From NCBI GenBank assembly GCA_049303795.1, contig JBAQNM010000004.1, positions 75,690 through 139,689 on the forward strand: a DNA stretch of 64,000 nucleotides. Reading direction: 5' to 3'. Numbering within the stretch: the first letter of the stretch is position 1; each line of letters starts with the position of its first letter. Under the pieces are notes generated by a model that worked only from the letters and a program-made list of their open reading frames with translations, was not told the DNA's origin and did not search any database. This document shows positions 1 through 64,000 of the stretch, piece by piece. Source of the DNA: Candidatus Moraniibacteriota bacterium. Its GTDB lineage: Bacteria; Patescibacteriota; Minisyncoccia; Moranbacterales; UBA2206. The position numbers and the translations under genes were made by a program.

Positions 1-2388
1 TTCGCTGTTATATCTTTTTCCTGAACAAACATCACAAGGCAAATAGACATCAGGCATAAACTGCATTTCAATTTTATTATATCCATCCCCTTCACAATTA
101 TCACAACGCCCACCGCGCACGTTGAAGGAAAAACGACTAGCGGTGTAGCCCTTGGCTTTTGCATCGCGTGTTTCGGCGAACAATTCTCGAATAGCCGTGA
201 AAAGTCCCGTGTAAGTGGCTGGATTTGATCTTGGTGTGCGACCAATCGGACTTTGATCAATCATGATAACTTTGTTGAGATAATTTGCTCCCACAATTTC
301 ACTGTGACGCCCAGGACGATCCAATGAGCGCATAATTTTCGAAGACAAAGCTTTGAAAAGAATATCTTCAACCAAAGTTGATTTTCCTGATCCGGAAACT
401 CCCGTCACGCAAGTGAAAACTTTCAAAGGAAATTGCACAGTAATGTTTTTCAAATTATGTTCACGCGCTCCACGCACTACCAAAGTTTTTTTATTTTTCA
501 ACACTCGCCGAAAGCTTGGGATTTCAATTTTCAGATCTCCACGTAAATATCCAGCCGTAAGTGAATTTTTATTTTTCATCACCTCTTCAGGCGAACCCTT
601 GGCAATAATTTCTCCGCCGTGCTTACCTGCTCCCGGACCGATGTCAACCAAATAATCCGCCGCGCGCATTGTTTCTTCATCATGTTCCACCACAATTAAA
701 GTATTGCCAATATCTCGCAATTGCAAAAGTGTAGAGAGTAATTTAGCGTTATCTCGGGCATGCAGACCAATTGATGGTTCATCAAGAATATAGAGAACGC
801 CAACCAACTGCGAACCGATTTGCGAAGCCAAACGAATACGTTGTGATTCTCCGCCAGCCAAAGTGTTGGCTGTGCGACTTAATGCTAAATAACCAAGACC
901 AACATCTTCCAAAAATCCCAAACGATTTTGAATTTCCTTTAAAATTCTGCCGGCAATCAATTCTTCTCTTTTGGTTAAATCTAATTTTTGAAAAAAATCA
1001 CGAGTTTCTTTTACGCTAATTTTTGAAATTTCATAAATATTTTTATTTCCAACAGTCACTAGTAAGGCTTCTTTTTTATAGCGCGAACCAAGACAAACTG
1101 AACAAGGATTTTGCGACATATATTTTTCGATATCCGTCCTGACGCTTTCCGAATCAGTCTTGCGATAGCGATCAGTCAAATAGCCACAGACGCCACGCCA
1201 TTTCATATTATATTTCCAACTCGATCCAGTCTTACTGCGCAAGGTCACTGGAATTTCATCTGCATCTTCTTCATTAATCATATCCTGCGCATCAGTTGCC
1301 CCGAACATTAGGACATTGAAATCATCTTCGTCTAAATCACGAATACGTACGTTGTCACTGATATGATAAAAATTCGTGACAGCGCGTAAAATTGTGCCCT
1401 GCCAATTATTTTTTTTATAACTCCACGGCATAATTCCTCCCTCGGCAATCGTCTTATTTTTATCCGGCACAATTAAATCCGGATCAATTTCTTTTTTCAT
1501 TCCCAAACCTTCGCAAGCCTCGCAGGCGCCAAAAGGACTATTGAAAGAAAACAGACGTGGCTCCAGTTCTGGAAAATCAACCTCATGAATCGGACAAGAA
1601 AAATTTTGATTAAAAATCATTTCTTCTTTGTTTTTTAATTTAATTTTTAAAATCCCGCCGGAAAGTCTCAACGCCTTTTCCACCGATTCAAATAATCGAG
1701 AAATATTTTGGTCATTGATTTCCACCCGATCAACAAGAATATCAATACTATGCTTTTTATATTTTTCCAGTTTCACTTTTTCGCCAATCTTATTATCCAA
1801 CTCATACTTTTTTCCATTCACATAGGCAACGGAAAAACCACGCTTAAACATTTCCGAAAGCATCGTGGAATATTCGCCTTTACGCTCTCTGACCACCGGA
1901 GAAAAAATTTCAATCGCACATTTTTCTTGCTTCATTTTTTGTTTTTCTTTTCCCACGCAAACATTCAAAATACGATCCACAATCTCATCAGTCGAAAGTT
2001 TCACAATTTCCCGCTGGCAAATCGGACAATGTGCCACTCCGATTTTAGCATAAAGTAAACGCAGATAGTCATGAATCTCGGTTACCGTTCCCACTGTTGA
2101 ACGCGGATTATGCGAAGTTGATTTTTGATCAATAGAAATGGCCGGACTCAAACCTTCAATCGAATCAACGTCCGGCTTTCCCATTTGACCCAAGAATTGA
2201 CGCGCATAGCTGGAAAGACTTTCCAAATAACGTCTTTGCCCTTCAGCGAAAATCGTATCAAAAGCCAAAGTGGATTTTCCTGAACCGGAAATTCCCGTAA
2301 ACACGATAAACTTTCCTCGCGGTAAGGTGAGGTTAATATTTTTTAAATTGTGTTCACGCGCTCCACGAATAATCAAATCTTCTTGCAT
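1..2388 (-). CDS. uvrA: Excinuclease ABC subunit A (UvrA), N-terminal ~795 aa; 3' end lies beyond window start
   Basis: Reverse-strand ATG at 2388-2386 gives MQEDLIIRGAREHNLKNINLTLPRGKFIVFTGISGSGKSTLAFDTIFAEGQRRY, with a second Walker A (GVSGSGKST) and CxxC zinc-finger pairs. The ORF runs off the window edge, so it is absent from the ORF track; the + strand ORFs at 353-2058 are its antisense shadows. Confidence 0.9.
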   Translation of the reverse strand, partial: MQEDLIIRGAREHNLKNINLTLPRGKFIVFTGISGSGKSTLAFDTIFAEGQRRYLESLSSYARQFLGQMGKPDVDSIEGLSPAISIDQKSTSHNPRSTVGTVTEIHDYLRLLYAKIGVAHCPICQREIVKLSTDEIVDRILNVCVGKEKQKMKQEKCAIEIFSPVVRERKGEYSTMLSEMFKRGFSVAYVNGKKYELDNKIGEKVKLEKYKKHSIDILVDRVEINDQNISRLFESVEKALRLSGGILKIKLKNKEEMIFNQNFSCPIHEVDFPELEPRLFSFNSPFGACEACEGLGMKKEIDPDLIVPDKNKTIAEGGIMPWSYKKNNWQGTILRAVTNFYHISDNVRIRDLDEDDFNVLMFGATDAQDMINEEDADEIPVTLRSKTGSSWKYNMKWRGVCGYLTDRYRKTDSESVRTDIEKYMSQNPCSVCLGSRYKKEALLVTVGNKNIYEISKISVKETRDFFQKLDLTKREELIAGRILKEIQNRLGFLEDVGLGYLALSRTANTLAGGESQRIRLASQIGSQLVGVLYILDEPSIGLHARDNAKLLSTLLQLRDIGNTLIVVEHDEETMRAADYLVDIGPGAGKHGGEIIAKGSPEEVMKNKNSLTAGYLRGDLKIEIPSFRRVLKNKKTLVVRGAREHNLKNITVQFPLKVFTCVTGVSGSGKSTLVEDILFKALSSKIMRSLDRPGRHSEIVGANYLNKVIMIDQSPIGRTPRSNPATYTGLFTAIRELFAETRDAKAKGYTASRFSFNVRGGRCDNCEGDGYNKIEMQFMPDVYLPCDVCSGKRYNSE

Positions 2389-2444
2389 ATTTTAAATCTT
2401 TTAAACATCATTCAGTTTAGACTTTTTTTAACATTTAGGCAAGG

Positions 2445-2486
2445 GTAAAAAAACAAGGCCAGTCGCGAGATTCTCACAACTGGCTT
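2445..2486 (-). terminator. Rho-independent terminator (minus strand) after the 2530-2724 / 2883-4007 genes
   Basis: Stem gccagt (2457-2462) pairs with actggc (2478-2483) around a 15 nt loop. A-tract 2445-2452 is a U-tract on the minus transcript. Confidence 0.45.
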
Positions 2487-2529
2487 TTCGACAGGCTAGT
2501 ATTTTTGAACGTGAATGTTGTTGATTTTT

Positions 2530-2724
2530 TTATTGAAAAACAACCAGATCGCCCACTTTAAGGGGAACTCTATCCAAATCCCCCTGATTCAGAAGATACT
2601 TGTATGTATTGTTAACTTCTACCGTTGTAAGATTGCTTATTACTTTTTCTTTATACGCCTGTTTAACTTTTTCAAAAAGTTCGCCCAAACTTTTTGAACT
2701 TATTACTGCCGGAATCGTCAACAT
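2530..2724 (-). CDS. Hypothetical small protein (64 aa)
   Basis: ORF with AAGAAGGGGGG Shine-Dalgarno-like sequence just upstream (revcomp of 2725-2740). It sits between two terminator hairpins. No recognisable motif. Confidence 0.4.
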   Translation of the reverse strand: MLTIPAVISSKSLGELFEKVKQAYKEKVISNLTTVEVNNTYKYLLNQGDLDRVPLKVGDLVVFQ

Positions 2725-2816
2725 ATAGCCCCCCTTCTTTTTTATAAATTGTTCAAAAAATAACCAGCCTTAATAGATAATATTATTAAAAAATCCTTTC
2801 TGTCAAATATTTTACC

Positions 2817-2855
2817 TAAAAAAAGAAAGTCTGGAAAAAGTCCAGACCTTCTTAA
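2817..2855 (-). terminator. Rho-independent terminator after thioredoxin-fold gene
   Basis: Stem agtctgg (2828-2834) pairs with ccagac (2842-2847) around loop aaaag. A-tract 2817-2828 is a U-tract on the minus transcript. Confidence 0.5.
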
Positions 2856-2882
2856 ATATAAGTATATCCTATCTTTCCAAAA

Positions 2883-4007
2883 TTAATTTCCGCAAGCAGC
2901 ATCAGCGGATGCGCCATTGACTGCAGTACCTTCTCCAAATCCTGGAGCAGGAGCAGTCGCAGAAAGACTTGTGCTACATTCTTTTGGTTCAGTTTTGAAT
3001 GCAGAGCAGATAGTTTTCAAAAGACTAGCAGAATCTCTTCCAGCCCCTTTGACCTCAACTCCATTAACAATCAAGGTTGGAGAGCCTTGAACACCATATT
3101 TAACATTATCCTCTTTATTCACATCAAAAGTTGGAAATTGTCCACCACTCCAAGTGCTTTTATCAGCATACTTCTCTGAAACCTTAAACTGTTTATCAGT
3201 TGCGCTAACACAACTAGTCAATTTTACAGCGTTCACGCCAGCTGATTTAACGCAAGCCTCTGCCTGCTTACTATCTTTCAAGAAACACTTCAAATAAGCG
3301 CTAAGTTTGGCTGGTTCATTTTTTCCAATGCAATATTGTTTTAGGTTTTCATCCAATTCTACTTTCTCATGCATTGCATAGCTGACAAATTTCATTGAAT
3401 AATTCATTTTTGCTCCTAGAGTTTCAACTACAGGAATAATCCCTTTTTGAATTTGAGTTCCATAAGGACAATAACTCATTATGAATAACTCAACTACTGG
3501 CTTATCTGTCTTGGGAATTTCTGCTTGTGGCTCAGAATTAGCAGCTACATCGCCTTCAGAATTTTTTGCTTTCTCTTCAATCACTTGAGCAATATCCATA
3601 ACACCACCTTTTCCATCTGGAATAAACTTTTTACCATCTAGCGATAAATACGAAGTATATTCTTGTTGTTTGTCACCTTCTCCAATTTTTAACATCACTT
3701 TAAACATACCATTCTCTTTTGTAACATCTGATATTTCCGCTTTTGTCCCTGGTTGCATTAAGTTATTGTTAATAAAATCCTCTACTTTTGCTTTTGCAGC
3801 AGTTGTAGTCAAATGTGTTTTACTCCAAACCATTTTATAATAGCCAAACCCTGCAACCAAAATAACCAACACAATCGCTGCTATTATTTTTGGCAGATGT
3901 TCTTTATATTTCTCACAGCAGCATTTTTTTTCATCATGCGCGCACACTTCTTTCTGCTCCGAAGTTTTAACTTCAACTTCCGGCATTTCTTTTTTTTCTG
4001 TTTCCAT
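2883..4007 (-). CDS. Membrane-anchored thioredoxin-fold (DsbA-like) protein with atypical CPYG active-site motif and N-terminal CCC cluster
   Basis: Single TM helix (IIAAIVLVILVAGFGYY). Motif FIMSYCPYGTQ matches the thioredoxin active-site position, and the cis-Pro region GSPTLIVNGVEVKG is typical of the DsbA/thioredoxin fold. N-terminal CAHDEKKCCCEKYKEH cluster. Confidence 0.55.
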   Translation of the reverse strand: METEKKEMPEVEVKTSEQKEVCAHDEKKCCCEKYKEHLPKIIAAIVLVILVAGFGYYKMVWSKTHLTTTAAKAKVEDFINNNLMQPGTKAEISDVTKENGMFKVMLKIGEGDKQQEYTSYLSLDGKKFIPDGKGGVMDIAQVIEEKAKNSEGDVAANSEPQAEIPKTDKPVVELFIMSYCPYGTQIQKGIIPVVETLGAKMNYSMKFVSYAMHEKVELDENLKQYCIGKNEPAKLSAYLKCFLKDSKQAEACVKSAGVNAVKLTSCVSATDKQFKVSEKYADKSTWSGGQFPTFDVNKEDNVKYGVQGSPTLIVNGVEVKGAGRDSASLLKTICSAFKTEPKECSTSLSATAPAPGFGEGTAVNGASADAACGN

Positions 4008-4124
4008 AATTATTTATTACTTATTAAACTTAATTATTTAACTAATACTTTTAGCATTATAACCAATTTGCAAATTTGGCGCAAGTAATGGCCTTGTTAA
4101 ATAATCAATTTAGAAATTTTAGTA

Positions 4125-6371
4125 TTACCTCTCAATCCATTTACCAGAATTACATTCACAGTTCACACTTGAACAAGTCATTCCTGGACAACTACCAGCG
4201 CCTGGCTTAACTCCACAGTCTCCAGCATTACATGTTAGTGGTAAACAGACTCCAACCATCGTACCTACCGCTGGACGTGTCGCTCCGCAATTACTAGTTT
4301 GAGTAAAGGCTGTGCCCGTACAAATTGTGTTATTAGCAGGAGTCCAAGTTCTATCATTACATACATAATATTGACATTTTCTTCCGTCAGTACAACTAGA
4401 GGAATCCTCTCCAACATTTCTCCAGGATAGACTAGCTGTAGGCACATTTACATTATCATCCGTACACATAGTGCCAGCTGGAGGATTTGGCGTTCTGCAA
4501 TAACCAACTCCGGAAGGAAAATAGTATTGACATTTTCTAGCACTTGTACAATTAGAAGCCCTGCTAACCTGTATCCAATCTACGTTCGACGTTAAGCCTG
4601 CATCGTCACCTGAGCACATTACTGCTCCAGGCGGAAACAATCCAGTACAAGAATACAGCGGAGTTGGAGTAGGGGTTATGGTTGGAGTTGGCGTTGGTGT
4701 TATCGTTGGAGTCGGAGTTGGTGTAGAACAAACCTTTGTTCCAGCGCTATAAGTTCCACAATTATTAAGACAGCTGCTACCAATACAAGTATTAGCGGCA
4801 CAAACGCCATCAACAACACAAGTGCAACTACCACCACAACTAGTGCAACTAATGCCATTCCAAGTATATCCTTCGCTACAAACACGATTAGTTCCGGTAC
4901 AGGTGCCTGTTACAGTTGGATCAGCACTATTCCAAACTGAGAAATTACATGTTCTTGTTTTTGTTGAACCGGAAGTATTAAAAAATTGATGTTCAGCATC
5001 AAAAGTTCCAGTAAAAGCCCCTCCTGGATAGTTTTGAGTGTATCCAGCACTATAATTACAAACATAGCCACTACATGAAAATTCTCTACAAACAGCACTC
5101 CACATATTAGAATTTGCACCTGAAACAGCAGAATGTACTGTTTCGCCTGAATTAACTGTGTTACTATAGCCCACACAAGAAACACTAGCAGGAGGAGTAG
5201 CAGGACCAGCCCCTGAATTGACAGTCTGAGTCCCAGTGCATGTTCCAGTCACGCTTGGATTAGCACTATCCCAAACGGTATAAGTACAAGTTCTTGTTTT
5301 TGCAGAACCAGAAGTGTTATAGAATTGACTTTCCGAACCAAATGAGCCTGAAAAAGATCCTCCGGAATAATTCTGAACATACCCGGCACTATAATTACAA
5401 ACATAACTTCCACATGAAAACTCTCTGCAAACAGCGCTCCACATATTAGCATTTGCACCTGAAACAGCTGAATATACAGTGCCACCAGAGTTAACTGTAT
5501 GAGAATAACCTACACAAGAAACACCAGCTGGAGGAGTAGGTGTAACGGGACCAACTCCTGAATTGACAGTCTGCGTTCCAGTACATGTTCCAGTCAAACC
5601 AGGATTAGCGCTATCCCAAACGGTATAAGTACAAGTTCTTGTTTTTGCAGAACCAGAAGTATTATAAAATTGACTTTCTGAACCGAATGTTCCTGAAAAA
5701 GATCCTCCGGAATAATTTTGAACATACCCGGCACTATAATTACAAACATAACTTCCACATGAAAACTCTCTGCAAACAGCGCTCCACATATTAGCATTTG
5801 CACCTGAAACAGCTGAATATACAGTGCCACCAGAGCTAACTGTATGAGAATAGCCCACACAAGAAGGAATGTTGACACATACCCCACTCTGACATTGCTT
5901 ATTTGTTCCACAAGATGTTCCATTTGCAGCATTAGCCGTATATGCACAAGTATTTGATGAGCAAGTTGCGACCTTACAAACTGGAGGAGTTGCGGTGCAA
6001 TTTGAGGCCGTACAGCATCCTGTTCCAGATGCTCCTAGGAAAGTTGGTGGAGTTGCCGTAGTGGCACTTCCAAAAATTGCAGTACCATATGTTGGTGCCT
6101 GGTTGCTACGCCAACAACCGGCATCTATCCAACAAGATACGGGACTTGAAGCAGAACAAGGAATGGTTAACGACCCTCCTGTATAATATCCGGCACCAGT
6201 AGACCTGTTTGTTACTGAACAATATTTGCAACCACCGCCTGAATCACTACATGTAGTACCAGCAGAACAAGTATCTGAAGCATTAGCCATTGGGATGCCT
6301 GAGATTATTCCTGATAAAAAAAGAGCTAGGGAAAAGATAATAGAAAAGATAATTTTTTTATTCATACTCAT
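4125..6371 (-). CDS. Secreted cysteine-rich repeat protein (748 aa), cassette 1 large protein; C-terminus ...CNSGKWIER
   Basis: Sec-type signal peptide MSMNKKIIFSIIFSLALFLSGIISGIPMANA. Composition is about 10% Cys and very rich in S/T/G. Three ~115 aa tandem repeats (SCVGYSHTV...TRTCTYTVWDSANP...TGTCTGTQTVNSG). PT-rich linker TPTPTPTITPTPTPT. The internal minus ORFs at 4265-5947 are out-of-frame shadows. Confidence 0.8.
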   Translation of the reverse strand: MSMNKKIIFSIIFSLALFLSGIISGIPMANASDTCSAGTTCSDSGGGCKYCSVTNRSTGAGYYTGGSLTIPCSASSPVSCWIDAGCWRSNQAPTYGTAIFGSATTATPPTFLGASGTGCCTASNCTATPPVCKVATCSSNTCAYTANAANGTSCGTNKQCQSGVCVNIPSCVGYSHTVSSGGTVYSAVSGANANMWSAVCREFSCGSYVCNYSAGYVQNYSGGSFSGTFGSESQFYNTSGSAKTRTCTYTVWDSANPGLTGTCTGTQTVNSGVGPVTPTPPAGVSCVGYSHTVNSGGTVYSAVSGANANMWSAVCREFSCGSYVCNYSAGYVQNYSGGSFSGSFGSESQFYNTSGSAKTRTCTYTVWDSANPSVTGTCTGTQTVNSGAGPATPPASVSCVGYSNTVNSGETVHSAVSGANSNMWSAVCREFSCSGYVCNYSAGYTQNYPGGAFTGTFDAEHQFFNTSGSTKTRTCNFSVWNSADPTVTGTCTGTNRVCSEGYTWNGISCTSCGGSCTCVVDGVCAANTCIGSSCLNNCGTYSAGTKVCSTPTPTPTITPTPTPTITPTPTPLYSCTGLFPPGAVMCSGDDAGLTSNVDWIQVSRASNCTSARKCQYYFPSGVGYCRTPNPPAGTMCTDDNVNVPTASLSWRNVGEDSSSCTDGRKCQYYVCNDRTWTPANNTICTGTAFTQTSNCGATRPAVGTMVGVCLPLTCNAGDCGVKPGAGSCPGMTCSSVNCECNSGKWIER
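4857..5864. repeat. Intragenic tandem repeat, ~345 bp x 3, copies 2 and 3 near-identical at DNA level
   Basis: Repeated nucleotide blocks, e.g. ccagcactataattacaaacata...ctctgcaaacagcgctccacatattagcatttgcacctgaaacagc at ~5380-5480 and ~5725-5830. They encode the three SCVGYS...TVNSG protein repeats. Confidence 0.75.
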
Positions 6372-6372
6372 A

Positions 6373-6816
6373 TTATTTTTTATTAGCTTCGTTAATATTT
6401 ATATTTACTATCTCTTTATTTTCTTCATAATATTCAATAATTATTTCCTGACCCATTTTTAAGTCGGAAAGCTCAGCTTTTTCTCTGTTTTCACGAAGCC
6501 CTCTAGTCACAGGCGTCACTGGATCAATAAGTTTTATATCAAAAGACTCCACGCTTTTTTCTTTTTCTTCAATGCTCATATCACTTTCACTATTTTGCAA
6601 GCTTATAAAATCTATTGTGTTTTCATTCATTTTTACCAAATAGCCTGTTTTGGATCCAATAATCTTTGCCTCTTCGGAAGCTTCTTGAGTTGAACCAGTA
6701 TTTGATTTTCCTGTTTTTATTTTATTTTTATTCAAAAATGAAAAAAGAAAAAATACCATCACAAGGATAGCAATAATCCCAATTAAAAAACCCGCTACTT
6801 TTTTGTTTTTATCCAT
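6373..6816 (-). CDS. Small membrane-anchored protein (147 aa), cassette 1 partner
   Basis: N-terminal Lys-rich stretch plus one TM helix (VAGFLIGIIAILVMVFFLFSFL). C-terminal domain carries PVTPVTRGL...LSDLKMGQEIIIEY, a motif shared with the 15586-16032 protein. The stop abuts the start of the 4125-6371 gene. Confidence 0.7.
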   Translation of the reverse strand: MDKNKKVAGFLIGIIAILVMVFFLFSFLNKNKIKTGKSNTGSTQEASEEAKIIGSKTGYLVKMNENTIDFISLQNSESDMSIEEKEKSVESFDIKLIDPVTPVTRGLRENREKAELSDLKMGQEIIIEYYEENKEIVNININEANKK

Positions 6817-6893
6817 ACTTTTTTGTTTTTAAAATTTATGATATACATTAAAAAAATTAAACAAACCTTTTGTTTTTTATTTTTCTTGTGTTT

Positions 6894-6902
6894 ATTATAC
6901 CA
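6894..6902 (-). promoter_or_regulatory. Candidate extended -10 element (TGGTATAAT on minus strand) upstream of cassette 1
   Basis: Revcomp of 6894-6902 is TGGTATAAT, about 80 nt upstream of the ATG at 6816. Confidence 0.3.
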
Positions 6903-6966
6903 TATTTTTACACAAAACTAAAAGACTCATAGCACTGACCTGTGGATAACCTCCATTAATACCTTC

Positions 6967-8931
6967 TCACTTCATCTGCATTTTACGCAAAGAAGAAATT
7001 TCATCACGAATAATTGCCGCTTTTTCAAATTCTAATCCTCTAGCGGCGTCTTTCATTTCTTTTTCTCTTTGTTTAATATATCCGGCAATATCCTCTAGAG
7101 TTTCTATTTGAGAAAAATCTTGTGTGATGCGTGGATTAATTTCATGATCCACAATCGATTCAATTTTTTTCTTGATTGTTTTGGGCGTGATCTTATGTTT
7201 TTTATTATATGCCATTTGCAGAGTTCTGCGACGATTTGTTTCGGAAATAGCACGTTCCATTGATCCAGTCATTTGATCAGCATAAAGAATCACTCGCCCA
7301 CTCACATTACGCGCAGCGCGACCAATAGTTTGAATGAGTGAAGTTTCACTGCGAAGAAAGCCTTCCTTATCAGCGTCAAGAATTAAAACTAACGCGACTT
7401 CCGGAAGATCTAATCCTTCACGCAAAAGATTAACTCCAACCAAAACGTCAAATTCTCCGCGCCTTAATTTTTCCAAAATACGCACACGATCCAAGGTGTC
7501 CACTCCACTATGCAAATATTCAGCCTTCACTCCGCTTTCTTTTAGAAAATCAGATAAATCTTCTGCCATTTTCTTGGTTAGTGTTGTTACAAGCACACGA
7601 TTTTTTTTCTGAATCGTTTTCTCTATTTCCTTGGCAGCATCCTTGACTTGACCCTTGGCCGGCTTAATTATTAACTCCGGATCAATTAATCCTGTTGGTC
7701 GAATAACCTGTTCGGCCATATCTTCTTTTTTATTCTTCAATGCTTCATATTTTCCTGGCGTAGCAGAAACAAAAATAGCTTGCTTGATTTTTTTCTCAAA
7801 CTCCAAAAATTTAAGCGGACGATTATCAAAGGCACTAGGCAGACGAAAACCATTATTGATTAAATTTTCCTTACGAGATCGATCGCCATTATACATTCCA
7901 TTAAGCTGAGAAATTGTCACGTGCGATTCGTCAATCACAGTTAAAAAATCTTTAGGAAAATAATCAATCAAAGTATATGGTGCTTCGCCAGTTTTTCGTC
8001 CAGTTAAATATAGTGAATAATTCTCGATTCCATTGCAATAACCAATTTCGCGCATCATTTCAAGATCTTGTCTTGTTCTGCGCCAAATTCTTTCTGCTTC
8101 CAGAATTTTCCCTGCCTCTCGAAAAAATTTCACTTGCTGCTCCAATTCTTTTTCAATTTCTAATAGCGCTTCTCCCATGATTGCTTCCGGCACAACAAAA
8201 TGTTTCGCCGGATAGATAAGGGTTCTTTCTAAATTTGCCAGTTTTTCTCCAGTTATAAAATCATATTCAAAAATCTTCACAATTTTTCCATTTGCTATTT
8301 CTATCCGCGTAACTATCTCTCGTGCCGGTGGCATAATTTCCAGAGTCTCGCCAGTCAGACGAAATTTTCCGCGTGCCAAAATATCACTGCGCGAATATTG
8401 CATATCTACCAGTTTTCTGGCAATTTCATCACGATTAATTTGTTTTTTCAGTTCCAGTTCAAGCATTGTATCACGATAATAATCCGGCGAACCTAAACCA
8501 TAGATGCAAGAAACAGAAGCACAAATAATCACATCCTGTCGACTCATCAATCCCGCTGTTGCGGCATGACGCAAACGATCAATCTCATCATTGATCTGTG
8601 ATTCTTTTTCAATATAGGTATCCGTTGAGGCAATATAGGCTTCGGGTTGATAATAATCATAATAACTAACAAAATATTCCACCGCACTCTTGGGGAAAAA
8701 AGTACGAAACTCTTGCGCCAATTGTGCGGCTAGAGTTTTATTTGGCGCAATCACTAAAGTTGGTTTTTGCGTCTTTTCAATCACGTTTGCAATTGTGAAA
8801 GTTTTTCCCGATCCGGTCACACCTAAAAGCGTCTGGTATTTTTTTCCAGCTTTTAGCCCTCGCGTCAACTTCTTAACTGCTTGAGGCTGATCTCCAGCTA
8901 ATTTATATTTTGTATTTAATTTAAACTTCAT
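6967..8931 (-). CDS. uvrB: Excinuclease ABC subunit B (UvrB)
   Basis: MKFKLNTKYKLAGDQPQAVKKL...GVTGSGKTFTIANVIEK plus helicase motifs. Likely start is the ATG at 8931; the ORF-track extension to 8997 lacks homology. Confidence 0.9.
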   Translation of the reverse strand: MKFKLNTKYKLAGDQPQAVKKLTRGLKAGKKYQTLLGVTGSGKTFTIANVIEKTQKPTLVIAPNKTLAAQLAQEFRTFFPKSAVEYFVSYYDYYQPEAYIASTDTYIEKESQINDEIDRLRHAATAGLMSRQDVIICASVSCIYGLGSPDYYRDTMLELELKKQINRDEIARKLVDMQYSRSDILARGKFRLTGETLEIMPPAREIVTRIEIANGKIVKIFEYDFITGEKLANLERTLIYPAKHFVVPEAIMGEALLEIEKELEQQVKFFREAGKILEAERIWRRTRQDLEMMREIGYCNGIENYSLYLTGRKTGEAPYTLIDYFPKDFLTVIDESHVTISQLNGMYNGDRSRKENLINNGFRLPSAFDNRPLKFLEFEKKIKQAIFVSATPGKYEALKNKKEDMAEQVIRPTGLIDPELIIKPAKGQVKDAAKEIEKTIQKKNRVLVTTLTKKMAEDLSDFLKESGVKAEYLHSGVDTLDRVRILEKLRRGEFDVLVGVNLLREGLDLPEVALVLILDADKEGFLRSETSLIQTIGRAARNVSGRVILYADQMTGSMERAISETNRRRTLQMAYNKKHKITPKTIKKKIESIVDHEINPRITQDFSQIETLEDIAGYIKQREKEMKDAARGLEFEKAAIIRDEISSLRKMQMK

Positions 8932-8949
8932 AAGACCTTCGCTTGTGGC

Positions 8950-8996
8950 TGACCCGCCTCGACTCGCGGAGACGCTCGTCGACGCGAGGCGGGTCA
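8950..8996. other. GC-rich perfect inverted repeat (12 bp stem) in uvrB/manC intergenic region
   Basis: tgacccgcctcg (8950-8961) ... cgaggcgggtca (8985-8996) with a partly palindromic loop (cgtcgacg). Stands out in an AT-rich genome. No U-tract follows on the minus strand. Confidence 0.5.
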
Positions 8997-9053
8997 CCTT
9001 CCGGTTTAAATTTTGAATTGATTTTGAAATTATTTTCAGACATTACATAAAAT

Positions 9054-10133
9054 CTACAAATATTTGCCACCTCTCTCCTTAAGTTCCATCACCGTTTTTT
9101 TCACATCTTGTGATCGAGATTTAGGGCAAATTAAAAGCGCGTCATCAGTATCAATAATCACTAAATCATCAATACCAATTGTCGCAATTAACTTATCATC
9201 TCTTCCATAAATAATACACCCGGAAGTGTCAATATTCAATCTCTCTCCACGCACTAAATTTCTACGCTCATCTGTTTTGGTTAACATATTTTCATGAAGC
9301 GTATCCCAGGCCCCAATATCTTTCCATTCAAATTCTCCTTGAATAATCAGCACATCAGTCGGATCCATCTTTTCCGCCATGGCATAATCAACAGAAATTT
9401 TCTCCATAGAAAGATAAACTTTTTTGATCTCTGCTTCCTCATTTCCCTTCTTCATGAGAATTGCAATTTTTTTTAATTTAGAAGATAATTCTGGAGCATA
9501 TTTTTCATACGCCTCCAAAAATTTCCTCGGAGTCCACATGTAATAATTGGCATGCCAGAGATAATTACCATTTTCAATATACTGTTTCGCAGTTGCAAAA
9601 TCCGGCTTTTCTTTGTGTGATAAAAATTCATAAAATTCCACACCGTTTTTTTCAAACTTTTTAGCACCAATCTTAGTATAACCGAGAGCAGTATTGGGAT
9701 TAGTTGGATAAATTGAAATGTCCAGCATTTTGCCAGTTTCTTTAATTACGGCTTCCGCCTCTCGAATAGAGTTGATAAAGCGATCATTTCTGCCAATATA
9801 ATGATCAGAAGGAATAAAAGCCATTGGCTCATCGGCATCAAGTAGGCCCAAAAAAGTTGCGGCATAACCCATCGCTGGCCCAGTATCGCGCCTGCCTGGT
9901 TCAATAATAATATTTTTCATTGGAAAATCCGGCACCAATTCACGCACCTGTACTAATAACTCGCTAGTTGTAGCGATATATATTTTTTCGCTTGGAAAAT
10001 CCTTGAAGCGCTCGAGAGTTTCCTCGAACATCGTTTTATCAGAAATTAATTTACAAAATTGCTTTGGCTTATCAGACCTACTCATTGGCCAAAGTCGTGA
10101 ACCTCCACCACCAGCTAGAATTACAATGCGCAT
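9054..10133 (-). CDS. Mannose-1-phosphate guanylyltransferase-like nucleotidyltransferase (ManC/CpsB N-terminal domain type)
   Basis: MRIVILAGGGGSRLWPMSRSDKPKQF sugar-nucleotidyltransferase signature. No C-terminal cupin domain. Confidence 0.75.
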   Translation of the reverse strand: MRIVILAGGGGSRLWPMSRSDKPKQFCKLISDKTMFEETLERFKDFPSEKIYIATTSELLVQVRELVPDFPMKNIIIEPGRRDTGPAMGYAATFLGLLDADEPMAFIPSDHYIGRNDRFINSIREAEAVIKETGKMLDISIYPTNPNTALGYTKIGAKKFEKNGVEFYEFLSHKEKPDFATAKQYIENGNYLWHANYYMWTPRKFLEAYEKYAPELSSKLKKIAILMKKGNEEAEIKKVYLSMEKISVDYAMAEKMDPTDVLIIQGEFEWKDIGAWDTLHENMLTKTDERRNLVRGERLNIDTSGCIIYGRDDKLIATIGIDDLVIIDTDDALLICPKSRSQDVKKTVMELKERGGKYL

Positions 10134-10231
10134 ATGGTTTTTAATTTAAAAATTTTAAACAAACCCCCTATTCCATTATTAAACCACATTGCCAAAAAAA
10201 AGAATAGTAGCTAATTTTATATTCTTAAATT

Positions 10232-10247
10232 TGGCTTTTAAAAGCCA
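10232..10247. promoter_or_regulatory. 16 bp perfect palindrome TGGCTTTTAAAAGCCA between divergent genes
   Basis: Seen directly in the divergent promoter region between the manC-like gene (minus) and secG (plus). Confidence 0.3.
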
Positions 10248-10276
10248 TAAATTACTAAAACAAGCCTCATTCTTGC

Positions 10277-10305
10277 TTGACTAAAGAATTTCCTCATGCT
10301 AATCT
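10277..10305 (+). promoter_or_regulatory. Candidate sigma70-type promoter for secG (TTGACT - 17 nt - TAATCT)
   Basis: TTGACT at 10277-10282, a 17 nt spacer, and TAATCT at 10300-10305, about 28 nt upstream of the secG ATG. Confidence 0.35.
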
Positions 10306-10332
10306 TTCAAGGTAACTAAAAGACAATAAATT

Positions 10333-10563
10333 ATGCTAAAAATAGTAAATGTTTTTGAAATTGTAATCGCTATCTTGCTCGCCATATCAATTCTTCTTCA
10401 AAACCGAGGAGCCGGACTATCTGGTACCTTTGGTGGTGGCTTCGAAGGTTATCACACTAAACGTGGTTTTGAAAAGTTTCTAGTCTATTTTTCTATTGTG
10501 CTATCTGCGGCATTTATTATTTTGGCCATAATTAATTTGATTTTGACTAATAAATTAAATTAA
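10333..10563 (+). CDS. secG: Preprotein translocase subunit SecG
   Basis: 76 aa, two TM helices, central LLQNRGAGLSGTFGGG signature. Confidence 0.8.
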   Translation: MLKIVNVFEIVIAILLAISILLQNRGAGLSGTFGGGFEGYHTKRGFEKFLVYFSIVLSAAFIILAIINLILTNKLN

Positions 10564-10615
10564 ACCTATTAGTAAACTTTCTGAAAAATGTAAGTGGTTT
10601 TCATCAAAATACTGG

Positions 10616-12274
10616 ATGAGATTGTATCGAGTTACAAGCCTCAAAGAAAAATTCCTGTTCTGTTTTTTGATACTTTTTTTTATTTCATCTCTTAGCTACT
10701 GGCTAGTCTCTTCTTATTACTCCAAAACTGAATCAATCGCTAATTTCGGAGGTGAATATATCGAAGGAAATATTGGCCAACCAGCACATATTAATCCCGT
10801 TCTATCGCTTTCTAATGATGTTGACTCCGATCTCAGCCTTATTATCTATAATGGGCTTCTTAAATATAACGATAAAGGTGCATTAATTAATGACTTAACA
10901 GAAAGTTATGAGATTAATGAGGATAAAACTGTCTACACTTTTCATTTGAAAAAAAATGTAACTTGGCATGATGGAGAGAAATTAACTGCTGATGATGTAT
11001 TTTTCACTTTCAATTTAATCTCCGATCCGGCTTATAAAAGCCCCTTGCGATCAATTTGGCAAGGTGTCAGCGCTAATATTGTTGATGAATACACAATTTC
11101 TTTCAAAACCAGTCCATATGTTGGATTCCTTAATAATGCTACTTTTGGAATCATGCCCAAGCATATTTGGGAACCTGTTAAGCCAGAAAATTTTGCCTTA
11201 ACAGAACTGAACCTGGAACCAATTGGAACGGGCCCTTTTAAATATACCTCCTTTCAAAAAGATTCTAAAGGTAATATTTTGTCATATAAGCTAGTTGCCA
11301 ATCCTAATTATTTTTATGGCAAGCCTTATCTTTCAAAAATTACCTTCAATTTCTACACTGAAGAAAGTGCTCTTTTGGATGCTTATAACCGCAAAGAAAT
11401 AATGGGCATTAATAGTGTGTCCTCTCAAAACATCTCTACAATAAAAAATCAAAAAAACACCTTTGTGCACGAATTAAATATTCCCAGATATTTTGCTGTT
11501 TTTATTAATCAAATAAAAAGTGTCCCACTGGCAGATGATAAGGTGCGAGAAGCTCTAAATTATGCTACTAACCGAGAAGAATTAATTAATCTTTTATTAG
11601 ATGGAAAGGGTACACCGGTCTATTCACCAATCCTTCCTGGCATGCTCGGTTATAGCCCTGATTTAGGTAAGGTCAATTATGATTCAGAAAAAGCCAAAAA
11701 ACTTCTAGATGAGGCTGGTTGGAAAACATCCGGAGATGGTATCAGAGTTAAAGATGATAAATTACTGGAAATAAATCTAGTTACCACAAATTGGGATGAA
11801 TTTAACAAGCTAGCTGAAATTCTAAAAGCACAATGGGAAAAAGTTGGCGTAAAAGTCAATATCAATAGCCCAACTGTTTCTGATGTTCAACAGAACTATA
11901 TTCGCCCAAGAGAATATGAAGCGCTTCTTTTTGGACAAAATATTGGTGCTGATCCAGACCCCTATTCTTTTTGGCATTTTAGCCAGGGAAAAGATCCTGG
12001 GCTCAACCTAGCTATTTTTGGTGATGATACAAGTGATAAACTAATTGAAGCTGGCCGCATGGAATTCGATCCTGAAAAAAGGGCTCAGAATTATGTGGAT
12101 TTTCAGAATATCTTAATTAAAGAAATACCAGCAATTTTTCTTTGCAGTCCAAAATATATTTATCCAGTTAATAAATCCATACAAGGCATGACCACGGAAA
12201 ATATTGCTTCTCCTGCCAAACGTTTTTCTAATATTGAAAAATGGTATATCAAAACCAAAAGAATTTGGAAATGA
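10616..12274 (+). CDS. ABC transporter substrate-binding protein, family 5 (peptide/nickel/oligosaccharide type), orphan
   Basis: N-terminal anchor helix, then SBP_bac_5-like region LIIYNGLLKYNDKGALINDLTESYEINEDKTVYTFHLKKNVTWHDGEKLTADDV. No permease or ATPase genes adjacent. Confidence 0.75.
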   Translation: MRLYRVTSLKEKFLFCFLILFFISSLSYWLVSSYYSKTESIANFGGEYIEGNIGQPAHINPVLSLSNDVDSDLSLIIYNGLLKYNDKGALINDLTESYEINEDKTVYTFHLKKNVTWHDGEKLTADDVFFTFNLISDPAYKSPLRSIWQGVSANIVDEYTISFKTSPYVGFLNNATFGIMPKHIWEPVKPENFALTELNLEPIGTGPFKYTSFQKDSKGNILSYKLVANPNYFYGKPYLSKITFNFYTEESALLDAYNRKEIMGINSVSSQNISTIKNQKNTFVHELNIPRYFAVFINQIKSVPLADDKVREALNYATNREELINLLLDGKGTPVYSPILPGMLGYSPDLGKVNYDSEKAKKLLDEAGWKTSGDGIRVKDDKLLEINLVTTNWDEFNKLAEILKAQWEKVGVKVNINSPTVSDVQQNYIRPREYEALLFGQNIGADPDPYSFWHFSQGKDPGLNLAIFGDDTSDKLIEAGRMEFDPEKRAQNYVDFQNILIKEIPAIFLCSPKYIYPVNKSIQGMTTENIASPAKRFSNIEKWYIKTKRIWK

Positions 12275-12359
12275 TACCAATCTAGAGCTTCTCTTTTTTG
12301 CACATATCTTTAATAAAAAATATTGTTTCTCTAATAATTTATATTAAAAAAATAAACAT

Positions 12360-12971
12360 ATGCAAAATAACTTTGATTTTGTACCTAAACATTATGCTGC
12401 ACGCGAACAAGCAGAGATAAAAGATGTGCTTATGAATCCAAATGGCACTGGACCAGCGATTCATTACTATATGATCCGTGGCGGAGTTGATCAAAAAAAT
12501 ATTACCGTTTGGGAGCCAGGTACTATTTCGGGAGAATATATAAAAACCTATGGACACTATCACGTCGGTGAATTAGAAGAAGATTATGAAATTCTTTTTG
12601 GGGAAGGCGTCGCACTTTTGCAAAAATTATCTATAGATAAAAACGGAAATATGCTTGCTAATTCAGTAGAAGAATTCCGAGCAATAATAGTTAAGCCAGG
12701 AGATAAAATTCATATGGCGCCTAGCTATGGCCACTTATTAGCCAACACTGGTTCAACTTATTTTGTCACCGTCGATAACAGTCCAGTTAATTTTGAAGAA
12801 GGAAAAAATTCAGCTGATTTTCCCGGACATGCCGATTATCAACTTGTCAAAGAAATGCATGGATTTGCTTATTATGTAGTTGAACATAAAGGAAAACCAG
12901 TGCTCAAAAAAAATCCAAACTATAAAGAAATACTAAAAGAAGATTTGGGTGGACTGCCAGTTATTGAATAA
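12360..12971 (+). CDS. Cupin-type glucose-6-phosphate isomerase (cPGI)
   Basis: TVWEPGTISGEYIKTYGHYHVGELEEDYEILFGEGVALLQ and GDKIHMAPSYGHLLANTG parallel the two metal-binding cupin motifs of archaeal-type PGI (TKGHFH...E... and PP.W.H...N). Confidence 0.65.
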   Translation: MQNNFDFVPKHYAAREQAEIKDVLMNPNGTGPAIHYYMIRGGVDQKNITVWEPGTISGEYIKTYGHYHVGELEEDYEILFGEGVALLQKLSIDKNGNMLANSVEEFRAIIVKPGDKIHMAPSYGHLLANTGSTYFVTVDNSPVNFEEGKNSADFPGHADYQLVKEMHGFAYYVVEHKGKPVLKKNPNYKEILKEDLGGLPVIE

Positions 12972-12986
12972 TGAAAAAATAAAAAA

Positions 12987-13361
12987 ATGTCTATTATCGA
13001 GAGTGAAAAAATATGTGAACGTCCCTGGGGAAAATTTGAAATACTCGTAACTGCCGAAAAATACCAAGTTAAAAGATTAACTATTTATCCCAATGGGATA
13101 TTAAGCCTTCAGTCACACAAACATCGATCAGAACATTGGATTATAGTGTGTGGCACGGCAAAAGTAACTAATGGTGAAAATGTAATTATTTTCAATCAAA
13201 ACGAAAGTACTTTCATTCCATTAGGAAGTATTCACCGATTAGAAAATCCGGGAAAACAAAATCTAGAGGTAATCGAAGTGCAAACCGGTGACTATTTGGG
13301 GGAGGATGACATTATACGCTATGAAGATATTTATAATCGAAAAACTGACAATTCTTTATAG
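12987..13361 (+). CDS. Stand-alone cupin domain of type II mannose-6-phosphate isomerase
   Basis: RPWGKFEIL...VKRLTIYPNGILSLQSHKHRSEHWIIVCGTAKV matches the C-terminal cupin of bifunctional ManC/PMI enzymes. Confidence 0.65.
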   Translation: MSIIESEKICERPWGKFEILVTAEKYQVKRLTIYPNGILSLQSHKHRSEHWIIVCGTAKVTNGENVIIFNQNESTFIPLGSIHRLENPGKQNLEVIEVQTGDYLGEDDIIRYEDIYNRKTDNSL

Positions 13362-13420
13362 ACTAGTCCAATGGAAGATTTGAAGAAAAAATTAGCCTAG
13401 CTATTTAAACTAAAAAATCC

Positions 13421-13456
13421 AAAAAAACAGTCCCGAGTAATTGGGACTGTTTTTTA
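13421..13456. terminator. Bidirectional Rho-independent terminator
   Basis: A-tract, then stem acagtccc (13427-13434) paired with gggactgt (13443-13450), then a T-tract. Lies between convergent genes. Confidence 0.6.
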
Positions 13457-13496
13457 ATTTATCATATAAGCAATTGCGATTTTTTAAAAAGCCATG

Positions 13497-14010
13497 TTAT
13501 CTTTCTTCCCAATTTCCAGGACTACAAACATTCGTTCTACAACTCGAACTACACGTTTCTGGACAACCACCATTATTTACCCCATTGTCACAATCCTCAA
13601 ATAAACCCTTTATTCCGTCACCACAAACATCACAGTTATTAAACGTGCAACCTGCGCTACAAGTTTTTGGACAAACTCCATTGTTAGCACCTTTATCACA
13701 TAATTCACCTAATTCTAAAATTCCATTACCACACACGGAACAAGTGTTGCTCGTGCAGCTTGTGCTACAAATCTTTGGACAAACTCCATTGTTAGCTCCG
13801 TTATCACAAGTTTCAACTCCTTCCAAAACTCCATTACCACAAGTGGCTCCACCACAAGTGTTACTTGTACAAGTTGCGCTACAAGTCTTTGGACAAACTC
13901 CATTGTTGGCACCATCGTCACAAATTTCAGAGCCCTCTATAATCCCATTGCCACAAGTAACGCTACTGCAATCTTCTGTTCCAGCGGTATATCCACATCC
14001 ATTCCAACAA
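13497..14010. repeat. Four tandem ~37 aa Cys-rich repeats (CGNG...CDxGxNNGxCPxxCS)
   Basis: Visible in the translation of the 3' end of the 13497-15605 gene. The Pro-rich + strand ORF 13441-14037 is the antisense frame of these repeats. Confidence 0.7.
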
Positions 14011-15605
14011 TCAAAACCAAGGCAAGCATTGCAATAAAAAGGAGTGCAACCACCACAACCATCACAACTTCTAACAGTAACAGCCCCACTGCAAGAACCG
14101 ATTACTGATGGATTAAGAGTATTCCAAACTTTAAAATTACAACTTCTCGTTTGATCATCTCCGGAATTATTATAATATAATGCTGTAGCGTCAAGACTCT
14201 GTTCTATTGGATATGTTAGACTGTTATAAAAATAAGCTGGTGAATCATATGTACATACTCGATCAGTACATTCAAACTTATTGCAGGTATATTTTATTCT
14301 GTTAGCATTCCAAGCAGACACCGAGGCATCAGCAATTTCTCCTGAGTTAACAATACTATCATTACTATCATAAGCACAAGTCGGGCCATCACCTATTTGA
14401 GGAGGCTCGTCTCCGCTTCTGACTGAAACTCCACCGCCACATGTGGCTGTTTTATTATTGAAAGTATTTTTAACAGTAATTGTACAACTTCTTGTTTTTA
14501 AACTGCCTGAGGTATTATAGTAATAAAATGTAGCGCTATTATCTGCAAGAGGTAATGTATATACGGGAGAATTGTAATCATAGTTATCTTCATAATAACA
14601 CGTACCTGATGTGCAATTGAAATCAGAGCAAGTCCAACTAACTTCTTGGGCATTACTGGTGGTCAAATGTGTTTGAGCTGTCTTTCCTGAATCAATAGTT
14701 CCATCAGTTGAATAAACACAACTTGGACCATCAGGTGGAGGCGGTGTCACTACTGCGCCACTATGAACATTCACATTTCCATTGCAAGTTCTCTTCACGC
14801 TACTATTGGCACTACTCCAAACTGTGAATTTACAATTTCTTGATAAATCTTTGCCTGAATCATTATTAAATATAATCGAATTAGTTATAGTTCCATCAGA
14901 TGGTATATCAGTATTACCAGAATATGAATAGCTTTCATCATCATTGCAGGTTCCACCTGAGCACCTAAAGTTTGAGCAAACCCAACTAACCTTATCAGCG
15001 TGTGTGGCTGAAAACATTACGGTAATTGCAGCTCCCGAATTAGTGTCATATGAATAATCATTACAACTTGGCTCTGGGAAAGAATCTGCACACTTACCTT
15101 CTGCACAAACTTTTCCCGAACCACAAGCATGAATATCCTCACTTAATTTTTTATCTGCTGAGCAATAATACTCTTTTACTGTATTAGTATCAACACAATT
15201 ATCCCAAGCAGAGTCTTTATACGGATTAAATTCTACATATCCCTGTGTTGAATAATCCTTGCTATCAGAATCTACACAAATCATATCACATCTACCTTCA
15301 CTTGCTTTACAATAAGCATCCTCATAAAAACTGGTACAACTGTTAACGCTCTGATCAAGAGCACCTCCGGTACAAAAATATTCTGTCAAGTTGTTTCCAA
15401 CACAATTATCCCAAGCATCGTCAGCCTTAGTAGGCGTTCCATTGAAATCAGTATTACCTTGAATGAATGGCTTATTTCCACCATCAGAGTCAGTGCAAAC
15501 TGCTTTTGCTGATCCAACAAGAAAAAAAACAGATACGATCAGGACAAGGAAACTAGCAATTAATTTTTTATTCATATTCATAAATTTATTTTTTATCAAG
15601 AACAA
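13497..15605 (-). CDS. Secreted cysteine-rich repeat protein (702 aa), cassette 2 large protein; C-terminus ...CSPGNWEER
   Basis: Signal peptide (MNKKLIASFLVLIVSVFFLVGSAKA). Repeats of the C.FTVW.sanp..gtC.G type are shared with the 748 aa protein. The C-terminal region has four CGNG..E.GE.CD.GANNGVCPKTCS repeats resembling the Myxococcus cysteine-rich repeat. Confidence 0.8.
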   Translation of the reverse strand: MFLIKNKFMNMNKKLIASFLVLIVSVFFLVGSAKAVCTDSDGGNKPFIQGNTDFNGTPTKADDAWDNCVGNNLTEYFCTGGALDQSVNSCTSFYEDAYCKASEGRCDMICVDSDSKDYSTQGYVEFNPYKDSAWDNCVDTNTVKEYYCSADKKLSEDIHACGSGKVCAEGKCADSFPEPSCNDYSYDTNSGAAITVMFSATHADKVSWVCSNFRCSGGTCNDDESYSYSGNTDIPSDGTITNSIIFNNDSGKDLSRNCKFTVWSSANSSVKRTCNGNVNVHSGAVVTPPPPDGPSCVYSTDGTIDSGKTAQTHLTTSNAQEVSWTCSDFNCTSGTCYYEDNYDYNSPVYTLPLADNSATFYYYNTSGSLKTRSCTITVKNTFNNKTATCGGGVSVRSGDEPPQIGDGPTCAYDSNDSIVNSGEIADASVSAWNANRIKYTCNKFECTDRVCTYDSPAYFYNSLTYPIEQSLDATALYYNNSGDDQTRSCNFKVWNTLNPSVIGSCSGAVTVRSCDGCGGCTPFYCNACLGFDCWNGCGYTAGTEDCSSVTCGNGIIEGSEICDDGANNGVCPKTCSATCTSNTCGGATCGNGVLEGVETCDNGANNGVCPKICSTSCTSNTCSVCGNGILELGELCDKGANNGVCPKTCSAGCTFNNCDVCGDGIKGLFEDCDNGVNNGGCPETCSSSCRTNVCSPGNWEER

Positions 15606-16032
15606 TGACTATACTTAACGCGTTTTTGGTTTGTTTATCATATTCAATCATAATTGTTTGCCCAATCTTCAAATCAGAAAGTCTGCCATCTTTTTTATCA
15701 GCATCCAAGCCAACAGTAACAGGGGTTACTGGTGAAACAAGACTTATATTATAAGATTCTATTTCTCTTGATATTTTCATCTCATCTCCAATCTTAATCT
15801 CTTTCGGTGGCCCAAGAACATCTATGGATTGCTCATGCATTTTTCTTAACTCACCCGTAATTATTTCTGTTCCAACGTCTACTGTTTTCTCTTGAATAAT
15901 TTTTTGATTTTCTTCTGTATATTTTTTTGAAACCAAAAAAGAAGCAAAATAAATAATTGTAATAAATATAATTATTCCAATCAAGATAACTAAGCTTTTT
16001 TTGTTTCTTTCTGTTTTTTTCTGTTTTTTCAT
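15586..16032 (-). CDS. Small membrane-anchored protein (148 aa), cassette 2 partner
   Basis: Lys-rich N-terminus plus TM helix. Motif LVSPVTPVTVGL...LSDLKIGQTIMIEY is shared with the 6373-6816 protein. Its 3' end overlaps the start of the large gene. Confidence 0.7.
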   Translation of the reverse strand: MKKQKKTERNKKSLVILIGIIIFITIIYFASFLVSKKYTEENQKIIQEKTVDVGTEIITGELRKMHEQSIDVLGPPKEIKIGDEMKISREIESYNISLVSPVTPVTVGLDADKKDGRLSDLKIGQTIMIEYDKQTKNALSIVIVLDKK

Positions 16033-16106
16033 TTTTTTGTTTTAAATTTTATTACTTAGAACGCAAAAGAAAAAATTAAGTTTTCTCTTTCATGTTTATA
16101 TTAATA

Positions 16107-16112
16107 TTATAC
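16107..16112 (-). promoter_or_regulatory. Candidate -10 (TATAAT, minus strand) upstream of cassette 2
   Basis: Revcomp of 16104-16115 is GGGGTATAATAT, about 75 nt upstream of the ATG at 16032. Confidence 0.3.
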
Positions 16113-16168
16113 CCCATTTCAAACAAATCAACAATACTAGCTTTAAAAAACTGTGGATAAATATATTT

Positions 16169-16212
16169 AAAAAAAACAGAAGTATGCTAATCATTCATAC
16201 TTCTGTTTTGCG
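16169..16212. terminator. Bidirectional Rho-independent terminator after cassette 3 large gene
   Basis: A-tract, then 10 bp stem cagaagtatg (16177-16186) paired with catacttctg (16196-16205), then a T-tract. Confidence 0.65.
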
Positions 16213-16240
16213 TTTTATTTAATTTCAAACCGAAAGAAAA

Positions 16241-17473
16241 TCATCTCTCCTCCCAATTTCCAGAATTGCAAGAACCACAATGTGTCGTCTGAGCAGCACA
16301 ATTAGCAATTTCGGCAGGCGAGCACACACCTGCTCCGCAAGTTTTAATACATCCTTTTGGTTTGTCTCCACAACCACACACTGCATCTACACAAGTTGCT
16401 GGCATGCATGGAGGTGGTGTTACGGTTGGTGTTGGAGTTGCAGATGGAGAAACAATTATTGTTCGACTATCACAATTTGACCAAACATTATTACTGTCTT
16501 TAACTTTGAAACCAACCACCCAGGTTCCTGGAGAAAAAATAATACTACTAGTGTTAGGAACGCTAGTGCCAATATATAAAGCAGTTCCGGTACAACTCCC
16601 ATTTTTATACCATCTATAGCCTGTAATAGTATCTCCGGAATCAACATCATTTCCTGTTCCGGTAAAATTAAAAGAAAGGGTGCTAATTGTTTTTGGATTG
16701 TCCAAGGAATCTGGAATTGTTATCAACGCTGTAGGTGCAGTATTGCTGCTACTTACACTAGTCACCTCACTCATCATATTCGAACAAGCAGCTCCATATG
16801 ATGCTGGGTCATTCAAATTAGTATTAGTCGAATCAATGCAAAACCACCCAACTGGGCATTTCGTCTCGCTAACAGGAGAAAGTAAACCACTAGGCTCAAT
16901 TCCACTTTGCCATACAGACCACCAAATTACACCATCAGAAGAAATATGCTTTTCACAAGAATCATAAATTGTTTCACGAGCACCATCAGAATTGACTCCG
17001 GTAGCTTTTCCACCTTGATTTGGATCATTACCGAAATCATTATCAGTTCCTGTCACACATAATCCTGAGCTATTCATATATTGATAAGCTTCAGGGCAAC
17101 AATCACTAAAAGTCCCTTCCTCACCTAAGCAATCTGAAACACTGAGACATTTATTCTCTCCATTACAAACTTTTCCAGATGGACAATCAGAGTCAACACA
17201 ACATTCAACGGTTGCTTGATATCCCTTATTGTTATACCAACTTCCAGCACAAGAAGAGCTCCATGCCACAGAATCACAAGTTGCTCCTGGAGCTGTGCAC
17301 CAGGCATCGCATTTTTGAATTTTTTTATTAACACAGGCAGACTCACTACTAACATATGAATCATCACCATCCCCTTGTATCAACGGATTTGCCAATACAT
17401 AATCAATACTAATGAAAAAAACAAAGGACAAAAGCGAAAAAATAACACCTGCAATTTTCATTTTTATTTTCAT
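16241..17473 (-). CDS. Secreted cysteine-rich protein (410 aa), cassette 3 large protein; C-terminus ...CNSGNWEER
   Basis: Signal peptide MKIKMKIAGVIFSLLSFVFFISIDYVLA. Cys-rich N-terminal half, an Ig-like middle region and a PT linker. The C-terminal Cys cluster ends in SGNWEER. Confidence 0.75.
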   Translation of the reverse strand: MKIKMKIAGVIFSLLSFVFFISIDYVLANPLIQGDGDDSYVSSESACVNKKIQKCDAWCTAPGATCDSVAWSSSCAGSWYNNKGYQATVECCVDSDCPSGKVCNGENKCLSVSDCLGEEGTFSDCCPEAYQYMNSSGLCVTGTDNDFGNDPNQGGKATGVNSDGARETIYDSCEKHISSDGVIWWSVWQSGIEPSGLLSPVSETKCPVGWFCIDSTNTNLNDPASYGAACSNMMSEVTSVSSSNTAPTALITIPDSLDNPKTISTLSFNFTGTGNDVDSGDTITGYRWYKNGSCTGTALYIGTSVPNTSSIIFSPGTWVVGFKVKDSNNVWSNCDSRTIIVSPSATPTPTVTPPPCMPATCVDAVCGCGDKPKGCIKTCGAGVCSPAEIANCAAQTTHCGSCNSGNWEER

Positions 17474-17573
17474 TTTATTTTTTTATCAACTATTTGTATT
17501 TATATTGTTAAATTTTTACAAAATATTTGATAGTTTTTATTTATTTTAAATTGACTAACAAAAAAATTATTTA

Positions 17574-18005
17574 TTATTCTTGTCCTACAATCACTTCCAA
17601 AACTTCATTATTTTGTTTATTGTAAGTTATTTTAACATCTTTATCCATAGAAAGCTGAAATAATCCGATTTCTATTTTTTGAACATCTTCATTATTTTCT
17701 ACTTCCTGAAAAAAATTAGCTCCTTCGGAGGGTACAATCAAATCTAATTCCTGACCATCAACGCTAACCACCTTAAGTATAGAGATGTCAATTGAAACGA
17801 TTTTGGCTAAAATATTTTCCATTTCAATGCTGGACTGATTATTCTCTTCTTGATTTGATTGAAATTGAGTTTGAATAGAATTATTTTTTGAATCACCAAA
17901 TAAATGTTGCCTTTTACTAATAACCAATACCGCTAAGATAAAGGCCAAAACACCCACTATTATGATTAAACTTGCTCGAGTATTTTTTTTATTTTTTTGT
18001 TTCAT
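17574..18005 (-). CDS. Small membrane-anchored protein (143 aa), cassette 3 partner
   Basis: Same architecture as 6373-6816 and 15586-16032 (Lys-rich N-terminus, one TM, ~100 aa C-terminal domain) and the same position upstream of a Cys-rich gene. Sequence is more diverged. Confidence 0.55.
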   Translation of the reverse strand: MKQKNKKNTRASLIIIVGVLAFILAVLVISKRQHLFGDSKNNSIQTQFQSNQEENNQSSIEMENILAKIVSIDISILKVVSVDGQELDLIVPSEGANFFQEVENNEDVQKIEIGLFQLSMDKDVKITYNKQNNEVLEVIVGQE

Positions 18006-18024
18006 TTATTTATTTAAAATTTTA

Positions 18025-19008
18025 TTAGACTATAAAACCAACCTTATTTTTTATTTCTTTTAATTTCTTTCTAGCTAGTGGCTGGACCTTTTCAGCCCCA
18101 ACGCGAAGAATTTCCAAAACCTTTTTGTCGCTAAGTTCGGACATTCTTTTTTGAAATGGCACGAGAAAATTAATAATCACTTCTGCTAATTCCTTTTTGA
18201 AATCAGCATAACCTTTCCCGATATAAAGATTTTCCACTTCTTGTGGTGTTTTGTTATCTAGCAAACTATAGATATTGATCAAATTTTTGAGCGCTGGTTT
18301 TTTATCTCCATAAACTATTTCCGAGCCACTGTCTGTAATAGCTCTTTTGATTTTTTTACGAATCGCCTCCGCATCATCCGTAAGCGCGATATAGCTATAT
18401 TCACTTTTAGCAGATTTGGACATCTTCTTGCCCAATTCATCCAATGCCATAATATTTTCGCTTTCTTTTTTGGTGTAGTCCCCAGGAATAGTAAATGTTT
18501 CACCAAATTTTTTATTAAATCTTTCTGCAATTTTTCTGGTCAGCTCAATGTGTTGCTTTTGATCTTTGCCGACTGGAACAATCTGAGTATCATAAAGAAG
18601 AATATCGGCCGCCATAAGCACCGGATAATTCATGAGACCAGCATCGATTCCTGTTTTACTTTCTTTGCCAGATTTATCCTTAAACTGAGTCATTCTTTCA
18701 AGCTCAGGAATCTTAACAATCGTATTGAGAATCCACATAAGTTCCGCATGTTCAGGAACATGCGATTGAATAAAAATGGCACAGTTATTTGGATCAATTC
18801 CAGCTGCCAAATAAATTTTGGCAATTTCAATTGTGCGTCGACGCAAAACAGCCGGATCCTGGGGGACTGTGATGGCGTGCATATCAACAACGCAAAAAAT
18901 TGAATCATACTCATTTTGAAGTTTAACCCAGTTTTGAATAGCACCTAAATAGTTTCCGATATGGAGATTGCCTGATGGTTGAATGCCTGAAAAAATACGT
19001 TTTTTCAT
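18025..19008 (-). CDS. trpS: Tryptophanyl-tRNA synthetase
   Basis: Class I HIGH-type motif (GIQPSGNLHIGNYLG) and KMSKS motif. Confidence 0.9.
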   Translation of the reverse strand: MKKRIFSGIQPSGNLHIGNYLGAIQNWVKLQNEYDSIFCVVDMHAITVPQDPAVLRRRTIEIAKIYLAAGIDPNNCAIFIQSHVPEHAELMWILNTIVKIPELERMTQFKDKSGKESKTGIDAGLMNYPVLMAADILLYDTQIVPVGKDQKQHIELTRKIAERFNKKFGETFTIPGDYTKKESENIMALDELGKKMSKSAKSEYSYIALTDDAEAIRKKIKRAITDSGSEIVYGDKKPALKNLINIYSLLDNKTPQEVENLYIGKGYADFKKELAEVIINFLVPFQKRMSELSDKKVLEILRVGAEKVQPLARKKLKEIKNKVGFIV

Positions 19009-19090
19009 ATTATTACTTAACTGTTTAAATTTTTTAAACTATCAATTCTTTTTCATAATTAAATCATAGCAAAAAAATGAAGAACCAGCA

Positions 19091-19120
19091 ACAAAAAACC
19101 AACCACTTTTCATGGCTGGT
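19091..19120 (-). terminator. Rho-independent terminator after rnj
   Basis: On the minus transcript, CCAGCCA-loop-UGGUUGG (one G-U wobble) is followed by UUUUUUG. Confidence 0.45.
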
Positions 19121-19137
19121 TTTTTATTGAGACTATT

Positions 19138-20943
19138 TTAAACTTCTACAATCACAGGAAGAACCATCGGCCTGCGCTGAGTTTTAGTGAAAAGATATTG
19201 TCCAATCGCTTCACGAATATTATCTTCGATAAATTTCTTTTCTACGGAAGTTTTTTTGGAAGTCGTTTCTTTGATTACTTTTTTAACCTTAGTTTTGGCT
19301 TCATTAACTAAATCAAAATTATCTTTGACATAGATAAAGCCACGCGAAGTTATTTGAATATTACCCACAACTTCTTTGGTTTTGCTGTCTAGAATAACTG
19401 TGATCATAAACATACCATCCTCACTTAAAACCTGACGATCACGAAGCACAACTTGACCAATATCCCCCACGCCAAGCCCGTCAACAAAGACGTAACTCGT
19501 ATCAATTTTTTTCGCTAGAATTTTTGCTTTATCCTTTTGTACCTCTAAGACGTGTCCATTATCAAGCACGAAAATATTGTCTTTGTGAAATCCAATTTTG
19601 GTTGCTAATTTTTCGGCTTCTTTAAGCATATAATGATTGGCATAGACTGGTACAAAAAAATCTGGTTTTATTTGTTTGAGAATTTCCTGAATATCCATTG
19701 CGCTACAATGTCCACTGGTATGCACATCCATCAAATCTCCATGAATCACATTATCACACTTGCGATAAAGATTATCCTTCAAACGTTGAATTGTTCTTTC
19801 GTTTCCTGGAATAACTGAAGATGAAAAGATGATTGTATCATTTTTGCGAACTTTAATAAAGCGATGGTTATCTGTAATAATTCGAGATAACACTGCATTG
19901 CCTTCGCCTTGTGCTCCAGTACAAATAATAATGACTTTACTATCCGGATATTTATGGATATCATTAACCGGAATTAAAGTGTCTTTGTGCATTTTAATAT
20001 AACCTAACTCTTTGGCAATTTCGACATTCATTTTCATGCTATAGCCATCTAACGCAACTTTCTTGCCCACCTTCTCGGCATATTCCAAAATATGTCCAAT
20101 ACGTTTAATTTGAGATGAGAAAGTACCAATAATAATCTTTCCGGTTGCAGTACTAATTAATCTTTCCAGATTATTATACATTTCTTTTTCTGTAGTGCGA
20201 GAAGGATTGGTTACGATTGCACCAAGACTTTCTAGCATTAAAATACGCGGACTAGGCAATTGTGATAGATGCTGATAGGTTACCAAACTTTTTCCGGAAG
20301 AATCTTTTTCCATCGTCCAGTCTCCAGGATGTATTACGGTTCCAGAAGGAGTTTTAATAATTACTCCAACTGCATCCATAATGGAATGTTCGACGTCAAA
20401 GAATTCTATTTCAAATTTTCCTAAGCGAATTTTATCGGCAACTGTTTTAACGTGAATAGCTTTTAGTTGTTGTGCTGAACCTTTTTCAAAGTCTTCCATT
20501 TTCTTTTTCACCATCATCAAAGTCATGTCACGACCAATGACTGGTGGATAGCCTAAATTCCTGAGTAGAATTGGCGCAGCACCAATATGATCAAGATGGC
20601 CATGGCTCAAAATCACACCGCGAATTCTTTTTTCTTTGCCTTTTAGGTAGCTAATATTTGGAATGATATAATCAATTCCTGGCATATCTTCTTCAGGAAA
20701 CTGCATGCCCATATCCAAAATGACAATATCTCCTTCATATTCAAAAATAGTCATATTGCGACCAACCTCTTCTTGTCCTCCAAAAGGAATAATGCGTAAA
20801 GTATTTTTAGCACTAACTTCCGGTGTCGAAACTTTAACTGGCATCCTCTGAGGACTTCTATTTATACGTTCTTTCTTTTTGATGTCTTGCACCAAAGGTT
20901 TTTGTCCACCAAAATGGGCAGACACACTTGTTCTGTTAAACAT
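19138..20943 (-). CDS. rnj: Ribonuclease J (metallo-beta-lactamase/beta-CASP family)
   Basis: LRIIPFGGQEEVGRNMT start region and HGHLDHIG zinc motif. About 600 aa, with an N-terminal extension. Confidence 0.85.
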   Translation of the reverse strand: MFNRTSVSAHFGGQKPLVQDIKKKERINRSPQRMPVKVSTPEVSAKNTLRIIPFGGQEEVGRNMTIFEYEGDIVILDMGMQFPEEDMPGIDYIIPNISYLKGKEKRIRGVILSHGHLDHIGAAPILLRNLGYPPVIGRDMTLMMVKKKMEDFEKGSAQQLKAIHVKTVADKIRLGKFEIEFFDVEHSIMDAVGVIIKTPSGTVIHPGDWTMEKDSSGKSLVTYQHLSQLPSPRILMLESLGAIVTNPSRTTEKEMYNNLERLISTATGKIIIGTFSSQIKRIGHILEYAEKVGKKVALDGYSMKMNVEIAKELGYIKMHKDTLIPVNDIHKYPDSKVIIICTGAQGEGNAVLSRIITDNHRFIKVRKNDTIIFSSSVIPGNERTIQRLKDNLYRKCDNVIHGDLMDVHTSGHCSAMDIQEILKQIKPDFFVPVYANHYMLKEAEKLATKIGFHKDNIFVLDNGHVLEVQKDKAKILAKKIDTSYVFVDGLGVGDIGQVVLRDRQVLSEDGMFMITVILDSKTKEVVGNIQITSRGFIYVKDNFDLVNEAKTKVKKVIKETTSKKTSVEKKFIEDNIREAIGQYLFTKTQRRPMVLPVIVEV

Positions 20944-21334
20944 AGATTTTATTAGATTGCTCCTTTTTATTTTTTATAGAGCAATTTCATTATTTAATTT
21001 ATAGATTTAGCCAAGTTACTTTGGCAAATTATTGATTATGATATATTTCTGCTTGATATAACCAAGCAAAACTAAAAAGTTTAAATTACGATAAAAAAGA
21101 ATAGTGCCTAGAAGTGATTAGCACTAAATGACCGAAAGGGGTAAATAAGTTCAAGTGTCTATCTTCTCGTAAGAATTATATCATACTATTATACATGAAT
21201 CCAGAATAATGTCAACTCGAGTTAGAAAACAGGCTTTTTTGTCAATAATTACACAAAATAAAAAAAGGTGCTTGAGAATTCTGCTGGTTCGCAGTTTCTC
21301 AAACACCCTTATTGTTCGTGCGCTACAGATCTTT

Positions 21335-22084
21335 TTAGAATGCGCAGCTAATCCCGGCGTGTGTGACGTACAAATCTTCTCGGTAGTCAGTATCATCCAT
21401 GAAAGTCGGAAAATACATGTCGATTCCGACATTAGCCGATAATTTTTCGGAGAGCTGGTAGGTCATCCGCGGGGCAACCTTAATGATTAAGGCTTTTTCT
21501 GCACCGTAACCGCCCATATCAACATCAAGCTTTGTTTTCATATTAACTTTAAGCTTATCGGTGATATTGCAAGCCAGATCGACCATGGGGATAAGATAAA
21601 GTCCGGTCGTTTGACTGTTATGAACATCGTCGACAGGAAAATTATACTCAACCCTGAATCCTGGTATCGCCGTAATGATTCCAAGTGAAAATGCCTTGGA
21701 AACCTCGGCATTGACCTGGAGCACATCGTTATTGGTTGATGTTAACGTTCCTGGCGACATAAGATAATAGGCGCCACCGATTGTCCAGAAGTTTTTTGAG
21801 TACCATACGCTCAGATCCACTTCGGTCGCCGCGTTATCACCAACGTTGTTAAAGTTTGTCGGTAACGACGCCCAGACCGACCCGCCAAGGCCATTCTCAA
21901 AATTTTTGCCGGCTTCCATCTGAATCACAGGTTTGTCGTAAACCTCAAACCCTGATCCCAGCACATACGATCCAAGACCGTCAACAACCAGATATTCCCC
22001 TGATGCATACGCAACAGAATAACCCCCAGCCATTAAAGCAACCGCCGCTACCGTCATCAATACTGCAAGAATCAGTTTTTTCAT
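21335..22084 (-). CDS. Putative outer-membrane-type beta-barrel protein (porin/OMP-like), GC-anomalous gene
   Basis: Signal peptide MKKLILAVLMTVAAVALMAGGYSVAYA. Alternating hydrophobic beta-strand pattern and C-terminal ...GISCAF (terminal Phe). Strong SD (AGAGAGGGAAATCA) before the ATG at 22084. Local GC is about 47% against ~33% in the flanks. Confidence 0.5.
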   Translation of the reverse strand: MKKLILAVLMTVAAVALMAGGYSVAYASGEYLVVDGLGSYVLGSGFEVYDKPVIQMEAGKNFENGLGGSVWASLPTNFNNVGDNAATEVDLSVWYSKNFWTIGGAYYLMSPGTLTSTNNDVLQVNAEVSKAFSLGIITAIPGFRVEYNFPVDDVHNSQTTGLYLIPMVDLACNITDKLKVNMKTKLDVDMGGYGAEKALIIKVAPRMTYQLSEKLSANVGIDMYFPTFMDDTDYREDLYVTHAGISCAF

Positions 22085-22284
22085 TGATTTCCCTCTCTTT
22101 CGTTTTTTGCTCATCTCTGAGCGATTATTTTCATTTTTTTAAGCTACTATTATCCACTTTTGGATTTTAAATAGTAGCACTTTATTAGTTAAAAGTCAAC
22201 TGTAACTTTTTTAAATTCAATTTAAAGTTGTAAAATTTCAACAAGTTCGCTAGACTAATACATATCACTAATAAGAAACTATTT

Positions 22285-23358
22285 ATGTCACTAAAAATCG
22301 GCATCGTCGGTCTACCCAATGTGGGAAAATCAACCCTTTTCAAGGCTCTCACAAAAAATCCAGTCGACATTCAAAATTATCCTTTCTGCACAATTGAACC
22401 AAATGTGGGAATTGTGAAAGTGCCTGATATTCGTCTGGAAAAATTGGCTAAAATGTCAAATTCTGCCAAGATCATTTCGACTATCATTGAGTTTGTCGAT
22501 ATCGCTGGTCTTGTTAAGGGCGCCGCGACTGGCGAGGGATTGGGAAATAAATTTCTTGCCAATATCCGAGAAGTGGATGCAATTGTTCAAGTTGTCAGAG
22601 CTTTTCAAAATCCGGACATTATTCATGTGCATAATAAAATTGATCCGGAAAATGATATTGAAATAATCAATACGGAATTGATTTTAGCTGATTTAGACAC
22701 AATCAAAAAAACCCAAATAAGAATTGAGAAGGATGCTCGCGGAAATAAGAAAGGCGCATCCGAACAACTAGTTGTTTTGGAAAATATCAAAAAAACCTTG
22801 GAGGCTGGAAAGTTAGCTAATGAAACTACATTAGATTTAACTGATGACAACACAAAAATAATTATCCGTGAAATTTCACTCCTCACGATGAAGCCTTTTC
22901 TCTATGCCTATAATGTTTCTGATCAAAATGTAGTAGTGACAGGTCGCGACCTGTCACTATCTGATAATTTAGAAAACAGAAATCACGTTAAATTAGATAT
23001 TAAAATTGAAGAGGAGCTTTTGGAAATGACAGCTGAAGAAGCGCAAGAATTAGAAATAAAATCCAACCTTGATCAGTTGATTCTTAAGGCCTATGAAATT
23101 CTTGGACTTATCACCTTTCTCACAACTGGTGAAGACGAAACTCGCGCTTGGACAATCAGAAAAGACTCCACCGCGCCAATTGCCGGAACCGCTATTCATA
23201 ATGATTTTAAAGATAAATTCATCCGAGCAGAAGTTGTCCTGTGGAATGAACTTCTGGAAGCCGGATCTTGGGGCAAGGCACGCGAGATTGGAAAGCTTCG
23301 CACTGAAGGCAAGGAATATATTGTGCAAGATGGAGATGTAATTGAATTTAAGATTTAA
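22285..23358 (+). CDS. ychF: Ribosome-binding ATPase YchF (Obg-family GTPase)
   Basis: MSLKIGIVGLPNVGKSTLFKALT, G-domain plus TGS domain, 357 aa. Confidence 0.9.
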   Translation: MSLKIGIVGLPNVGKSTLFKALTKNPVDIQNYPFCTIEPNVGIVKVPDIRLEKLAKMSNSAKIISTIIEFVDIAGLVKGAATGEGLGNKFLANIREVDAIVQVVRAFQNPDIIHVHNKIDPENDIEIINTELILADLDTIKKTQIRIEKDARGNKKGASEQLVVLENIKKTLEAGKLANETTLDLTDDNTKIIIREISLLTMKPFLYAYNVSDQNVVVTGRDLSLSDNLENRNHVKLDIKIEEELLEMTAEEAQELEIKSNLDQLILKAYEILGLITFLTTGEDETRAWTIRKDSTAPIAGTAIHNDFKDKFIRAEVVLWNELLEAGSWGKAREIGKLRTEGKEYIVQDGDVIEFKI

Positions 23359-23372
23359 TTTTTATTTATTTT

Positions 23373-24176
23373 ATGACAATTTTTCAGGCAATTATTTTCG
23401 GAGCTGTTCAAGGCTTAGGTGAATTTCTACCAATCTCATCTTCAGGACATTTAGTTATTATTCCTTGGCTTTTTAATTGGAATGACCCTGGATTGGCTTT
23501 CGATGTTTCTCTGCATTTTGGAACACTACTTGCTGTGACTCTATTTTTTTGGCGTGATTGGATTGATATTATTACCAAGGCTTTTGGTCTTTTGAAAAAT
23601 AAAAAAAATATTTCAGCTTTTGATTATCCTAAAAACACTCTTTGGCTTCTCCTTATTGCAACTATTCCCGGCGCAATTGTGGGATTTTTATTGGAAAAAC
23701 AAGCCGAGACAATTTTTCGTGCTCCTTTTTTGATTGCCATAACACTTTCCTTAATGGGTGCGCTGTTATATTTCTTAGATAAAATTGGTAAAAAAAATAA
23801 ACGTTTCGAAGAATTATCACCTAGAAATGCATTATTTATAGGCATATCTCAAGCCATTGCCATTATTCCAGGAGTCTCACGTTCTGGCGCCACCATTTCT
23901 ACCGCATTAGCTTTGGGGTTTAATCGCACAAGCGCGGCGCGTTTTTCTTTTCTGATTTCTGCTCCAATAATTTTTGGCGCTACGATCTTAAAGTTCAAAG
24001 AGCTGATTTATAATTTTGGCCTAGTTGAATTTGTCGCCATTCTCTCAGCTACACTTTTTGGACTCTTGGCAATTTCTGGAATGTTAAAATTTATTGAAAA
24101 AACCAGCTATAAAATCTTTTTCTGGTATCGTTTAGTTTTGGCTGGAATTATCATTATTGTTCTAATTTTAAAATAA
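23373..24176 (+). CDS. uppP: Undecaprenyl-diphosphatase (UppP/BacA)
   Basis: MTIFQAIIFGAVQGLGEFLPISSSGHLVI signature, polytopic membrane protein. Confidence 0.9.
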   Translation: MTIFQAIIFGAVQGLGEFLPISSSGHLVIIPWLFNWNDPGLAFDVSLHFGTLLAVTLFFWRDWIDIITKAFGLLKNKKNISAFDYPKNTLWLLLIATIPGAIVGFLLEKQAETIFRAPFLIAITLSLMGALLYFLDKIGKKNKRFEELSPRNALFIGISQAIAIIPGVSRSGATISTALALGFNRTSAARFSFLISAPIIFGATILKFKELIYNFGLVEFVAILSATLFGLLAISGMLKFIEKTSYKIFFWYRLVLAGIIIIVLILK

Positions 24177-24275
24177 TATTTGACTAATCTCGATTTATCA
24201 CCTAGACTAATACCAATCTAGAAAGCCCGCTAATTCTCTCGCCTTATACTGAGCTTGTAAGGATAAGAGAATATT

Positions 24276-24308
24276 AAACCGCAAAGGTGCTTTCTTGAGC
24301 GGTTTTTA
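24276..24308 (+). terminator. Rho-independent terminator after uppP
   Basis: aaccgc (24277-24282) - loop - gcggtt (24299-24304), followed by TTT. Confidence 0.45.
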
Positions 24309-24339
24309 ATTAATTCATTTAATTTAACAGTAAAAAATT

Positions 24340-24885
24340 ATGCGCTATGAACTGTTTTATCTCGTGGGAGTTTCCAAAGAACTCGAACTCGAGAAAATCA
24401 AACAAGACGTGGACGAAATCGTCACTAGTCACGAAGGTGTTTTTGAAGAAAAAATAACCGAAGAAAAAAGAAAGATGGCCTATAAAATCAAAAAGGACAC
24501 TCATGGAATTTATATCGCCAAAAGATTCTCGCTTGAAGATACTACCCACATTGGGGAAATCATCAATAAGCTTAATTTGAATCCTGGAGTTTTACGTTTT
24601 ATTGTTAGCGATGCATCAGAACTGCCAGAACTAAAAACTAAGGAGGAAAGAATGGAACAAGAAGAAAAGAGAAATGCCACAGAGGCAATCCAAAGAGAAA
24701 AACAAGCTGAAATTGAAAAAGAGAAAATCCAGCAAAAAGAATCAGCCCTGTCATCTGCTAATGGGGAAAAACCAACAGAGAAGAAAACAATAACAACAGA
24801 AGAAGAAGTTGAAGCTGAGGAGAAAACTAAAAAAGAAACAGCCCAAGACCTAGACAAAAAATTAGAAGAAATACTAAACATTTAG
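24340..24885 (+). CDS. rpsF: 30S ribosomal protein S6 with charged C-terminal extension
   Basis: MRYELFYLVGVSKELELEKIKQDVDEIVTSHEGVF...HGIYIAKRFSLED, followed by a long E/K-rich tail. Confidence 0.9.
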   Translation: MRYELFYLVGVSKELELEKIKQDVDEIVTSHEGVFEEKITEEKRKMAYKIKKDTHGIYIAKRFSLEDTTHIGEIINKLNLNPGVLRFIVSDASELPELKTKEERMEQEEKRNATEAIQREKQAEIEKEKIQQKESALSSANGEKPTEKKTITTEEEVEAEEKTKKETAQDLDKKLEEILNI

Positions 24886-24962
24886 TTTAATATCAATTAA
24901 TTTATTATATTACTTAACATTCGTTAATTTAATTAGCAATAAATAATCAATAAAATAAAACT

Positions 24963-25445
24963 ATGAATATCAATAAAGTAATTCTCGTAGGAAGACTCAC
25001 GAGAGATCCAGAGGTACGCACCACAGCCACAGGTCAAACAGTTACTTCAATCTCTCTTGCTACTAACCGTTTCTGGAAAGACAAAAATGGCCAAAAGCAA
25101 GACCAAACAGAATTTCACAATGTAGTTCTCTGGGGAAAGTTAGGAGAAATTGCTGGTCAATATCTCACAAAAGGACAAGAAGCTTTTATTGAGGGTCGTA
25201 TGTCTACCAGAAAATATACTGGAAAAGATGGGGTTGAAAGAAGAACAACTGAAGTAGTTGCTGAAAACATGCAGCTTGGTTCGAGAGCAGGACAAGGAGG
25301 CGGACAAGCTTCTGGCAGTTATAATAAACCAGCCGCTACACCTGCTGATCAATCACAAAATCAATCATCAGCAGCTGATGAAATTCCAACAATCGACCTA
25401 GATGCCGAGGAAGATGAAGTAAGAATTGAGGACGTTCCTTTTTAG
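24963..25445 (+). CDS. ssb: Single-stranded DNA-binding protein
   Basis: MNINKVILVGRLTRDPEVRTTATGQ...FHNVVLWGKLGEIAG OB-fold. Gly/Gln-rich tail ending in the acidic EDVPF. Confidence 0.9.
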   Translation: MNINKVILVGRLTRDPEVRTTATGQTVTSISLATNRFWKDKNGQKQDQTEFHNVVLWGKLGEIAGQYLTKGQEAFIEGRMSTRKYTGKDGVERRTTEVVAENMQLGSRAGQGGGQASGSYNKPAATPADQSQNQSSAADEIPTIDLDAEEDEVRIEDVPF

Positions 25446-25480
25446 TCTTAATTAAAAAATAATTTACTAATTTCTAAAGT

Positions 25481-25723
25481 ATGTATAACAACCGTAATAA
25501 CAACGAAGTTGGCCCAATAGAAAAAAAACTTTGTTATTTTTGCCAAAACAGAATGGAAAAAATAGACTTCAAAGATGCCTATTTTATTAGACGTTTCATG
25601 AATTCTCAAGGAAAAATCTATCCTCCAAAACGTCATGGAGTTTGTGCTAAACACCAAAGACTTTTAGCTAATGCTATAAAAAAAGCCCGCGTTATGGCTC
25701 TAGTCCCATTTGTAGCGAGATAA
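25481..25723 (+). CDS. rpsR: 30S ribosomal protein S18
   Basis: CYFCQNRMEKIDFKDAYFIRRFMNSQGKIYPPKRHGVCAKHQRLLANAIKKARVMALVPF. Confidence 0.9.
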   Translation: MYNNRNNNEVGPIEKKLCYFCQNRMEKIDFKDAYFIRRFMNSQGKIYPPKRHGVCAKHQRLLANAIKKARVMALVPFVAR

Positions 25724-25745
25724 TTCATTTAAAAACAAATATTCT

Positions 25746-26303
25746 ATGATTGGAATTTCAGATATTAAAATTGGAAAAAATATCATACTTAATGATATGC
25801 CTTATTCCGTGCTCTATCACGAGCACTCTAAGACTGGTCGTGCCGGATCAGTTCTGCGCACCAGACTAAAAAATCTAACAACTGGAGCAGTTTTGGAAAA
25901 AACTTTTCAAGGAGCAGAAACTGTTGAAGAGGCCCAGATTGTAAAATCCAAAGCACAATTTCTTTATAAGGAAAATACGGATTATTGTTTTATGGATAAT
26001 GAATCCTATGAACAGTTTTCTTTATCCGCCGAAGCATTAGGAACAAATGTCGATTATCTTACCGAAGGGACAGAAGTAGTTTTTTTAAACTTCAATGACA
26101 ACGCCATCAATATTGAACTTCCAATTAAAATGACATTGAAAGTTGTAGAGGCGCCACCGGGAATAAAGGGCAACACTGTTTCCACTGGAGGAAAAATGGT
26201 TACACTAGAAACCGGCAAAAAAATTTCCACTCCCCTTTTCGTTGAAACTGGAGATAAGGTCATTGTAAATACCGAAAAAGGAGAATACGTTGGACGCGCT
26301 TAA
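25746..26303 (+). CDS. efp: Elongation factor P
   Basis: MIGISDIKIGKNIILNDMPYSVLYHEHSKTGRAGSVLRTRLKNLTTG. Three-domain length; Arg at the loop-tip modification position. Confidence 0.9.
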   Translation: MIGISDIKIGKNIILNDMPYSVLYHEHSKTGRAGSVLRTRLKNLTTGAVLEKTFQGAETVEEAQIVKSKAQFLYKENTDYCFMDNESYEQFSLSAEALGTNVDYLTEGTEVVFLNFNDNAINIELPIKMTLKVVEAPPGIKGNTVSTGGKMVTLETGKKISTPLFVETGDKVIVNTEKGEYVGRA

Positions 26304-26325
26304 ATTTAAAAAATGCTTAGAAAAT

Positions 26326-26355
26326 AAAAAATCTCGGGAAACTGAGATTTTTTAT
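26326..26355 (+). terminator. Rho-independent terminator after efp
   Basis: aaaatctc (26328-26335) - gggaaact - gagatttt (26344-26351), then TTATTG. Confidence 0.6.
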
Positions 26356-26389
26356 TGTAATTAAGCAAAATAATTGCTAGAATAATTCC

Positions 26390-26836
26390 ATGGGCACACT
26401 CGCAATCAACAAAAGAGCCAGTTTTGATTATTTTCTCCTCAATGAATATGAGGCGGGCTTAGTATTGTCCGGACAGGAAGTAAAATCAGCAAGATTGGGT
26501 CAAGTAAGCCTCAAAGAAAGCTTTGTTACACTAAAAGCCAATGAACTCTATCTCACTAATGCCTATATTGCCCCCTATAAGCAAGCCGGCCTTAAGCAGA
26601 TAAACGACCCAACACGCTCGAGAAAGCTTCTTTTGCGTAAATCTGAAATTCGTCAATTGATCGGCAAAGTACGCACGGAGGGCTTGACATTAGTGCCGCT
26701 TAAGATATATACTAAAAAGCGACTATTAAAGCTCAGTTTTGCAGTTGCTAAGGGCAAAAAAAAGTTCGATAAACGTGAAACAATAGCCAAAAAAGAAGTA
26801 ACCAGAGATATCCAAAGAGCTTTGAAAAACAACTGA
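26390..26836 (+). CDS. smpB: SsrA-binding protein SmpB
   Basis: FDYFLLNEYEAGLVLSGQEVKSARLGQVSLKESFVTLKANELYLTNAYIAPY signature; basic C-terminal tail. Confidence 0.9.
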   Translation: MGTLAINKRASFDYFLLNEYEAGLVLSGQEVKSARLGQVSLKESFVTLKANELYLTNAYIAPYKQAGLKQINDPTRSRKLLLRKSEIRQLIGKVRTEGLTLVPLKIYTKKRLLKLSFAVAKGKKKFDKRETIAKKEVTRDIQRALKNN

Positions 26837-26886
26837 TTTTCCAGACAAATCTTATCGTGTTGTTATTTGTTTATGACACTACGAAT

Positions 26887-27310
26887 GGGGATGCCTGGTT
26901 TCGACAGGTTGTACGTTTAAAATATGCAAGCCGAGGTTAATCATAACTCGTAAAACATGATTAAAAGTTATAAGTGCAAACTTACTAACAAAAGCAAGAA
27001 CTGCATTTGCTAACGCATTTACAGTAAACTTCGCTACCGCTCTTGCCTAATACCGATGTTCTCGGTTTAGCTTGAGTCATCGAACTTATCTACGCCCGAT
27101 AAATAAGTTTGGTGTCAAATTATCGGGATAGCTTCCAGCATCTTTCTTGAGTGCTAGAAGTGAAACAATTTCAGGGATAGAATAAAAAGGTTTGGTTTGT
27201 CTTTTACTTTTTATTCAACCCCGCCTTGGCGGTGAATTAAGACAAAATAAGCTTGTAGTATATTTTTGATGAATAATTTTGGACTCGAGTTCAACTCTCG
27301 CCATCTCCAC
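26887..27310 (+). ncRNA. ssrA: tmRNA (ssrA)
   Basis: 5' end GGGGATGCCTGGTTTCGACAGG and 3' tRNA-like end GGACTCGAGTTCAACTCTCGCCATCTCCA. An internal reading frame ends ...FATALA-stop. It lies immediately downstream of smpB. Confidence 0.7.
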
Positions 27311-27321
27311 GAAAATTAATC

Positions 27322-27885
27322 ATTAAATTTAAAACCATTAGAAGAACACCCTATAAGCGACCAGTTGTAAAAAAGGGTCCGCTTACCAGAATTAATGATC
27401 AAATTAGAGCCTTAGAGGTTCGTGTTATTCGTGATGCCGATGGAGAACAGCTTGGCACGATGCCAACTGAAAGAGCTCTGGAATTAGCTAAGGAAGATAT
27501 GCTGGATTTAGTTGAAATTGCACCTAACGCCACTCCTCCGGTTTGCAAGATTATGGATTTTGGTAAATTTCAATATCAAAAATCACGTTTGGAAAGAGTT
27601 AATAAATCCAAACAAAAGAAATCTGAAATTAAAGGAATTCGACTAGGCGTAAGGACTGATGCTCATGACCTAGATTTCAAAAAAAATCAAGCGGAAAAAT
27701 TTTTAAAAAAAGGTAACAAAGTTAAGGTGGAGCTGACTATGCGTGGAAGGGAAAAGGCACATCAAGACTTAGCCAGATTAAATTTAACCAGCTTTGTTCA
27801 ATCAATTTCATTTCCTTATAAAATTGAACAAGAAATAAAACGCTACCCTGGAGGCTTTAATGTTATCATTACTCCTGAAGAATAA
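27322..27885 (+). CDS. infC: Translation initiation factor IF-3, non-AUG (AUU) start
   Basis: In-frame upstream translation IKFKTIRRTPYKRPVVKKGPLTRINDQIRALEVRVIRDADGEQLGT precedes MPTERALELAKEDMLDLVEIAPNATPPVCKIMDFGKFQYQ. There is no in-frame ATG, so the conserved N-domain requires an ATT start near 27322. Confidence 0.75.
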   Translation: MKFKTIRRTPYKRPVVKKGPLTRINDQIRALEVRVIRDADGEQLGTMPTERALELAKEDMLDLVEIAPNATPPVCKIMDFGKFQYQKSRLERVNKSKQKKSEIKGIRLGVRTDAHDLDFKKNQAEKFLKKGNKVKVELTMRGREKAHQDLARLNLTSFVQSISFPYKIEQEIKRYPGGFNVIITPEE

Positions 27886-27922
27886 TATTTTATACAATAA
27901 TTAATTAGGATTTTTCAAATTT

Positions 27923-28123
27923 ATGCCAAAACTTAAAACTAAAAAAGCATTGTCAAAGAAAATTAAGATAACCAAAAATAAAAAAGTCATTCGTCGCTCA
28001 ACAGGACAAAATCATTATAATTCAAAAGAAGATGGTAAAGTAGGAAGAGCTAAAAAAGGCGACAAACGACTTTTCCGTGCTGATGAAAAAAATGTGCTAG
28101 CTGCTATGCACATCAAAGCCTAA
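27923..28123 (+). CDS. rpmI: 50S ribosomal protein L35
   Basis: MPKLKTKKALSKKIKITKNKKVIRR..., 66 aa, basic. Confidence 0.9.
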   Translation: MPKLKTKKALSKKIKITKNKKVIRRSTGQNHYNSKEDGKVGRAKKGDKRLFRADEKNVLAAMHIKA

Positions 28124-28158
28124 TTTTTGTTAATTTATATCTATATTTGTAAAACTAT

Positions 28159-28503
28159 ATGACCAGAGTAAAACGCGGAGTTGCCGCTTCCAAAAAAAGA
28201 AAGAACCTACTAGAAGATGCTAAAGGCTTCAACTGGAGAAGAAAATCACATTTTAGAGCTGCTAAAGAAGCATTAATTAAAGCCGGATCATACGCCTTTC
28301 GTGATCGTCGTGCCAAAAAACGCGTAATGCGAAAATTATGGATCACCAGACTCAATATTGCCTTGCGAGAAATGGGATTAAAATACAGCCAATTCATCAA
28401 ACTCATGTCAACCAAAAAAATCGAATTGGATCGCAAAGTACTTTCTCAAATGGCAGTGACTGAACCAAAAATATTTGCTAAATTTGTTGAAAAGGTAAAG
28501 TAA
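28159..28503 (+). CDS. rplT: 50S ribosomal protein L20
   Basis: MTRVKRGVAASKKRKNLLEDAKGFNWRRKSHFRAAKEALIKAGSYAFRDRRAKKR. Confidence 0.9.
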   Translation: MTRVKRGVAASKKRKNLLEDAKGFNWRRKSHFRAAKEALIKAGSYAFRDRRAKKRVMRKLWITRLNIALREMGLKYSQFIKLMSTKKIELDRKVLSQMAVTEPKIFAKFVEKVK

Positions 28504-28522
28504 TTACCCTTTCAAACTTAAA

Positions 28523-28560
28523 TAAAAAAAATCCTGAGAATATCGGGATTTTTTTATTTT
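28523..28560. terminator. Bidirectional Rho-independent terminator after rplT
   Basis: A-tract, then atcctga (28531-28537) - gaata - tcgggat (28543-28549) with one G-U wobble, then a T-tract. Confidence 0.55.
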
Positions 28561-28754
28561 TTCTTTAAAAGCACCTCTTTAATTAATCGCTGCATCGCAT
28601 AAAAAGGCAACCACAGCCAAGCTGTTTTCTTAGCCCAATTATTCAAAAAGGCGTTTGTGTCTGCCGTCATCGCCATGTCAAAAACAACATAAATAACAAA
28701 AACTATAAATGCGAAGATTAGAAAGATAAAAGCATAACCATCAAATATATTCAT
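28554..28754 (-). CDS. Hypothetical small membrane protein (66 aa)
   Basis: Single hydrophobic helix (YAFIFLIFAFIVFVIYVVF). No recognisable motif. Confidence 0.3.
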   Translation of the reverse strand: MNIFDGYAFIFLIFAFIVFVIYVVFDMAMTADTNAFLNNWAKKTAWLWLPFYAMQRLIKEVLLKKK

Positions 28755-28883
28755 AAGCTTTAATGTTAATTTATTTGGCCTCGTTTATAACAACTTAGCG
28801 AAAAACCTTTCTTCATGAGACCACCTCTCAATCTTACCACAAAATTAAAAAATTAAAAGGGCTCCACTTTTCAACACAAAAAA

Positions 28884-29159
28884 TTATTTTTGAAATTTTT
28901 TTTGACACTCAATCGCTATTTCTATACACTCCTCAGGATCATAACCAAGATCATCACACCACCTAATTGTGGCAAATATGATATTCCCGAGCTCTTTTTT
29001 CAGTTCTTCGTCAGAATGAGTTTCCCTATCTTTGATTGCATCTCGCTCCCAGCGACAAATATCACCAAAAACTTTTCCCAATCTAACAATAATTTCTGAG
29101 AGATTGCATTTTTTAGGCCAAATTTCACGACCTTGGTTTAATAAATTATTAATTTCCAT
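28884..29159 (-). CDS. MazG-like nucleotide pyrophosphohydrolase domain protein
   Basis: LSEIIVRLGKVFGDICRWER ... EELKKELGNIIFATIRWCDDLGYDPEECIEIA matches the E..LGD..F..IR..LG.D.EE pattern of MazG-like small proteins. Confidence 0.5.
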   Translation of the reverse strand: MEINNLLNQGREIWPKKCNLSEIIVRLGKVFGDICRWERDAIKDRETHSDEELKKELGNIIFATIRWCDDLGYDPEECIEIAIECQKKFQK

Positions 29160-29197
29160 AGATATAAAAATTGTTTATATATGCGAACTTTTTATAA

Positions 29198-29893
29198 TTA
29201 ATTATTACTATTGATTTCATAGACTACATCTTTTTTTTCAACCACAATCCTCCAATTATTTTCCTCGGCAATTTTTTTCAAGTTCAGATTAGGATTAAAA
29301 GCAATCGGATTATCCACAATCTCCAAAAACTTCGCATCCGATTCCGTATCACCTATTCCATAAGAGTCTTCTAGTGTTAATTTATTTTCCGCCGCATATT
29401 GCCTTACTACATGTCCCTTATGTACTGTTGGCGCAAAAGCTTCTTCTCCTGTATAAATTCCGTTATCATCTACTTCATAAACTGAACCAAAAGCGGCATC
29501 AAATTTTAAGTATTTATTATATTCCTCAACTATTTCAATCGGCGATCCAGACACAGCAATAATATGATAACCTTTCTTTCTCAGTTCGGCGATCAACTTA
29601 TTAGCAAAAATATAGGTGCGATCCTTAAAAAATGGAACGACTATCTTACTAGCTTCTATTATCTTATCCCTACTGCAGCCTTTAATATTTTCTGCATAAA
29701 GTGCTACCAGCTCCTTTCGATATTCCTCATAAGTCCCATTATGATCAAGCCATCTAGTATAAGCATGAACCAATTTATTCCTTACTTCTTTTTTAAAAAC
29801 TTTCAACCAAACTAATTCGTTAATCAATTCAAAAGCTAAATTTTTTCGAAATATTGTTCCGTCAATATCAAATACGGCAATTTTATTTTTCAT
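29198..29893 (-). CDS. HAD-superfamily hydrolase (HAD-IB / SerB-like)
   Basis: Motif I VFDIDGTIF and C-terminal GDTESDAKFLE (motif IV). Confidence 0.7.
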   Translation of the reverse strand: MKNKIAVFDIDGTIFRKNLAFELINELVWLKVFKKEVRNKLVHAYTRWLDHNGTYEEYRKELVALYAENIKGCSRDKIIEASKIVVPFFKDRTYIFANKLIAELRKKGYHIIAVSGSPIEIVEEYNKYLKFDAAFGSVYEVDDNGIYTGEEAFAPTVHKGHVVRQYAAENKLTLEDSYGIGDTESDAKFLEIVDNPIAFNPNLNLKKIAEENNWRIVVEKKDVVYEINSNN

Positions 29894-29908
29894 ATTTTTA
29901 ACTTATCT

Positions 29909-30577
29909 TTAAAATCTTAGATATTTTTCCCAATAATTATATAGTTCTTTTGTGGCGATTAAATCTCGCGCGCAATATCTGGCAATTTCTAGATATTTTC
30001 CTGTTTGATATAACTCGCCAACCATTGAGCCGTCAATTCCTTCATCCTTAGAACTCTTGATGCCAAAAAACTTAGCATAAAAATCCAGATTAAATTTCCT
30101 AATTGCTCCATAAAAAGTCAACTGGTCTAAAAGATCGCAATGCTTTTGAGACTCATAACGATAGCCTAATAAGTTCCTAGTTGGACGTACTCCATTTTTA
30201 GCACTACGCAAAATAAGAAACGGCAAATCAAAAGCGCGACCATTAAAGGTAACTATCTGATCATATTTTTCCACAATGCTCCAAAATTTTTCTAGAATTT
30301 CTTTTTCCGTACCACTTTGATAATGAATGTTTCCTTCTTCGAATATTGTCTTCTCGCCTCCGTTATTTTGAAAAAGCATCATACCCTTCATTGTATCTGG
30401 ATTAAGCATGCCAATTGCAACAATCTCGCCAGTCAGCGGATAAAATCCCAGTCTTTTTTTAACATCCTCCTCTTCTTCGGCTGTCTGGGTATATTTTAAT
30501 AAATATTCTTGCGTCTTTTTTTCAAAACTTTCAAAATCAAAACCAACAGTTTCAATATCAATAACTACCTTAGACAT
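29909..30577 (-). CDS. RNase H-fold 3'-5' exonuclease (PolB-exonuclease-like family)
   Basis: VVIDIETVGFDF (exo I), AFDLPFL (exo II) and YCARDLIATKELY (exo III). Confidence 0.6.
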   Translation of the reverse strand: MSKVVIDIETVGFDFESFEKKTQEYLLKYTQTAEEEEDVKKRLGFYPLTGEIVAIGMLNPDTMKGMMLFQNNGGEKTIFEEGNIHYQSGTEKEILEKFWSIVEKYDQIVTFNGRAFDLPFLILRSAKNGVRPTRNLLGYRYESQKHCDLLDQLTFYGAIRKFNLDFYAKFFGIKSSKDEGIDGSMVGELYQTGKYLEIARYCARDLIATKELYNYWEKYLRF

Positions 30578-30591
30578 ACAATTTGAAAAAA

Positions 30592-30765
30592 TTATTTCAT
30601 TCGTAATTTAGCGTATATTCCGTAAACTGCCAAAATCAAAGCAACCAGCATCCATTGTGTTCCGGCTAGTCCAAAAACATCTGTCTTATAGAGAGAATCA
30701 TAACCGGAAATCAACACTGCCAAAACAGAAAGTCCCATTAAGATATCGCTGTATTTTTTTGCCAT
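30592..30765 (-). CDS. Hypothetical small membrane protein (57 aa)
   Basis: Below the ORF-track cutoff. Strong SD AAAGGAGGTG 7 nt upstream of the ATG at 30765. Two hydrophobic segments (MAKKYSDILMGLSVLAVLISGYDSLYKTDVFGLAGTQWMLVALILAVYGIYAKLRMK). Confidence 0.45.
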   Translation of the reverse strand: MAKKYSDILMGLSVLAVLISGYDSLYKTDVFGLAGTQWMLVALILAVYGIYAKLRMK

Positions 30766-30855
30766 ATTAACACCTCCTTTCTGTTTTTATAGTATCATAT
30801 TGGAATAAATTCTCAAAACCTGGAAAAATTGATTTCAGATTGATTATTTCTAATT

Positions 30856-31662
30856 TTATTCAACCACAATCATCGCTTTGCGACCGTTTTTAATATCCTC
30901 GGGTTTCCCAGTAAAATCATGAATAGCGTTGTATAAAATATCGATATTATATTTATATCCTTCCCCTTTTCGCGTGCCAGGATCATTGGTGATTATGATA
31001 TCGCCGTCATATCCAACTAAAACTAAATTGTGATAGAGCGGTCCGGGAGCAGTGAAATTCGGATTGCCCAGTTCTCTGCCGGCCGCTGGAATAATAATCG
31101 GAAAACCACGCGCAAGATATTTTTTCAAAGCTGTTTTATCAAAATCATAAACTACTTTAAGTTTTTTTCCATTGGGAAGCTCGCCATAGAAATCCAAAAA
31201 TAAACCCAGAGTCTGCTCTGCTGTTGTATCTTTATAATCTCCAAATTTTTTATTTTGAAATTTAACTAAAGCTTGAATTTCACGCTCGGCAGTTTCCGGT
31301 GTCAACTTCTCTCCGGAAAAATAATACTCAAGCATAATGATTGAGGCTTCCTCGCAAGCTTCCTCATGAAGCGCGTCCCATTTTTTAAATGGTGCTTGAG
31401 AAGTAAATGGAACTGGAATTAAAATTTTGTTAGGTATTTTTTCCTCTGAAACTAATAAGGTATCGAGTGATTCTTTTTTATTTTCAACCTGTTCCTTAAC
31501 TATGTTTTCTTGAAAAATATTATCTTCTTTTAATTTTTCTTTTGCTTTTTCCAATTTAGGCTCAACTTTATTCTTTTTTGAGTCTGAATTCACAAAAAAG
31601 AGACTGGAAACAACCAAAATGAGACCGGCTAGAAAAAGAGTAATTTTAATATTTTTTGCCAT
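30856..31662 (-). CDS. Membrane-anchored putative C39-like cysteine peptidase domain protein
   Basis: N-terminal TM anchor. HEEACEEASIIMLEYY (candidate Cys nucleophile) and HNLVLVGYDGD (candidate His) are arranged as in the Peptidase_C39-like / YvpB family. Confidence 0.4.
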   Translation of the reverse strand: MAKNIKITLFLAGLILVVSSLFFVNSDSKKNKVEPKLEKAKEKLKEDNIFQENIVKEQVENKKESLDTLLVSEEKIPNKILIPVPFTSQAPFKKWDALHEEACEEASIIMLEYYFSGEKLTPETAEREIQALVKFQNKKFGDYKDTTAEQTLGLFLDFYGELPNGKKLKVVYDFDKTALKKYLARGFPIIIPAAGRELGNPNFTAPGPLYHNLVLVGYDGDIIITNDPGTRKGEGYKYNIDILYNAIHDFTGKPEDIKNGRKAMIVVE

Positions 31663-31712
31663 TTAATAATATTAAAAAAATAAAAGGTTAATTTAATTAT
31701 TCTTAATTAAAA

Positions 31713-32879
31713 TTAATCTCGATATATAATCACTGGGGTGCCAATTTCAGCCCAATCATAAACAGTTTGAGCTGCGCCGACACCAAGACGAACACAACCA
31801 TGAGAAACAGGAATGCCCAAGTGATTAGTGCCCTCCTTATATCCACCTGGCCATTCTGGCAATTCATGAATACCGAATTTTCCATCAGGCACAATTGCCA
31901 TCCAATAAGGCATATAAAGTCCATATGCTTTTGAATAGGCACGAGGAGATTTATTATAAATCTTATGATCACCAATAGGCGTATCCATTCCTCTCTTTCC
32001 CGAAGAAATTAAATTAACATTCAACAGTCTTCCATCTTCAAAAGTAGACATTATTTGTGTACCCAGATTAACATCAATATATTTACCAATGCTTATTTTT
32101 GCCCTTGTGTACTTCTCCGCCTGACTTAGTCGCAGTTGAAAATCTTTTTCCCAAATAACGGGAACCATGGGTTTTGTTTCAAAAGACCCTTCGTAAATAT
32201 TTTGATAGTCAGCGTCATCCGCGTCAACAAGCTTGGCATATATTTTCAAGTCATACTTAATACCATCCTGAATCCTGTCTTTGGGCAATAATTTAAATTG
32301 TGTTTTTTCTAGATTATTTTGATAGACTATGTCACTTTCTGGATTCAACAAAAATTTAATAAAATAGCCTTTGGTAGATTTATTAAAATTAACCACAATT
32401 GGATCTTCCGCTCCAATTACAACATCTTTTGCTTGATTCTCAGGAATAACAGATTCTACTTGAGGAACAACCGCAACTGTAAAATCCAATTGATTTTCAG
32501 CTATTTCTGTAAACATTGCGCTTTTTCCTGATGGAAGATAAATAGTATATTTTTTTCCTGGTTGCCAATTTTTATCCGGCGCGATAACTAACTTTCTTTT
32601 TTCATCATTAAATTTTAGCTGGACTTTTTCTTCTGGCACAACCCTTACGTCATCTGCATAAATAGTTTTCCAAACCGGAACTGAAAAATTTACCACAACC
32701 GACTCTGTTGCCTCAATATTATTTATTTTACCCAAAGCAATATTCACCCTAAACACTTCTCGATAAAACCGCAACCCATAAAAAATTATAAAAGAAAAAG
32801 CGATTGCCGAAAGACTAAATAAAAATAGTTTTCCAAGAATAGAAAAAATCTTGCTCTCTAAGGATAATCCGTTTTGCAT
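31713..32879 (-). CDS. L,D-transpeptidase (YkuD family) with N-terminal anchor and Ig-like domains
   Basis: C-terminal catalytic signature GIHELPEWPGGY...GIPVSHGCVRLGVGAAQTVYDW (His/Cys dyad). Confidence 0.8.
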   Translation of the reverse strand: MQNGLSLESKIFSILGKLFLFSLSAIAFSFIIFYGLRFYREVFRVNIALGKINNIEATESVVVNFSVPVWKTIYADDVRVVPEEKVQLKFNDEKRKLVIAPDKNWQPGKKYTIYLPSGKSAMFTEIAENQLDFTVAVVPQVESVIPENQAKDVVIGAEDPIVVNFNKSTKGYFIKFLLNPESDIVYQNNLEKTQFKLLPKDRIQDGIKYDLKIYAKLVDADDADYQNIYEGSFETKPMVPVIWEKDFQLRLSQAEKYTRAKISIGKYIDVNLGTQIMSTFEDGRLLNVNLISSGKRGMDTPIGDHKIYNKSPRAYSKAYGLYMPYWMAIVPDGKFGIHELPEWPGGYKEGTNHLGIPVSHGCVRLGVGAAQTVYDWAEIGTPVIIYRD

Positions 32880-32882
32880 AGA

Positions 32883-33896
32883 TTAATCATTGTTAAACAT
32901 TATTTTTGCCGTGTCCCAAAGCTCTGGATGATTTTGGGTAGTTTTAAGCCAATACCACCATTCAACACCCCAAAGATAAATTTCAGGAAAACCAACCTGC
33001 CTCGCAAAAGAAACGTTCTCTTGTAATCTATTAGCATTCATTGATTCAAATTGTTTTTCCAATGGTTGATTTGTTGTCCAACCAGCAATCCAGGGCTCTG
33101 CTTGAAGCTCAATCACAATAGCATTTTTTTGCCCAACTAGAAACCTATTCATCCAATATTTAAACTGAAAAAAACGTGGTCCAATCGGATAGGTATAGAA
33201 ACCATATTTACTACTATAAATTGTACGATACATTGTGGTGCCAAAAATGTCTGCTCTTTTTTCTGCTCGCGTCCAGAGACTAAGCTCTCCTGAATCAGTA
33301 ATAATAACCTTGTGTGTCGGATCAGTCGCTCGCACTAAAGCAATTTCTTGATCTAATAGAGAAACGTCCAATTCCGGACATTCACCAAATTTCAAAAATG
33401 GCTCATTTTCAACTTGCCAATATTTAACTGCCGAATTATTTTTATATCTTTCCACCACGATACTTATGAATTTCAATAGTTCTGTCTTTCTCTTTGCATC
33501 ATCAGCTTTAAGATGTTCTGGGATGAAACATTCTGGCCAACGCGGAACCTTTTGTCCAACAACTAAGATGATTTCGGCTTGTCTTTTTTCCGCTTCACTT
33601 AATTGCCAATCTAGATCAGCAAAATCATATTCCCCTTCTTTAGGTGAAACAAAATCCCAATAAACCGGAATTCTGATTTTCTTAATTCCCAAATCATCCA
33701 TTGTAGCTAAATATGCTTCTCGCCAATTAAGACCGATGTCCGTTGCGTAGCGCATTGAAAAAGTCACCCCCAATTTAGCTTCTGTATTTTCGTTCCAAAC
33801 TGGAATATTGAAAAAAATAATTAACACTGTGGCAAGGGAAAATAGTGTTAAAAAAAATTTGAAAACCAGCTTTGCAATCTTTTTTATTTTTTGCAT
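32883..33896 (-). CDS. Membrane-anchored glycoside hydrolase, clan GH-A TIM-barrel (GH5/GH42-like)
   Basis: N-terminal TM. YWQVENEP motif (the NEP catalytic acid/base of clan GH-A) and an aromatic-rich C-terminal half. Confidence 0.45.
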   Translation of the reverse strand: MQKIKKIAKLVFKFFLTLFSLATVLIIFFNIPVWNENTEAKLGVTFSMRYATDIGLNWREAYLATMDDLGIKKIRIPVYWDFVSPKEGEYDFADLDWQLSEAEKRQAEIILVVGQKVPRWPECFIPEHLKADDAKRKTELLKFISIVVERYKNNSAVKYWQVENEPFLKFGECPELDVSLLDQEIALVRATDPTHKVIITDSGELSLWTRAEKRADIFGTTMYRTIYSSKYGFYTYPIGPRFFQFKYWMNRFLVGQKNAIVIELQAEPWIAGWTTNQPLEKQFESMNANRLQENVSFARQVGFPEIYLWGVEWWYWLKTTQNHPELWDTAKIMFNND

Positions 33897-33919
33897 ATTA
33901 TTTTATTTAAATTTTATTT

Positions 33920-34846
33920 TTAAGCACGAGAAACTAAAACAATACCAACGGTAATAATAATAATTGCCAATAATTTCTGCGTAATACTTTTCCAATCTTT
34001 TTTTTCCTCAAATACATTTGGTAGCCACAAAGAAAAAATTATTCCGAGCAAAAAAATAAAAACATATTCGGTTGCTACCATAGCGTTTACAATTGTAACA
34101 CTAGCCAATGGGAGTGATGTGGCTTTCTCTTTGAGAAAACTCCCTGTCCCTCCAGTCGCCTTAGTTAGGGTAAACATAAAGCCTGATGTTTTGTGTTCCT
34201 TTTTCGGTTTTTTGAATTTCACTAACGATCCTAGCAAAATTTTTCTCCAACTAGGCACAATAAAAAAACTTAACACTCCCAAAAAAGCGCCTGCGCGAGT
34301 CCAAATAAAAACATTATAAAAATTGTCATACTGATAGAACCCCTTGAAAAAGACCGCTGAAAAAGCTAATAATACTCCAGCCAAAATTGACCAATAAAAA
34401 CCCTTGAATAATTTTTGCTCACGCGTGTGAGAAAAATCATAGGAAATTGAAAGACCACCAACAATCAATAGAATGAGCCCGATAAGCTCCCTCGCATATA
34501 ACCGCTCTCCTAGAAAAATTAATGCTAAGAAAAATAGCACAATAGGCACCACTGCCCCAACTACCGGTGTCACCCTACTTGCCTCACTTTTATTTATGGC
34601 AAAAAATAACGCTAACATTCCATAGATAAAAATTATTCCGGCGATAAACCTTATAATAGCTTCGACTGGATCAATAGCGTGAAAACCAAATGGAACAAAG
34701 ACAAAAGCAAAAAGACCGAATGTTCCTGAATAGAAAGCATAAACAATTGGATGGGAAACTCTTTTTGAGGATAGAAGAAATTTATCAAGAATAATTTCCA
34801 AAGAGAGCAAAAAATATGCAATTGTAGTAATTGTCAGCCAAGACAT
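33920..34846 (-). CDS. Polytopic membrane protein, probable DMT/EamA-like transporter
   Basis: About 10 predicted TM helices in two halves, 308 aa. Confidence 0.4.
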   Translation of the reverse strand: MSWLTITTIAYFLLSLEIILDKFLLSSKRVSHPIVYAFYSGTFGLFAFVFVPFGFHAIDPVEAIIRFIAGIIFIYGMLALFFAINKSEASRVTPVVGAVVPIVLFFLALIFLGERLYARELIGLILLIVGGLSISYDFSHTREQKLFKGFYWSILAGVLLAFSAVFFKGFYQYDNFYNVFIWTRAGAFLGVLSFFIVPSWRKILLGSLVKFKKPKKEHKTSGFMFTLTKATGGTGSFLKEKATSLPLASVTIVNAMVATEYVFIFLLGIIFSLWLPNVFEEKKDWKSITQKLLAIIIITVGIVLVSRA

Positions 34847-34879
34847 AAAGATTCTTTTATTTTGTATCTTTATTCTACA

Positions 34880-35578
34880 CTAAGAATTCAATTTCTCATA
34901 GTACATAGCAACATCACTAATCCATTTTCGCACTCCAGCTGGATCATGACCGGCACAACTCGATCCGCATTTCCAAATAATCATTTCTTCCGGTGTATCA
35001 ATTTCTTTTTCAATTAAATCTCGAATTCTTTCTCCAACAACAGAAATAGCTTGCTCGGGAGAATCAAAACAGCTATAACCAGAATCAGTTTGATTATACG
35101 TTCCGCGATAACCCCAATAGTTGTAGCAATCCTTATTGGCCTTTTGCGGAGCATGCTTGCCCCAATTACTTTCTTTTTTGGCAATCGCAATTAAAAACGA
35201 GGCTGTTTTTGAGTCACACTTAGAAATATAAGGCAACATTTCCTCAATTGGATGACTAACTACTAAATCATAATATTTACCATTTTTTATTTCCTCATCT
35301 TTCTTTGTTTCTTTTTCCTTTTGTTTATTTTTTCTTTTTTCCATTTCAATTATTTCTAGTCTTTTCTTTATTGGCTCTAAAGGATCAAACTCTCCGAAAT
35401 CGATTGGGTTGTATTTTTCTAAGGTCACCTTGGCTTCCGGCGCTTCTGCCAGAGAAATATTATTGATGCTAAAATGAAATAAAAAAAACAGCCCCACAAT
35501 AATTATGGGCGTTATTTTGGCTAATATATTCAGTTTTTTGCCTATTCTCCCCTTCAAACTCGGCAGATCTTCGCTCAT
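34880..35578 (-). CDS. Membrane-anchored lysozyme-like/transglycosylase-like protein, paralogue 1
   Basis: TM anchor, K/E-rich linker, then IAIAKKESNWGKH...DCYNYWGYRG...CFDSPEQAI...IDTPEEMIIWKCGSSC...VRKWISDV. Collinear with 44301-45350. The AIAxxES motif resembles the SLT catalytic region. Confidence 0.4.
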   Translation of the reverse strand: MSEDLPSLKGRIGKKLNILAKITPIIIVGLFFLFHFSINNISLAEAPEAKVTLEKYNPIDFGEFDPLEPIKKRLEIIEMEKRKNKQKEKETKKDEEIKNGKYYDLVVSHPIEEMLPYISKCDSKTASFLIAIAKKESNWGKHAPQKANKDCYNYWGYRGTYNQTDSGYSCFDSPEQAISVVGERIRDLIEKEIDTPEEMIIWKCGSSCAGHDPAGVRKWISDVAMYYEKLNS

Positions 35579-35721
35579 ATTAGATTATTCCCCTGTTTCC
35601 CCTTTTCTCCCCAATACTGGTTAAAAAGTAACTTTGTAATTCTAGCAAATTATGGGGATGGAGTCAACCATGATTATGCACAAGTAACTATGAACTTAAA
35701 TATTCACCTTATTGATTTCCA

Positions 35722-35757
35722 TTAAAAAAGGCGTTGCGACATTCATCGCAACGCCTT
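35722..35757 (-). terminator. Rho-independent terminator at the left edge of the GC-rich island
   Basis: 10 bp stem ggcgttgcga (35730-35739) paired with tcgcaacgcc (35746-35755). A-tract 35724-35729 is a U-tract on the minus strand. Confidence 0.6.
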
Positions 35758-35794
35758 CGCGTTATCCTAAGCGATCATATTTAGCTCCTCCAAG

Positions 35795-37402
35795 CTAATG
35801 ACCACTGTCCTCTTTTTTATTGTTGATGATCTGATCAACCCAGTGTTTTGGATTTTCTGGATTAACCCAGTATACCTTGTCGTTATCAGCGTTCATAATC
35901 GCAATCTCCGGCTTTCCTCCAGTGCCGAATCGCTCCGGATTATCTTTGTTCAGAGTTACAACCGTTGAAAGCCAAAAGAAAGTAGCTTTTCCATCGATAA
36001 TCTTGATGTATGGCCTATTTTCAACGGCCCGGACTATTTGCCAAGTGTACGCCTTACGGCTGTCTTGAATCTTCTGCGCGACAGCCCCGACCCCGGTATA
36101 ATTCTCCCCATGCATATAATGTTTATACACATAAATAGGACCGATGCCATCTCCCGGATAAAGCATGCTGGCATTTAACCCCTTGGCCGGTTCATAATAC
36201 GGCTCGAAGGAAAAATAACCATACAGCTTTGACTTTTCCGGTTCGTTGGGAAAATTGAAGTAAGTCGTAAATGGCTGTTCATTGGAATCCTCTGATAGAT
36301 CTGAAACCACCACATCACCCATATGATAGAAAGGTGCCGGTCCCCAGAAGCCATTGTCAAACTTGAAACTATCAGCATCGAACCTTTCAACTATTGCTGG
36401 TACGATGCTTTGCCCCTTCAGAAAAGGATGTTTGAAAATGTCTTCCGGCGGAATCCATTTTCCGATACCAAAAACCCAGAGTTTCAGTTTTTGCAAAAAA
36501 CTCAATTGGCTATTATCTGGGATAATTAAAACTCCGCCCTTTTCCGGCCAGGGAAAAATTATTCCATTCCAATGTATAAGCTTGACTACTTCAACCCACC
36601 TCCCTTCGTCATCTTTTGTTAAGAACATTTCAGCCGGCTGATAATTTAAAAAACGCCATAAGCCGAATGTTTTAATCGTGTTGGTAATCACATTTTTTCC
36701 GAGTATCATATGCTGTCCAGTCTCAAAAGCAACCTTAACTTTCGCTTTTCCTTCAAAGCTTGGATAGGCTTCTTCACCGGAAACATTAAACACGGCATAG
36801 GACCTGCTAATGAGCTGGTTAATACCTGGGGGAGGCTCAATGAGCATCGTCCAGTTGTAATCATCCTTACCCACTCGCACAAAAAATGGATCACTGATTT
36901 GAAAACTTTCGTTTGTCTTCGTCTCAGCTTGAGTGAGCATTGATTGGCGTGGCTGGACTCTTTCATGACCAGTCAGCGGCATCTCCTTAAGTTCAACAAT
37001 ATCCAAAGTCTTGTACCGAAAATACAGTGACAAGTATTCATGGACATCGAATCCCTTATAAGCAGAATAGGCATAAAGGCCAGCAATTAAAACCAGCACT
37101 ACCGAAAAACCCAGCCGGGTAAACTTACGGCGAAAAACCAGTCTGAACATCAGGTAGAGCACCATACACAGGAGGCCGATAGTCAGCAATATCCAGAGGT
37201 GATTTCTCGCCCAGATGAGATATGGTTGCCACAGACCCCTAAGACCAAAGATGAACATCAGACTAATTACCACTGAGACCAGAAACGATCTCAAATGGTT
37301 TTTTAATTGGTTTTTGATTCCGCGGTTGATGTTGTGCCATAAATAATATATTTGGCCGTGTTGCTCATTTACCGCGGAAATCTTTTGTTTCGTTTTTTCC
37401 AT
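35795..37402 (-). CDS. Island protein 1: large membrane protein (4 TM + ~400 aa extracytoplasmic aromatic-rich domain)
   Basis: Start assigned to the ATG at 37402, which has a perfect SD GAGGAGG (revcomp of 37408-37416); the longer ORF-track version overlaps the upstream gene. GC is about 45%. Confidence 0.55.
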   Translation of the reverse strand: MEKTKQKISAVNEQHGQIYYLWHNINRGIKNQLKNHLRSFLVSVVISLMFIFGLRGLWQPYLIWARNHLWILLTIGLLCMVLYLMFRLVFRRKFTRLGFSVVLVLIAGLYAYSAYKGFDVHEYLSLYFRYKTLDIVELKEMPLTGHERVQPRQSMLTQAETKTNESFQISDPFFVRVGKDDYNWTMLIEPPPGINQLISRSYAVFNVSGEEAYPSFEGKAKVKVAFETGQHMILGKNVITNTIKTFGLWRFLNYQPAEMFLTKDDEGRWVEVVKLIHWNGIIFPWPEKGGVLIIPDNSQLSFLQKLKLWVFGIGKWIPPEDIFKHPFLKGQSIVPAIVERFDADSFKFDNGFWGPAPFYHMGDVVVSDLSEDSNEQPFTTYFNFPNEPEKSKLYGYFSFEPYYEPAKGLNASMLYPGDGIGPIYVYKHYMHGENYTGVGAVAQKIQDSRKAYTWQIVRAVENRPYIKIIDGKATFFWLSTVVTLNKDNPERFGTGGKPEIAIMNADNDKVYWVNPENPKHWVDQIINNKKEDSGH

Positions 37403-37412
37403 AATTGCCTCC

Positions 37413-38018
37413 TCAGTGCTTTGCTGTATATTTACGAATGAGTTCGTGAGGATCAACGGGTTTTTCTTCGACCACTTCAGGTCTCGCTTCAGCCGTTTCT
37501 GCCACAGACGTTTCAGGCTTTTCCGCTTTTTCTTCTGCTGAATGATTTTTTGCAGGTTTCCACTTTTTGAAAAGCGAGCGGAAACCATCAATCAATTCCT
37601 TGATCCAGTCTATCATGCTGAACTTTACTCGGCCCTCAGAAACATCATCAGCCCATTCGAAAAGATCAGATCTTTTCGTCCAGCGCTGATATGCCCACGG
37701 TGCCAGAGAAAATCCAAGCATAATCATCAGGATTCCGACCGGCAGTCCGAGAAGTTCAAACAGCAGATTGACTGGTGCGTATTTCAAGGAAATTACAGCC
37801 TGCATAATATAAATGATGAAGGCTGCGAGAATCTTCTTGTTGATCGGCCGTTTGTAGATGAAGCCGTCGGCCTTGTCCTCAGAAATTTGATTTTCCTCGG
37901 AATGGCACAGGTTGTGCCACCAGCGGCAAAGTTTTGAACCATACTTCCAGTCTGCAATAAAGGTCAGAATGCCAACCTTAAAAAGTACAATCGCCATAAA
38001 AATTCCATATGCTGTCAT
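37413..38018 (-). CDS. Island protein 2: small membrane protein (201 aa) with acidic C-terminal tail
   Basis: Three or four TM helices. C-terminal EEKAEKPETSVAETAEARPEVVEEKP. Separated from the downstream gene by a 10 bp gap. Confidence 0.5.
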   Translation of the reverse strand: MTAYGIFMAIVLFKVGILTFIADWKYGSKLCRWWHNLCHSEENQISEDKADGFIYKRPINKKILAAFIIYIMQAVISLKYAPVNLLFELLGLPVGILMIMLGFSLAPWAYQRWTKRSDLFEWADDVSEGRVKFSMIDWIKELIDGFRSLFKKWKPAKNHSAEEKAEKPETSVAETAEARPEVVEEKPVDPHELIRKYTAKH

Positions 38019-38051
38019 GTTCTGTCTCCCTGTGTGATATGTTTACATTGT

Positions 38052-39338
38052 TTAATCGTTTTTGACTTGTGGTTGCGGTTCATAAGCTTCCTTAATTACG
38101 TTGACCGCCCAGTCTTTCTTGCTTTCCAACCAGTTTGGGTAATCTTGGAAAAATCGCTTTTTGTTGTAAGCATAAAGCTGAACAACATCCAGCGGATTCA
38201 GCTCCGAAAGAAGCTGCCAAATAATCGCTTGCACTGTTGGTTTTAATTTTGCTTTTGGATGAATCAGCAATCGGCGTAGTTCCGGTGGCAAGTCTTTAAT
38301 AGCCCTTTTAGGCTCCTTGTCAAACTGGATCATAAACCGTTCTATCTGAAAAAATTCCGGCGGCAAGCCGTCTTTGAGACCGGCTGCCAGACTTTTTTTC
38401 TGATTTGGATTGAGTGATCCGAAGAATATCGTCGGACACTTTCGAAGTTGCGCCTCAATCAAAAGACATTCCCATATGCGCTCAAGAACCTCCGGACTTT
38501 TATGATAAAAACTCTCACTAACATCCAGTAATCCTTTTTCCTCCATGACCGATAAAAGATTTTCATCTGCCAGGGAATACGCTCCGGGAACACTACCCTG
38601 CAATTCTCTGAATTGAGCATCATTCTCGAGGATCAGCAGTCCATCTTGACTGCACTTATCATCCCGAAAAACATATGCTCCGCCAAAAGCCGCCGTCCAG
38701 AAACTGCAGATTCCGTCAACCGGAATGCTTGGTATAATCACTGATCTGCTCCTGAGATCGCCGAATGACTTGGCACTTTCGATTATTTTTCTGCGCAAGT
38801 TTTCGTCGAACCAGGAATCATCTTTTCGCATAAACTTGTTAACCAGAGTACGCTGATCCTGGGCGCCTTTAATGAGCCCACTTGATGCTGAAGTCCGAAT
38901 AATAACGGAATCAACAAAAAGCAGATCACCCGGATTAAGATAATGCGACAGGTTTTGGTCAATATCCAGAATCACTGCCGTCTCTTCTGTAATGTCCGCC
39001 ACTTGCCGGCTAAACCGTTGGAATACTTCTTCCATAAGCGACCGGCTAAATGAATAATACGGGTAATAGACAGTTTTTCCGTTTTGTTTTGGTGTTAAAA
39101 TAATATGAAATTGGTTCGCTCCACCGTGCGCCAGATAGAACATCTCGTTCTTTTCCTTGGCAATTTCAGGACTCCAACCGGAGCCGTCAATGCTAAACTC
39201 TGTAAGCATGGTTGGTGACAAACCAATTTCCCTAAGACACTCATTATAGCGATTTATGAGCGTCCCTGAATGAATCTGTATAAGATGCCGACCATACAAG
39301 CCAGCATCGATCAATTTCTGTAGTGCCTCCATGGGCAA
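38052..39338 (-). CDS. Island protein 3: hypothetical soluble protein (428 aa)
   Basis: Long ORF with GC-rich codon usage. Shares short motifs with 41254-42432 (e.g. DIDQNL / GIDQNL). Confidence 0.5.
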   Translation of the reverse strand: MPMEALQKLIDAGLYGRHLIQIHSGTLINRYNECLREIGLSPTMLTEFSIDGSGWSPEIAKEKNEMFYLAHGGANQFHIILTPKQNGKTVYYPYYSFSRSLMEEVFQRFSRQVADITEETAVILDIDQNLSHYLNPGDLLFVDSVIIRTSASSGLIKGAQDQRTLVNKFMRKDDSWFDENLRRKIIESAKSFGDLRSRSVIIPSIPVDGICSFWTAAFGGAYVFRDDKCSQDGLLILENDAQFRELQGSVPGAYSLADENLLSVMEEKGLLDVSESFYHKSPEVLERIWECLLIEAQLRKCPTIFFGSLNPNQKKSLAAGLKDGLPPEFFQIERFMIQFDKEPKRAIKDLPPELRRLLIHPKAKLKPTVQAIIWQLLSELNPLDVVQLYAYNKKRFFQDYPNWLESKKDWAVNVIKEAYEPQPQVKND

Positions 39339-39344
39339 CCTCCA

Positions 39345-41324
39345 TTAGCCATTTTTTTGGTTAAGAAAACGTTTCTTGGCCTCTTCCTGCCGATTAATTT
39401 CATCCACAATCGCTTGAATTCTACGCTCTTCATCAGCCGAAAGTATCCTTGTCATAGCGTCCAAGTATCGGAAAGATTCCTCGAGCCTGAGCTGGGAGAA
39501 CGAAAGTCCCTTCATATTACCCTTCATCATTTCAATCAGGATATTTTTCTTTGTTGCATAATCCTGACGGAAAAACTTTTCCGGATGTTCCCACCAGTCT
39601 TTCTCCAGGTCAAAATCCATAATCCTGGTACTGACTGCTTCTTGGATATTTCGCACATCCCGAGAAGAGAATAATGGAAATACCTTTTTGACTTCAAGAT
39701 GTAGTATCGCAAAGAAGCGATGCTCTGTCGGATCCGCTTCCCGAAGCACTTTTTCATAAATTTCGTTTATCCGCTGATCGGTAGGTTTTTCATATTTACC
39801 ACAAACCGATAAGAGGTTTGGTCCGAGTGCTTGGGCAGTCTTATACTCATACCCTTCCGGATCTTTCATATTAATAAACTTCGGATCCATCTTGGCGTAT
39901 TTTACCCACCAGAGGTAATCCTGATCCAGAAAGTCTTCCAAAGTTTTGGCACCATCGATTATCGCCCGAACTTTAATTCGGGAAAGGACGGCTTTGTCAA
40001 GTTGTTCCGGTATATTGGTGTATAGCTCAATCACTGAGTTGCCGTGATTGATAGCCGTAGCACCTTCTGTGTTGGTCAAAAATGCGCCGATTACTTCCCG
40101 CACTCCAGCAGATACGCCTGGTCTTGTTCTGTCCTCAAAATTGTTTTCGGCATCATCGGCCGGTGCGTAAATAATCCTATTCGGATCACGCATCGGATGC
40201 ATCCAATCCAACATCCTTTCTTTCGACCCTCCCTGAAAAGTTGAAACAACATTTTCAGGCATCGGCCAGAAAAGAAAAGGATAGCCTAATTGTTCGCAAC
40301 GGTCTTTGAGCATAGTCGCAATCGCTGCGATCAACATGCTTTTTCCTGTTCCAGGGATTCCATGCCCCAGCCGAACCGTTGAGAATCCCCTCAGTTCCTG
40401 CATAGGATTTTTCTTGGCAGTAAAATCATAACATAATAATCTTTCCACCAATCGATGAGCGTGGTGCTTAGCATCATGATTTCCCACGATTTCGGTAAGC
40501 TCCATTCGATTAAATTCTACTGTCGCACTACTCGAAATAACCTGAGAATCAAAACCATTAATATTAAATTCAGTTCCTTCCAGTTTATAATGGTTATTCT
40601 CAAAAATTTCCTTCCGATTAAGAGAGCCCAAGCGCATCTTAATGTCCTCAATGACTGCCTGAAAATAAAGTAGCGTCATTTTGACAAAAGCCACCTCCGG
40701 TTTAGTTTTGATTGTTTCCAGAAGATCAGTTGCATAGGCCGTGTAATAGAAAACCATACACGTCCCGGCTATTTGCGGAAGGGTAAAATCAGTTTCCGGT
40801 ATTCCATCAATCTGGTGGTTTACCGCCGAAACTTCTTCCGTACGGTATTTGGACAATTTCCAAACTACGTAATAGGCCGTGGCAAACATATAGACCGCCG
40901 AGGCTGTTTCCTTTATTTCATTAAATTCGGTTTTTTGCTTATCTGAAAGGATCTTTCTCTTATTCAGGGCTATGAGATTTTCCATGCCACTGTGACGATA
41001 ATATTCCCAGAACAGATGCATGCCGATCCGCAAACCCTGGCGGACGGTTGTCAGCACGTGAAGTACTGCTTCGTCCATCAGGAATGGATCGTTGTTGAAC
41101 TTTGGCGCGAGCTTCATCAGGGACAACTCTTTTTCGATCCCAGCCTCGGCTGCTTCACTCCACTGCTTGGCGCCAGGAACGTTCATAGTTAATCTTGCTT
41201 TTTTTGGCTTCCACAGCACTTTTGCAAGAAGGGCGGTAGCGTCCGTGGTGAATCTATTCAAATCTTGTTCTTTTATCGGCAGACAAGCTGCAATGGTTTT
41301 TTCCTGCATAGATATTCTCCTCAT
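39345..41324 (-). CDS. Island protein 4: AAA+ family ATPase (659 aa)
   Basis: Walker A LGHGIPGTGKSMLIAAIA, preceded by IVGNHDAKHHAHRL, with the following region arranged as in AAA proteins. The 5' end overlaps the 3' end of the upstream gene by ~70 nt. Confidence 0.55.
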   Translation of the reverse strand: MRRISMQEKTIAACLPIKEQDLNRFTTDATALLAKVLWKPKKARLTMNVPGAKQWSEAAEAGIEKELSLMKLAPKFNNDPFLMDEAVLHVLTTVRQGLRIGMHLFWEYYRHSGMENLIALNKRKILSDKQKTEFNEIKETASAVYMFATAYYVVWKLSKYRTEEVSAVNHQIDGIPETDFTLPQIAGTCMVFYYTAYATDLLETIKTKPEVAFVKMTLLYFQAVIEDIKMRLGSLNRKEIFENNHYKLEGTEFNINGFDSQVISSSATVEFNRMELTEIVGNHDAKHHAHRLVERLLCYDFTAKKNPMQELRGFSTVRLGHGIPGTGKSMLIAAIATMLKDRCEQLGYPFLFWPMPENVVSTFQGGSKERMLDWMHPMRDPNRIIYAPADDAENNFEDRTRPGVSAGVREVIGAFLTNTEGATAINHGNSVIELYTNIPEQLDKAVLSRIKVRAIIDGAKTLEDFLDQDYLWWVKYAKMDPKFINMKDPEGYEYKTAQALGPNLLSVCGKYEKPTDQRINEIYEKVLREADPTEHRFFAILHLEVKKVFPLFSSRDVRNIQEAVSTRIMDFDLEKDWWEHPEKFFRQDYATKKNILIEMMKGNMKGLSFSQLRLEESFRYLDAMTRILSADEERRIQAIVDEINRQEEAKKRFLNQKNG

Positions 41325-42432
41325 TGTAGGTATATTTTATTGTGTCTTTAAAGGCAGCGAAGTCACCATTCTTATCCATGAGTTGTCGTAAATAATGTGG
41401 CAACAGCATGTAATGGTGAATTTGCGAGGCCTTCTTTTCATAGCATTCCAGATCTGTTTCCGGGATATAAAATATTTCCCGAAGTTGGCCCAGAGAAAAC
41501 GGGCTCTTCGATCTTTTTTGTTCTTGCGAAATAACAATCTCGTCGCAGAACGTGAAGATAAAATCGTCAGGGCTCTCTGCGTTTTGAACCAACAGGTTGT
41601 GAAGCGCATAAGGATCTCTTGAAAACGATTTTGTACAAATCGGTCCCAACATAATCCGTTTGATTGATTTCGGGTGAATGTCCTTCAAGTTTTGATCAAT
41701 TCCCATTGCCATTATGCCGATAGGCGGAACCCGAGAACCTTCAGCCTGGACAATTTCCAGAAACTTATCGTAATTGGGTCCTTTTTCTGTCAATGAGTTA
41801 GCCTCCTGATCCTGGTCGAACGCCATAATACAAATGTTGGGTTTATTGCTGGCAAAATCATAGCCAGCCCAACTGAAAATGTAATGGCGAAATTCTTCAC
41901 TTTCTCCTGTCAGAATTAAATTCCCGGGAATGAAAGTAAGGAAGATACTGGGATCAAGTTTTTCGAAAAAATATCTCTGACCAAGTTGCGCCAGAATTTC
42001 CGGAGATTCTTCCTGCTGCTTAAACATGAAATCAAGCAAACCACTTTTCAAATTAACAAGAGATGGCAGTTCATTTAATTTTTGTTCACGCATTCTGAGG
42101 TCCACCTCCAGAGCACCAATTTCCTGATAACTGGGAAACCCAGAATCAGAAAGATCAACGATTAGCGTATGCTCGGGATCGTAGGTATATTTCCGTCGAA
42201 GCGCTCGGATAGTTCCGAGCAATTTTTCCAGAAAACCTGTAACGATTCCCGGTTCGTAATTTTTTCGTCCCGATTCCACTGCCTGGCATTGAAAAACGGC
42301 CAAGAGCATTTGAAAAATGGAATATAATTGATTGAAATACTGGGCATATTCATCCCTGTTTTTAAGCTTTTCCAGTTTAAACTGGGATAATCCTTCATTC
42401 CAGACATCTTGACCTGTGCCATTTTTATTCAT
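41254..42432 (-). CDS. Island protein 5: hypothetical protein (392 aa)
   Basis: Long ORF. Weak similarity to island protein 3. Confidence 0.5.
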   Translation of the reverse strand: MNKNGTGQDVWNEGLSQFKLEKLKNRDEYAQYFNQLYSIFQMLLAVFQCQAVESGRKNYEPGIVTGFLEKLLGTIRALRRKYTYDPEHTLIVDLSDSGFPSYQEIGALEVDLRMREQKLNELPSLVNLKSGLLDFMFKQQEESPEILAQLGQRYFFEKLDPSIFLTFIPGNLILTGESEEFRHYIFSWAGYDFASNKPNICIMAFDQDQEANSLTEKGPNYDKFLEIVQAEGSRVPPIGIMAMGIDQNLKDIHPKSIKRIMLGPICTKSFSRDPYALHNLLVQNAESPDDFIFTFCDEIVISQEQKRSKSPFSLGQLREIFYIPETDLECYEKKASQIHHYMLLPHYLRQLMDKNGDFAAFKDTIKYTYNEENIYAGKNHCSLSADKRTRFE

Positions 42433-42511
42433 GTCAGTTCATCCTTTCTCTGTAAAAATGGGCAGGCTTTTTGGGCCTGCCCGGTTTTGGTTGATTTGTT
42501 GAAGCCGGTTG

Positions 42512-43870
42512 CTAATTAGCGCCCGGTTGATTATCCGGTTGATCTTCGACGTAACGAAAATACGATGTCGAAAGTGGATCAATAAGATATTTCTCCTTAA
42601 ACAACTGCCTGGCCTTGTCTTCCCGAAGGCGGATTTGTTGGATTGCCTCTGCTTGAGCAGCTGCGGCCTTAATAACCTTGGCTACCCGATCAGGCTGATT
42701 TTCCACTTTTTGCATCCGGACATTATCGCTCGCAGCGCCAGCACTGGCCATATATTCTACATTTGATTGGTCGATGGCTGCGCCCATATCGTCCAGTTGC
42801 TTGGCAATATCCTGATCAGACATCGCCTTCATCGCTTCCAGCCTGGACTTAAACGTGACCACCCTTTCCTGGGTGTCCGAACGCAGTGCCGTAATCCACA
42901 TTATGTGGTTATCCCGCAACTTCATCTGGGTACGTTCGTGCACCTGGAGCTCTTCGGCGAATTTTTCTTTCGATTGAAAGAGAATCAGTGCCGTGTTTCT
43001 GCGGCCCCTGATATCTTCCACCTCCGACCGAAGGTTTGAAACTTTTGTGTCCTGAGCGGCGTACTCAGGACTTCCATTAAGAAAAGTGCCGAACATCTCT
43101 TCTTCTGTTTGCAGTTCGGCTTCTTTCTCCTGGAGTTGCTGATCCAGGGCCTCTAATGCCCTGGCCGCCTCTTCTTTGATCCGGAATGCTTCTGCTTTTC
43201 GGGTTTGAACGGCCACCAGTTGTTTTTCAATGGCTTCTTTTCTTTTCTCCATGATTCCAATGGTCTGTTCGACCTTATATTGGAAATCTTGGAGAGATTC
43301 TTCCATATTTTTGGTTTGCAGTCGACGACGAGCCCGCCGTTTGGCTTCAGCTTTGGCATCTTCAATACCTTGCTTGGCATTTGTGATTGCCTGATTCGCC
43401 TGGGCAATAGCCTTTTCGCGTCGGTGCAAAAAATTCCACTTCTGGCCAGCTTCTTCGAGTTTAACATTGGCACTTCCGAGTTTGGCTTCCGCGTCGGTGA
43501 CCAGCTTCAATTCCTCGGCATTGGGTCTCATGAGAACTGCATATTCAGCTCCCATCGATTCCAAAATTGCGTTGAGCCCGAAGACCGCATTGGCCAGATC
43601 CGCTTCTTCTTCCTTGATCGATTCCCGTAAAGAAGCAAAATCAGCCTTAAGTACTTTCATTCGGATGTCACGCTCGTGCTTATCCTTAATCTGCTCAGCT
43701 TGTTCGAACTTCGCTTTCAGTTCGTCAAGCTTGGTGTCGAGGTTTCTTTGCGCCGGTTTTTCCAGGGTTTGGATCGATGCCTCGGTATCTTTGAGAAGAT
43801 TCTGAAGCATATCCATTGATACGCCTGCTACTCCGCCTTGTCCTGTGGTCGTTCCTACATAATCATTCAT
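42512..43870 (-). CDS. Island protein 6: long coiled-coil protein (~452 aa), possibly TelA/PspA-like
   Basis: Start assigned to the ATG at 43870 with SD AAAAGGAGGAAG (revcomp of 43874-43886). Sequence is dominated by heptad-like E/K/A/Q/L repeats. The family guess is tentative. Confidence 0.5.
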   Translation of the reverse strand: MNDYVGTTTGQGGVAGVSMDMLQNLLKDTEASIQTLEKPAQRNLDTKLDELKAKFEQAEQIKDKHERDIRMKVLKADFASLRESIKEEEADLANAVFGLNAILESMGAEYAVLMRPNAEELKLVTDAEAKLGSANVKLEEAGQKWNFLHRREKAIAQANQAITNAKQGIEDAKAEAKRRARRRLQTKNMEESLQDFQYKVEQTIGIMEKRKEAIEKQLVAVQTRKAEAFRIKEEAARALEALDQQLQEKEAELQTEEEMFGTFLNGSPEYAAQDTKVSNLRSEVEDIRGRRNTALILFQSKEKFAEELQVHERTQMKLRDNHIMWITALRSDTQERVVTFKSRLEAMKAMSDQDIAKQLDDMGAAIDQSNVEYMASAGAASDNVRMQKVENQPDRVAKVIKAAAAQAEAIQQIRLREDKARQLFKEKYLIDPLSTSYFRYVEDQPDNQPGAN

Positions 43871-44136
43871 CTGACTTCCTCCTTTTAGGTTATACTTCAA
43901 TAATGCACCATACATACAACTAATAATACGGGTACTCTTGCTAATAAAAACTCCTTTTATGTTTATATTATTATTCAATAGTAACTATTAGATTGTCAAT
44001 GAGCTGTAAAAAATCAGCTATTCTTCCAATTTTTCTTGGAAAAATTTATACTGATTTTTACGCTTCAATAAAGGCAATTAATAAGCCTCTGGCTAAAGCC
44101 TAAAAACCAATCACTGGATTGCTTAATATACACCAA

Positions 44137-44160
44137 AAGCTATTGATTTGTCAATAGCTT
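44137..44160. promoter_or_regulatory. Perfect 10 bp inverted repeat AAGCTATTGA-TTTG-TCAATAGCTT upstream of the island operon
   Basis: Seen directly. A related half-site GATTGTCAATGAGCT occurs at 43993-44007; its revcomp contains TTGACA. Confidence 0.4.
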
Positions 44161-44260
44161 GCACAGCTAACACACCAAAGACACCTTTGGCATGATATCA
44201 AGGATAAAATTTGCTAGTTGATAATCAAACAACCAGTAAAAATTCAATATTTGGCCAAAC

Positions 44261-44288
44261 AAAAAAACGAAGTGAGTCTCGTTTTTTT
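44261..44288. terminator. Weak bidirectional terminator-like hairpin at the right edge of the island
   Basis: A-tract, then aaaacga - agtgagtc - tcgtttt, then a T-tract. The stem is AU-rich. Confidence 0.3.
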
Positions 44289-44300
44289 ACTTGTAGGTAT

Positions 44301-45350
44301 TTAATTTTTCGCTTCAAACTGCTTGAAATAATAATCCACATCATCTATCCATTTTTGCACCGCTTTTGGATTATCCCAGGAACAATCATAACCGCACTTC
44401 CAAGGCAAAACCATTTCCTGTGGTGTATCAATTTTTTCATTATAAACTAAAGAGCCAATTCTTTTGGATGCGCTATCAACGGCATCCTTAACACTATCAA
44501 AACAAGTATGCCCACCTGTTCCCATACGCTCTCTTTTTTTGCGAAATCCCCAATAATTATAACAATCTTCTCCATCCAAAACCGGAACGTGCACACCCCA
44601 AGAACTTTCCTTTTTAGCAATCGCTACCAGAAATATCGCCACGACTCTATCTTGCTTGGCAATTTCAGAAACCATTTGTTCAATTGGATAACCCTTAACC
44701 ATTTCTCTTAATTTTTGTTCGAATTCAGCCGTTTCTTTATTTGACAATTCAGCTAAAAGCTTTGCAGTATATTCATTTATTTCTTTTTGGACAGCTTCTT
44801 CATCAATCGCCTGCGCACCTAAAACCATTTCTGCTGTTTTATTTTCTGCTAATTGCTGGGTCTCATGAGCACTGGCTCCTTGACCAAGATAACGATAGAT
44901 CATCGTCATCAAAAACATCCCAAAAATTAGCGAGGTGACAAGCGAGATATTCCACATTCGAACCATTCCAACTCCGTGAGTATATCCACTAAGTGCATCT
45001 TTTATATATTGCAACAAACTAGAATAACGCTCTTTCAAATCAAAATAACTTGGATTTTCTTTTCTCCAATAAATCCGTTTTCTGGCTTTGCGAGATAAAA
45101 CACAATCCACATTTCCCGTGAAAGATAATCTTTTTTCTCCAGCACGCATTCTCCGCAGCTCTGATTGAGTGAAATATAACTTTGAATCGCTGGTTGTGAA
45201 GTTATTTATTTTTCCATATTTATTAGAAAACAAAACCGAAGAATTTTTGTTCTTCAGAATAAATTGAGTCAAATTATAATCAAATTCTCTCAGTTTTTTT
45301 CGCTCGCGAGAGATGCCATCAAAAGAAAAGTTTTTTTGTATTTTTTGCAT
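44301..45350 (-). CDS. Membrane-anchored lysozyme-like/transglycosylase-like protein, paralogue 2
   Basis: VAIAKKESSWGVH...DCYNYWGFRK...CFDSVKDAV...IDTPQEMVLPWKCGYDC...VQKWIDDV, collinear with 34880-35578. Confidence 0.4.
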   Translation of the reverse strand: MQKIQKNFSFDGISRERKKLREFDYNLTQFILKNKNSSVLFSNKYGKINNFTTSDSKLYFTQSELRRMRAGEKRLSFTGNVDCVLSRKARKRIYWRKENPSYFDLKERYSSLLQYIKDALSGYTHGVGMVRMWNISLVTSLIFGMFLMTMIYRYLGQGASAHETQQLAENKTAEMVLGAQAIDEEAVQKEINEYTAKLLAELSNKETAEFEQKLREMVKGYPIEQMVSEIAKQDRVVAIFLVAIAKKESSWGVHVPVLDGEDCYNYWGFRKKRERMGTGGHTCFDSVKDAVDSASKRIGSLVYNEKIDTPQEMVLPWKCGYDCSWDNPKAVQKWIDDVDYYFKQFEAKN

Positions 45351-45376
45351 TGGTTATCTTATGCTTATCTGCTTTT

Positions 45377-46225
45377 TTATCTTTTTACATTATACCATTT
45401 TTTTATCTTTTTCCAAAACATTATCCCCAGCCCACTGAAAAACATAATTACACTGAAAATTTGTCCCAAGGTTAAGCCAAAAAAAAGAAAACCTATTTGT
45501 GAATCGGGCTCCCGATAAAATTCACCGAAAAAGCGTGCAGTGGCATAAGCACATAGATAGATTGCGGCAAGCTTTCCTTGAAAAACCTTACTATTTCTAA
45601 TTGTCCAAAGGAAAATAAATACTACAATGCCTTCAAGAAACGCTTCATACAATTGCGATGGGTGACGCAGAAGATGCAATTCATCATCTGGAAAATACAT
45701 TCCCCACCATTTTTCAGTTACCCGACCATACAACTCTCCGTTTAGAAAATTACCAAGGCGACCAAAAAAATACCCTGCGGGAATTGCAGGGACAGAAAAA
45801 TCAATCAAATCCCAAAATTTAAGTTTATTTCTTCGAGTGAAGATTATGGCAAAAATTATTGCTCCAATCAATCCTCCGTGATAACTCATTCCGTAAATAC
45901 CAACCAAATTTCCTGTTGATAAATCAAATGGAGATATGATGGCTAGCGGGTTAGAAATGTAGTAAAAAAAATTATAGAAAAAAACATAACCCAATCTGGC
46001 TCCAACCACAACTCCAATAAAACAGAAAATTAAAAAGTCAAACAACTGACTCTTAGACAATTTTCCCTCACCCAATGCCAATCTTTTTTTTAATAAAAAA
46101 TACACAACTAAAAAAGCCACTAGATACATCATGGCATACCAACCAAAAGAAAAAGGACCAATCCATACAATCTCTGGGTTTATTTGAAAAGGAATATACT
46201 GATAGAATTCAATAAATTTACTCAT
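45377..46225 (-). CDS. lgt: Prolipoprotein diacylglyceryl transferase
   Basis: Polytopic membrane protein with YGMSYHGGLIGAII...FGRLGNFLNGELYGR signature. Confidence 0.85.
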   Translation of the reverse strand: MSKFIEFYQYIPFQINPEIVWIGPFSFGWYAMMYLVAFLVVYFLLKKRLALGEGKLSKSQLFDFLIFCFIGVVVGARLGYVFFYNFFYYISNPLAIISPFDLSTGNLVGIYGMSYHGGLIGAIIFAIIFTRRNKLKFWDLIDFSVPAIPAGYFFGRLGNFLNGELYGRVTEKWWGMYFPDDELHLLRHPSQLYEAFLEGIVVFIFLWTIRNSKVFQGKLAAIYLCAYATARFFGEFYREPDSQIGFLFFGLTLGQIFSVIMFFSGLGIMFWKKIKKWYNVKR

Positions 46226-46278
46226 TTACTTTTTTTGAAATATGTCAGACAATCATTTTGTATCCTTTTTTTCAATTT

Positions 46279-46893
46279 CTATTCAAAGCAACAATCGACT
46301 GCTTTACGCACAAGTTCACCCAGTTTTCCCATAAAATTACTATTTCCGGATTTATCAAGTTTATTTTCTGAAACGATGGATGCTGAATTATGAGCATTAT
46401 TACCGGAAGAATGATTAACTTCTTTTTTTATTTGATCATGTTTATTCAGGGCTTCCACATCAATCTCTTTTATATCTCCAGTATTAATCACTTTCATATT
46501 AATTCCCCAAAAAAGAGAATAGAGATCATAGGCTTTTTGAAAAAGCTCATGCGCTTTTTCTTTCCTACCCATGCCTTGTTGTTTAGTTCCCACTTCCATC
46601 AGTCGCATTGAAGCTGCCAAAAGATGCTTGGAAATACACCATTCCTCTCCTTCCGGATTCTTGACTATTTCGCGAAGCAAATCACCACGCATCTTACGCA
46701 CTTCTTGCAACAGATCAAAATAGCCGGGCTTTTGCAATTTCGCCCCGGTAAAAAAGAAATGCTCTTCGATGCTGACCAAATTCATAATGGCAATAGACAG
46801 ATCCTGATCAGATGAAAGATCAAGTTTATCTTGCTTTTTCATATGATCCACTTTTTCAATCAACTCGTTAAGATTTTTAATTTTATCCTCCAT
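46279..46893 (-). CDS. Hypothetical protein (204 aa)
   Basis: Long ORF, no recognisable motif, ends in CCFE. Confidence 0.4.
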   Translation of the reverse strand: MEDKIKNLNELIEKVDHMKKQDKLDLSSDQDLSIAIMNLVSIEEHFFFTGAKLQKPGYFDLLQEVRKMRGDLLREIVKNPEGEEWCISKHLLAASMRLMEVGTKQQGMGRKEKAHELFQKAYDLYSLFWGINMKVINTGDIKEIDVEALNKHDQIKKEVNHSSGNNAHNSASIVSENKLDKSGNSNFMGKLGELVRKAVDCCFE

Positions 46894-46899
46894 ATATTT

Positions 46900-47421
46900 T
46901 TAATTTAGAGTTAAATAATAAAATAGTCCGCTAGCTATAAATAATATTACCAATGGGATAATAACTTTTTGAAAAGGAAAGTAGACTTTTCCGCCATTTC
47001 TTTGTTTAAGTTTAAAACTAAGAATGCCACCGAAAAAAAATAAAATACTGCCAATAATCATGCCCAAAACTAATTTATCGATACCCCAAAAACTGTGCAT
47101 CGGCTGTCCAATTAAGTTCTTCCAATATAATGGAGCAACGGTGAGAAAATAAAAAGAACCAAAAATAATTGTTCTTTTTCCAAAAAAATTAATTTTTTTC
47201 TTAGCAAGATATTCTATAGTCCACATCGATAAGGAAACAAGCAAAGCACCAATCCAGAGACCGGTGACAGTATCATCAATACCCAGATAATTTGAAAGTT
47301 CAAGCCCCGCTCCAACTGCAACGACGCAAACTGGACAAAAGGCCTGCGCTGAAAAAATAGGCATCAAGCTTAAGCCAGTGAGTAAGAAAAGGAGTTTTTT
47401 TCTAAAAAAATTATTGAACAT
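46900..47421 (-). CDS. Membrane protein with CPVC motif after first TM helix (possible redox partner; not a canonical four-Cys DsbB)
   Basis: Four hydrophobic helices. FCPVCVV lies at the predicted outer face. Only one Cys pair is present. Confidence 0.35.
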   Translation of the reverse strand: MFNNFFRKKLLFLLTGLSLMPIFSAQAFCPVCVVAVGAGLELSNYLGIDDTVTGLWIGALLVSLSMWTIEYLAKKKINFFGKRTIIFGSFYFLTVAPLYWKNLIGQPMHSFWGIDKLVLGMIIGSILFFFGGILSFKLKQRNGGKVYFPFQKVIIPLVILFIASGLFYYLTLN

Positions 47422-47803
47422 TTATTTTATCTTTAAAAAATTGGATTATTTCATCTTGACCTAAATAACATTTTCCGTCTGTCCAAAGAAATGGCACCTT
47501 TCCATTTTTTTCTTTTTCCCAATTACAAGACTTCTGTTTATCTACCATTAAATTAGCATTGGCGCTATCGCTACCAACCTCCCGCTGAGAAAAAGAAATT
47601 TTGTCTTTTATATTATTATCTGCAATGTATTTTTCCACTATCTTACAATGAGAACATTCATTGCTGTAAAACAAGATGATTGCTGAATCATCTGTTGTTG
47701 AAGCGCAACCACTAAAAATAGAAGCGGCTAGAAACAAAAAACTACCTAAAATAATTTTCTTCATAAAAAAATAAAAATAACTTTTTAAACTTGCAAAATA
47801 CAA
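47411..47803 (-). CDS. Thioredoxin-like lipoprotein with CxxC (CSHC) active site
   Basis: Lipobox FSGC after the signal peptide (alternative start at MKKIIL, 47761). ILFYSNECSHCKIVEKYIADNNI is a thioredoxin/glutaredoxin-like CxxC context. Confidence 0.55.
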   Translation of the reverse strand: MYFASLKSYFYFFMKKIILGSFLFLAASIFSGCASTTDDSAIILFYSNECSHCKIVEKYIADNNIKDKISFSQREVGSDSANANLMVDKQKSCNWEKEKNGKVPFLWTDGKCYLGQDEIIQFFKDKINVQ

Positions 47804-47904
47804 CTAATTAGAATTATACCAATAAAACTATTATACAACAAGTTTGGCACAAAAAAAACAGCCCCGATTGCTCAGGACTGCTTTTTTAAGTTTCTAAAGA
47901 TAGA

Positions 47905-48225
47905 TTAGTATCTTTTTCCACCAAAACCACCGTCAGATCCACCCGGTTTTCGGAAACCACCAGTTCTTGGTCTTTCCTCCATTGGGCGAGCTTCGTTAAC
48001 AGTCAAAGTTCTTCCTTCGAACTCTTTTCCGTCAAACATAGCGATAGCTTTTTGTGCTTCTTCATCAGAAGACATTTCCACGAAACCAAAACCTTTAGAA
48101 CGTCCAGACATTTTATCATTGATGATAATTGCTGTTTGAACTGCTCCAGCTTGAGAGAAATAATCCTTCAAACCGTCTTGGGTTGTGCTGTAGGATAAAC
48201 CTCCTACGTACAATTTTTGTGCCAT
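47905..48225 (-). CDS. RRM-type RNA-binding protein with Gly-rich tail
   Basis: RNP2 LYVGGLSY and RNP1 KGFGFVEM. C-terminal RGG/GGF-rich tail. Confidence 0.8.
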   Translation of the reverse strand: MAQKLYVGGLSYSTTQDGLKDYFSQAGAVQTAIIINDKMSGRSKGFGFVEMSSDEEAQKAIAMFDGKEFEGRTLTVNEARPMEERPRTGGFRKPGGSDGGFGGKRY

Positions 48226-48499
48226 TTTTTTGCCTTATATACTTGATTACGCATTGCAAGCCGACCTTCTCACTTAGCTTACTTCTCTGAAAACTGACGC
48301 TTTCAGTCTTTTTCCTTAGATTCACATATAAGGCAAAACCTGCTGAGAAAACTTACAATAGACACAGTATACACTATAATGAGAAAAAAATCAAGTGGCT
48401 GGGCAAGCCATACTCAAATCCAAAAAAGTTTAAAAAAAGCGCCGGTTAAAAATTTAACCTGGCGCTAATGTTCATAGGAGGGAATTTTTGTCATATACG

Positions 48500-49108
48500 T
48501 TACTCTGAGTTTGAATTTTTCATCTGAGAACATTCGGAACAAGAAAAATAACAAACTCCGTGATCCTCGGAATAATCAATACATTCTTTTATAAACTGAC
48601 AAAAGAAGTTTCTGTGTTTTTCCGCCTCATTCTCTTGAAGCGATCTACGCATAGGAATAATGGTTATTATTATTTCCGGATATCCAATAGGACTAAAATG
48701 CAAATTCTTGCTCTCATCAACTTTTCTTTTTCTAACCTTAACGCCTCTTGGCCGATTAGTCATTGGTTTTTTAATTTCCATCGGCGGAGTAGTTGCGCCT
48801 TGAGAGTTAACTTTTTCAATCACATTATTTCCCGCTTGATGTTCCATCGCTTCTTTAACCACAACTGGAGAAGGACTTGAATCATCAGATTCTTTTATCG
48901 TTCCTTGAGTGCAAGATCCTGTGTATAAGTTTGACATGAAATTTCTCACATTCATTCTTCCAACCAGTTCTCCCATTCCCTTGGGAAAACTTTTTTCTGC
49001 CCATTCCTGCAAACTCAAATTACTTTTGTTAAAATCCTTCCTCTCCTTAATCGAGAGGCAATCCGCTAAGCCTTGAACTTGATTTAGGACGTTCTTGTCG
49101 TCGACCAT
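48500..49108 (-). CDS. Hypothetical protein (202 aa) with C-terminal Cys cluster
   Basis: Long ORF. C-terminal CQFIKECIDYSEDHGVCYFSCSECSQ could bind zinc. Confidence 0.35.
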   Translation of the reverse strand: MVDDKNVLNQVQGLADCLSIKERKDFNKSNLSLQEWAEKSFPKGMGELVGRMNVRNFMSNLYTGSCTQGTIKESDDSSPSPVVVKEAMEHQAGNNVIEKVNSQGATTPPMEIKKPMTNRPRGVKVRKRKVDESKNLHFSPIGYPEIIITIIPMRRSLQENEAEKHRNFFCQFIKECIDYSEDHGVCYFSCSECSQMKNSNSE

Positions 49109-49220
49109 TTGTCACCCCCGCTTCTTTTTTATGATTAATTTCAGTTATGAATTATTTTAGGTACCAACTTATACATAACAAAAAACTACTAAATAGTCAA
49201 AGAAATTTATTTAACTTATT

Positions 49221-50819
49221 TTATTTTTTCATTCTCACTATTGCTAACTTTATTTTTTCATAACCAATACTGGCTGGCAGCTTAGCTTTAATTGGTGACA
49301 GTTTTTCTGTGCTTCCAATTTGAGAAACTACACGCGCGATTTTTTCTTCTTCAGAGGGAGAAAGAAAATCCTCTACTTTCAATTTTCCGCCTGAGGCATA
49401 CCAATCAATCAAGTGACCATAAATTGTTCTAATGCCCAATCCCCTGATTTTGGCAATTTTTTCGACGCTATATTTTTGCTCATATAGTTTCACGGTTTCT
49501 TTGATTGTGCCGGAAATGAATCCCTTCGATTTTTCGCCTTTAACCTTCTCGAATTTTTCTTGACCTTTAGTCGCTTTCCAATTTAGACAAACATCGCATC
49601 CGCGACAATTGCTCGGATGACTTAAAAGTTCCGGGTCATTAAAATATTCTAAAATCATCGTCCTGCGACATTTTTTACTAGTGGCATATTCCACCATCTT
49701 TTCCAAGCGATCATATTTTATATTCAAAATTTTCCACATTTCTGTTTGATCCTTGCCCTGATCCTGCATTTCACCTTTGCTCATGCGAATGAAAAATTTG
49801 TGCGTGTTAACATCTTTTTTAGCATGAAGCAAAACACAATAAGATTTTTCACCATCTCGCCCGGCACGTCCAGCTTCTTGATAGTAGCCTTCAAGACTCC
49901 CGGGCATACCTGAGTGGATGACAAAGCGGATGTCGGCTTTATCCACACCCATCCCAAAGGCCACGGTTGCCACAATCACCTGAAATTTATTTTCCATAAA
50001 ATCTTCTTGGACTTTTTCTCTTTTTTTCGCTTCCATCCCGGCGTGATAGGCTATCGCTTTGATCCCGTTTTCTTTTAGATATTTTGCAATAACTTCCGTT
50101 TCTTTTCTGGTGAGCGAATAAACAATCCCCGCGCCGGAAAGACTTTTTATAATGCGCAAAATTTCTTCATACCTTTCTTTGGTTTTCAAATCACACTGCA
50201 CTAGAAATTTCAAATTCGGCCGGTCAAATCCACGAATGAAAACTTTGGGATTTTTGAGCTCCAATCTTTCGATAATATCATCCTTCACTTCCGTTGTAGC
50301 CGTCGCCGTGAAAGCCGCCACAATCGGACGTTTTTTCAAATTACGAATATACTTTCTAATCTCCAAATAATCCGGCCGGAAATCATGTCCCCACTGCGAA
50401 ACACAATGTGCTTCGTCCACTGAAAACAAAAAAATGTCTAGCTCGGAAAAAAGTTTTTGAAATTGAGCATTACCAAAACGCTCAGGGGCAACATACAAAA
50501 TCTTGATTTGTCCGGTTTTTATTTTGACAATATTTTCCTGAATTTCTTCAAAGGTTAGTGAGCTATTGATAAAAACCGCCGGAATTCCTCGAGCATTGAG
50601 CGCATCCACCTGATCTTTCATCAGAGCAATCAGTGGAGAAATAACCACCGATAATTTATCCGCGATTATTGATGGCAACTGATAGCACAAGGATTTTCCC
50701 CCACCCGTTGGCATCAACGCAACTGTGTCATGCCCATTCATGATAGCTTCCACAATTTCTTTTTGCCCTGGACGAAACTGCGAAAAGTTAAAATATTTTT
50801 GTAAATTTTTTTCGAGCAT
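49221..50819 (-). CDS. recQ: ATP-dependent DNA helicase RecQ
   Basis: FRPGQKEIVEAIMNGHDTVALMPTGGGKSLCYQLP, DEAH box (FSVDEAHCVSQWGHDFR), Zn-binding Cys cluster and HRDC-like C-terminus. Start taken at the Met of MLEKNLQKYF. Confidence 0.85.
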   Translation of the reverse strand: MLEKNLQKYFNFSQFRPGQKEIVEAIMNGHDTVALMPTGGGKSLCYQLPSIIADKLSVVISPLIALMKDQVDALNARGIPAVFINSSLTFEEIQENIVKIKTGQIKILYVAPERFGNAQFQKLFSELDIFLFSVDEAHCVSQWGHDFRPDYLEIRKYIRNLKKRPIVAAFTATATTEVKDDIIERLELKNPKVFIRGFDRPNLKFLVQCDLKTKERYEEILRIIKSLSGAGIVYSLTRKETEVIAKYLKENGIKAIAYHAGMEAKKREKVQEDFMENKFQVIVATVAFGMGVDKADIRFVIHSGMPGSLEGYYQEAGRAGRDGEKSYCVLLHAKKDVNTHKFFIRMSKGEMQDQGKDQTEMWKILNIKYDRLEKMVEYATSKKCRRTMILEYFNDPELLSHPSNCRGCDVCLNWKATKGQEKFEKVKGEKSKGFISGTIKETVKLYEQKYSVEKIAKIRGLGIRTIYGHLIDWYASGGKLKVEDFLSPSEEEKIARVVSQIGSTEKLSPIKAKLPASIGYEKIKLAIVRMKK

Positions 50820-50839
50820 TGGTGTTTTTAAATTAACCT

Positions 50840-51832
50840 TTAAAATCCATTTATTCTTACTGATGTTCGTGCGCCACATCGAGTAATTTCAAAATTAGGA
50901 TCTTTTCTTTCAAGTTTTACCATCTTATTGCCCAGAATAGATCTGCTATATAAAATATAAGCATCATCAACAAGATATACGCCTAATTGGAATGAACCTT
51001 GTTGGCAATCAATAACTTGATCGTTTTTTTCCATATAACACAAAAATTCAACTATCCATTCTTCTGGAGTTTGACCAGATTCTCCTTGATATTGCTTTTC
51101 AGTTTGAATTAATTTTAGATATTTTTTTGGAGCATCATGTATTTCTAATTGTTTTCGACCATTAATTATTTTGCCTTTACCTTCTTCAGGCATATTCATA
51201 TCACCCTCTCTAAAAATAATTAAATAACCGGGAATTGATTTTTGAGCGTTAATAAGTTGTTTTTTTGTTTTCCCTTGATGATTTTCATAAGAGAAACCAT
51301 TAACATCATAAACTAACTCGTTTTTCTCATCAGCGTTAGCATACATTTCATTAATATAAACTGGCTCATTTATGTCCAAATCAAAAGGCATCAGTTCCTC
51401 AATTTTACTTTCTTTATTCCTTTTAACATAAAATAACTTTCCTTCTTTATGATGTTTGAGCAATTGCCTTTTGAGTGTTTCGATGAGCTTACTTAACGGC
51501 ATCGCAAACGGTACAATCTCAAGCTCTGTAAATCCTTGTTTCATCTTAGTTTCAAACATTTCTTTGTTTTTTAAGATGGCAGTTCTAATTTCATTCATCG
51601 TGGGCAGATCATAAGTTTGACCATCAATACCCAGAATTCTCATTTTGACATCCGTTCCGTCTATTTGAGTTTCATTGTTTTCATCAATCCAAGTTCTTGG
51701 CATGGGAGAAATTAATCCTAATTGATTGAGAATCTTAGCTTTATCTTCATACTGATTTTTCAGTTCTAAAGACAGCCATCTTTCTAGGGTGGATGGTTCT
51801 TGAGATTCTGGGTTGGGGAATTCGTGGGACAT
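50840..51832 (-). CDS. Paralogous family protein A (330 aa), unknown function
   Basis: N-terminal ~125 aa about 80% identical to 51861-52853 and 56025-57020 (STLERWLSLELKNQYE.KAKILNQLG.ISPMPRTWIDENNETQIDGTDVKMRI.GIDGQTYDLP). The C-terminal half is diverged; the C-terminus is GARTSVRINGF. Confidence 0.55.
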   Translation of the reverse strand: MSHEFPNPESQEPSTLERWLSLELKNQYEDKAKILNQLGLISPMPRTWIDENNETQIDGTDVKMRILGIDGQTYDLPTMNEIRTAILKNKEMFETKMKQGFTELEIVPFAMPLSKLIETLKRQLLKHHKEGKLFYVKRNKESKIEELMPFDLDINEPVYINEMYANADEKNELVYDVNGFSYENHQGKTKKQLINAQKSIPGYLIIFREGDMNMPEEGKGKIINGRKQLEIHDAPKKYLKLIQTEKQYQGESGQTPEEWIVEFLCYMEKNDQVIDCQQGSFQLGVYLVDDAYILYSRSILGNKMVKLERKDPNFEITRCGARTSVRINGF

Positions 51833-51860
51833 AGTTATTTTTTAAATATAAAAACTAGAT

Positions 51861-52853
51861 TTATAATACTCTTACGGACGAACGCGCACCATTGCCCTCA
51901 AACTGAAACCCCGGATTATTCCGATACAAGAAGGCCTGATGATTGTCTTGGTGCCAGCTAGTTGATGGAACAGCGACAGAAAGCGGGAAAAACCCACCCA
52001 ACTGGAAAGAAGCCTTGCTATTTCCCTGATAGTCATCGATTACTTGATTATGTTTTTCCAATGTAGTTAGAAATTTAGTAATCCATTCTTCCGGAGTTTG
52101 ACCTTGTTCATTTTGATACGCCCTTCCCGTTCTTAGAAACATTAGATAGTCATCAGGAGAAATATTAGCTTCCAACCTCTCCCTCCCGCTAATTACTTCC
52201 CCATGATTTCCTCTTGGAATATTCGGATTTTTTTCATTGAGCGTAATAATAAAACCTTTTTTACTTTCTTTTAAAATTTCTTTTTTGGTTTTTCCTTGAT
52301 GATTGTCTCTGATGAATTTTTTGGGATAATAGACTATCGTTCCTTCAGTGTCAGCATTATCATAACCTTCCCATTTGTTGATTGGGCCGCTTTCATCTAA
52401 TTCCAGTTTTTGCAGTGGTTCATTCTCATCATCAATGTTTTTCTTAGCCGTGAATAGCTTTCCCTCCTTATGATGTTTTAGAATAGTTCTTTCCATTGTT
52501 TTGATAAGCTGATCAAGTGGCATCGCGAAAGGTATGATGTTTAAATCAGTAAACCCTTGCTCCATCTTTTTTTCAAACATTTCTTTGTTTTCTAGAATGG
52601 CAGTTCTAATTTCATTCATCGTGGGCAGATCATAAGTTTGACCATCAATTCCCATAATTCTCATTTTAACATCCGTTCCGTCTATTTGAGTTTCATTATT
52701 TTCATCGATCCAAGTTCTAGGCATGGGAGAAATAATTCCAAGTTGATTGAGAATTTTGGCTTTAGATTCATATTGATTTTTCAGTTCTAAAGATAGCCAT
52801 CTTTCTAGGGTGGATAGTTCTTGAGATTCTGTTTTGGGAAATTCGTGGGACAT
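51861..52853 (-). CDS. Paralogous family protein B (330 aa), unknown function
   Basis: As for A; C-terminus GARSSVRVL. Confidence 0.55.
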   Translation of the reverse strand: MSHEFPKTESQELSTLERWLSLELKNQYESKAKILNQLGIISPMPRTWIDENNETQIDGTDVKMRIMGIDGQTYDLPTMNEIRTAILENKEMFEKKMEQGFTDLNIIPFAMPLDQLIKTMERTILKHHKEGKLFTAKKNIDDENEPLQKLELDESGPINKWEGYDNADTEGTIVYYPKKFIRDNHQGKTKKEILKESKKGFIITLNEKNPNIPRGNHGEVISGRERLEANISPDDYLMFLRTGRAYQNEQGQTPEEWITKFLTTLEKHNQVIDDYQGNSKASFQLGGFFPLSVAVPSTSWHQDNHQAFLYRNNPGFQFEGNGARSSVRVL

Positions 52854-52874
52854 AGAATTTTATCGCTAATTATT

Positions 52875-55800
52875 TTATTCTAAACTTTTGTGCCAAACAT
52901 GTTTTTCATAGAAATGAGGCTTGTTCAAATCTTCACCAGTATTAAGATCGTCATAAATTTTTGATTCCGGATCGCCAGAATTGTCATCCAATGCTCTCAG
53001 GCGAATCAGTTCAATTTGCTCATCCGTGTATTCTTCCGGCAAGTTTCCTTTTCCTATTGATCCGCCATGTTGTTCGGCAATGGCAATTGTTTTTATCGGA
53101 AGTCCTCTGAATATTTTTTCCACTCCAGTAAGAATTGCTTCAACTTGATCTTGGTCTTCCACGCCAGGAGCATAATAAATTCCATTAAGCAAAATTGCCA
53201 ATTTTCCTTCTTCATCAATTCCAAAACTTCCAAAAATGAAACCTAGATTTTCTTTGGCTTGTTTTTTTTGCTCCCCTTCTTGACTGGCTATCTCCGGCTC
53301 TTCTAGCGAAACAACGAAAGAAAGTGGATCGGCATTGATTGAAGCTACCCAATATTTGTTTTGAGTTTGAAACTGAATAGTCTGCTCATAATTAATGCTG
53401 GAAAAGCAACAGATTTTACTATCAGCAAAACGAACCATATTCATAAATCTTTCCGTCTTATCTAGATATTGCAAATTTAAAAGTTTGCGCTTTCGCATAT
53501 CTCCACCAATTGGTCTTTGGTAAGTTTTTGAATCGGTAATCGCCCGAAAAGGTCCCTGGAGATGACTTTCCATTTCCTGAATCAAATGCACATCGCTCTC
53601 CCTGAAACGTTCTTCACCCAAGGCTTGCATGGTGATGTAGGTGAAAATTGCGCTAGGCGATTTTTCTGTTAAGGCTAAAATTTCATTGCCCAGTTTTTCA
53701 ATTTCCGCTTCTTTTTCTTCCTTGCTCAAATGAGCAAATCTTTCTTGAATTTTTTCATCACCCAAAAGGCTTTTTTCTTTATCCAGCTCTTTCAATTCTT
53801 CTTCGATTTTCTGGATTTTTTCTTCCAGCTCTTTTTTGACACTTGCATTTTCTTGATTTTCTAGACCCTTCAAAAGATTGTTTCGCGCTTTTCTTTTTTT
53901 GTAAATATTTTTTTGGATGTTCGATTCTTTTTCATTTACACCTTTCAATATAACCAGCAACTCTTTTTTGATTTTTTTAAGATCGAGACGTTTCACGTCT
54001 AGTTTCGGCAAAATTTCTTCACCTCTCACTGGCACTGAATTTTCTGAAAAAACTTGGGCAAGCGAAACATCCAATACCATCTTTTCTCCCAAAGCTCTCC
54101 AAGTATCTTTCATCTCTACGTGCGCTCTTTCCCGAAATCCGGGAAAACCAGCTTCGATTTCATCTATCAGAGCCAAGCGATCGACAAAAGTTTGCGCGCC
54201 TTTCATTTTTTCGATTAAATTTTCATTCTTATCTTCTTCTAAATATTCACGATAAAACGGGAAAAGAAAAATAACGCCAAGTTGTCTGCGACCAAGTACT
54301 TGTCCAAGTTCCCGATTAGCATTCTCGACCAAGGCATTCTCTCGAACATCAAAACTAACTTCTTGCGAAGCTTGCTCTTTCGGCAAAGGAAATTTTCCTT
54401 GCCTTAGATTTTCAATTATTTTTTCCGCTTCTTCTTCCGTAATTCCATTTTCAATCAATGATTGCTTGAATTTTCTAATCGGTTTTTCGTGTATTTTCAA
54501 ATTATCAATCAATCCAATCATTTCTTTAAATTTATCAAAACCATAGTTGTTAATTAAGTTGAAACGATCATCTCCACCGTGAAGCAGATAATAAATCATA
54601 GCGTCATTTTCATTTTCGGAAAGTTTTTCTACCAGTTCGCGATTATTCTCTATCCCAGAAAACATCTCTTGACTCGCTTTTATTTTTTCAATTCTTTCCA
54701 CGAGTGGCGCGTCTTTCCATTTTTTGTCATTAGAGATAAAATTCAAAATTTCACGACTAGGCACTACACCTAAATCAGTGATAACACTTTTGACTATTTC
54801 CAGCGATTGCATTTCAGCTTCCACGCCATCTTTACACTTAGCCTTTTCTTCACTCCACCAAGTTTTGAGGTCTTGGGAAAGATAATTATTGTCAATTAAT
54901 TTTCCAAGGAGATAGACTGACAAATGACGATTGAGCTTTCTGTCTCCAGCCAATTTAAGTGCAATGTCATTCCCCCGCCAATCCTCAAAATTCTCCAAGA
55001 AAACCTTGAGAATTCTAGATAGATAATCTTGTTCTTTCTTTTCTTTTCCTTCTCCTTCTTCATCTCGAATAAGCTCTAGTAGCAATTGTCGGGAATCCTC
55101 ACCCAAACTGCCCAGAGCCTCACTCAAAAGTATGACAATTTGTTCGTCATTTTTTTCGCCTTTTGCAACTGTATCACGCAGTTCCTTATGCAGTCGCAAC
55201 CGCACATTTCTTCTTTGCACCTCTTCAAGACTCTTACTTTCAACAATTGATTGATGCAGAAATCTTGAAGTTGAAACATCAAAAATTTGTGAGATTATTT
55301 TTTTCTTTTCCTTAGGAATCAGATCCAGAAACTTGACCCTTTCCGCTTCAGGCAAAACCAAAGCATAACTTTCCAATAACTTAGCATCATTCAAAATCTC
55401 CTGAGCAATTCTCTCTTTTTCCGGCAGTGGCAATTTCTTTATTCGACGAAATTGGATTCCTAAAAGCGTTGCATCAGCAAAAAAACTAGCGGGTGTATCT
55501 TTGGGAATATCCTTGGATTTCTCTGTACATTCAGAGGCAGATTTCAATTCATCATCAAAATCCTCTCCGCATTGTTCTTTGGCTTTCGCGGATTGAGAAT
55601 ATAGATAAGCGGAAAAATTGGGAAACAAATTCTCATTTTCGCTAGCTTCATTGGAAAAATTTTCTGATTTTTTCTTCAAATCTTCTTTTGAATCTCCACT
55701 CTCTTTCCATTCTCCCTTAGCTTCCTGAAAAACGAGATTGAGTATTTTTTCCCAAGCGCGAAGCATCGCCTCATTGCCTGCTGGTTTTGACAAATTAAGC

Positions 55801-55940
55801 ATTTCGATTTTGAACCGTTGGCCTCTCTTTCGAAAATCAGCCCGCGCTTCAATCGAACGTTTTTCCTCCACGCTCAAAATTTCCGCTGGAGTTTCTTTTT
55901 TAGGAAAAAGTCTATTTATTTTTTGCTCAAATTTTAGCAT
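52875..55940 (-). CDS. Large hypothetical protein (1021 aa), charged/helical, unknown function
   Basis: Uninterrupted 3 kb ORF between paralogues B and C. No recognisable catalytic motif. Confidence 0.55.
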   Translation of the reverse strand: MLKFEQKINRLFPKKETPAEILSVEEKRSIEARADFRKRGQRFKIEMLNLSKPAGNEAMLRAWEKILNLVFQEAKGEWKESGDSKEDLKKKSENFSNEASENENLFPNFSAYLYSQSAKAKEQCGEDFDDELKSASECTEKSKDIPKDTPASFFADATLLGIQFRRIKKLPLPEKERIAQEILNDAKLLESYALVLPEAERVKFLDLIPKEKKKIISQIFDVSTSRFLHQSIVESKSLEEVQRRNVRLRLHKELRDTVAKGEKNDEQIVILLSEALGSLGEDSRQLLLELIRDEEGEGKEKKEQDYLSRILKVFLENFEDWRGNDIALKLAGDRKLNRHLSVYLLGKLIDNNYLSQDLKTWWSEEKAKCKDGVEAEMQSLEIVKSVITDLGVVPSREILNFISNDKKWKDAPLVERIEKIKASQEMFSGIENNRELVEKLSENENDAMIYYLLHGGDDRFNLINNYGFDKFKEMIGLIDNLKIHEKPIRKFKQSLIENGITEEEAEKIIENLRQGKFPLPKEQASQEVSFDVRENALVENANRELGQVLGRRQLGVIFLFPFYREYLEEDKNENLIEKMKGAQTFVDRLALIDEIEAGFPGFRERAHVEMKDTWRALGEKMVLDVSLAQVFSENSVPVRGEEILPKLDVKRLDLKKIKKELLVILKGVNEKESNIQKNIYKKRKARNNLLKGLENQENASVKKELEEKIQKIEEELKELDKEKSLLGDEKIQERFAHLSKEEKEAEIEKLGNEILALTEKSPSAIFTYITMQALGEERFRESDVHLIQEMESHLQGPFRAITDSKTYQRPIGGDMRKRKLLNLQYLDKTERFMNMVRFADSKICCFSSINYEQTIQFQTQNKYWVASINADPLSFVVSLEEPEIASQEGEQKKQAKENLGFIFGSFGIDEEGKLAILLNGIYYAPGVEDQDQVEAILTGVEKIFRGLPIKTIAIAEQHGGSIGKGNLPEEYTDEQIELIRLRALDDNSGDPESKIYDDLNTGEDLNKPHFYEKHVWHKSLE

Positions 55941-56024
55941 ATTATTTCAAAATTCGATTTAACTATTTTTTTATTTTTTATATTAAATTTTAAATCTAAG
56001 TTCTAATCTGCCAAAAAACAAAAA

Positions 56025-57020
56025 TCATAAAACCCTCACGGACGAACGCGCGCCATAGTCCCCATTCCGATACTCAGGATCGTACCTACCAAAATTGGCC
56101 CGCCGACCGGCGCGGAACCAGTAAGCATTCGGGACATTGCCAGAAAATGGAAAATATGCACCCAGTTGAAAAGAAGCTTTGCCGTTCCCCCTATAACCAT
56201 CAATCACTTGATTATACTTTTCCAACGTAGTCAGAAATTTAGCAATCCATTCTTCTGGAATTTGTCCTTGCTCGTTTTGGTATTGCGCTTCTGTCTGAAG
56301 CATTTCTAAGTAATCATTTGATGCTTTATTAGCTTCCAATCTTTTTCTCTCACCAATAATTTCATTTTGGTTTTCTTTTGGTATATTGGGATTTTTTTCA
56401 TTGAATGTAACAATAAAACCTTTTTTGGTTTTTTCAAGAATTTCTTTTTTAGTTTGGCCTTGATGATTGTCTCTGATGAATTTTTTGGGATAATAGACTA
56501 TTTTTCCTTCAGTGTCAGCGTTATCATAACCTTCCCATTTGTTAACTGGTTCACTCCCTAATTCTAATGGCTCTAACTTTTCATTTTCATCATCAATATT
56601 TTTCTTGAGCGTAAACAGTTTTCCTTCTTTGTGATGTTTAATCAAAGTTCTTTCCATTGTTTTAATAAGTTGATCAAGTGGCATGGCAAAAGGAATGATG
56701 TTTAAATCAGTAAATCCTTGCTTCATCTTTTTTTCAAACATTTCTTTGTTTTCCAGGATAGCAGTTTTGATTTCTTCCATTCTGGGTAAATCATAAGTTT
56801 GACCGTCAATTCCCAGAATTCTCATTTTGACATCCGTTCCATCAATTTGAGTTTCATTATTTTCATCAATCCAAGTTCTGGGCATTGGAGAGATAATCCC
56901 GAGTTGATTGAGAATTTTAGCTTTAGATTCATATTGATTTTTCAGTTCTAAAGACAGCCATCTTTCTAGGGTGGATTCTTGTTCATGGGATTTGATTGTT
57001 GGAGGAGTTTCGGGGAACAT
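56025..57020 (-). CDS. Paralogous family protein C (331 aa), unknown function
   Basis: As for A and B; C-terminus GARSSVRVL. Confidence 0.55.
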   Translation of the reverse strand: MFPETPPTIKSHEQESTLERWLSLELKNQYESKAKILNQLGIISPMPRTWIDENNETQIDGTDVKMRILGIDGQTYDLPRMEEIKTAILENKEMFEKKMKQGFTDLNIIPFAMPLDQLIKTMERTLIKHHKEGKLFTLKKNIDDENEKLEPLELGSEPVNKWEGYDNADTEGKIVYYPKKFIRDNHQGQTKKEILEKTKKGFIVTFNEKNPNIPKENQNEIIGERKRLEANKASNDYLEMLQTEAQYQNEQGQIPEEWIAKFLTTLEKYNQVIDGYRGNGKASFQLGAYFPFSGNVPNAYWFRAGRRANFGRYDPEYRNGDYGARSSVRVL

Positions 57021-57101
57021 AGGATTTTATTGTTAATTCAAATCTGTTTTATCATAAAAATAAAAGCATGTCTGTTTTAAAATTTTAGGAAAATAAATAC
57101 C

Positions 57102-60100
57102 CTAATCCTTAATCACTACCGCACCTTTATCACTTTTTAATTTCTTAAATAAAACATATTTTGTTCCATTGTAATAACGACAGAAATTATTAGAAATAAT
57201 TTCTTCTTTGGGAATTTCTTCAATTCTTCGTCCTTTTTTCAAGCTTTCCGCTTCGGCAATTATCGCCTGTTCTTCTTCCAAAATTCGTTGATCTGTTTCG
57301 TTCAGTTTGATTGGATAATCCTTCCCATTTAAATTAAACTCGCTAATAATCTTGCGCGTATCTTTGAGACTGACTTTACCGGATTTTTTTTCTGAAAATT
57401 TAAACCACTTAATATTTTCCCTACCAATTTCTTCTATCATATCATCAAAATCAATTTCCAGATCTTCCACTTTTTTTATTGTCAAAATTTTTGCTTTATA
57501 ATTATTTCCGGAGGAAATTTCTCCGCTTTCATTTTCCACTATTTCAAATCCCAATTTCCTAAGGTTTTCAAAAAAACCGGCGGATTTTTTATAATCAAAA
57601 GAATAATCAAAAATAATCGCCACACGCCCATCTTTTTTTAAAACTCCATTCAACTCATAGAAAATTTTGGCTCTTTCATAATCTTCATTTTTGATCACTA
57701 AGCTTGATTCCTGAATTGCCAAATTGAGCGTAGCATAATCAAATGTTTTTTCTTTGAATGGCAAATTAGCAAAACTGCCTGCCACTGCCTTTCCTGAAAC
57801 CGCCTTAGCAAAATGATGAGCATTGAGATCAAGACTAAAAATATTTTTTTGCATTTCCACGCTAGAATGTTTGTATAAAAGTTCCGGTCCGCTAGCTAAA
57901 TCAATGACTTGCATTTTCCCGCCATTTTTTCCAGCCCCTTTCGACATGCGCTCTATAATTGATGCGCTCACTCTGGCAGTATTGGCCTGATAACTGCGTG
58001 CGCCCAATTCCTTATAGCACTCGGCATAACTTTCACCGTGCTGAAGTAGAAAATCAGAAAAATTTTTCTCTCCGATTTCTTTGGTATAGCCAAACATGCG
58101 CATTAATCTTTCCCAGGAGGAAAAATAATATTCGGCAAATTCGGCGTTAACTTCCAAACTGGAATCAAATTGTTTTTCATCTTTTTCTAGCATGGCTTTT
58201 TCCGCTTCGCTAATCGGAACTCCGGAGATTAATTTTTCAATCGCTCTTTCTTTAGTTCGAATATAACTATAAATTCCTTCTTCGATAGAATTAGAAGTGA
58301 CCATTGTCACGGCTGACAAATCATGTTTGAGGCCTTCGCGATAAGCGCGACCGATTTGTTGTTTTTTATCATAAATTGTCCAAGGTTCGTTATAATGAAT
58401 AACTTTATCTGCACCGGAAAAATCCACGCCAACATCCGCTGTGTCACCACTGACAAATAATACCATCTTCCCTTCGCCATTATTAAACTCATTTTGAATA
58501 TTCGTTCTTTGAGCGCGATCATCCTTGCCATGGATAGTTCGCACTACGACATTTTGTGGCAAATCAAGTTTAGGAATAATATTTTTTTCTCCCCGAATAA
58601 CATTTTCCACGTAGTCATTCACAAAAACAACAATCCTATCATTCACTGCCAAGGATTCATGCAACTCATCTTTGAGCGCAGAAATTTTACTGCCTTCAAT
58701 TTTTTCCGGAGCGGTAATATCCAGCATTTCCGGATTAAGCAAAAACTGGCGCATAATCTGAATTTTTTGCATCGCTGTCAATTCGTCTTCTTCGAGCAAT
58801 GTTTCATAGAGTTCTTTTTCCAACTCTGTCATTTCGATTCTTCTTTCTTCCACCAGAAACTCAGGCATGGCGATACTTTCCGCCAATTGTTTTTTCTGCA
58901 TTCGCGGAATAAGCAGATTTCGTAAATCAAGCATTTCGCCTCTGATGATTCTTTGCGATAACGTTTCGTTTTCCACCTCTTGATTCCCCACGTAAAATTT
59001 TTCCGGATAAAGCAATTTAAGAATCATCGCCACATCACTCACCTTGTTTGGCACCGGAGTACCAGAAAGAAGCGCTAGATATTCTTCCTCGCCTTGAATT
59101 TTTTGCGCCAATCTTTCCACATTTTCAAAACGCACGCCTTTGATATTTTTTATTTTATGCGCCTCATCCACAATCAACATATCAAAACCAGAATTTTCCA
59201 AAGAAGCTACATATTCATCTTTCATTTTTTCCTGAGAAATTAAAATGTAGTCAAACGGCTTATTTAATTTTTCAAGATCATCCAAAGATTTAATTATTAG
59301 AACTCTCGGAGCCAATCCCTTCTGAAAATATCCGTCTTTTTCATCGGACAAATATTTTTCCCACGTATCTTCGACATTACTTGGAACAATGATCAAGGCT
59401 TTTTTGAGTCCCAAATATTCCTTAGCCAAAATAACTGACGCACTTTTTCCCAGCCCCATCTCATCGGCAATCAACATTTTCTTTTTTTCTTTTATTTCTT
59501 GAATATTAACTAGCTGATTGATGTCCGGAAAAGTTCTTCCATGTTTTAGACTTTCCAAAATGCAATCTGGCTTTTTAAGATCGAGCAGAGAAAAATAATA
59601 GCCTTCCGCCTCAGTTATAATTTCCCAAAGCTCATCATCCTCTAAGCTCAACACTTCACTGCCCAATCTATCCAGCACTATTTTTATCAGTTGTCGAATA
59701 TCATCAATCTGGGCCTTTTTTTGCTCCTTTTGACAATCAGCCAAAATTCTTTCTTTTACTACTTCGAGTAGAGCGCTTTTGAAATCCGGATTGGATAGCA
59801 GTTCTTTACACGGCTCAAAAGTTGTCCAGTCGAGTGGTCTTTTTTGCATGGCGACTTCTCCCAAATATTCTGCCAGCTCACCATTTATATAATCCATTGG
59901 AATGCCTTTGAAATTTGGATGAAAATGTAAAAGGATATCTGTCATACGCGAAGAGCCAAAAAACGCCATCGCTTGTTCAATTTTTTTTGCATCAACCTTG
60001 CCTTCGCTAAGATTTTTCAAATATTCACTTAGCTCAATTCTATTCTCCTCAGATTTTCTTCTTTCCGCACCGACATTCACTCTTTTTATTTCCGGAAAAG

Positions 60101-61565
60101 CAAGGTTGATAAGATTGATCATGTTTTCAAGATTATCTTTTTTTGTACCAAAATTTTTAAGAAGTGTTCCACCCTTTCTCTTTTCAAGTCCGCTATCAGC
60201 ACCAAAGATTGTTTTTCGAAATTCTCCACTATCACAAAAACGTAAATCGATTGAAGAATTTTCTAACAATTTCTTGAGATGCTTCGGATTAGTATAGTCA
60301 AATTTTTCACGAACGATACCTATAGAATTTAGTAGAGCAATCATATTCTCAGCATCTGCATTTCCTGTGCCAAAATTTTTAAGAAGCACATGACCCACTC
60401 TTTTTTCAAATACACTGTCAACGCCAAAGGTTGCTTTTTGAAATTCTGTTGAGCCACAATTAGTTAGATCGATTGGCGAAGCATCAAACAATTTTTTAAG
60501 GTGTCCTAGATTTGAATAATCAAATTTTTCTCGAGCAATTCCAACAAAATTTAAAAGTGCAATCATATTATCAAAATCTACAACTTTCGTTCCGAAATTT
60601 CTAAGCAATGTCGTGCCTTTTCTTTCTTTAAATCTGCTACCAATACCAAAAGTTGCTTTTCCGAAATCACTAAAGCTACAAGAGATTAAATCAACTGGAG
60701 AATAGCTAAACATTTCTTTTAAATTTTCCAGATCAGCATATCCACATTCTAACTTTTTTTGCTTACAAGCAATTCCAGCAAAACTTAGAAGTGCAATCAT
60801 ATTGCTAGTGTTTACTTTTTTTGTACCAAAATTTTTAAGAAGTGCTGTGCCATTTTTCTTTTCAAATCTACTATTAGCACCAAATACTCCCTCCTGAAAT
60901 TCCACTAACCCGCAGGCAGTTAAATCAATTGTGGATTCTTTAAATAACTCACTAAGCTGCTCCGCGTTAGAGTAATCACATTCTGGCTTTTTTTGTTCAC
61001 GAGTGATTCCGACAAAATTTAAAAAAGCGACCATATTTTTAATATCTGCAACTCTTGTCCCAAAATTTTTAAGAAATGAATAGCCTCCTCTTTTTTCAAA
61101 TCTACTCTTGGCGCCAAAGGTTGCTCTCTGAAATTCACTACTGCCACAAGTCAATAAATCAATTGGTGAGTCCTGAAACATTTCTCGTAAATGCTCTGGG
61201 TTGGAATAACTACATTCTGGTTTTTTTTGCTCGCGAGCAATTCCGACAAAATTTAAAAGAGCGACCATATTGCTAAAATCTTGTTTTTTTGTACCAAAAT
61301 TATTAAGCAACGTTGCGCCTATCCTTTCTTTGAATTTATTATTAACGCCAAAGGTCGTTTCTGTAAATTCTCGCGCGCTGCAAATTGCCAAATCGATTGG
61401 CGAATCCTTTAGCATTTCTCGCAAGTGCTCTGGATTAGAATAATCGAGTTTTTCTTCAACTTCTTGTTTTTCTTTATTTTTTTCTTCAGCACAAATCTGA
61501 CAACTCATTTTCGGATTGCCATGCGCACACAATTGACTTGGGTTTGGAAATTTAAATTCGGACAT
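57102..61565 (-). CDS. Multidomain protein: six ~75 aa tandem repeats, SNF2-family helicase, and C-terminal SAM-methyltransferase-like domain (~1488 aa)
   Basis: SNF2 motifs: LIADEMGLGKSASVILAKEY (motif I), LIVDEAHKIKN (DEAH box), LLSGTPVPNKVSDV, and helicase-C ...IGRAYREG. C-terminal KMQVIDLASGPELL and GVLKKDGRVAIIFDY resemble methyltransferase motif I and a post-I motif. Start taken at the ATG at 61565. Confidence 0.7.
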   Translation of the reverse strand: MSEFKFPNPSQLCAHGNPKMSCQICAEEKNKEKQEVEEKLDYSNPEHLREMLKDSPIDLAICSAREFTETTFGVNNKFKERIGATLLNNFGTKKQDFSNMVALLNFVGIAREQKKPECSYSNPEHLREMFQDSPIDLLTCGSSEFQRATFGAKSRFEKRGGYSFLKNFGTRVADIKNMVAFLNFVGITREQKKPECDYSNAEQLSELFKESTIDLTACGLVEFQEGVFGANSRFEKKNGTALLKNFGTKKVNTSNMIALLSFAGIACKQKKLECGYADLENLKEMFSYSPVDLISCSFSDFGKATFGIGSRFKERKGTTLLRNFGTKVVDFDNMIALLNFVGIAREKFDYSNLGHLKKLFDASPIDLTNCGSTEFQKATFGVDSVFEKRVGHVLLKNFGTGNADAENMIALLNSIGIVREKFDYTNPKHLKKLLENSSIDLRFCDSGEFRKTIFGADSGLEKRKGGTLLKNFGTKKDNLENMINLINLAFPEIKRVNVGAERRKSEENRIELSEYLKNLSEGKVDAKKIEQAMAFFGSSRMTDILLHFHPNFKGIPMDYINGELAEYLGEVAMQKRPLDWTTFEPCKELLSNPDFKSALLEVVKERILADCQKEQKKAQIDDIRQLIKIVLDRLGSEVLSLEDDELWEIITEAEGYYFSLLDLKKPDCILESLKHGRTFPDINQLVNIQEIKEKKKMLIADEMGLGKSASVILAKEYLGLKKALIIVPSNVEDTWEKYLSDEKDGYFQKGLAPRVLIIKSLDDLEKLNKPFDYILISQEKMKDEYVASLENSGFDMLIVDEAHKIKNIKGVRFENVERLAQKIQGEEEYLALLSGTPVPNKVSDVAMILKLLYPEKFYVGNQEVENETLSQRIIRGEMLDLRNLLIPRMQKKQLAESIAMPEFLVEERRIEMTELEKELYETLLEEDELTAMQKIQIMRQFLLNPEMLDITAPEKIEGSKISALKDELHESLAVNDRIVVFVNDYVENVIRGEKNIIPKLDLPQNVVVRTIHGKDDRAQRTNIQNEFNNGEGKMVLFVSGDTADVGVDFSGADKVIHYNEPWTIYDKKQQIGRAYREGLKHDLSAVTMVTSNSIEEGIYSYIRTKERAIEKLISGVPISEAEKAMLEKDEKQFDSSLEVNAEFAEYYFSSWERLMRMFGYTKEIGEKNFSDFLLQHGESYAECYKELGARSYQANTARVSASIIERMSKGAGKNGGKMQVIDLASGPELLYKHSSVEMQKNIFSLDLNAHHFAKAVSGKAVAGSFANLPFKEKTFDYATLNLAIQESSLVIKNEDYERAKIFYELNGVLKKDGRVAIIFDYSFDYKKSAGFFENLRKLGFEIVENESGEISSGNNYKAKILTIKKVEDLEIDFDDMIEEIGRENIKWFKFSEKKSGKVSLKDTRKIISEFNLNGKDYPIKLNETDQRILEEEQAIIAEAESLKKGRRIEEIPKEEIISNNFCRYYNGTKYVLFKKLKSDKGAVVIKD
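60125..61450. repeat. Six tandem ~225 bp (75 aa) coding repeats at the 5' end of the SNF2/MTase gene
   Basis: Protein repeat consensus YSNPEHL.E.F.DSPIDL..C...EF..ATFG..SRFEKR.G..LLKNFGTK..D..NMIALLNFVGIAREQ. The DNA copies are recognisably similar but not identical, and in frame. Confidence 0.75.
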
Positions 61566-61595
61566 AAGTTTTATTTTCCCCTTCCATTGTAACAC

Positions 61596-61632
61596 AAAAA
61601 CCGGCCTTGCCTAAACAAAACCGGTTTTAAAA
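61596..61632. terminator. Bidirectional terminator-like hairpin
   Basis: aaaaccgg (61597-61604) - 16 nt loop - ccggtttt (61621-61628), flanked by A and T runs. Confidence 0.4.
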
Positions 61633-61652
61633 ATATCACTAGTAACAATAAA

Positions 61653-62090
61653 TTATTCCGTTGTCGTTCCATCAAATTCCGCTTCATTACTTTCCGCCTC
61701 AACTTTAGTGGCACGAACAATTCCATCTTTGTGATGAGCTGGAGAATAGATAGTATAGAGTTTTAAACTTTCTGTTTCAGAAACATTAATCACATTATGC
61801 TCAGCGCCAGCTGGCACAACAATCGCTACGCCATCACCAACCTCATATTCGTTTCCATCGATAATCACTTTTCCCTCACCTTTTTCAAAACGGAAAAATT
61901 GATCGTTTTCTGCGTGGACCTCCATACCAATTTCTTCTTTTGGCAAAAGACTCATTAACACCAACTGACTATGCTTTCCGGTGTAAAGTACTTTTCTAAA
62001 ATTATTATTTTCGAGAGTGTCTTTCTCTATGTTTCCCATAAATCCTTTCATATGTTTTTTATTATTCCAAACTACAAAATAAATATCCAA
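61653..62090 (-). CDS. Cupin domain protein
   Basis: GMEVHAENDQFFRFEKGEGKVIIDGNEYEVGDGVAIVVPAGAEHNVIN, a two-His plus Glu cupin motif pattern. Confidence 0.55.
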   Translation of the reverse strand: MDIYFVVWNNKKHMKGFMGNIEKDTLENNNFRKVLYTGKHSQLVLMSLLPKEEIGMEVHAENDQFFRFEKGEGKVIIDGNEYEVGDGVAIVVPAGAEHNVINVSETESLKLYTIYSPAHHKDGIVRATKVEAESNEAEFDGTTTE

Positions 62091-62123
62091 CCCTATTTTG
62101 TAATTTAAAATTTTATTAAATAA

Positions 62124-62474
62124 TTATTTAGCTTTTTTTATTATTTTAATTCCTCTAATCCCAAGAATAAACAAAATGATAATTACTAATTTTAAAATGT
62201 AGTGGCCATGCAAGTCGATAAAATCTCTCGTCATCGGAGTATTATTCCCAAATAAAAGATGTGAAGCAATGCCAATTGGCAAGGTCAGAAACAGCCAGTT
62301 TTTCCTGGGAATCTCTATGTTGATTTTTCTAAATATTTTGGAAAGCAAGGATGATAATAAATATATTCCCAAAAAGGCCACCGCGAAATCAAAAATAGCG
62401 TAATCGCCTAAGCGAAATTGTCTCAAAAATTCTATTGGAATCATATAGTTTGCATATAAATTACTTATTCTCAA
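62124..62474 (-). CDS. Hypothetical membrane protein (116 aa)
   Basis: Three hydrophobic helices. Confidence 0.35.
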   Translation of the reverse strand: MRISNLYANYMIPIEFLRQFRLGDYAIFDFAVAFLGIYLLSSLLSKIFRKINIEIPRKNWLFLTLPIGIASHLLFGNNTPMTRDFIDLHGHYILKLVIIILFILGIRGIKIIKKAK

Positions 62475-62595
62475 CTGTTTTTATTATGCCTGATTTTTGG
62501 ATAAAAAACAATAAAAAAAACCAGCAATCTCGTTGAGTGTTAACTCATGAGATTACTGGCAATTGAAAGTTTATATTTTGTCGTTATCTACCAAA

Positions 62596-63738
62596 TCAGA
62601 ACGGGTAAATTATTCCTGCGTCTTTGACTTCCGGTGCCTGATAAGCAACGTATTCTTCTTCGCGAAATTTATCAAACGCCGCAATGGTGCACTTTTCCGC
62701 ATCATCAGGATTGCCTGTCCCATCGAACTTTTCAAGGTAGGAATACATTGCGGCAGTCTCATTCGTGAAAATTGCGCCCTGTCCTTTCCATTTTCCTTCA
62801 GAAATCAATTCGAGCATAATATTCTCAAACTTTCCTTTTTGATTTCCAAAACCAGGTACCCAGAATGTCCCATAGGGACATAATTTACGAAGCATTCCTG
62901 TGGCTCGATGAGTCGAACCAGCCACCAGACCAAAAGGTGAGAGTTCGTCATAGATGAGGCCGTATTGTTGAGTCCATCTGCCCACATCTTCAGCTACACA
63001 CTCTTCCAGTGTTTTCCCGCGCTGAGGAATAAATAATTGTTGGTAATCCGGTCCGCTATCATTGGACGACTTGCAGACCACAATTATGCCTTTGCCTTTT
63101 TCCCGCATCAATCTCAATCCTTGCGCAGGAATGACGTTTTTCTTTTTTGCTTCATCAAGCAAGACAACGTCCTTCCCCATGTATATCAGAGTGTTCATCG
63201 TGTCGTATGGTAGATATGAGTGATCCATTTCGAGCTTTTCAAGGCTACCTATGAATCGGTTAAAATATCCGATCATTGTGGCCCCGAGATCACCTCGTTT
63301 GCAATCATGTTGGTAGATAATGCGGGTGTCCAGTTTTTTTTCAAGTTGCCGCATATAATCCACGACTCGCATCATCATGAAGTCACCGGGTGGACCCCAT
63401 TCTTGATACACTCCGTCCTGATCTTTGAATGTCCGAAGACCACAGACTTCAATCCAAATTCGAAGCATTTTCTTGGTGTAAATCTCGGCGGCCGCCATAA
63501 TCCCCGCCTTCACACGACGCATTTCCGGATCTTTCATATTGGTTAGTTCCAACAGCTTGAGATAATATTCATATTCCTCCCCGCTGGTAACACGTCCGTA
63601 AATGGCGTAGTTTTCTTCGCGTCCGGTGAACATGTGCGGACACGGCCCTGGGCACAAAAGTGTTTTTTGTACTCTTTGTGCCACTGCCAGTTCGTGATGT
63701 GCATGCTCAATCTGCATAAGTGGTAAATTTTCTGTCAT
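62596..63738 (-). CDS. GC-anomalous gene; possible OMP-decarboxylase-fold (TIM-barrel) protein
   Basis: Start at the ATG at 63738 with SD AAGGAG 9 nt upstream. IIYQHDCKRGDLGATM resembles the D-x-K-x-x-D-I-x-x-T motif of the ODCase/KGPDC fold. GC is about 44%. Confidence 0.3.
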   Translation of the reverse strand: MTENLPLMQIEHAHHELAVAQRVQKTLLCPGPCPHMFTGREENYAIYGRVTSGEEYEYYLKLLELTNMKDPEMRRVKAGIMAAAEIYTKKMLRIWIEVCGLRTFKDQDGVYQEWGPPGDFMMMRVVDYMRQLEKKLDTRIIYQHDCKRGDLGATMIGYFNRFIGSLEKLEMDHSYLPYDTMNTLIYMGKDVVLLDEAKKKNVIPAQGLRLMREKGKGIIVVCKSSNDSGPDYQQLFIPQRGKTLEECVAEDVGRWTQQYGLIYDELSPFGLVAGSTHRATGMLRKLCPYGTFWVPGFGNQKGKFENIMLELISEGKWKGQGAIFTNETAAMYSYLEKFDGTGNPDDAEKCTIAAFDKFREEEYVAYQAPEVKDAGIIYPF

Positions 63739-64000
63739 GATTTCACGTCTCCTTTTCATTTTCTCTTCATTTTTTTAGGTGCTTTTGAGCAGCCTATGCA
63801 AAATGCATATCTGCCACACTCTCCATCTGTCGGCTTTTTACAATCTGATGCTGGCTTTGCATTAAACTTTTTTCCATTTGAATTTTTTGGCATAAGCTTC
63901 ATTTCTCCTTTTATAATAAGAGTTCATAAAACTTCACAAAAAAATGCATCTATATATAACTGCTTTTGGCAGTGTTAATTTTTAACGAACTATTTATAGA

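What the first reader, a model, noticed from the sequence alone, without database searches (positions are those of the whole stretch)
4125..18005. Three copies of a two-gene cassette: small membrane-anchored protein plus huge Cys-rich secreted protein
Within 14 kb the same arrangement occurs three times on the minus strand: 6816-6373 then 6371-4125; 16032-15586 then 15605-13497; 18005-17574 then 17473-16241. Each pair has a ~145 aa protein with a Lys-rich N-terminus, one TM helix and a ~100 aa C-terminal domain. Immediately downstream (abutting or overlapping in two cases) is a Sec-secreted 410-748 aa protein that is ~8-10% cysteine. The large proteins share repeat types (C.[FY]TVW.SANP...TC.G; PT linkers). 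The third copy appears co-transcribed with trpS and rnj. The architecture suggests a diversifying family of disulfide-knotted surface or secreted proteins, each paired with a dedicated membrane partner (anchor, chaperone or export factor). In a putative episymbiont this could be a host-attachment system. I do not recognise a described family with this pairing.
Basis: partly seen in the sequence, partly recalled or inferred. Interest (0 to 1): 0.85.

Follow-up and report, generated by a model that had tools for sequence, protein, structure and literature searches.

The report
Paired membrane anchor and cysteine-rich surface protein
A tiny uncultured bacterium (Moraniibacteriota, CPR) carries three copies of a gene pair, a small membrane-anchored barrel protein followed by a large disulfide-rich secreted protein with a conserved end tag; every relative examined keeps the pair, so it is probably an undescribed cell-surface display module of untested function.

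Summary
Three minus-strand pairs (S1/L1, S2/L2, S3/L3) each encode a 143-148 aa Cys-free signal-anchored protein followed by a Sec-secreted protein with 7.3-8.8% Cys. S1/L1 and S2/L2 are clear paralogues. S3/L3 is a distant subtype.

New points:
- The small proteins are membrane-anchored single OB-fold domains, remotely homologous to Pfam DUF5666.
- L1 and L2 each hold three 115-aa, six-Cys, Ig-like repeats.
- All three large proteins end in G-[NK]-W-x-E-R-stop. Relatives carry the same kind of tail ([SG]-x-W-x-E, then 1-5 residues).
- The small-protein family is very rare: 17 clusters among 1.84 billion representatives.
- In all 12 S1-type gene contexts examined, the gene lies directly next to a large secreted protein. 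Eleven were verified Cys-rich, and the two genes usually abut.
- Natural S1+S3 fusions exist.
- S and L diverge much faster than the uvr genes beside them.

No curated family, solved relative or sorting signal matches, and nothing in the literature searched. Large Cys-rich extracellular CPR proteins were already reported in 2016.

Best reading: a lineage-restricted surface module in which S tethers or assists L. This is inferred, not shown. More distant pairs lack the tail, so the pairing does not depend on it. Interest is moderate.

The parts
6373..6816 (-). S1: 147 aa signal-anchored small protein. It has a short Lys-rich cytoplasmic N-terminus, a TM segment at residues 10-28, a ~25 aa disordered linker and a DUF5666-like OB-fold ectodomain.
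4125..6371 (-). L1: 748 aa Sec-secreted protein with 62 Cys. Order of modules: N-terminal Cys-rich region, three Ig-like repeats, a Cys knot, a PT linker, two ~45 aa Cys repeats, and a C-terminal Cys-rich region with the tail.
   Evidence: Start codon lies 1 nt after the S1 stop.
4872..5867 (-). Three tandem ~115 aa repeats of L1 (residues 169-500). Each has six invariant Cys and a predicted Ig/PKD-like beta-sandwich fold.
4128..4145 (-). C-terminal tail of L1: G-K-W-I-E-R, then stop.
2883..4007 (-). Membrane-anchored GILT/thioredoxin-like thiol oxidoreductase directly downstream of L1. It is a possible disulfide-forming helper, and its link to the module is tentative.
   Evidence: No terminator-like hairpin with a T-run between L1 and this gene. 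Orthologue at 35% identity, E=1e-60, annotated PF03227 GILT, lies near the cassette in L010, L011 and L014. Only a weak Thioredoxin_2 hit here.
15586..16032 (-). S2: 148 aa paralogue of S1 (39% identity).
13497..15581 (-). L2: secreted protein with 62 Cys, about 692-694 aa from the likely ATG start. Order of modules: two CxDSDGG...EYYC modules, three Ig-like repeats, a Cys knot, four CGNG..E.CD.GANNG.CP repeats and the tail.
   Evidence: The N-terminal modules match repeat proteins P0003 and P0004.
14061..15071 (-). Three ~115 aa six-Cys Ig-like repeats of L2 (residues 179-515 in the 702-aa numbering).
13500..13517 (-). C-terminal tail of L2: G-N-W-E-E-R, then stop.
13422..13455 (-). Intrinsic terminator after L2. 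The hairpin is bidirectional and is shared with the convergent cupin gene.
   Evidence: Fold z-score -4.2.
17574..18005 (-). S3: 143 aa signal-anchored small protein of a second DUF5666-like subtype.
   Evidence: hhalign 84.9% to DUF5666 repeats over 69 columns. Fused to an S1-type domain in P0007 and P0010.
16241..17473 (-). L3: 410 aa secreted protein with 30 Cys. Order of modules: N-terminal Cys module, PKD-like module (residues 239-347, window 16433-16759), PT linker, Cys-rich end and the tail.
   Evidence: Modules are shared with large proteins in L012, L015, L014, L010 and L009.
16244..16261 (-). C-terminal tail of L3: G-N-W-E-E-R, then stop.
16165..16209 (-). Terminator-like hairpin (14 bp stem, 9 nt loop) followed by a T-run, after L3.
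   Evidence: The pattern scan missed it because the loop is longer than 8 nt.

Best explanation
This is a lineage-restricted (Candidatus Moraniibacteriota, CPR) two-gene cell-envelope module.

The components
- Gene 1 (S) makes a Cys-free type-II membrane protein. It has about 10 basic cytoplasmic residues, one TM helix, a ~25-residue flexible linker and a single extracytoplasmic OB-fold domain remotely related to DUF5666.
- Gene 2 (L) is usually translationally coupled to gene 1. It makes a Sec-exported mosaic protein built from disulfide-stapled Ig-like or PKD-like sandwiches, small Cys knots and Pro/Thr linkers. It ends in a short conserved tail, [SG]-x-W-x-E plus 1-5 residues.

The proposed mechanism
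Both proteins are made in fixed proportion. L is oxidatively folded outside the membrane, possibly with the neighbouring GILT-like oxidoreductase. The S ectodomain then holds L at the cell surface as a non-covalent membrane tether. This would give a rapidly diversifying display or adhesion protein, plausibly for contact with a host cell.

Shown versus inferred
- Shown: the gene architecture, the predicted folds and topology from sequence, the tail motif, the conserved adjacency and fusions, and the fast co-divergence.
- Inferred: the physical S-L interaction, the surface location, the role of the tail, and adhesion.
For: Architecture and topology
-.

The S fold
- AF2 model with mean pLDDT 78, 85-93 over most of the ectodomain.
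- hhalign 96.8% (S1 type) and 84.9% (S3 type) to DUF5666 repeats taken from proteins that pass Pfam's cut-off.

The L fold
- The repeat is an Ig/PKD-like sandwich.
- Cys counts are even: 62, 62 and 30.

Rarity plus constant adjacency
- The S1/S2 profile finds only 17 clusters among 1.84 billion representatives.
- All 12 S1-type gene contexts examined, including the two in the window, lie directly next to a large secreted protein.
- Eleven of these were verified Cys-rich from sequence. For P0012 no DNA was available.
- Gaps range from -11 to +4 nt in most pairs.
- S3-type genes show the same pairing in L009, L015 and L018-L020.
- L015 has three consecutive S-L pairs with three different S types.

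Other support
- Natural S1+S3 fusion proteins sit beside L genes.
- Co-divergence between L008 and L009: UvrA 96%, UvrC 74%, S 47%, L 37% identity.
- The tail is found on 12 of 12 tail-bearing ORFs that are all L proteins, out of 183 ORFs. In L015 and L017 it follows a Pro-rich linker.
- Terminators follow L2 and L3.
Against: - There is no experimental or structural evidence of an S-L complex.
- All loci come from one narrow lineage, so repeated adjacency is partly inherited synteny and the Fisher test is not phylogenetically independent.
- In L010 and L014 the S fusion gene lies downstream, not upstream, of the L genes.
- L008 has a second L with no S of its own.
- More distant S3/S4-type pairs (L018-L020) have large partners without the tail, so the tail cannot be the general S-binding element.
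- The tail is uniform within a genome whatever the S type. This fits one shared reader better than a cognate S for each L.
- S3 and L3 are 100 nt apart.
- The OB-fold hits are generic.
Confidence: 0.45

Rival explanations
1. S is a dedicated extracytoplasmic holdase or folding/export chaperone for its Cys-rich neighbour. It is membrane-tethered, like PrsA or CcmE in topology, and acts transiently while up to 31 disulfides form. L is then released or attached by other means, for example through the W-x-E tail.
For: - Tight translational coupling and one S per L.
- The S-L pairing persists where the tail is absent.
- The tail is uniform within a genome, which suggests a separate reader for it.
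- A GILT-like oxidoreductase is a conserved neighbour.
Against: - No chaperone-family signature was found.
- Chaperones are usually conserved, whereas S diverges as fast as L (47% against 37% identity).
- L008's second large protein has no S of its own.
Confidence: 0.2
2. The two genes are neighbours by descent but work independently. S is a general small envelope protein of the DUF5666-like class, and L is an independent secreted adhesin. The cassette appearance would then reflect duplication of a chromosomal segment.
For: - All examples come from one lineage and share synteny with uvr/lexA genes.
- DUF5666 proteins elsewhere (P0014, P0019, P0020) are stand-alone tandem-repeat proteins.
- Gene order is not fixed (L010, L014, L018).
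Against: - Adjacency survives 37-47% sequence identity, domain shuffling of L, three unlinked positions in this genome, and different S types (S0, S1, S3, S4).
- Stop and start codons abut or overlap in most pairs.
- No S-family gene was found away from an L gene.
Confidence: 0.15
3. L is a secreted toxin or bacteriocin-like effector, and S is its membrane-located immunity or protection protein.
For: - The small plus large gene pairs are multi-copy and fast-evolving with mosaic domains, which resembles polymorphic toxin loci.
Against: - No toxin, peptidase or nuclease domain appears in any L.
- The variable parts are Ig/PKD-like modules, while the C-terminus is the conserved part. This is the opposite of polymorphic toxins.
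- The small gene is upstream and its domain faces outwards.
- Relatives were not found in viral contigs.
Confidence: 0.04

Closest known systems
Large cysteine-rich extracellular proteins of CPR bacteria (Peribacteria; Anantharaman et al. 2016, PMC4736985)
   Same: Both are Sec-signal, Cys-rich (about 7%) large proteins without functional annotation. Both are found in a small-genome CPR bacterium, clustered and variable, with weak likeness to Myxococcus Cys-rich repeats and a proposed role in attachment.
   Different: The Peribacteria proteins are much larger (about 1,655 aa on average). That paper does not report a paired small membrane protein or a conserved C-terminal tail. No sequence relationship was tested here.
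Pfam DUF5666 (PF18914) and CusF-like periplasmic OB-fold domains
   Same: The S ectodomain aligns by profile to DUF5666 repeats, sharing the 'LSDLK-G-Q-x-V-x-V-x-Y ... A-x-x-I-x-I' hairpin. The predicted fold is an OB barrel.
   Different: S1-S3 do not reach the Pfam model at all. They are single-domain and membrane-anchored, not tandem-repeat secreted proteins or lipoproteins. They lack the His, Cys and Trp metal ligands of CusF. DUF5666 itself has no known function.
CcmE (membrane-anchored OB-fold haem chaperone)
   Different: S1 has no His, and S2 and S3 have one each, so the H-x-x-x-Y haem-binding motif (recalled from memory) is not conserved. There is no ccm gene context.
Cohesin-dockerin and WxL/Csc-type non-covalent surface display of Gram-positive bacteria
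   Same: These are functional analogies only. In both, a secreted multi-module protein carries a C-terminal element and is held at the surface by a dedicated partner or by the wall, and the genes form multi-copy clusters (from general knowledge).
   Different: The tail here is about 6-10 residues, not a 60-160 aa dockerin or WxL domain. No cohesin, dockerin or WxL Pfam hit was found. The interaction has not been shown.
Sortase or exosortase C-terminal sorting signals (LPXTG, PEP-CTERM and others)
   Same: In both cases a conserved C-terminal motif sits on Sec-exported surface proteins. In some L proteins it is preceded by a Pro-rich spacer.
   Different: There is no LPXTG-like or PEP motif at the end, no C-terminal TM helix and no basic tail. 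There is no NCBIfam sorting-domain hit. No sortase was found among the window ORFs scanned against Pfam; short ORFs and the window ends were not scanned.

Membership tests
Pfam DUF5666 (PF18914), small proteins | Match to the Pfam HMM at or above its gathering score (27 bits). | tested here: not met
   No DUF5666 hit for S1, S2 or S3, even at E<=1.
Pfam DUF5666 (PF18914), small proteins | Remote homology to bona fide DUF5666 repeats. | tested here: met
   The S1/S2 profile hits P0014 (E=1e-9) and P0020 (6.6e-4), both of which pass the Pfam cut-off. hhalign gives 96.8% for A4 and 84.9% for A9.
OB-fold, small proteins | A small beta-barrel resembling solved OB folds. | tested here: met
CcmE haem chaperone | A conserved haem-binding His in an H-x-x-x-Y motif (motif recalled from memory). 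| tested here: not met
   S1 has no His; S2 and S3 have one each. No CcmE hit in Pfam or NCBIfam.
CusF-type metallochaperone | Metal ligands: His, two Met and a Trp (from memory). | tested here: not met
   No Trp or Cys and 0-1 His in S1-S3. CusF_Ec hits appear only in the distant DUF5666 proteins.
Sortase substrates (LPXTG class) | An LPXTG-like motif followed by a C-terminal hydrophobic helix and a basic tail. | tested here: not met
   No such motif and no hydrophobic run in the last 60 residues of L1-L3.
PEP-CTERM, PGF-CTERM and other curated sorting domains | Match to an NCBIfam sorting-domain model. | tested here: not met
   NCBIfam gives no such hit at E<=1 for L1-L3.
Myxococcus Cys-rich repeat (TIGR04201 and related models) | Model score at or above the cut-off. 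| tested here: not met
   Only L3 gives a hit, at 16 bits against a cut-off of 25. L2's four CGNG..E.CD.G repeats give no hit. The resemblance is by eye only.
PKD domain (PF00801/PF18911), L3 | Pfam match, or homology to proteins that match. | tested here: inconclusive
   L3 itself has no Pfam hit at E<=1. Its residues 239-347 align to the PKD-annotated partners in L014, L010, L015 and L009 at E 1e-8 to 1e-10.
Polymorphic toxin with immunity gene | A variable C-terminal toxin domain and a downstream cytoplasmic immunity gene. | tested here: not met
   The C-terminus is the conserved part and no toxin domain was found. The small gene is upstream and its domain is extracytoplasmic.
The S-L module itself (proposed here) | A small signal-anchored DUF5666-like gene directly adjacent to a large secreted Cys-rich gene. 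| tested here: met
   Three of three pairs in the window, and all related loci examined. P0012's partner was seen only as a 539-aa gene call, without sequence.
The S-L module itself (proposed here) | Physical S-L interaction and surface location. | not testable with these tools
No proteomic data are available here.

The most novel reading that the evidence does not exclude
The [SG]-x-W-x-E C-terminal tail is a new kind of short, TM-less surface-retention signal in CPR bacteria. It would be read by the membrane-anchored DUF5666-like OB-fold proteins encoded beside each cargo, or by one shared receptor in each genome. Together they would form a sortase-independent, non-covalent display system for rapidly diversifying disulfide-rich adhesins that an episymbiont uses to attach to its host.
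Probability: 0.15. Interest if true: 0.8.

Novelty: new variant of a known kind. Interest (0 to 1): 0.5.

Why it matters
CPR/Patescibacteria are thought to live attached to other cells, but the molecules that make contact are largely unknown. Most of their envelope proteins have no annotation.

This module supplies three things:
- a concrete, recognisable gene pair;
- a first hint at a role for a DUF5666-like domain;
- a short C-terminal motif that can be searched for across CPR genomes.

If S tethers L, this would be a simple surface-display mechanism in bacteria with minimal genomes, and it would point to candidate host-attachment proteins. If not, it is still a well-defined, fast-evolving, lineage-specific family suitable for metaproteomics and structure prediction.

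Tried and rejected
Searches that found nothing
- Pfam and NCBIfam on all six proteins: nothing significant.
- Word-indexed homologue searches. S2 found only itself. L2 found itself plus two CxDSDGG-repeat proteins that match only its N-terminal modules and sit in unrelated contexts. The 12-repeat alignment found nothing, not even the query proteins, so that negative says little.
- PDB sequence search for the S profile and for L3: only noise.
- Metagenome scan with the Ig-like repeat: 193 pattern matches, no true relative.
- Viral-contig scans with S and with the L repeat: none.

Jobs that could not run
- The afdb50 fold library was unavailable.

Tests that were uninformative
- Strain-level diversification: the same-species contigs are 100% identical.
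- hhalign of A4 against A9: A4 contains the fusion proteins, so the match is an artefact.

Readings rejected
- Programmed readthrough or a hidden C-terminal TM segment after the tail. The stop codons differ (TAA, TAA, TGA) and the downstream sequence is not conserved.
- Recent gene conversion as the cause of tail identity. L2 and L3 differ at synonymous sites within the tail codons.
- Anti-sigma factor. There are only about 10 cytoplasmic residues.
- Attachment to peptidoglycan by an L,D-transpeptidase, as for Lpp. The terminal residue is not conserved.


Full report
**Source and setting**

The window comes from a metagenome-assembled Candidatus Moraniibacteriota genome (Parcubacteria group, Patescibacteria/CPR). 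S2 and L2 are identical to NCBI proteins WAV31_04140 and WAV31_04135. The region is about 35% GC and is otherwise filled with housekeeping genes: uvrB, manC, an SBP_bac_5 protein, GPI, a cupin, trpS and rnj.

**1. The observation**

All six ORFs are present as described.

The small proteins (S1 6373-6816, S2 15586-16032, S3 17574-18005, all on the minus strand):
- are 143-148 aa and contain no Cys;
- have a basic N-terminus of about 10 residues;
- have one strongly hydrophobic 19-residue segment;
- carry a charged C-terminal part of about 100 aa.

The large proteins (L1 4125-6371, L2 13497-15605, L3 16241-17473):
- have one N-terminal signal-peptide-like segment;
- contain 62, 62 and 30 Cys (8.3, 8.8 and 7.3%), all even numbers;
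- are the only ORFs in the window longer than 150 aa with more than 5% Cys.

How closely the pairs are related:
- S1/S2 (E=6e-20) and L1/L2 (E=1e-52) are clear paralogues.
- S3 and L3 give no BLAST hit to the others at 1e-3.
- S3 aligns to the S1/S2 profile only over its last 26 residues (probability 68%).
- L3 aligns to L2 only over its last ~40 residues.

Details of gene organisation:
- The S2/L2 overlap is an artefact of a TTG start. An ATG lies 4 nt after the S2 stop.
- The L1 start is 1 nt after the S1 stop.
- S3 and L3 are separated by 100 nt.
- Terminator hairpins followed by T-runs come after L2 (13455-13422) and L3 (about 16209-16165). None follows L1.
- A hairpin at 19129-19089 separates rnj from trpS.

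No other ORF in the window does. L2 and L3 differ at synonymous positions within these codons, and the sequence after the stop is not conserved. The peptide itself is therefore what is conserved.

**2. What the parts are**

*Small proteins.* Pfam and NCBIfam give nothing significant.

An exhaustive HMMER search with the S1/S2 profile found only 17 hits among 1.84 billion cluster representatives:
- Ten are full-length proteins with a leading S1-type domain: S2 itself (P0001), seven 146-163 aa proteins of the same architecture, and two fusions.
- The two fusions are 236 and 245 aa (P0007, P0010). In them the S1-type domain is followed by an S3-type domain.
- Three are short fragments of 67-82 aa (P0015, P0016, P0018).
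- A few are weak hits to tandem-repeat proteins. Two of these (P0014, P0020) pass Pfam's cut-off for DUF5666.

Profile-profile comparison links both subtypes to DUF5666 repeats: 96.8% for the S1 type and 84.9% for the S3 type.

So S is a signal-anchored, single-domain, DUF5666-like OB fold. It has no His/Cys/Trp ligand set.

The other modules are mosaic:
- L2 starts with two CxDSDGG...EYYC modules that are also found as pure repeat proteins elsewhere (P0003, P0004).
- L2 ends with four CGNG..E.CD.GANNG repeats.
- L1 and L3 have PT linkers.
- L3 has a PKD-like module and an N-terminal Cys module. Both recur in large proteins paired with S1-type genes in L012 and L015, and in PKD-annotated partners in L009, L010 and L014.

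L3 is therefore a member of the same mosaic superfamily even though it lacks the 115-aa repeat.

**3.

Genomic contexts were recovered for every S1-type cluster that could be looked up.

| Locus (S protein) | Arrangement |
|---|---|
| L008 (P0005) | S, then a 668-aa L one nt later with three repeats and tail ..DCTWREVTP. A second L follows with tail ..DCTWRESAP. |
| L009 (P0006) | S, then an 818-aa L with tail ..DCNWKEVQP. Then two S3-type genes, then a PKD-repeat secreted protein. |
| L010/L011 (P0007, S1+S3 fusion) | The fusion gene lies next to two Cys-rich L genes with tail ..SSWQEVLP. A different small anchored gene ('S0') precedes them. |
| L012 (P0008) | S, then L. |
| L013 (P0009) | L, S, then an L with the repeats. 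|
| L014 (P0010, fusion) | A PKD-type L with tail ..SSWQEVLP, then the fusion gene. |
| L015 (P0011) | Three consecutive pairs: S0-L, S1-L and S3-L. The tail is ..GSWGEIKP. |
| L016 (P0013) | S, then L. |
| L017 (P0017) | S, then a 431-aa L with tail ..GGWKEVTPS. |
| P0012 contig (no DNA available) | S, then a 539-aa gene overlapping it by 4 nt. |

S3-type searches added L018-L020. In these, S3-type and another small anchored type ('S4') again flank large secreted proteins with 4.5-5.5% Cys, but these proteins lack the tail.

Across the window and 11 loci, 12 of 183 ORFs of at least 100 aa carry W-x-E within the last nine residues. All 12 are the large secreted partners (Fisher p about 1e-13). 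These loci are not phylogenetically independent.

Between L008 and L009, UvrA is 96% identical and UvrC 74%, while S is 47% and L 37%. S and L therefore diverge together, much faster than their neighbours.

**4. Mechanism**

*Shown from sequence and models:*
- an N-in signal-anchored OB-fold protein and a Sec-exported, disulfide-rich, Ig-like mosaic protein;
- genes that usually abut or overlap, which implies coupled expression;
- conserved pairing, natural S-S fusions, and parallel rapid divergence;
- a short C-terminal motif confined to the L proteins. In some cases it follows a Pro-rich spacer, so it behaves as a linear motif rather than as part of a fold.

*Inferred:* S and L interact outside the membrane. 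I favour S as a non-covalent membrane tether that displays L. An adhesin-like role fits the Ig/PKD modules and the episymbiotic lifestyle attributed to CPR bacteria. A dedicated holdase or folding helper is the main rival.

The role of the tail is open:
- It is uniform within a genome whatever the S type.
- It is absent from the more distant pairs.
- It is therefore unlikely to be the general S-binding element, and a separate factor may read it.

The GILT-like membrane thiol oxidoreductase directly downstream of L1 (2883-4007) has an orthologue near the cassette in three related loci. It may supply disulfide chemistry, but this link is tentative.

**5. Comparison with known systems**

Large Cys-rich extracellular proteins in CPR bacteria, with attachment proposed as their role, were described for Peribacteria (PMC4736985). 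That paper mentions neither a small partner nor a tail.

DUF5666 is uncharacterised, and the literature hits are only gene-list mentions.

The following are analogies only. Their defining features were tested and not met: CcmE, CusF, sortase signals, PEP-CTERM-type signals, polymorphic toxins, and cohesin-dockerin or WxL display. See the membership table.

No relatives were found in viral contigs.

**6. Verdict**

It is unproven for function.

This is a new variant of a known kind: a CPR Cys-rich surface protein, now with a conserved DUF5666-like anchored partner and an undescribed C-terminal tail. It appears restricted to a narrow lineage.

Interest is moderate (0.5). The module is well defined and testable, and it bears on how CPR cells contact hosts. 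No mechanism has been demonstrated, and the family is small.

Noticed in passing
window 35795-43978: This block is 43-45% GC against about 35% elsewhere. It encodes a DUF6638 protein, an AAA ATPase and three ORFs with no Pfam hit. Two ORFs that share a 44%-identical ~145 aa domain flank it (34880-35578 and 44301-45350). It may be a horizontally acquired island.
   Followed up: no
window 50840-57020 and 57102-61595: Three paralogous ~330 aa ORFs with no Pfam hit (50840-51832, 51861-52853, 56025-57020; 57-77% identical) surround a 1021 aa ORF that also has no hit. Next to them is a 1497 aa SNF2-helicase plus methyltransferase fusion.
   Followed up: no
window 2883-4007 (-): A membrane-anchored GILT/thioredoxin-like protein with a cytoplasmic Cys cluster (CAHDEKKCCCEKY) and a CPYG motif. 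It lies directly downstream of L1 with no clear terminator between them. An orthologue (E=1e-60) lies near the cassette in L010, L011 and L014.
   Followed up: partly
window 6967-8997; L008, L009, L010, L014, L017: The cassette always sits among nucleotide-excision-repair or SOS genes: uvrB here, and uvrA-uvrC or lexA in relatives. This is probably conserved synteny rather than a functional link.
   Followed up: partly
L015 4636-5250 and 9981-10427: Two small anchored proteins with different ectodomains (S0 type and S3 type) share an almost identical first ~45 residues (TM helix plus linker). This suggests exchange or conversion of the anchor module within one genome.
   Followed up: no
L004 (same species), end of contig; window about 5720: An independent assembly of the same organism breaks 651 nt into L1, inside its near-identical repeats. 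All same-species contigs are otherwise 100% identical to the window.
   Followed up: yes
window 26390-27312 (+): smpB is followed by a tmRNA gene (Rfam RF00023, 154 bits). This is ordinary.
   Followed up: yes
L013 1572-2063: On this contig the copy of the small-protein gene P0009 has an in-frame stop three codons before its end (..NNK*YE*). It is a minor variant or a sequencing error.
   Followed up: no
window 13441-14037 (+), 5594-5947 (-), 4910-5185 (-): Long ORFs in other frames or on the opposite strand lie inside L1 and L2. They mirror the repeat structure of those genes and are almost certainly not genes.
   Followed up: partly

Follow-up and report, generated by a model that had tools for sequence, protein, structure and literature searches.

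Three genes in a genome of Candidatus Moraniibacteriota encode large cysteine-rich proteins with almost the same nine residues at the extreme C-terminus. The question is what this common end does. It could be a recognition tag for processing, attachment or secretion, or it could cap a disulfide knot as part of the structure; both possibilities were raised in a sequence-only reading of the locus. The window analysed here is a stretch of 64 kb, and the three genes, denoted P1, P2 and P3, lie on its minus strand.

Three proteins with a common end

P1 (4125..6371, minus strand) is a secreted protein of 748 aa with 62 cysteines, identical to P0032. It consists of a signal peptide, three Cys-rich repeats of about 118 aa, a PT linker, small Cys domains and the tail, and ends in ...CECNSGKWIER. 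P2 (ORF 13497-15605, minus strand; NCBI start near 15575; about 692 aa counted from 15581) is a secreted Cys-rich protein whose C-terminal part is formed by four repeats CGNG..E..CD.G.NNG.CP.TCS..C followed by the tail, ...NVCSPGNWEER. It is 100% identical to P0002, found in Candidatus Moraniibacteriota MAGs including GCA_049296135.1. P3 (16241..17473, minus strand) is a secreted Cys-rich protein of 410 aa ending in ...GSCNSGNWEER; its AF2 model has a pLDDT of 36. The N-termini of all three, read directly from the sequences, contain Lys-rich, hydrophobic, signal-peptide-like segments, and all three proteins are very Cys-rich.

Translation of the three minus-strand ORFs and a six-frame regex search confirmed the ends CNSGKWIER, CSPGNWEER and CNSGNWEER. 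The tail codons occupy positions 4128..4154, 13500..13526 and 16244..16270 of the minus strand, within a few bases of those given earlier. They are followed immediately by the stop codons TAA (4125-4127), TAA (13497-13499) and TGA (16241-16243), with no TM helix or basic tail, in agreement with the sequence-only reading. The pattern G[NK]W[EI]ER has three matches in the whole 64 kb, each abutting the stop codon of P1, P2 or P3.

The sequences preceding the tails had been described as different, and indeed they are. P1 and P2 are paralogous over the first ~550 residues (32% identity, E 5e-55) and unrelated in the C-terminal ~200 residues. P3 has no significant similarity to either protein; aligned locally, it matches each of them best in the tail. 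When the last ~130 nt of the three genes and 100 nt downstream are aligned, the likeness is confined to the tail codons, and the flanks cannot be aligned. The tail codons vary synonymously (GAA GAA / GAG GAG; GGT AAA / GGA AAT), as do the stops (TAA / TAA / TGA). The synonymous differences and the non-aligning DNA on both sides exclude recent gene conversion of the window tails.

The bodies of P1 and P2 have features of their own. The three units of P1 (CVGYSHTVxSGGTVYSAVSGANANMWSAVCREFSC...; window 4900-5950) are near-identical tandem repeats. The contig end of L003 falls inside the P1 gene (the last called gene, 14276-14920, is cut there) and L004 stops before it; therefore these repeats may break short-read assemblies. 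The N-terminal ~150 aa of P2 (window 15200-15575), a CTDSDGG...DNC...L.EYYC domain, match DPANN proteins annotated as Kazal-type inhibitors (Micrarchaeota, Bilamarchaeum, Ainarchaeum; E ~1e-18, covering 20-37% of the query). In the search for P2 homologues these matches are limited to the N-terminal domain and none has the tail. This surface domain appears to be common to CPR bacteria and DPANN archaea. Antisense to the P2 repeats, an ORF of 198 aa at 13441-14037 (plus strand) would encode a repetitive product rich in Pro, Leu and Gln; it almost certainly arises as an artefact from those repeats on the opposite strand.

The terminal motif among relatives

The DNA pattern corresponding to C-x-x-G-N-W-E-E-R-stop has two matches in GTDB genomes (one per species) and five in JGI metagenome contigs. 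All seven lie in short ORFs (11-78 codons) of non-coding appearance and without Cys enrichment, and their number is close to the chance expectation. The search for P3 homologues produced a single database relative, 92% identical and with the same tail. Since the pattern scans are at chance level and P3 has a single relative, the nonapeptide as written is nearly private to the lineage of the window.

A relaxed form of the motif is distributed differently. A full HMMER search of 1.84 billion cluster representatives yielded 122 relatives of P1, mostly via small repeated Cys domains. W-x-E-x(1-4) ends 22 of them, versus 0.25 expected from the frequency of W-x-E in the same proteins; this count and those of gene pairing below are subject to ascertainment bias, as all related loci were reached by homology to P1 or to its partner gene. 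In nine further relatives W is replaced by Y, M or F, for instance ...YKEVAP and ...GRMIETRP. Under a broad definition (in a protein with a signal peptide, an aromatic residue or Met, any residue and then Glu, with the C-terminus 1-5 residues further on), the tail is present in all three window proteins and in 32 of the 122 relatives.

The dominant form among the relatives is [T/N]-W-[K/R/Q]-E-[V/I]-x-P-COOH. Alignment of 37 tails at W yields G(-2) N(-1) W(0) [QIKR](+1) E(+2) V(+3) A(+4) P(+5), followed by the end of the protein. Glu at +2 is present in 37/37 tails and Pro at +5 in 26/37; eight of the 37, and the three window tails, have no Pro. The residue preceding W differs among the tails (N, R, S, T, E, K, D or G). 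The window tails end after position +3; they are a shortened local variant of the wider signature G-N-W-[QKRI]-E-[VI]-x-P-COOH. Tails of the window type recur in P0038 (CNSGNWIEK), P0048 (CNSGNWRETGE) and P0068 (CSSGNWVED), and a bridging form is found in L016 (CNSGNWQEVSE). Judging by these alignments, the conserved core is W-x-E near the free C-terminus, with Cys and Gly-Asn as subtype features. The nonapeptide proposed earlier was therefore too narrow as a definition of the motif; what is conserved at the terminus is the relaxed W-x-E core, most commonly as W-[KRQ]-E-[VI]-x-P-COOH. Similarly, the motif had been expected in homologues from other genomes: the strict form has only chance-level matches there, whereas the relaxed form is present.

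The motif W.E[VI].P occurs 15 times in the P1 relatives, each time within 0-2 residues of the C-terminus, with no internal copy. The spacing between the last Cys and W varies from 1 to 261 residues among the tail-bearing relatives. Depending on the relative, the tail is preceded by Cys knots, Pro/Ser/Thr linkers (e.g. ...PPGSPKPPSGGSWGEIKP) or Ig-like domains, and is independent of the preceding domain. In 13 relatives without the tail, the same position is occupied by an LPXTG-like motif with a helix, or by a C-terminal TM anchor. The core W-x-E is retained in proteins of different architectures with less than 50% identity; those with taxon names come from Moraniibacteriota, the Parcubacteria group and the Patescibacteria group. 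The tail is a short linear motif that is autonomous, confined strictly to the terminus and under purifying selection; its carriers are Sec-exported Patescibacteria proteins of varied architecture.

A repeat of about 35 aa, W-x-P-x-x-S-T-V-C-x-G-x-x-F-T-Q-T-x-x-C-G-x-x-R-x-x-x-G-T-K, was also observed in this protein set, in up to 11 copies per protein. It is carried by P0040, P0044, P0053, P0056, P0097, P0098 and P0080, and by P1 at residues ~671-708 (window ~4250-4360). Scans that included three carriers (P1, P0098, P0048) gave no Pfam or NCBIfam match to this repeat.

Genes adjacent to the tail proteins

All three window genes are preceded on the same strand by an ORF of about 145 aa with a single N-terminal TM helix. 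The partner of P1 (6373..6816, minus strand; 147 aa) has an N-terminal TM helix and an OB-fold domain, and ends 1-7 nt before the P1 start. The partner of P2 (15586..16032, minus strand; 148 aa) is 39% identical to it, and its AF2 model consists of a TM helix and an OB-fold barrel. The partner of P3 (17574..18005, minus strand; 143 aa) is a divergent member of the same family, 22% identical to the partner of P1. Two of the three partner ORFs end no more than about 10 nt from the downstream start codon.

The pairing recurs elsewhere. In two loci found via partner homology, the partner homologue adjoins proteins ending in ...CTWREVTP (L011) and ...STNWQEVNP (L014). Other loci were reached independently through P1 relatives. 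L015 contains a partner fragment followed by P0038. In L017, a partner, P0033 and two further partners are followed by a PKD protein. L019 contains P0043 with a partner alongside, in L020 two partners flank two tail proteins, and L022 has three successive pairs of a partner and a tail protein, all with tails ...GGSWGEIKP. A profile built from the partners confirms the partner assignments in these loci. It detects no partner in L016, L018 or L021, and thus the pairing is not universal. Usually, however, tail-protein genes sit beside a small gene encoding an N-terminally anchored OB-fold protein.

An 892-aa protein ending in ...CTWRESAP (L012 7373-10051; L011 8617-10440) has, in L012, paired hydrophobic segments between a beta-rich N-terminal half and a Cys-rich C-terminal half. 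Its counterpart in L011 is split into ORFs 7762-8463 and 8617-10440, which could be due to gene fusion, frameshift or an assembly difference.

The sequence-only reading had looked to a peptidase or transferase as the gene co-occurring with the motif. A co-occurring gene does exist, but it encodes a small membrane-anchored OB-fold protein, which suggests docking more than processing. No conserved peptidase or transferase was found beside the tail-protein genes in ten loci, and no sortase, peptidase or pilus cluster in the rest of the 64-kb window.

Just downstream of P1 lies a gene encoding a membrane-anchored thioredoxin-like protein of 374 aa with a FIMSYCPYG motif (2883..4007, minus strand). 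The window copy has no Pfam hit. The gene is syntenic in L015, L017 and L020, where the precomputed Pfam assignment is GILT. It is likely to encode a disulfide oxidoreductase serving the Cys-rich proteins, and as such belongs to the context, outside the tag itself. The recurrence of this neighbour is consistent with oxidative folding outside the cytoplasm.

Two loci contain pilus genes. In L016 (4371-21153), the genes for two adjoining tail proteins of about 1100 aa (...CNSGNWQEVSE and ...CNSGNWRETGE) immediately precede a complete type IV pilus cluster comprising PilM, two T2SSE ATPases, T2SSF, N_methyl pilins and an A24 prepilin peptidase, with no OB-fold partner. This arrangement may reflect a link between tail proteins and pili. 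In L018 the pilus genes are 6-10 kb from the tail protein, P0128. Downstream of P0128 there is a cluster of the His-Xaa-Ser type (11913-21815) with an HxsD-like gene, several radical SAM genes and a gene for an 86-aa peptide ending in ...SHGSHGSHGSHASHGSHDSHGSHGQW.

Possible roles of the tail

The reading we favour, with slightly less than even confidence, is that the window tails are short-form (W-x-E-R-COOH) copies of a C-terminal motif of Patescibacteria/Parcubacteria for non-covalent surface retention or docking, and that the OB-fold partner is a candidate receptor. The motif and the gene adjacency suggest a docking role for the tail and binding of the tail by the partner. The tail proteins would be exported by Sec via their signal peptides and would undergo oxidative folding; one of the nearby genes is GILT/DsbA-like. 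The exposed tail would then be recognised through Trp, Glu and the nearby free carboxylate, its likeliest role being to retain or dock the protein non-covalently on the cell surface. The putative receptor would be the N-terminally membrane-anchored OB-fold protein, encoded immediately beside most tail-protein genes and usually tightly coupled to them. We prefer docking because the tail occupies the anchor site of the relatives, no TM helix follows it, and the tail-protein genes are tightly coupled to that of a membrane-anchored OB-fold protein. A bolder version is possible but doubtful: the W-x-E tail and the OB-fold protein would form a previously undescribed, Patescibacteria-specific anchoring or display system, in which a peptide of 4-9 residues docks large adhesin-like proteins on a dedicated membrane stalk, replacing sortase-type covalent anchoring in ultra-small episymbionts such as these.

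Alternatively, the tail could be a covalent sorting or processing signal, with a peptidase or transpeptidase removing the W-x-E end and fixing the protein to the wall, an S-layer or a pilus. This would agree with the strictly terminal position of the tail at the site of LPXTG or TM signals in relatives, and with the pilus genes next to the tail proteins of L016 and at some distance in L018. However, there is no TM helix to hold the substrate at the membrane, and to our knowledge every known sortase, exosortase or rhombosortase signal needs one. Moreover, a peptidase or transferase is not a conserved neighbour in the ten loci, and as the residue before W varies, there is no Asn-specific cleavage site. 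We consider a covalent signal unlikely. Somewhat less likely still is a structural role, the tail closing a small disulfide-rich fold as its last strand or cap, or being the truncated first strand of another repeat unit. The P2 tail C-S-P-G-N-W-E does resemble the preceding repeat starts C-G-N-G-I-L-E, in several relatives the tail directly follows the last ...G-T-K-x-C of the ~35-aa repeat, whose units start with W-x-P, and in L022 a C-terminal module of about 40 aa is common to three paralogues. On the other hand, the tail is also found after Pro/Ser/Thr linkers and Ig-like domains, at widely differing distances from the last Cys; position +2 is invariably E in the tail but P in the repeat start; and in P0080 the stretch between the last Cys and W is nine non-repeat residues long. 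The linker and Ig contexts, together with the invariant E versus the repeat P, led us to downgrade the tail as a truncated Myxo-type repeat. Of the two initial possibilities, a tag is favoured by the strictly terminal position after unrelated regions and linkers, up to 261 residues past the last Cys, and a disulfide-knot cap is disfavoured.

Two further explanations carry less weight. The tail could be a relic of shared ancestry among paralogues with no function of its own, since the exact nonapeptide is confined to this lineage and P1 and P2 are paralogues. But the peptide is unchanged despite synonymous changes while its flanks do not align, P3 is not homologous to P1 or P2 outside the tail, and the core persists in diverged proteins of different architecture. 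Such terminal conservation across families makes a relic improbable. Finally, the tail might act on translation, ...E-V-x-Pro-stop slowing termination and thereby coupling export with translation or regulating the downstream gene. A C-terminal Pro before the stop codon impairs termination in E. coli, and Pro is frequent at +5. However, the invariant residues are W and E rather than P, the downstream genes vary, and eight of the aligned tails have no Pro. Nor do the window tails, and for them this explanation fails. Overall we regard it as very improbable.

The docking reading can be compared with known systems. In the three window proteins and ten tail-bearing relatives, scans at E<=0.1 with Pfam (2025) and NCBIfam (release 20.0) gave no model that covers the tail. 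The separation from LPXTG, PEP-CTERM, MYXO-CTERM and GlyGly-CTERM signals made in the sequence-only reading holds, as no helix follows and there is no NCBIfam hit. In particular, the LPXTG sequence is absent and the stop comes right after W-x-E-R; for PEP-CTERM, PGF-CTERM, GlyGly-CTERM and MYXO-CTERM, there are no NCBIfam/TIGRFAM hits at E<=0.1 in the same 3 + 10 proteins, and no helix or basic cluster. The WxL domain (CscB/CscC) is not matched either: these 3 + 10 proteins have no C-terminal Pfam family, and +2 is E, not L, in 37/37 tails. The T9SS Por_Secre_tail, a C-terminal beta-sandwich of about 80 aa, gave no Pfam or NCBIfam hit. The Myxococcus Cys-rich repeat models (TIGR02232 / TIGR04201) concern the protein body: the TIGR04201 score of P3 is 16 bits, short of the cutoff of 25 bits, and P2 has no hit, though four CGNG..E.GE.CD-type repeats are visible by eye.

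Like the tripartite signals (LPXTG/sortase, PEP-CTERM/exosortase, PGF-CTERM, GlyGly-CTERM, MYXO-CTERM), the tail is at the end of secreted multidomain proteins, where relatives carry LPXTG-like or TM ends. Unlike them, it has no hydrophobic helix or basic cluster, and no dedicated sorting-enzyme gene is seen nearby. Very short terminal tags are known in other settings. The C-terminal tip of SSB is bound by partner proteins and OB folds, and the Y-x-F-COOH end of OMPs is read by BamA and the DegS PDZ domain. The tail is similarly very short and strictly terminal, combines an aromatic or hydrophobic feature with an acidic one, and by our hypothesis would be read by a separate protein once synthesised or exported. 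However, the sequence, cell compartment and organisms differ, and no homology is implied.

The closest published parallel is provided by the Csc clusters of Firmicutes. WxL-domain proteins of these clusters carry two W-x-L motifs within a C-terminal domain of 130-190 aa and have no TM anchor (Siezen et al. 2006, PMC1534035). The clusters include the small membrane-anchored CscA, and WxL proteins were proposed to bind CscA or the wall non-covalently (PMC1534035). In both cases Sec-secreted surface proteins of variable architecture have a C-terminal Trp signature, and the cluster encodes a small membrane-anchored protein. In contrast to WxL proteins, the tail is only 6-9 residues long with W-x-E, and the partner is an N-terminally anchored OB fold rather than DUF916 with a C-terminal anchor. 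Because the features defining WxL membership are absent, the parallel would be one of function only. Apart from this WxL background, a literature search found no description of the W-x-E tail. It is thus apparently undescribed, within the known kind of C-terminal surface-protein tags.

CPR bacteria (Patescibacteria) are believed to spend their lives attached to other cells, and their large Cys-rich surface proteins are leading candidates for binding the host; the tail may bear on how the cell holds these proteins. Such extracellular proteins, with a signal peptide, weak likeness to Myxococcus Cys-rich repeats and a proposed role in attachment, have been described in CPR bacteria (Anantharaman et al. 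2016, PMC4736985). P1, P2 and P3 belong to the same class; the C-terminal motif and the paired small membrane protein are absent from that paper. With a simple, searchable C-terminal signature, one could list the surface proteins encoded in thousands of uncultured genomes, along with a candidate receptor gene, and the tail with the ~100-residue ectodomain of the partner makes a concrete binding hypothesis. Should the tail be only structural, it would be a useful annotation marker and little more.

Elsewhere in the window, a bacterial tmRNA gene was identified at 26887-27312 (plus strand; Rfam 154 bits), with the ARAGORN tag peptide ANLLTKARTAFANAFTVNFATALA. The regions 35795-43978 and 52875-61595 (minus strand) contain several large genes in succession that are annotated poorly or not at all: DUF6638, an AAA ATPase, a 1497-aa SNF2 helicase-methyltransferase fusion, ORFs of 598, 488 and 392 aa with no Pfam hits, and a 1021-aa ORF with no hits. 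This run could be a defence or mobile region.

What the first reader, a model, noticed from the sequence alone, without database searches (positions are those of the whole stretch)
21180..22140. GC-anomalous islet encoding an outer-membrane-type beta-barrel with C-terminal Phe
About 950 bp of ~47% GC is embedded in ~33% GC DNA. It encodes a 249 aa protein with a classic signal peptide, amphipathic beta-strand periodicity and a terminal ...SCAF. These are hallmarks of Gram-negative OMPs. The composition suggests horizontal acquisition. An OMP-like barrel is unexpected if this is a CPR bacterium, which is generally considered to lack a typical outer membrane.
Basis: partly seen in the sequence, partly recalled or inferred. 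Interest (0 to 1): 0.6.

Follow-up and report, generated by a model that had tools for sequence, protein, structure and literature searches.

The report
Outer-membrane-type porin gene in CPR bacterium
A bacterium from a group thought to have no outer membrane carries a well-conserved gene for a classic outer-membrane pore protein, and relatives of it turn up across that group, so either these cells have an unrecognised outer layer or they put the pore somewhere else, perhaps into their host.

Summary
A 249-aa ORF lies on the minus strand at 21335-22084. Its GC is 45.4-45.7% against about 36% background. Its GC3 is 0.488 against 0.312 expected from its amino-acid composition (z=6.5).

It encodes a Sec signal peptide followed by a 12-stranded beta-barrel (AlphaFold pLDDT 90.6). 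All 50 listed structural neighbours are Gram-negative outer-membrane barrels; NanC fits best. It ends in a canonical BAM beta-signal (..xGISCAF; family consensus RxGISYAF).

It is not a misjoin. Three assemblies show the same context, a 76%-identical homolog is syntenic, and dN/dS is 0.14.

"Horizontal acquisition" is only partly supported. An exhaustive profile search found 246 representative relatives. Every one I could place taxonomically or by gene context is also CPR. In all 7 independent genomic contexts the barrel gene has higher GC3 than its neighbours, whatever the baseline GC. The GC excess therefore looks like a family trait rather than a recent import.

The family is a remote sister of the proteobacterial TorF/Gcw_chp putative porins (hhalign 99.7%). 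The window protein itself hits no Pfam or NCBIfam model.

Which membrane it sits in is unknown. I favour a membrane outside the producer's cytoplasmic membrane, possibly the host's outer membrane. I found no prior report of it.

The parts
21335..22084 (-). CDS of the 249-aa beta-barrel precursor (stop TAA at 21335-21337)
   Evidence: ORF list and translation. It is identical to NCBI protein P0001 of a Candidatus Moraniibacteriota MAG. dN/dS against the L005 ortholog is 0.14.
22004..22084 (-). Sec-type signal peptide, residues 1-27 (KK, hydrophobic core, AYA|S cleavage motif; no lipobox)
   Evidence: Read from the sequence. AlphaFold models it as an N-terminal helix at residues 2-18 followed by a low-confidence linker. 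All family members have an equivalent N-terminus.
21338..22000 (-). Mature 12-stranded beta-barrel (residues 29-249). Long loops L1-L6 carry the family's conserved acidic and aromatic residues. The C-terminal beta-signal is H-A-G-I-S-C-A-F.
   Evidence: AlphaFold2 with 81 sequences gives pLDDT 90.6 and pTM 0.81. Foldseek PDB: NanC 2wjq has target-normalised TM 0.68 and rmsd 4.8, and all 50 listed hits are OM barrels. Dyad hydrophobicity. Across the family the C-terminal residue is F in 132 of 161 members and G sits at -5 in 116 of 161.
22091..22097 (-). Shine-Dalgarno GAGAGGG, 6 nt upstream of the ATG at 22084
   Evidence: Read from the sequence. In L005 the upstream ATG at 22114 is out of frame.
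22171..22199 (-). Candidate promoter TTGACT-17-TACTAT with an extended TG
   Evidence: Consensus scan, 9 of 12 matches. The number of such sites in the region is no higher than in shuffles, so this is only a candidate.
21257..21310 (-). Intrinsic terminator: a 19-bp hairpin (GGGUGUUUGAGAA...UUCUCAAGCACC(U)) followed by U7
   Evidence: RNA fold -33.7 kcal/mol, z=-6.2 against shuffles. It is conserved in L005. It explains why the GC-rich stretch runs past the stop codon.

Best explanation
The islet is a self-contained gene cassette (candidate promoter, SD, CDS, hairpin terminator). It lies in the chromosome of a Candidatus Moraniibacteriota (CPR/Patescibacteria) bacterium.

Shown: it encodes a Sec-exported, 12-stranded, porin-like beta-barrel of the outer-membrane type. 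The protein ends in the canonical BAM beta-signal (polar-x-G-x-x-aromatic-x-Phe). It is under purifying selection.

Shown: it belongs to a family of about 250 representative sequences (230-280 aa). Every member that could be placed is CPR: Moraniibacteriota, Paceibacterota, Parcubacteria group, and contigs with CPR-type gene content. The family is a remote sister of the proteobacterial TorF/Gcw_chp putative porins.

Shown, with the cause inferred: the GC-rich codon usage recurs in every locus examined. I take it to be a standing property of the family rather than the scar of a recent import.

Inferred mechanism: after Sec export the unfolded barrel inserts into a lipid bilayer outside the producer's cytoplasmic membrane. 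There it forms a passive, probably cation- or solute-selective channel. The conserved acidic loop residues (E88, D90, D120, D189, D233, with R235) would shape its mouth.

Because CPR cells are reported to have no outer membrane, the most likely target is the outer membrane of the diderm host at the epibiont-host contact. An unrecognised outer layer of the CPR cell is the alternative. In several lineages expression is probably controlled by a divergently transcribed TrmB-family regulator. That is not so in this window, where YchF is the divergent neighbour.
For: Identity and fold.

Homology: the exhaustive profile search found 246 representatives, nearly all full-length and 230-280 aa. Of 81 aligned members, 41 weakly hit PF09694 Gcw_chp and 22 hit TIGR02001 'TorF family putative porin'. 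hhalign of A1 against a Gcw_chp-positive clade gives probability 99.7%, E=9e-26 over 214 columns.

Real gene in place: the YchF | barrel | RNase J context is identical in three assemblies (window, L002, L003). A 76%-identical homolog is syntenic (L005). dN/dS is 0.14.

CPR-wide distribution: organism names are Moraniibacteriota (two), Paceibacterota and Parcubacteria group. Contexts with CPR-type gene content:
- a 1.0-Mb contig with a sortase;
- an insertion between EF-G and EF-Tu;
- a position downstream of SecY-Adk-Map and a T4SS-type ATPase, in an operon with no L30 gene between S5 and L15;
- a contig with a class-I LysRS.

The adjacent TrmB regulators have only CPR-named homologs.

Family-wide GC3 excess. 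Seven of 7 independent contexts, sign test p about 0.008.

Beta-signal conservation.

TrmB pairing.

CPR lack an outer membrane: PMC6744442, PMC7137472, PMC10160955, PMC12857230.
Against: No experiment or localisation data exist. The target membrane is pure inference.

The full genomes were not scanned for BamA/Omp85, Lpt, Lol or Lpx genes, so 'no BAM of its own' rests on the literature about CPR in general.

Most of the 246 representatives carry no taxonomy, so some may be from diderms.

No precedent is known to me for a classical BAM-type barrel being delivered from one bacterium into another's outer membrane from outside. No delivery route is evident in this window.

The loops are as conserved as the strands, unlike typical surface-exposed porins. 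That could point to a more specific function, such as ligand binding or enzymatic activity.

The persistent GC3 excess is unexplained. EF-Tu and ribosomal-protein genes do not share it, so simple expression-linked codon bias does not account for it.
Confidence: 0.55

Rival explanations
1. Recent horizontal acquisition. The cassette was imported not long ago from a Gram-negative donor of about 45-50% GC, and its composition has not yet ameliorated. It may have little or no function in the monoderm recipient.
For: GC3 is 0.488 against 0.312 expected, z=6.5.

Two other islands in the window have the same codon skew.

Between the window and L005 the cassette, including its non-coding ends, is 69-83% identical, while the flanks are 87-98% identical. 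Its dS is 1.03 against 0.53-0.65 in the flanks.

Clade-A homologs sit at different loci in different Moraniibacteriota.

In L008 a nearby GC-rich gene encodes a PEP-CTERM-like tail, a motif I know as typical of diderms.
Against: The gene was already at this locus before the window and L005 lineages split, and GC3 is the same in both (0.488 and 0.482).

dN/dS of 0.14 shows it is maintained.

Every nameable homolog is CPR.

The GC3 excess scales with the host genome, from 0.46-0.51 in about 35% GC genomes to 0.75 in a 54% GC genome. A single donor pool would not produce that.

There is no tRNA, integrase or conserved flanking repeat. Nothing was found in phage, plasmid or viral collections.
Confidence: 0.15
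2. The barrel sits in the producer's own envelope. Some CPR lineages keep, or have re-evolved, an outer lipid layer or outer-membrane remnant, and they insert this porin themselves.
For: The family is conserved across several CPR groups and keeps an intact BAM-type beta-signal.

There are two paralogs in one Paceibacterota MAG.

The gene shows housekeeping-like contexts, for example between EF-G and EF-Tu.

One review notes that the cell walls of most CPR are undescribed (PMC8871954).
Against: Published microscopy and gene-content surveys report no outer membrane in CPR, no PilQ secretin, no TonB system and almost no OMPs (PMC6744442, PMC7137472). Reviews treat them as monoderms (PMC12857230, PMC10160955).

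The family is rare. A pattern scan of 185,579 GTDB species genomes with the clade-A alignment returned only 2 loci. That scan reaches close relatives only.
Confidence: 0.17
3. It is not a resident membrane porin. It is a secreted barrel with another role: a pore-forming toxin against the host, a lipid or hydrophobic-ligand scavenger, or a barrel enzyme in the manner of OmpT, PagP or OMPLA.
For: The loops are as conserved as the strands, and the most conserved motif (DMGGYGAEK) lies in a loop.

Invariant acidic residues cluster at one rim.

CPR cannot make their own lipids and must take them from hosts (PMC12857230).

In L013/L014 the gene follows a T4SS-type ATPase by 42 bp.
Against: All 50 listed structural neighbours are integral OM channels or transporters.

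The strand exterior is strongly hydrophobic, which is incompatible with a soluble monomer.

There is no match to any known barrel-enzyme family.
Confidence: 0.1
4. Assembly chimera: the segment is a misjoined piece of another organism's genome.
For: Only the compositional contrast.
Against: Three independent assemblies show the same junctions. A diverged relative is syntenic, and alignment is continuous across both boundaries. Homologs lie inside long CPR contigs of up to 1.0 Mb.
Confidence: 0.01

Closest known systems
TorF family putative porin / Gcw_chp (TIGR02001, PF09694; Pfam MBB clan of outer-membrane beta-barrels)
   Same: The length is the same (about 240-260 aa), with a signal peptide, full-length alignability and a C-terminal aromatic. 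A sister clade of the family passes or nearly passes the Pfam model: 6 of 8 members hit, best E=5.7e-9, and P0015 scores 32.5 bits against a cut-off of 24. That clade aligns to the window's clade with hhalign probability 99.7%, E=9e-26.
   Different: The window protein and its five closest relatives hit no Pfam or NCBIfam model, even at E<=10. As far as I recall the Pfam description, Gcw_chp is described from Proteobacteria, whereas all placeable members here are CPR. TorF itself has no demonstrated function that I know of.
KdgM/NanC-type 12-stranded monomeric porins (PDB 2wjq, 2wjr, 8xua)
   Same: They give the best structural superposition: TM 0.57 normalised to the query, 0.68 normalised to the target, rmsd 4.8 A. 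They share the strand number and a small monomeric barrel.
   Different: Sequence identity is 11-14% and there is no family-model hit. The loops carry different conserved motifs. KdgM/NanC proteins sit in the enterobacterial outer membrane and import acidic oligosaccharides.
Other 12-14-stranded OM barrels: FapF, Tsx, PcoB, OmpG
   Same: They share the fold class and size, with TM 0.5-0.6.
   Different: No sequence relationship was detected. FapF has a plug helix and forms trimers. Tsx and PcoB have specific substrates.
Phage- or mobile-element-borne OMPs (lambda Lom; PF24653 cyanophage OMP-like barrel)
   Same: These are barrels encoded by an entity that does not itself own the outer membrane in which they function. 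Two family members hit PF24653 weakly, at E=0.002.
   Different: Those proteins are made inside the diderm host and reach BAM from the periplasm. A CPR epibiont would have to deliver its barrel from outside. No phage or plasmid homolog was found.

Membership tests
Outer-membrane beta-barrel superfamily (MBB-type OMP) | N-terminal Sec signal peptide, with no other hydrophobic helix | tested here: met
   The sequence begins MKKLILAVLMTVAAVALMAGGYSVAYA|SG. The longest purely hydrophobic run in the mature protein is 4 residues.
Outer-membrane beta-barrel superfamily (MBB-type OMP) | An even number of antiparallel amphipathic strands closing a barrel, with short turns on one side and long loops on the other | tested here: met
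   The AlphaFold2 model (pLDDT 90.6) has 12 strands, 5 turns of 2-4 residues and 6 loops of 8-15 residues. The faces alternate, with mean KD +2.0 and -0.87.
Outer-membrane beta-barrel superfamily (MBB-type OMP) | Structural similarity to solved OM barrels | tested here: met
   Foldseek against PDB gives 173 hits at E<=1e-3. The top 50 are all OM barrels.
Outer-membrane beta-barrel superfamily (MBB-type OMP) | C-terminal beta-signal (polar-x-G-x-x-aromatic/hydrophobic-x-aromatic, with terminal Phe) | tested here: met
   The window protein ends H-A-G-I-S-C-A-F and the clade consensus is R-x-G-I-S-Y-A-F. Across the family the terminal residue is F in 132 of 161 members and G sits at -5 in 116 of 161. 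The motif definition is from my own knowledge of the BAM literature.
Outer-membrane beta-barrel superfamily (MBB-type OMP) | Residence in an outer membrane and assembly by BAM/Omp85 | not testable with these tools
   This needs localisation data and a scan of the complete genomes for Omp85. The literature says CPR lack an outer membrane (PMC6744442, PMC7137472).
TorF / Gcw_chp (PF09694, TIGR02001) | Score at or above the curated cut-off of the family model | tested here: not met
   The window protein has no Pfam or NCBIfam hit at E<=10. Among relatives, 41 of 81 hit Gcw_chp weakly, and a few pass the cut-off (P0015 at 32.5 bits against 24).
TorF / Gcw_chp (PF09694, TIGR02001) | Demonstrable homology to family members over the full length | tested here: met
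   The A1 profile finds P0015 at E=1.6e-18. hhalign of A1 against the Gcw_chp-positive clade A8 gives probability 99.7%, E=9e-26 over 214 columns.
TorF / Gcw_chp (PF09694, TIGR02001) | Occurrence in Proteobacteria, often as a paralogous family (Pfam description, as I recall it) | tested here: not met
   All named or context-placed members are CPR. One Paceibacterota MAG has two paralogs.
KdgM/NanC porin family | Sequence match to the family model | tested here: not met
   No such hit appeared in the Pfam scans of the window protein or of 81 relatives. The resemblance is structural only.
Recently acquired genomic islet | Atypical composition and codon usage | tested here: met
   GC3 z=6.5.
Recently acquired genomic islet | Absence from close relatives at the same locus | tested here: not met
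   It is present at the same locus in L005, whose flanking genes differ by dS 0.53-0.65. No relative with an empty site was available.
Recently acquired genomic islet | Mobility signatures: tRNA target, integrase or transposase, flanking direct repeats | tested here: not met
   There is no tRNA nearby; the only RNA gene is a tmRNA at 26887. No mobility gene is adjacent. A 12-nt repeat at 21184/22145 is at chance level and is not conserved in L005.

The most novel reading that the evidence does not exclude
CPR epibionts export classical, BAM-signal-bearing porins that are assembled into the outer membrane of their diderm host, using the host's own BAM machinery or inserting spontaneously at the contact zone. 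This opens a feeding channel between host periplasm and epibiont. The family would then be the first example of an outer-membrane barrel made by a cell that has no outer membrane, for use in another cell's membrane.
Probability: 0.2. Interest if true: 0.9.

Novelty: new variant of a known kind. Interest (0 to 1): 0.66.

Why it matters
CPR/Patescibacteria make up a large share of bacterial diversity. They are treated as monoderms that lost the outer membrane, its porins and its assembly machinery.

A conserved, selected family of outer-membrane-type barrels that keeps an intact BAM recognition signal in these genomes leaves two options. One is that some CPR have an outer lipid layer nobody has seen, which bears on how and when outer membranes were lost in Terrabacteria. 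The other is that the barrels work in someone else's membrane, which would give a concrete molecular handle on how obligate epibionts tap their hosts.

Either outcome can be tested with one small protein that should be easy to express.

The family-wide GC3 excess also shows that a compositional 'island' need not mean recent transfer.

Tried and rejected
- **Pfam, NCBIfam and PDB-sequence searches.** Searches of the window protein and of the family profile found nothing usable. There were no family hits and the best PDB-sequence match had E=0.36.
- **Donor hunt.** The k-mer-indexed protein search found only 6 close homologs. Scans of viral contigs, JGI metagenome contigs, phage genomes and plasmids found nothing. 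The scan of GTDB species genomes found 2 loci.
- **Broad alignment for locus scans.** The clade-B alignment returned one short contig.
- **Expression-linked codon bias as the cause of high GC3.** Rejected. EF-Tu, EF-G and ribosomal-protein genes in the same loci have ordinary GC3. The excess includes CpG-containing NCG codons.
- **Amino-acid composition as the cause.** Rejected.
- **TrmB as an obligatory partner.** Rejected. There is no TrmB in the window. TrmB paralogs are numerous in CPR, and two TrmB loci have no barrel.
- **Flanking direct repeat as an insertion scar.** At chance level and not conserved.
- **Known defence-system annotation for the second GC-rich island.** No PADLOC hit.
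- **Rfam.** Nothing beyond the tmRNA.
- **Polarised substitution analysis for amelioration.** Not attempted, because the available outgroups are saturated at synonymous sites.
- **Literature.** Nine full-text searches and follow-up reading found no report of OMP-type barrels in CPR.
Full report
**1. What is at the coordinates**

Three things support this:
- it is preceded by GAGAGGG at 22091-22097;
- NCBI annotates exactly this 249-aa product (P0001, 100% identical, 'Candidatus Moraniibacteriota bacterium');
- in the syntenic relative L005 the upstream ATG is out of frame.

The protein ends ...HAGISCAF, with stop TAA at 21335-21337.

Downstream of the stop there is a 19-bp hairpin plus U7 at 21257-21310 (RNA fold z=-6.2). 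It is conserved in L005. This terminator explains why GC-rich DNA continues beyond the CDS.

A candidate promoter (TTGACT-17-TACTAT) lies at 22171-22199.

**2. The compositional anomaly is real but smaller than stated**

| Region | GC |
|---|---|
| CDS | 45.4-45.7% |
| Peak 300-bp windows | 47.7-48.3% |
| Whole window | 37.0% |
| Background outside GC-rich islands | 35.9% (sd 2.9) |

The excess lies in synonymous positions. GC3 is 0.485-0.488, against 0.22-0.35 for the neighbouring genes. Given the protein's amino-acid composition and the window's background codon usage, the expected GC3 is 0.312 (sd 0.027), so z=6.5.

Two other stretches have the same skew: six ORFs at 35795-43978 and one at 62596-63759.

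**3. Not an assembly artefact, and a maintained gene**

The identical protein sits in the same YchF | gene | RNase J context in two further assemblies (L002, L003). A 76%-identical homolog sits in the same context in a diverged relative (L005).

Aligning the window to L005 gives 87-98% nucleotide identity in the flanks and 69-83% across 21207-22200. That range is almost exactly the cassette, including its non-coding ends.

Nei-Gojobori estimates:

| Gene | dS | dN/dS |
|---|---|---|
| Barrel | 1.03 | 0.14 (dN 0.143) |
| RNase J | 0.53 | 0.015 |
| TrpRS | 0.65 | 0.048 |
| YchF | 0.57 | 0.010 |

So the gene is under purifying selection but evolves much faster than its neighbours. It predates the split of the two lineages. 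GC3 is the same in both (0.488 and 0.482).

**4. What the protein is**

- **Family models.** The window protein hits nothing in Pfam or NCBIfam, even at E<=10.
- **Structure prediction.** AlphaFold2 with six homologs gave a barrel at pLDDT 74. With 81 homologs it gave pLDDT 90.6 and pTM 0.81.
- **Model layout.** There is a signal-peptide helix, then 12 antiparallel strands joined by five 2-4-residue turns and six 8-15-residue loops.
- **Structural neighbours.** Foldseek against PDB returned 173 hits at E<=1e-3. The top 50 are all Gram-negative outer-membrane barrels. The best superpositions are the 12-stranded porin NanC (target-normalised TM 0.68, rmsd 4.8 A), VhGalP, PcoB, FapF and Tsx.
- **Strand chemistry.** The strands alternate a hydrophobic face (mean KD +2.0) and a polar face (-0.87). 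The mature protein has no hydrophobic helix.
- **C-terminus.** The clade consensus is R-x-G-I-S-Y-A-F. This matches the BAM beta-signal as I know it from the literature: polar-x-G-x-x-aromatic-x-aromatic, with a terminal Phe. Across 161 family members the last residue is F in 132 and G sits at -5 in 116.

**5. The family, and the twist**

The k-mer-indexed search found only six close homologs, two of them named Moraniibacteriota. The exhaustive profile search over 1.84 billion representatives found 246 relatives at E<=1e-3, nearly all full-length and 230-280 aa.

*Relation to known families.*
- Of 81 aligned relatives, 41 weakly hit PF09694 Gcw_chp and 22 hit TIGR02001 'TorF family putative porin'.
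- A few touch other OM-barrel models: autotransporter beta-domain, OMP_b-brl, Phage_OMP and YfaZ.
- Profile-profile comparison ties the window's clade to a Gcw_chp-positive clade at probability 99.7%, E=9e-26.
- It ties the window's clade to a second clade at 99.8%, E=1e-29.

The protein therefore belongs to a remote sister family of TorF/Gcw_chp inside the OM-barrel superfamily. It is not a member of TorF/Gcw_chp by that family's own criterion.

*Where the relatives live.* I expected the distant relatives to be proteobacterial. Every one I could place is CPR instead.

By organism name:
- P0030 is from Candidatus Paceibacterota, with a paralog in the same MAG.
- P0028 is from a Parcubacteria group bacterium, KKQ52436.1. 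It belongs to the Gcw_chp-positive clade.

By gene context:
- a 1.0-Mb contig with a sortase (L008);
- an insertion between EF-G and EF-Tu (L011, L012);
- a position after SecY-Adk-Map and a T4SS-type ATPase, in a ribosomal operon with no L30 gene between S5 and L15 (L013, L014);
- a contig with a class-I LysRS (L009).

*TrmB pairing.*
- A TrmB-family regulator is transcribed divergently, immediately upstream of the barrel, in L001/L007, L008, L011/L012, L015 and two JGI contigs. It also lies on the same contigs as two more clade-B barrels.
- Every organism-named homolog of these regulators is CPR: Taylor-, Pace-, Buchanan-, Campbell-, Berkel-, Moran- and Parcubacteria.
- The pairing is not universal. 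TrmB paralogs are numerous in CPR, two TrmB loci carry no barrel, and the window has no TrmB.
- The taxonomy of most of the 246 representatives remains unknown.

**6. The GC excess is a family trait**

In all nine loci with DNA (seven independent contexts), the barrel gene has a higher GC3 than the mean of its neighbours, at baseline GC from 34% to 54%.

| Locus | Barrel GC3 | Neighbour GC3 (range or mean) |
|---|---|---|
| L001 | 0.46 | 0.27-0.47 (mean 0.35) |
| L011 | 0.47 | 0.26-0.39 for translation genes (locus mean 0.35) |
| L013 | 0.61 | 0.27-0.51 (mean 0.38) |
| L008 | 0.69 | 0.31-0.41 for the immediate neighbours (locus mean 0.47) |
| L009 | 0.75 | 0.52-0.67 (mean 0.59) |

The adjacent TrmB gene, EF-Tu, EF-G and the ribosomal-protein genes are not elevated.

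A single recent import from one donor pool does not predict an offset that tracks each recipient's own GC. It also does not predict equal GC3 in two lineages separated by dS of about 0.5-1. Two possibilities remain: the family is exchanged repeatedly among CPR of differing GC, or some selection keeps its synonymous sites GC-rich. I could not distinguish between them and leave this unexplained.

**7. How it most likely works**

*Shown:* the protein has a Sec signal, an OM-type 12-stranded barrel, a conserved beta-signal and selective maintenance. It belongs to a CPR gene pool.

*From the literature:* CPR have no outer membrane.
- They lack PilQ and TonB-ExbBD, consistent with the absence of an outer membrane (PMC6744442).
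- OMPs are nearly absent and electron microscopy shows no outer membrane (PMC7137472).
- 'Chloroflexi and CPR lost theirs' (PMC10160955).
- 'Patescibacteria are monoderms' (PMC12857230).

*Inferred:* the barrel needs a bilayer outside the cytoplasmic membrane. There are two candidates:
- the host's outer membrane at the attachment site, which I favour slightly because CPR are obligate epibionts with few transporters;
- an unrecognised outer layer of the CPR cell.

*Shape of the channel.* The invariant acidic and aromatic residues map to the long loops and strand ends on one rim: Y40, G45, Q55, W71, S73, E88, D90, Y106, D120, D189, G191, D233 and R235. The loops are as conserved as the strands, 0.68 against 0.68, and loop 5 (DMGGYGAEK) reaches 0.90. 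This suggests a defined constriction or binding site rather than hypervariable surface loops.

A toxin, scavenger or enzyme role is a lesser rival.

**8. Novelty**

Nine full-text searches and targeted reading found no description of OMP-type barrels in CPR. The fold and superfamily are well known. The lineage, the conserved beta-signal in presumed monoderms and the persistent codon skew are not. I rate it a new variant of a known kind, of moderate-to-high interest, with all functional statements still computational.

**9. Limits**

- No complete genome was scanned for BAM, Lpt or Lol genes.
- No coordinates of the model were available for lumen analysis.
- Most family members lack taxonomy.
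- The CPR assignment of L009 rests on gene content only.

Noticed in passing
window 35795-43978 (- strand): A second, larger GC-anomalous island. Six consecutive ORFs have GC 41-47% and GC3 0.41-0.48 (z=6-10 against expectation). One is DUF6638 (E=2e-43) and one is an AAA ATPase. The rest have no Pfam hit, and none hits PADLOC. It could be an uncharacterised defence or mobile module.
   Followed up: partly
window 62596-63759 (- strand): A 387-aa ORF with GC 45% and GC3 0.45 (z=6.6) and no Pfam or PADLOC hit. It is a third compositional outlier with the same skew as the barrel gene.
   Followed up: partly
window 20944-21215 (- strand): A perfect sigma-70 promoter (TTGACA-16-TATAAT, 12 of 12) at 21215-21188 is followed by an untranslated leader of about 245 nt before RNase J. 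The leader is 95-98% identical to L005, more conserved than the coding flanks. It folds better than shuffles (z=-3.6) and has no Rfam match. It may be an autoregulatory leader of RNase J.
   Followed up: partly
L013 7194-10768 and L014 6639-10213: In one CPR lineage the barrel gene starts 42 bp after a 921-aa T4SS-type ATPase (DUF8128/DUF87/TraG-like) on the same strand. The pair lies directly downstream of SecY-Adk-Map. T4SS is reported as essential for epibiotic growth in Patescibacteria (PMC12857230).
   Followed up: no
L008 13510-14235: A 241-aa protein ends in VPEPSLALLAPFGLLLRRRR, a PEP-CTERM-like sorting tail that I know as typical of diderms. Its GC3 is 0.70, in a genome region where GC3 is about 0.37, and it lies 2.7 kb from the barrel gene on a 1.0-Mb CPR-like contig.
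   Followed up: no
L001 8965-9705, L008 9112-9891, L011 9092-9937, L015 1-570: A TrmB-family HTH regulator is transcribed divergently from the barrel gene in at least six contexts. It belongs to a very large CPR-specific TrmB expansion: 430 hits at E<=1e-10, with up to three paralogs within 9 kb in Buchananbacteria and Berkelbacteria loci.
   Followed up: partly
L011 10904-11928: Two small hypothetical genes (169 and 172 aa, each with an N-terminal TM segment) follow the barrel gene and share its elevated GC3 (0.48). Together they form a three-gene GC-rich islet inserted with TrmB between EF-G and EF-Tu.
   Followed up: no
window 50840-51832, 51861-52853, 56025-57020: Three paralogous ORFs of about 330 aa share the N-terminus MSHEFP..STLERWLSLELKNQYE.KAKILNQLG. 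They are interleaved with very large ORFs of 1021 and 1497 aa. No annotation was attempted.
   Followed up: no
window 4125-6371, 13497-15605, 16241-17473: Three secreted proteins have very high second-position GC (0.51-0.65), meaning they are rich in Gly, Ala, Ser and Thr. Each is followed by a small single-pass membrane protein (6373-6816, 15586-16032, 17574-18005). The repeated two-gene surface module is of unknown function.
   Followed up: no
window 26887-27312 (+): A tmRNA gene (Rfam 154 bits) with tag peptide ANLLTKARTAFANAFTVNFATALA lies next to smpB. It is the only RNA gene detected in the 64 kb.
   Followed up: yes
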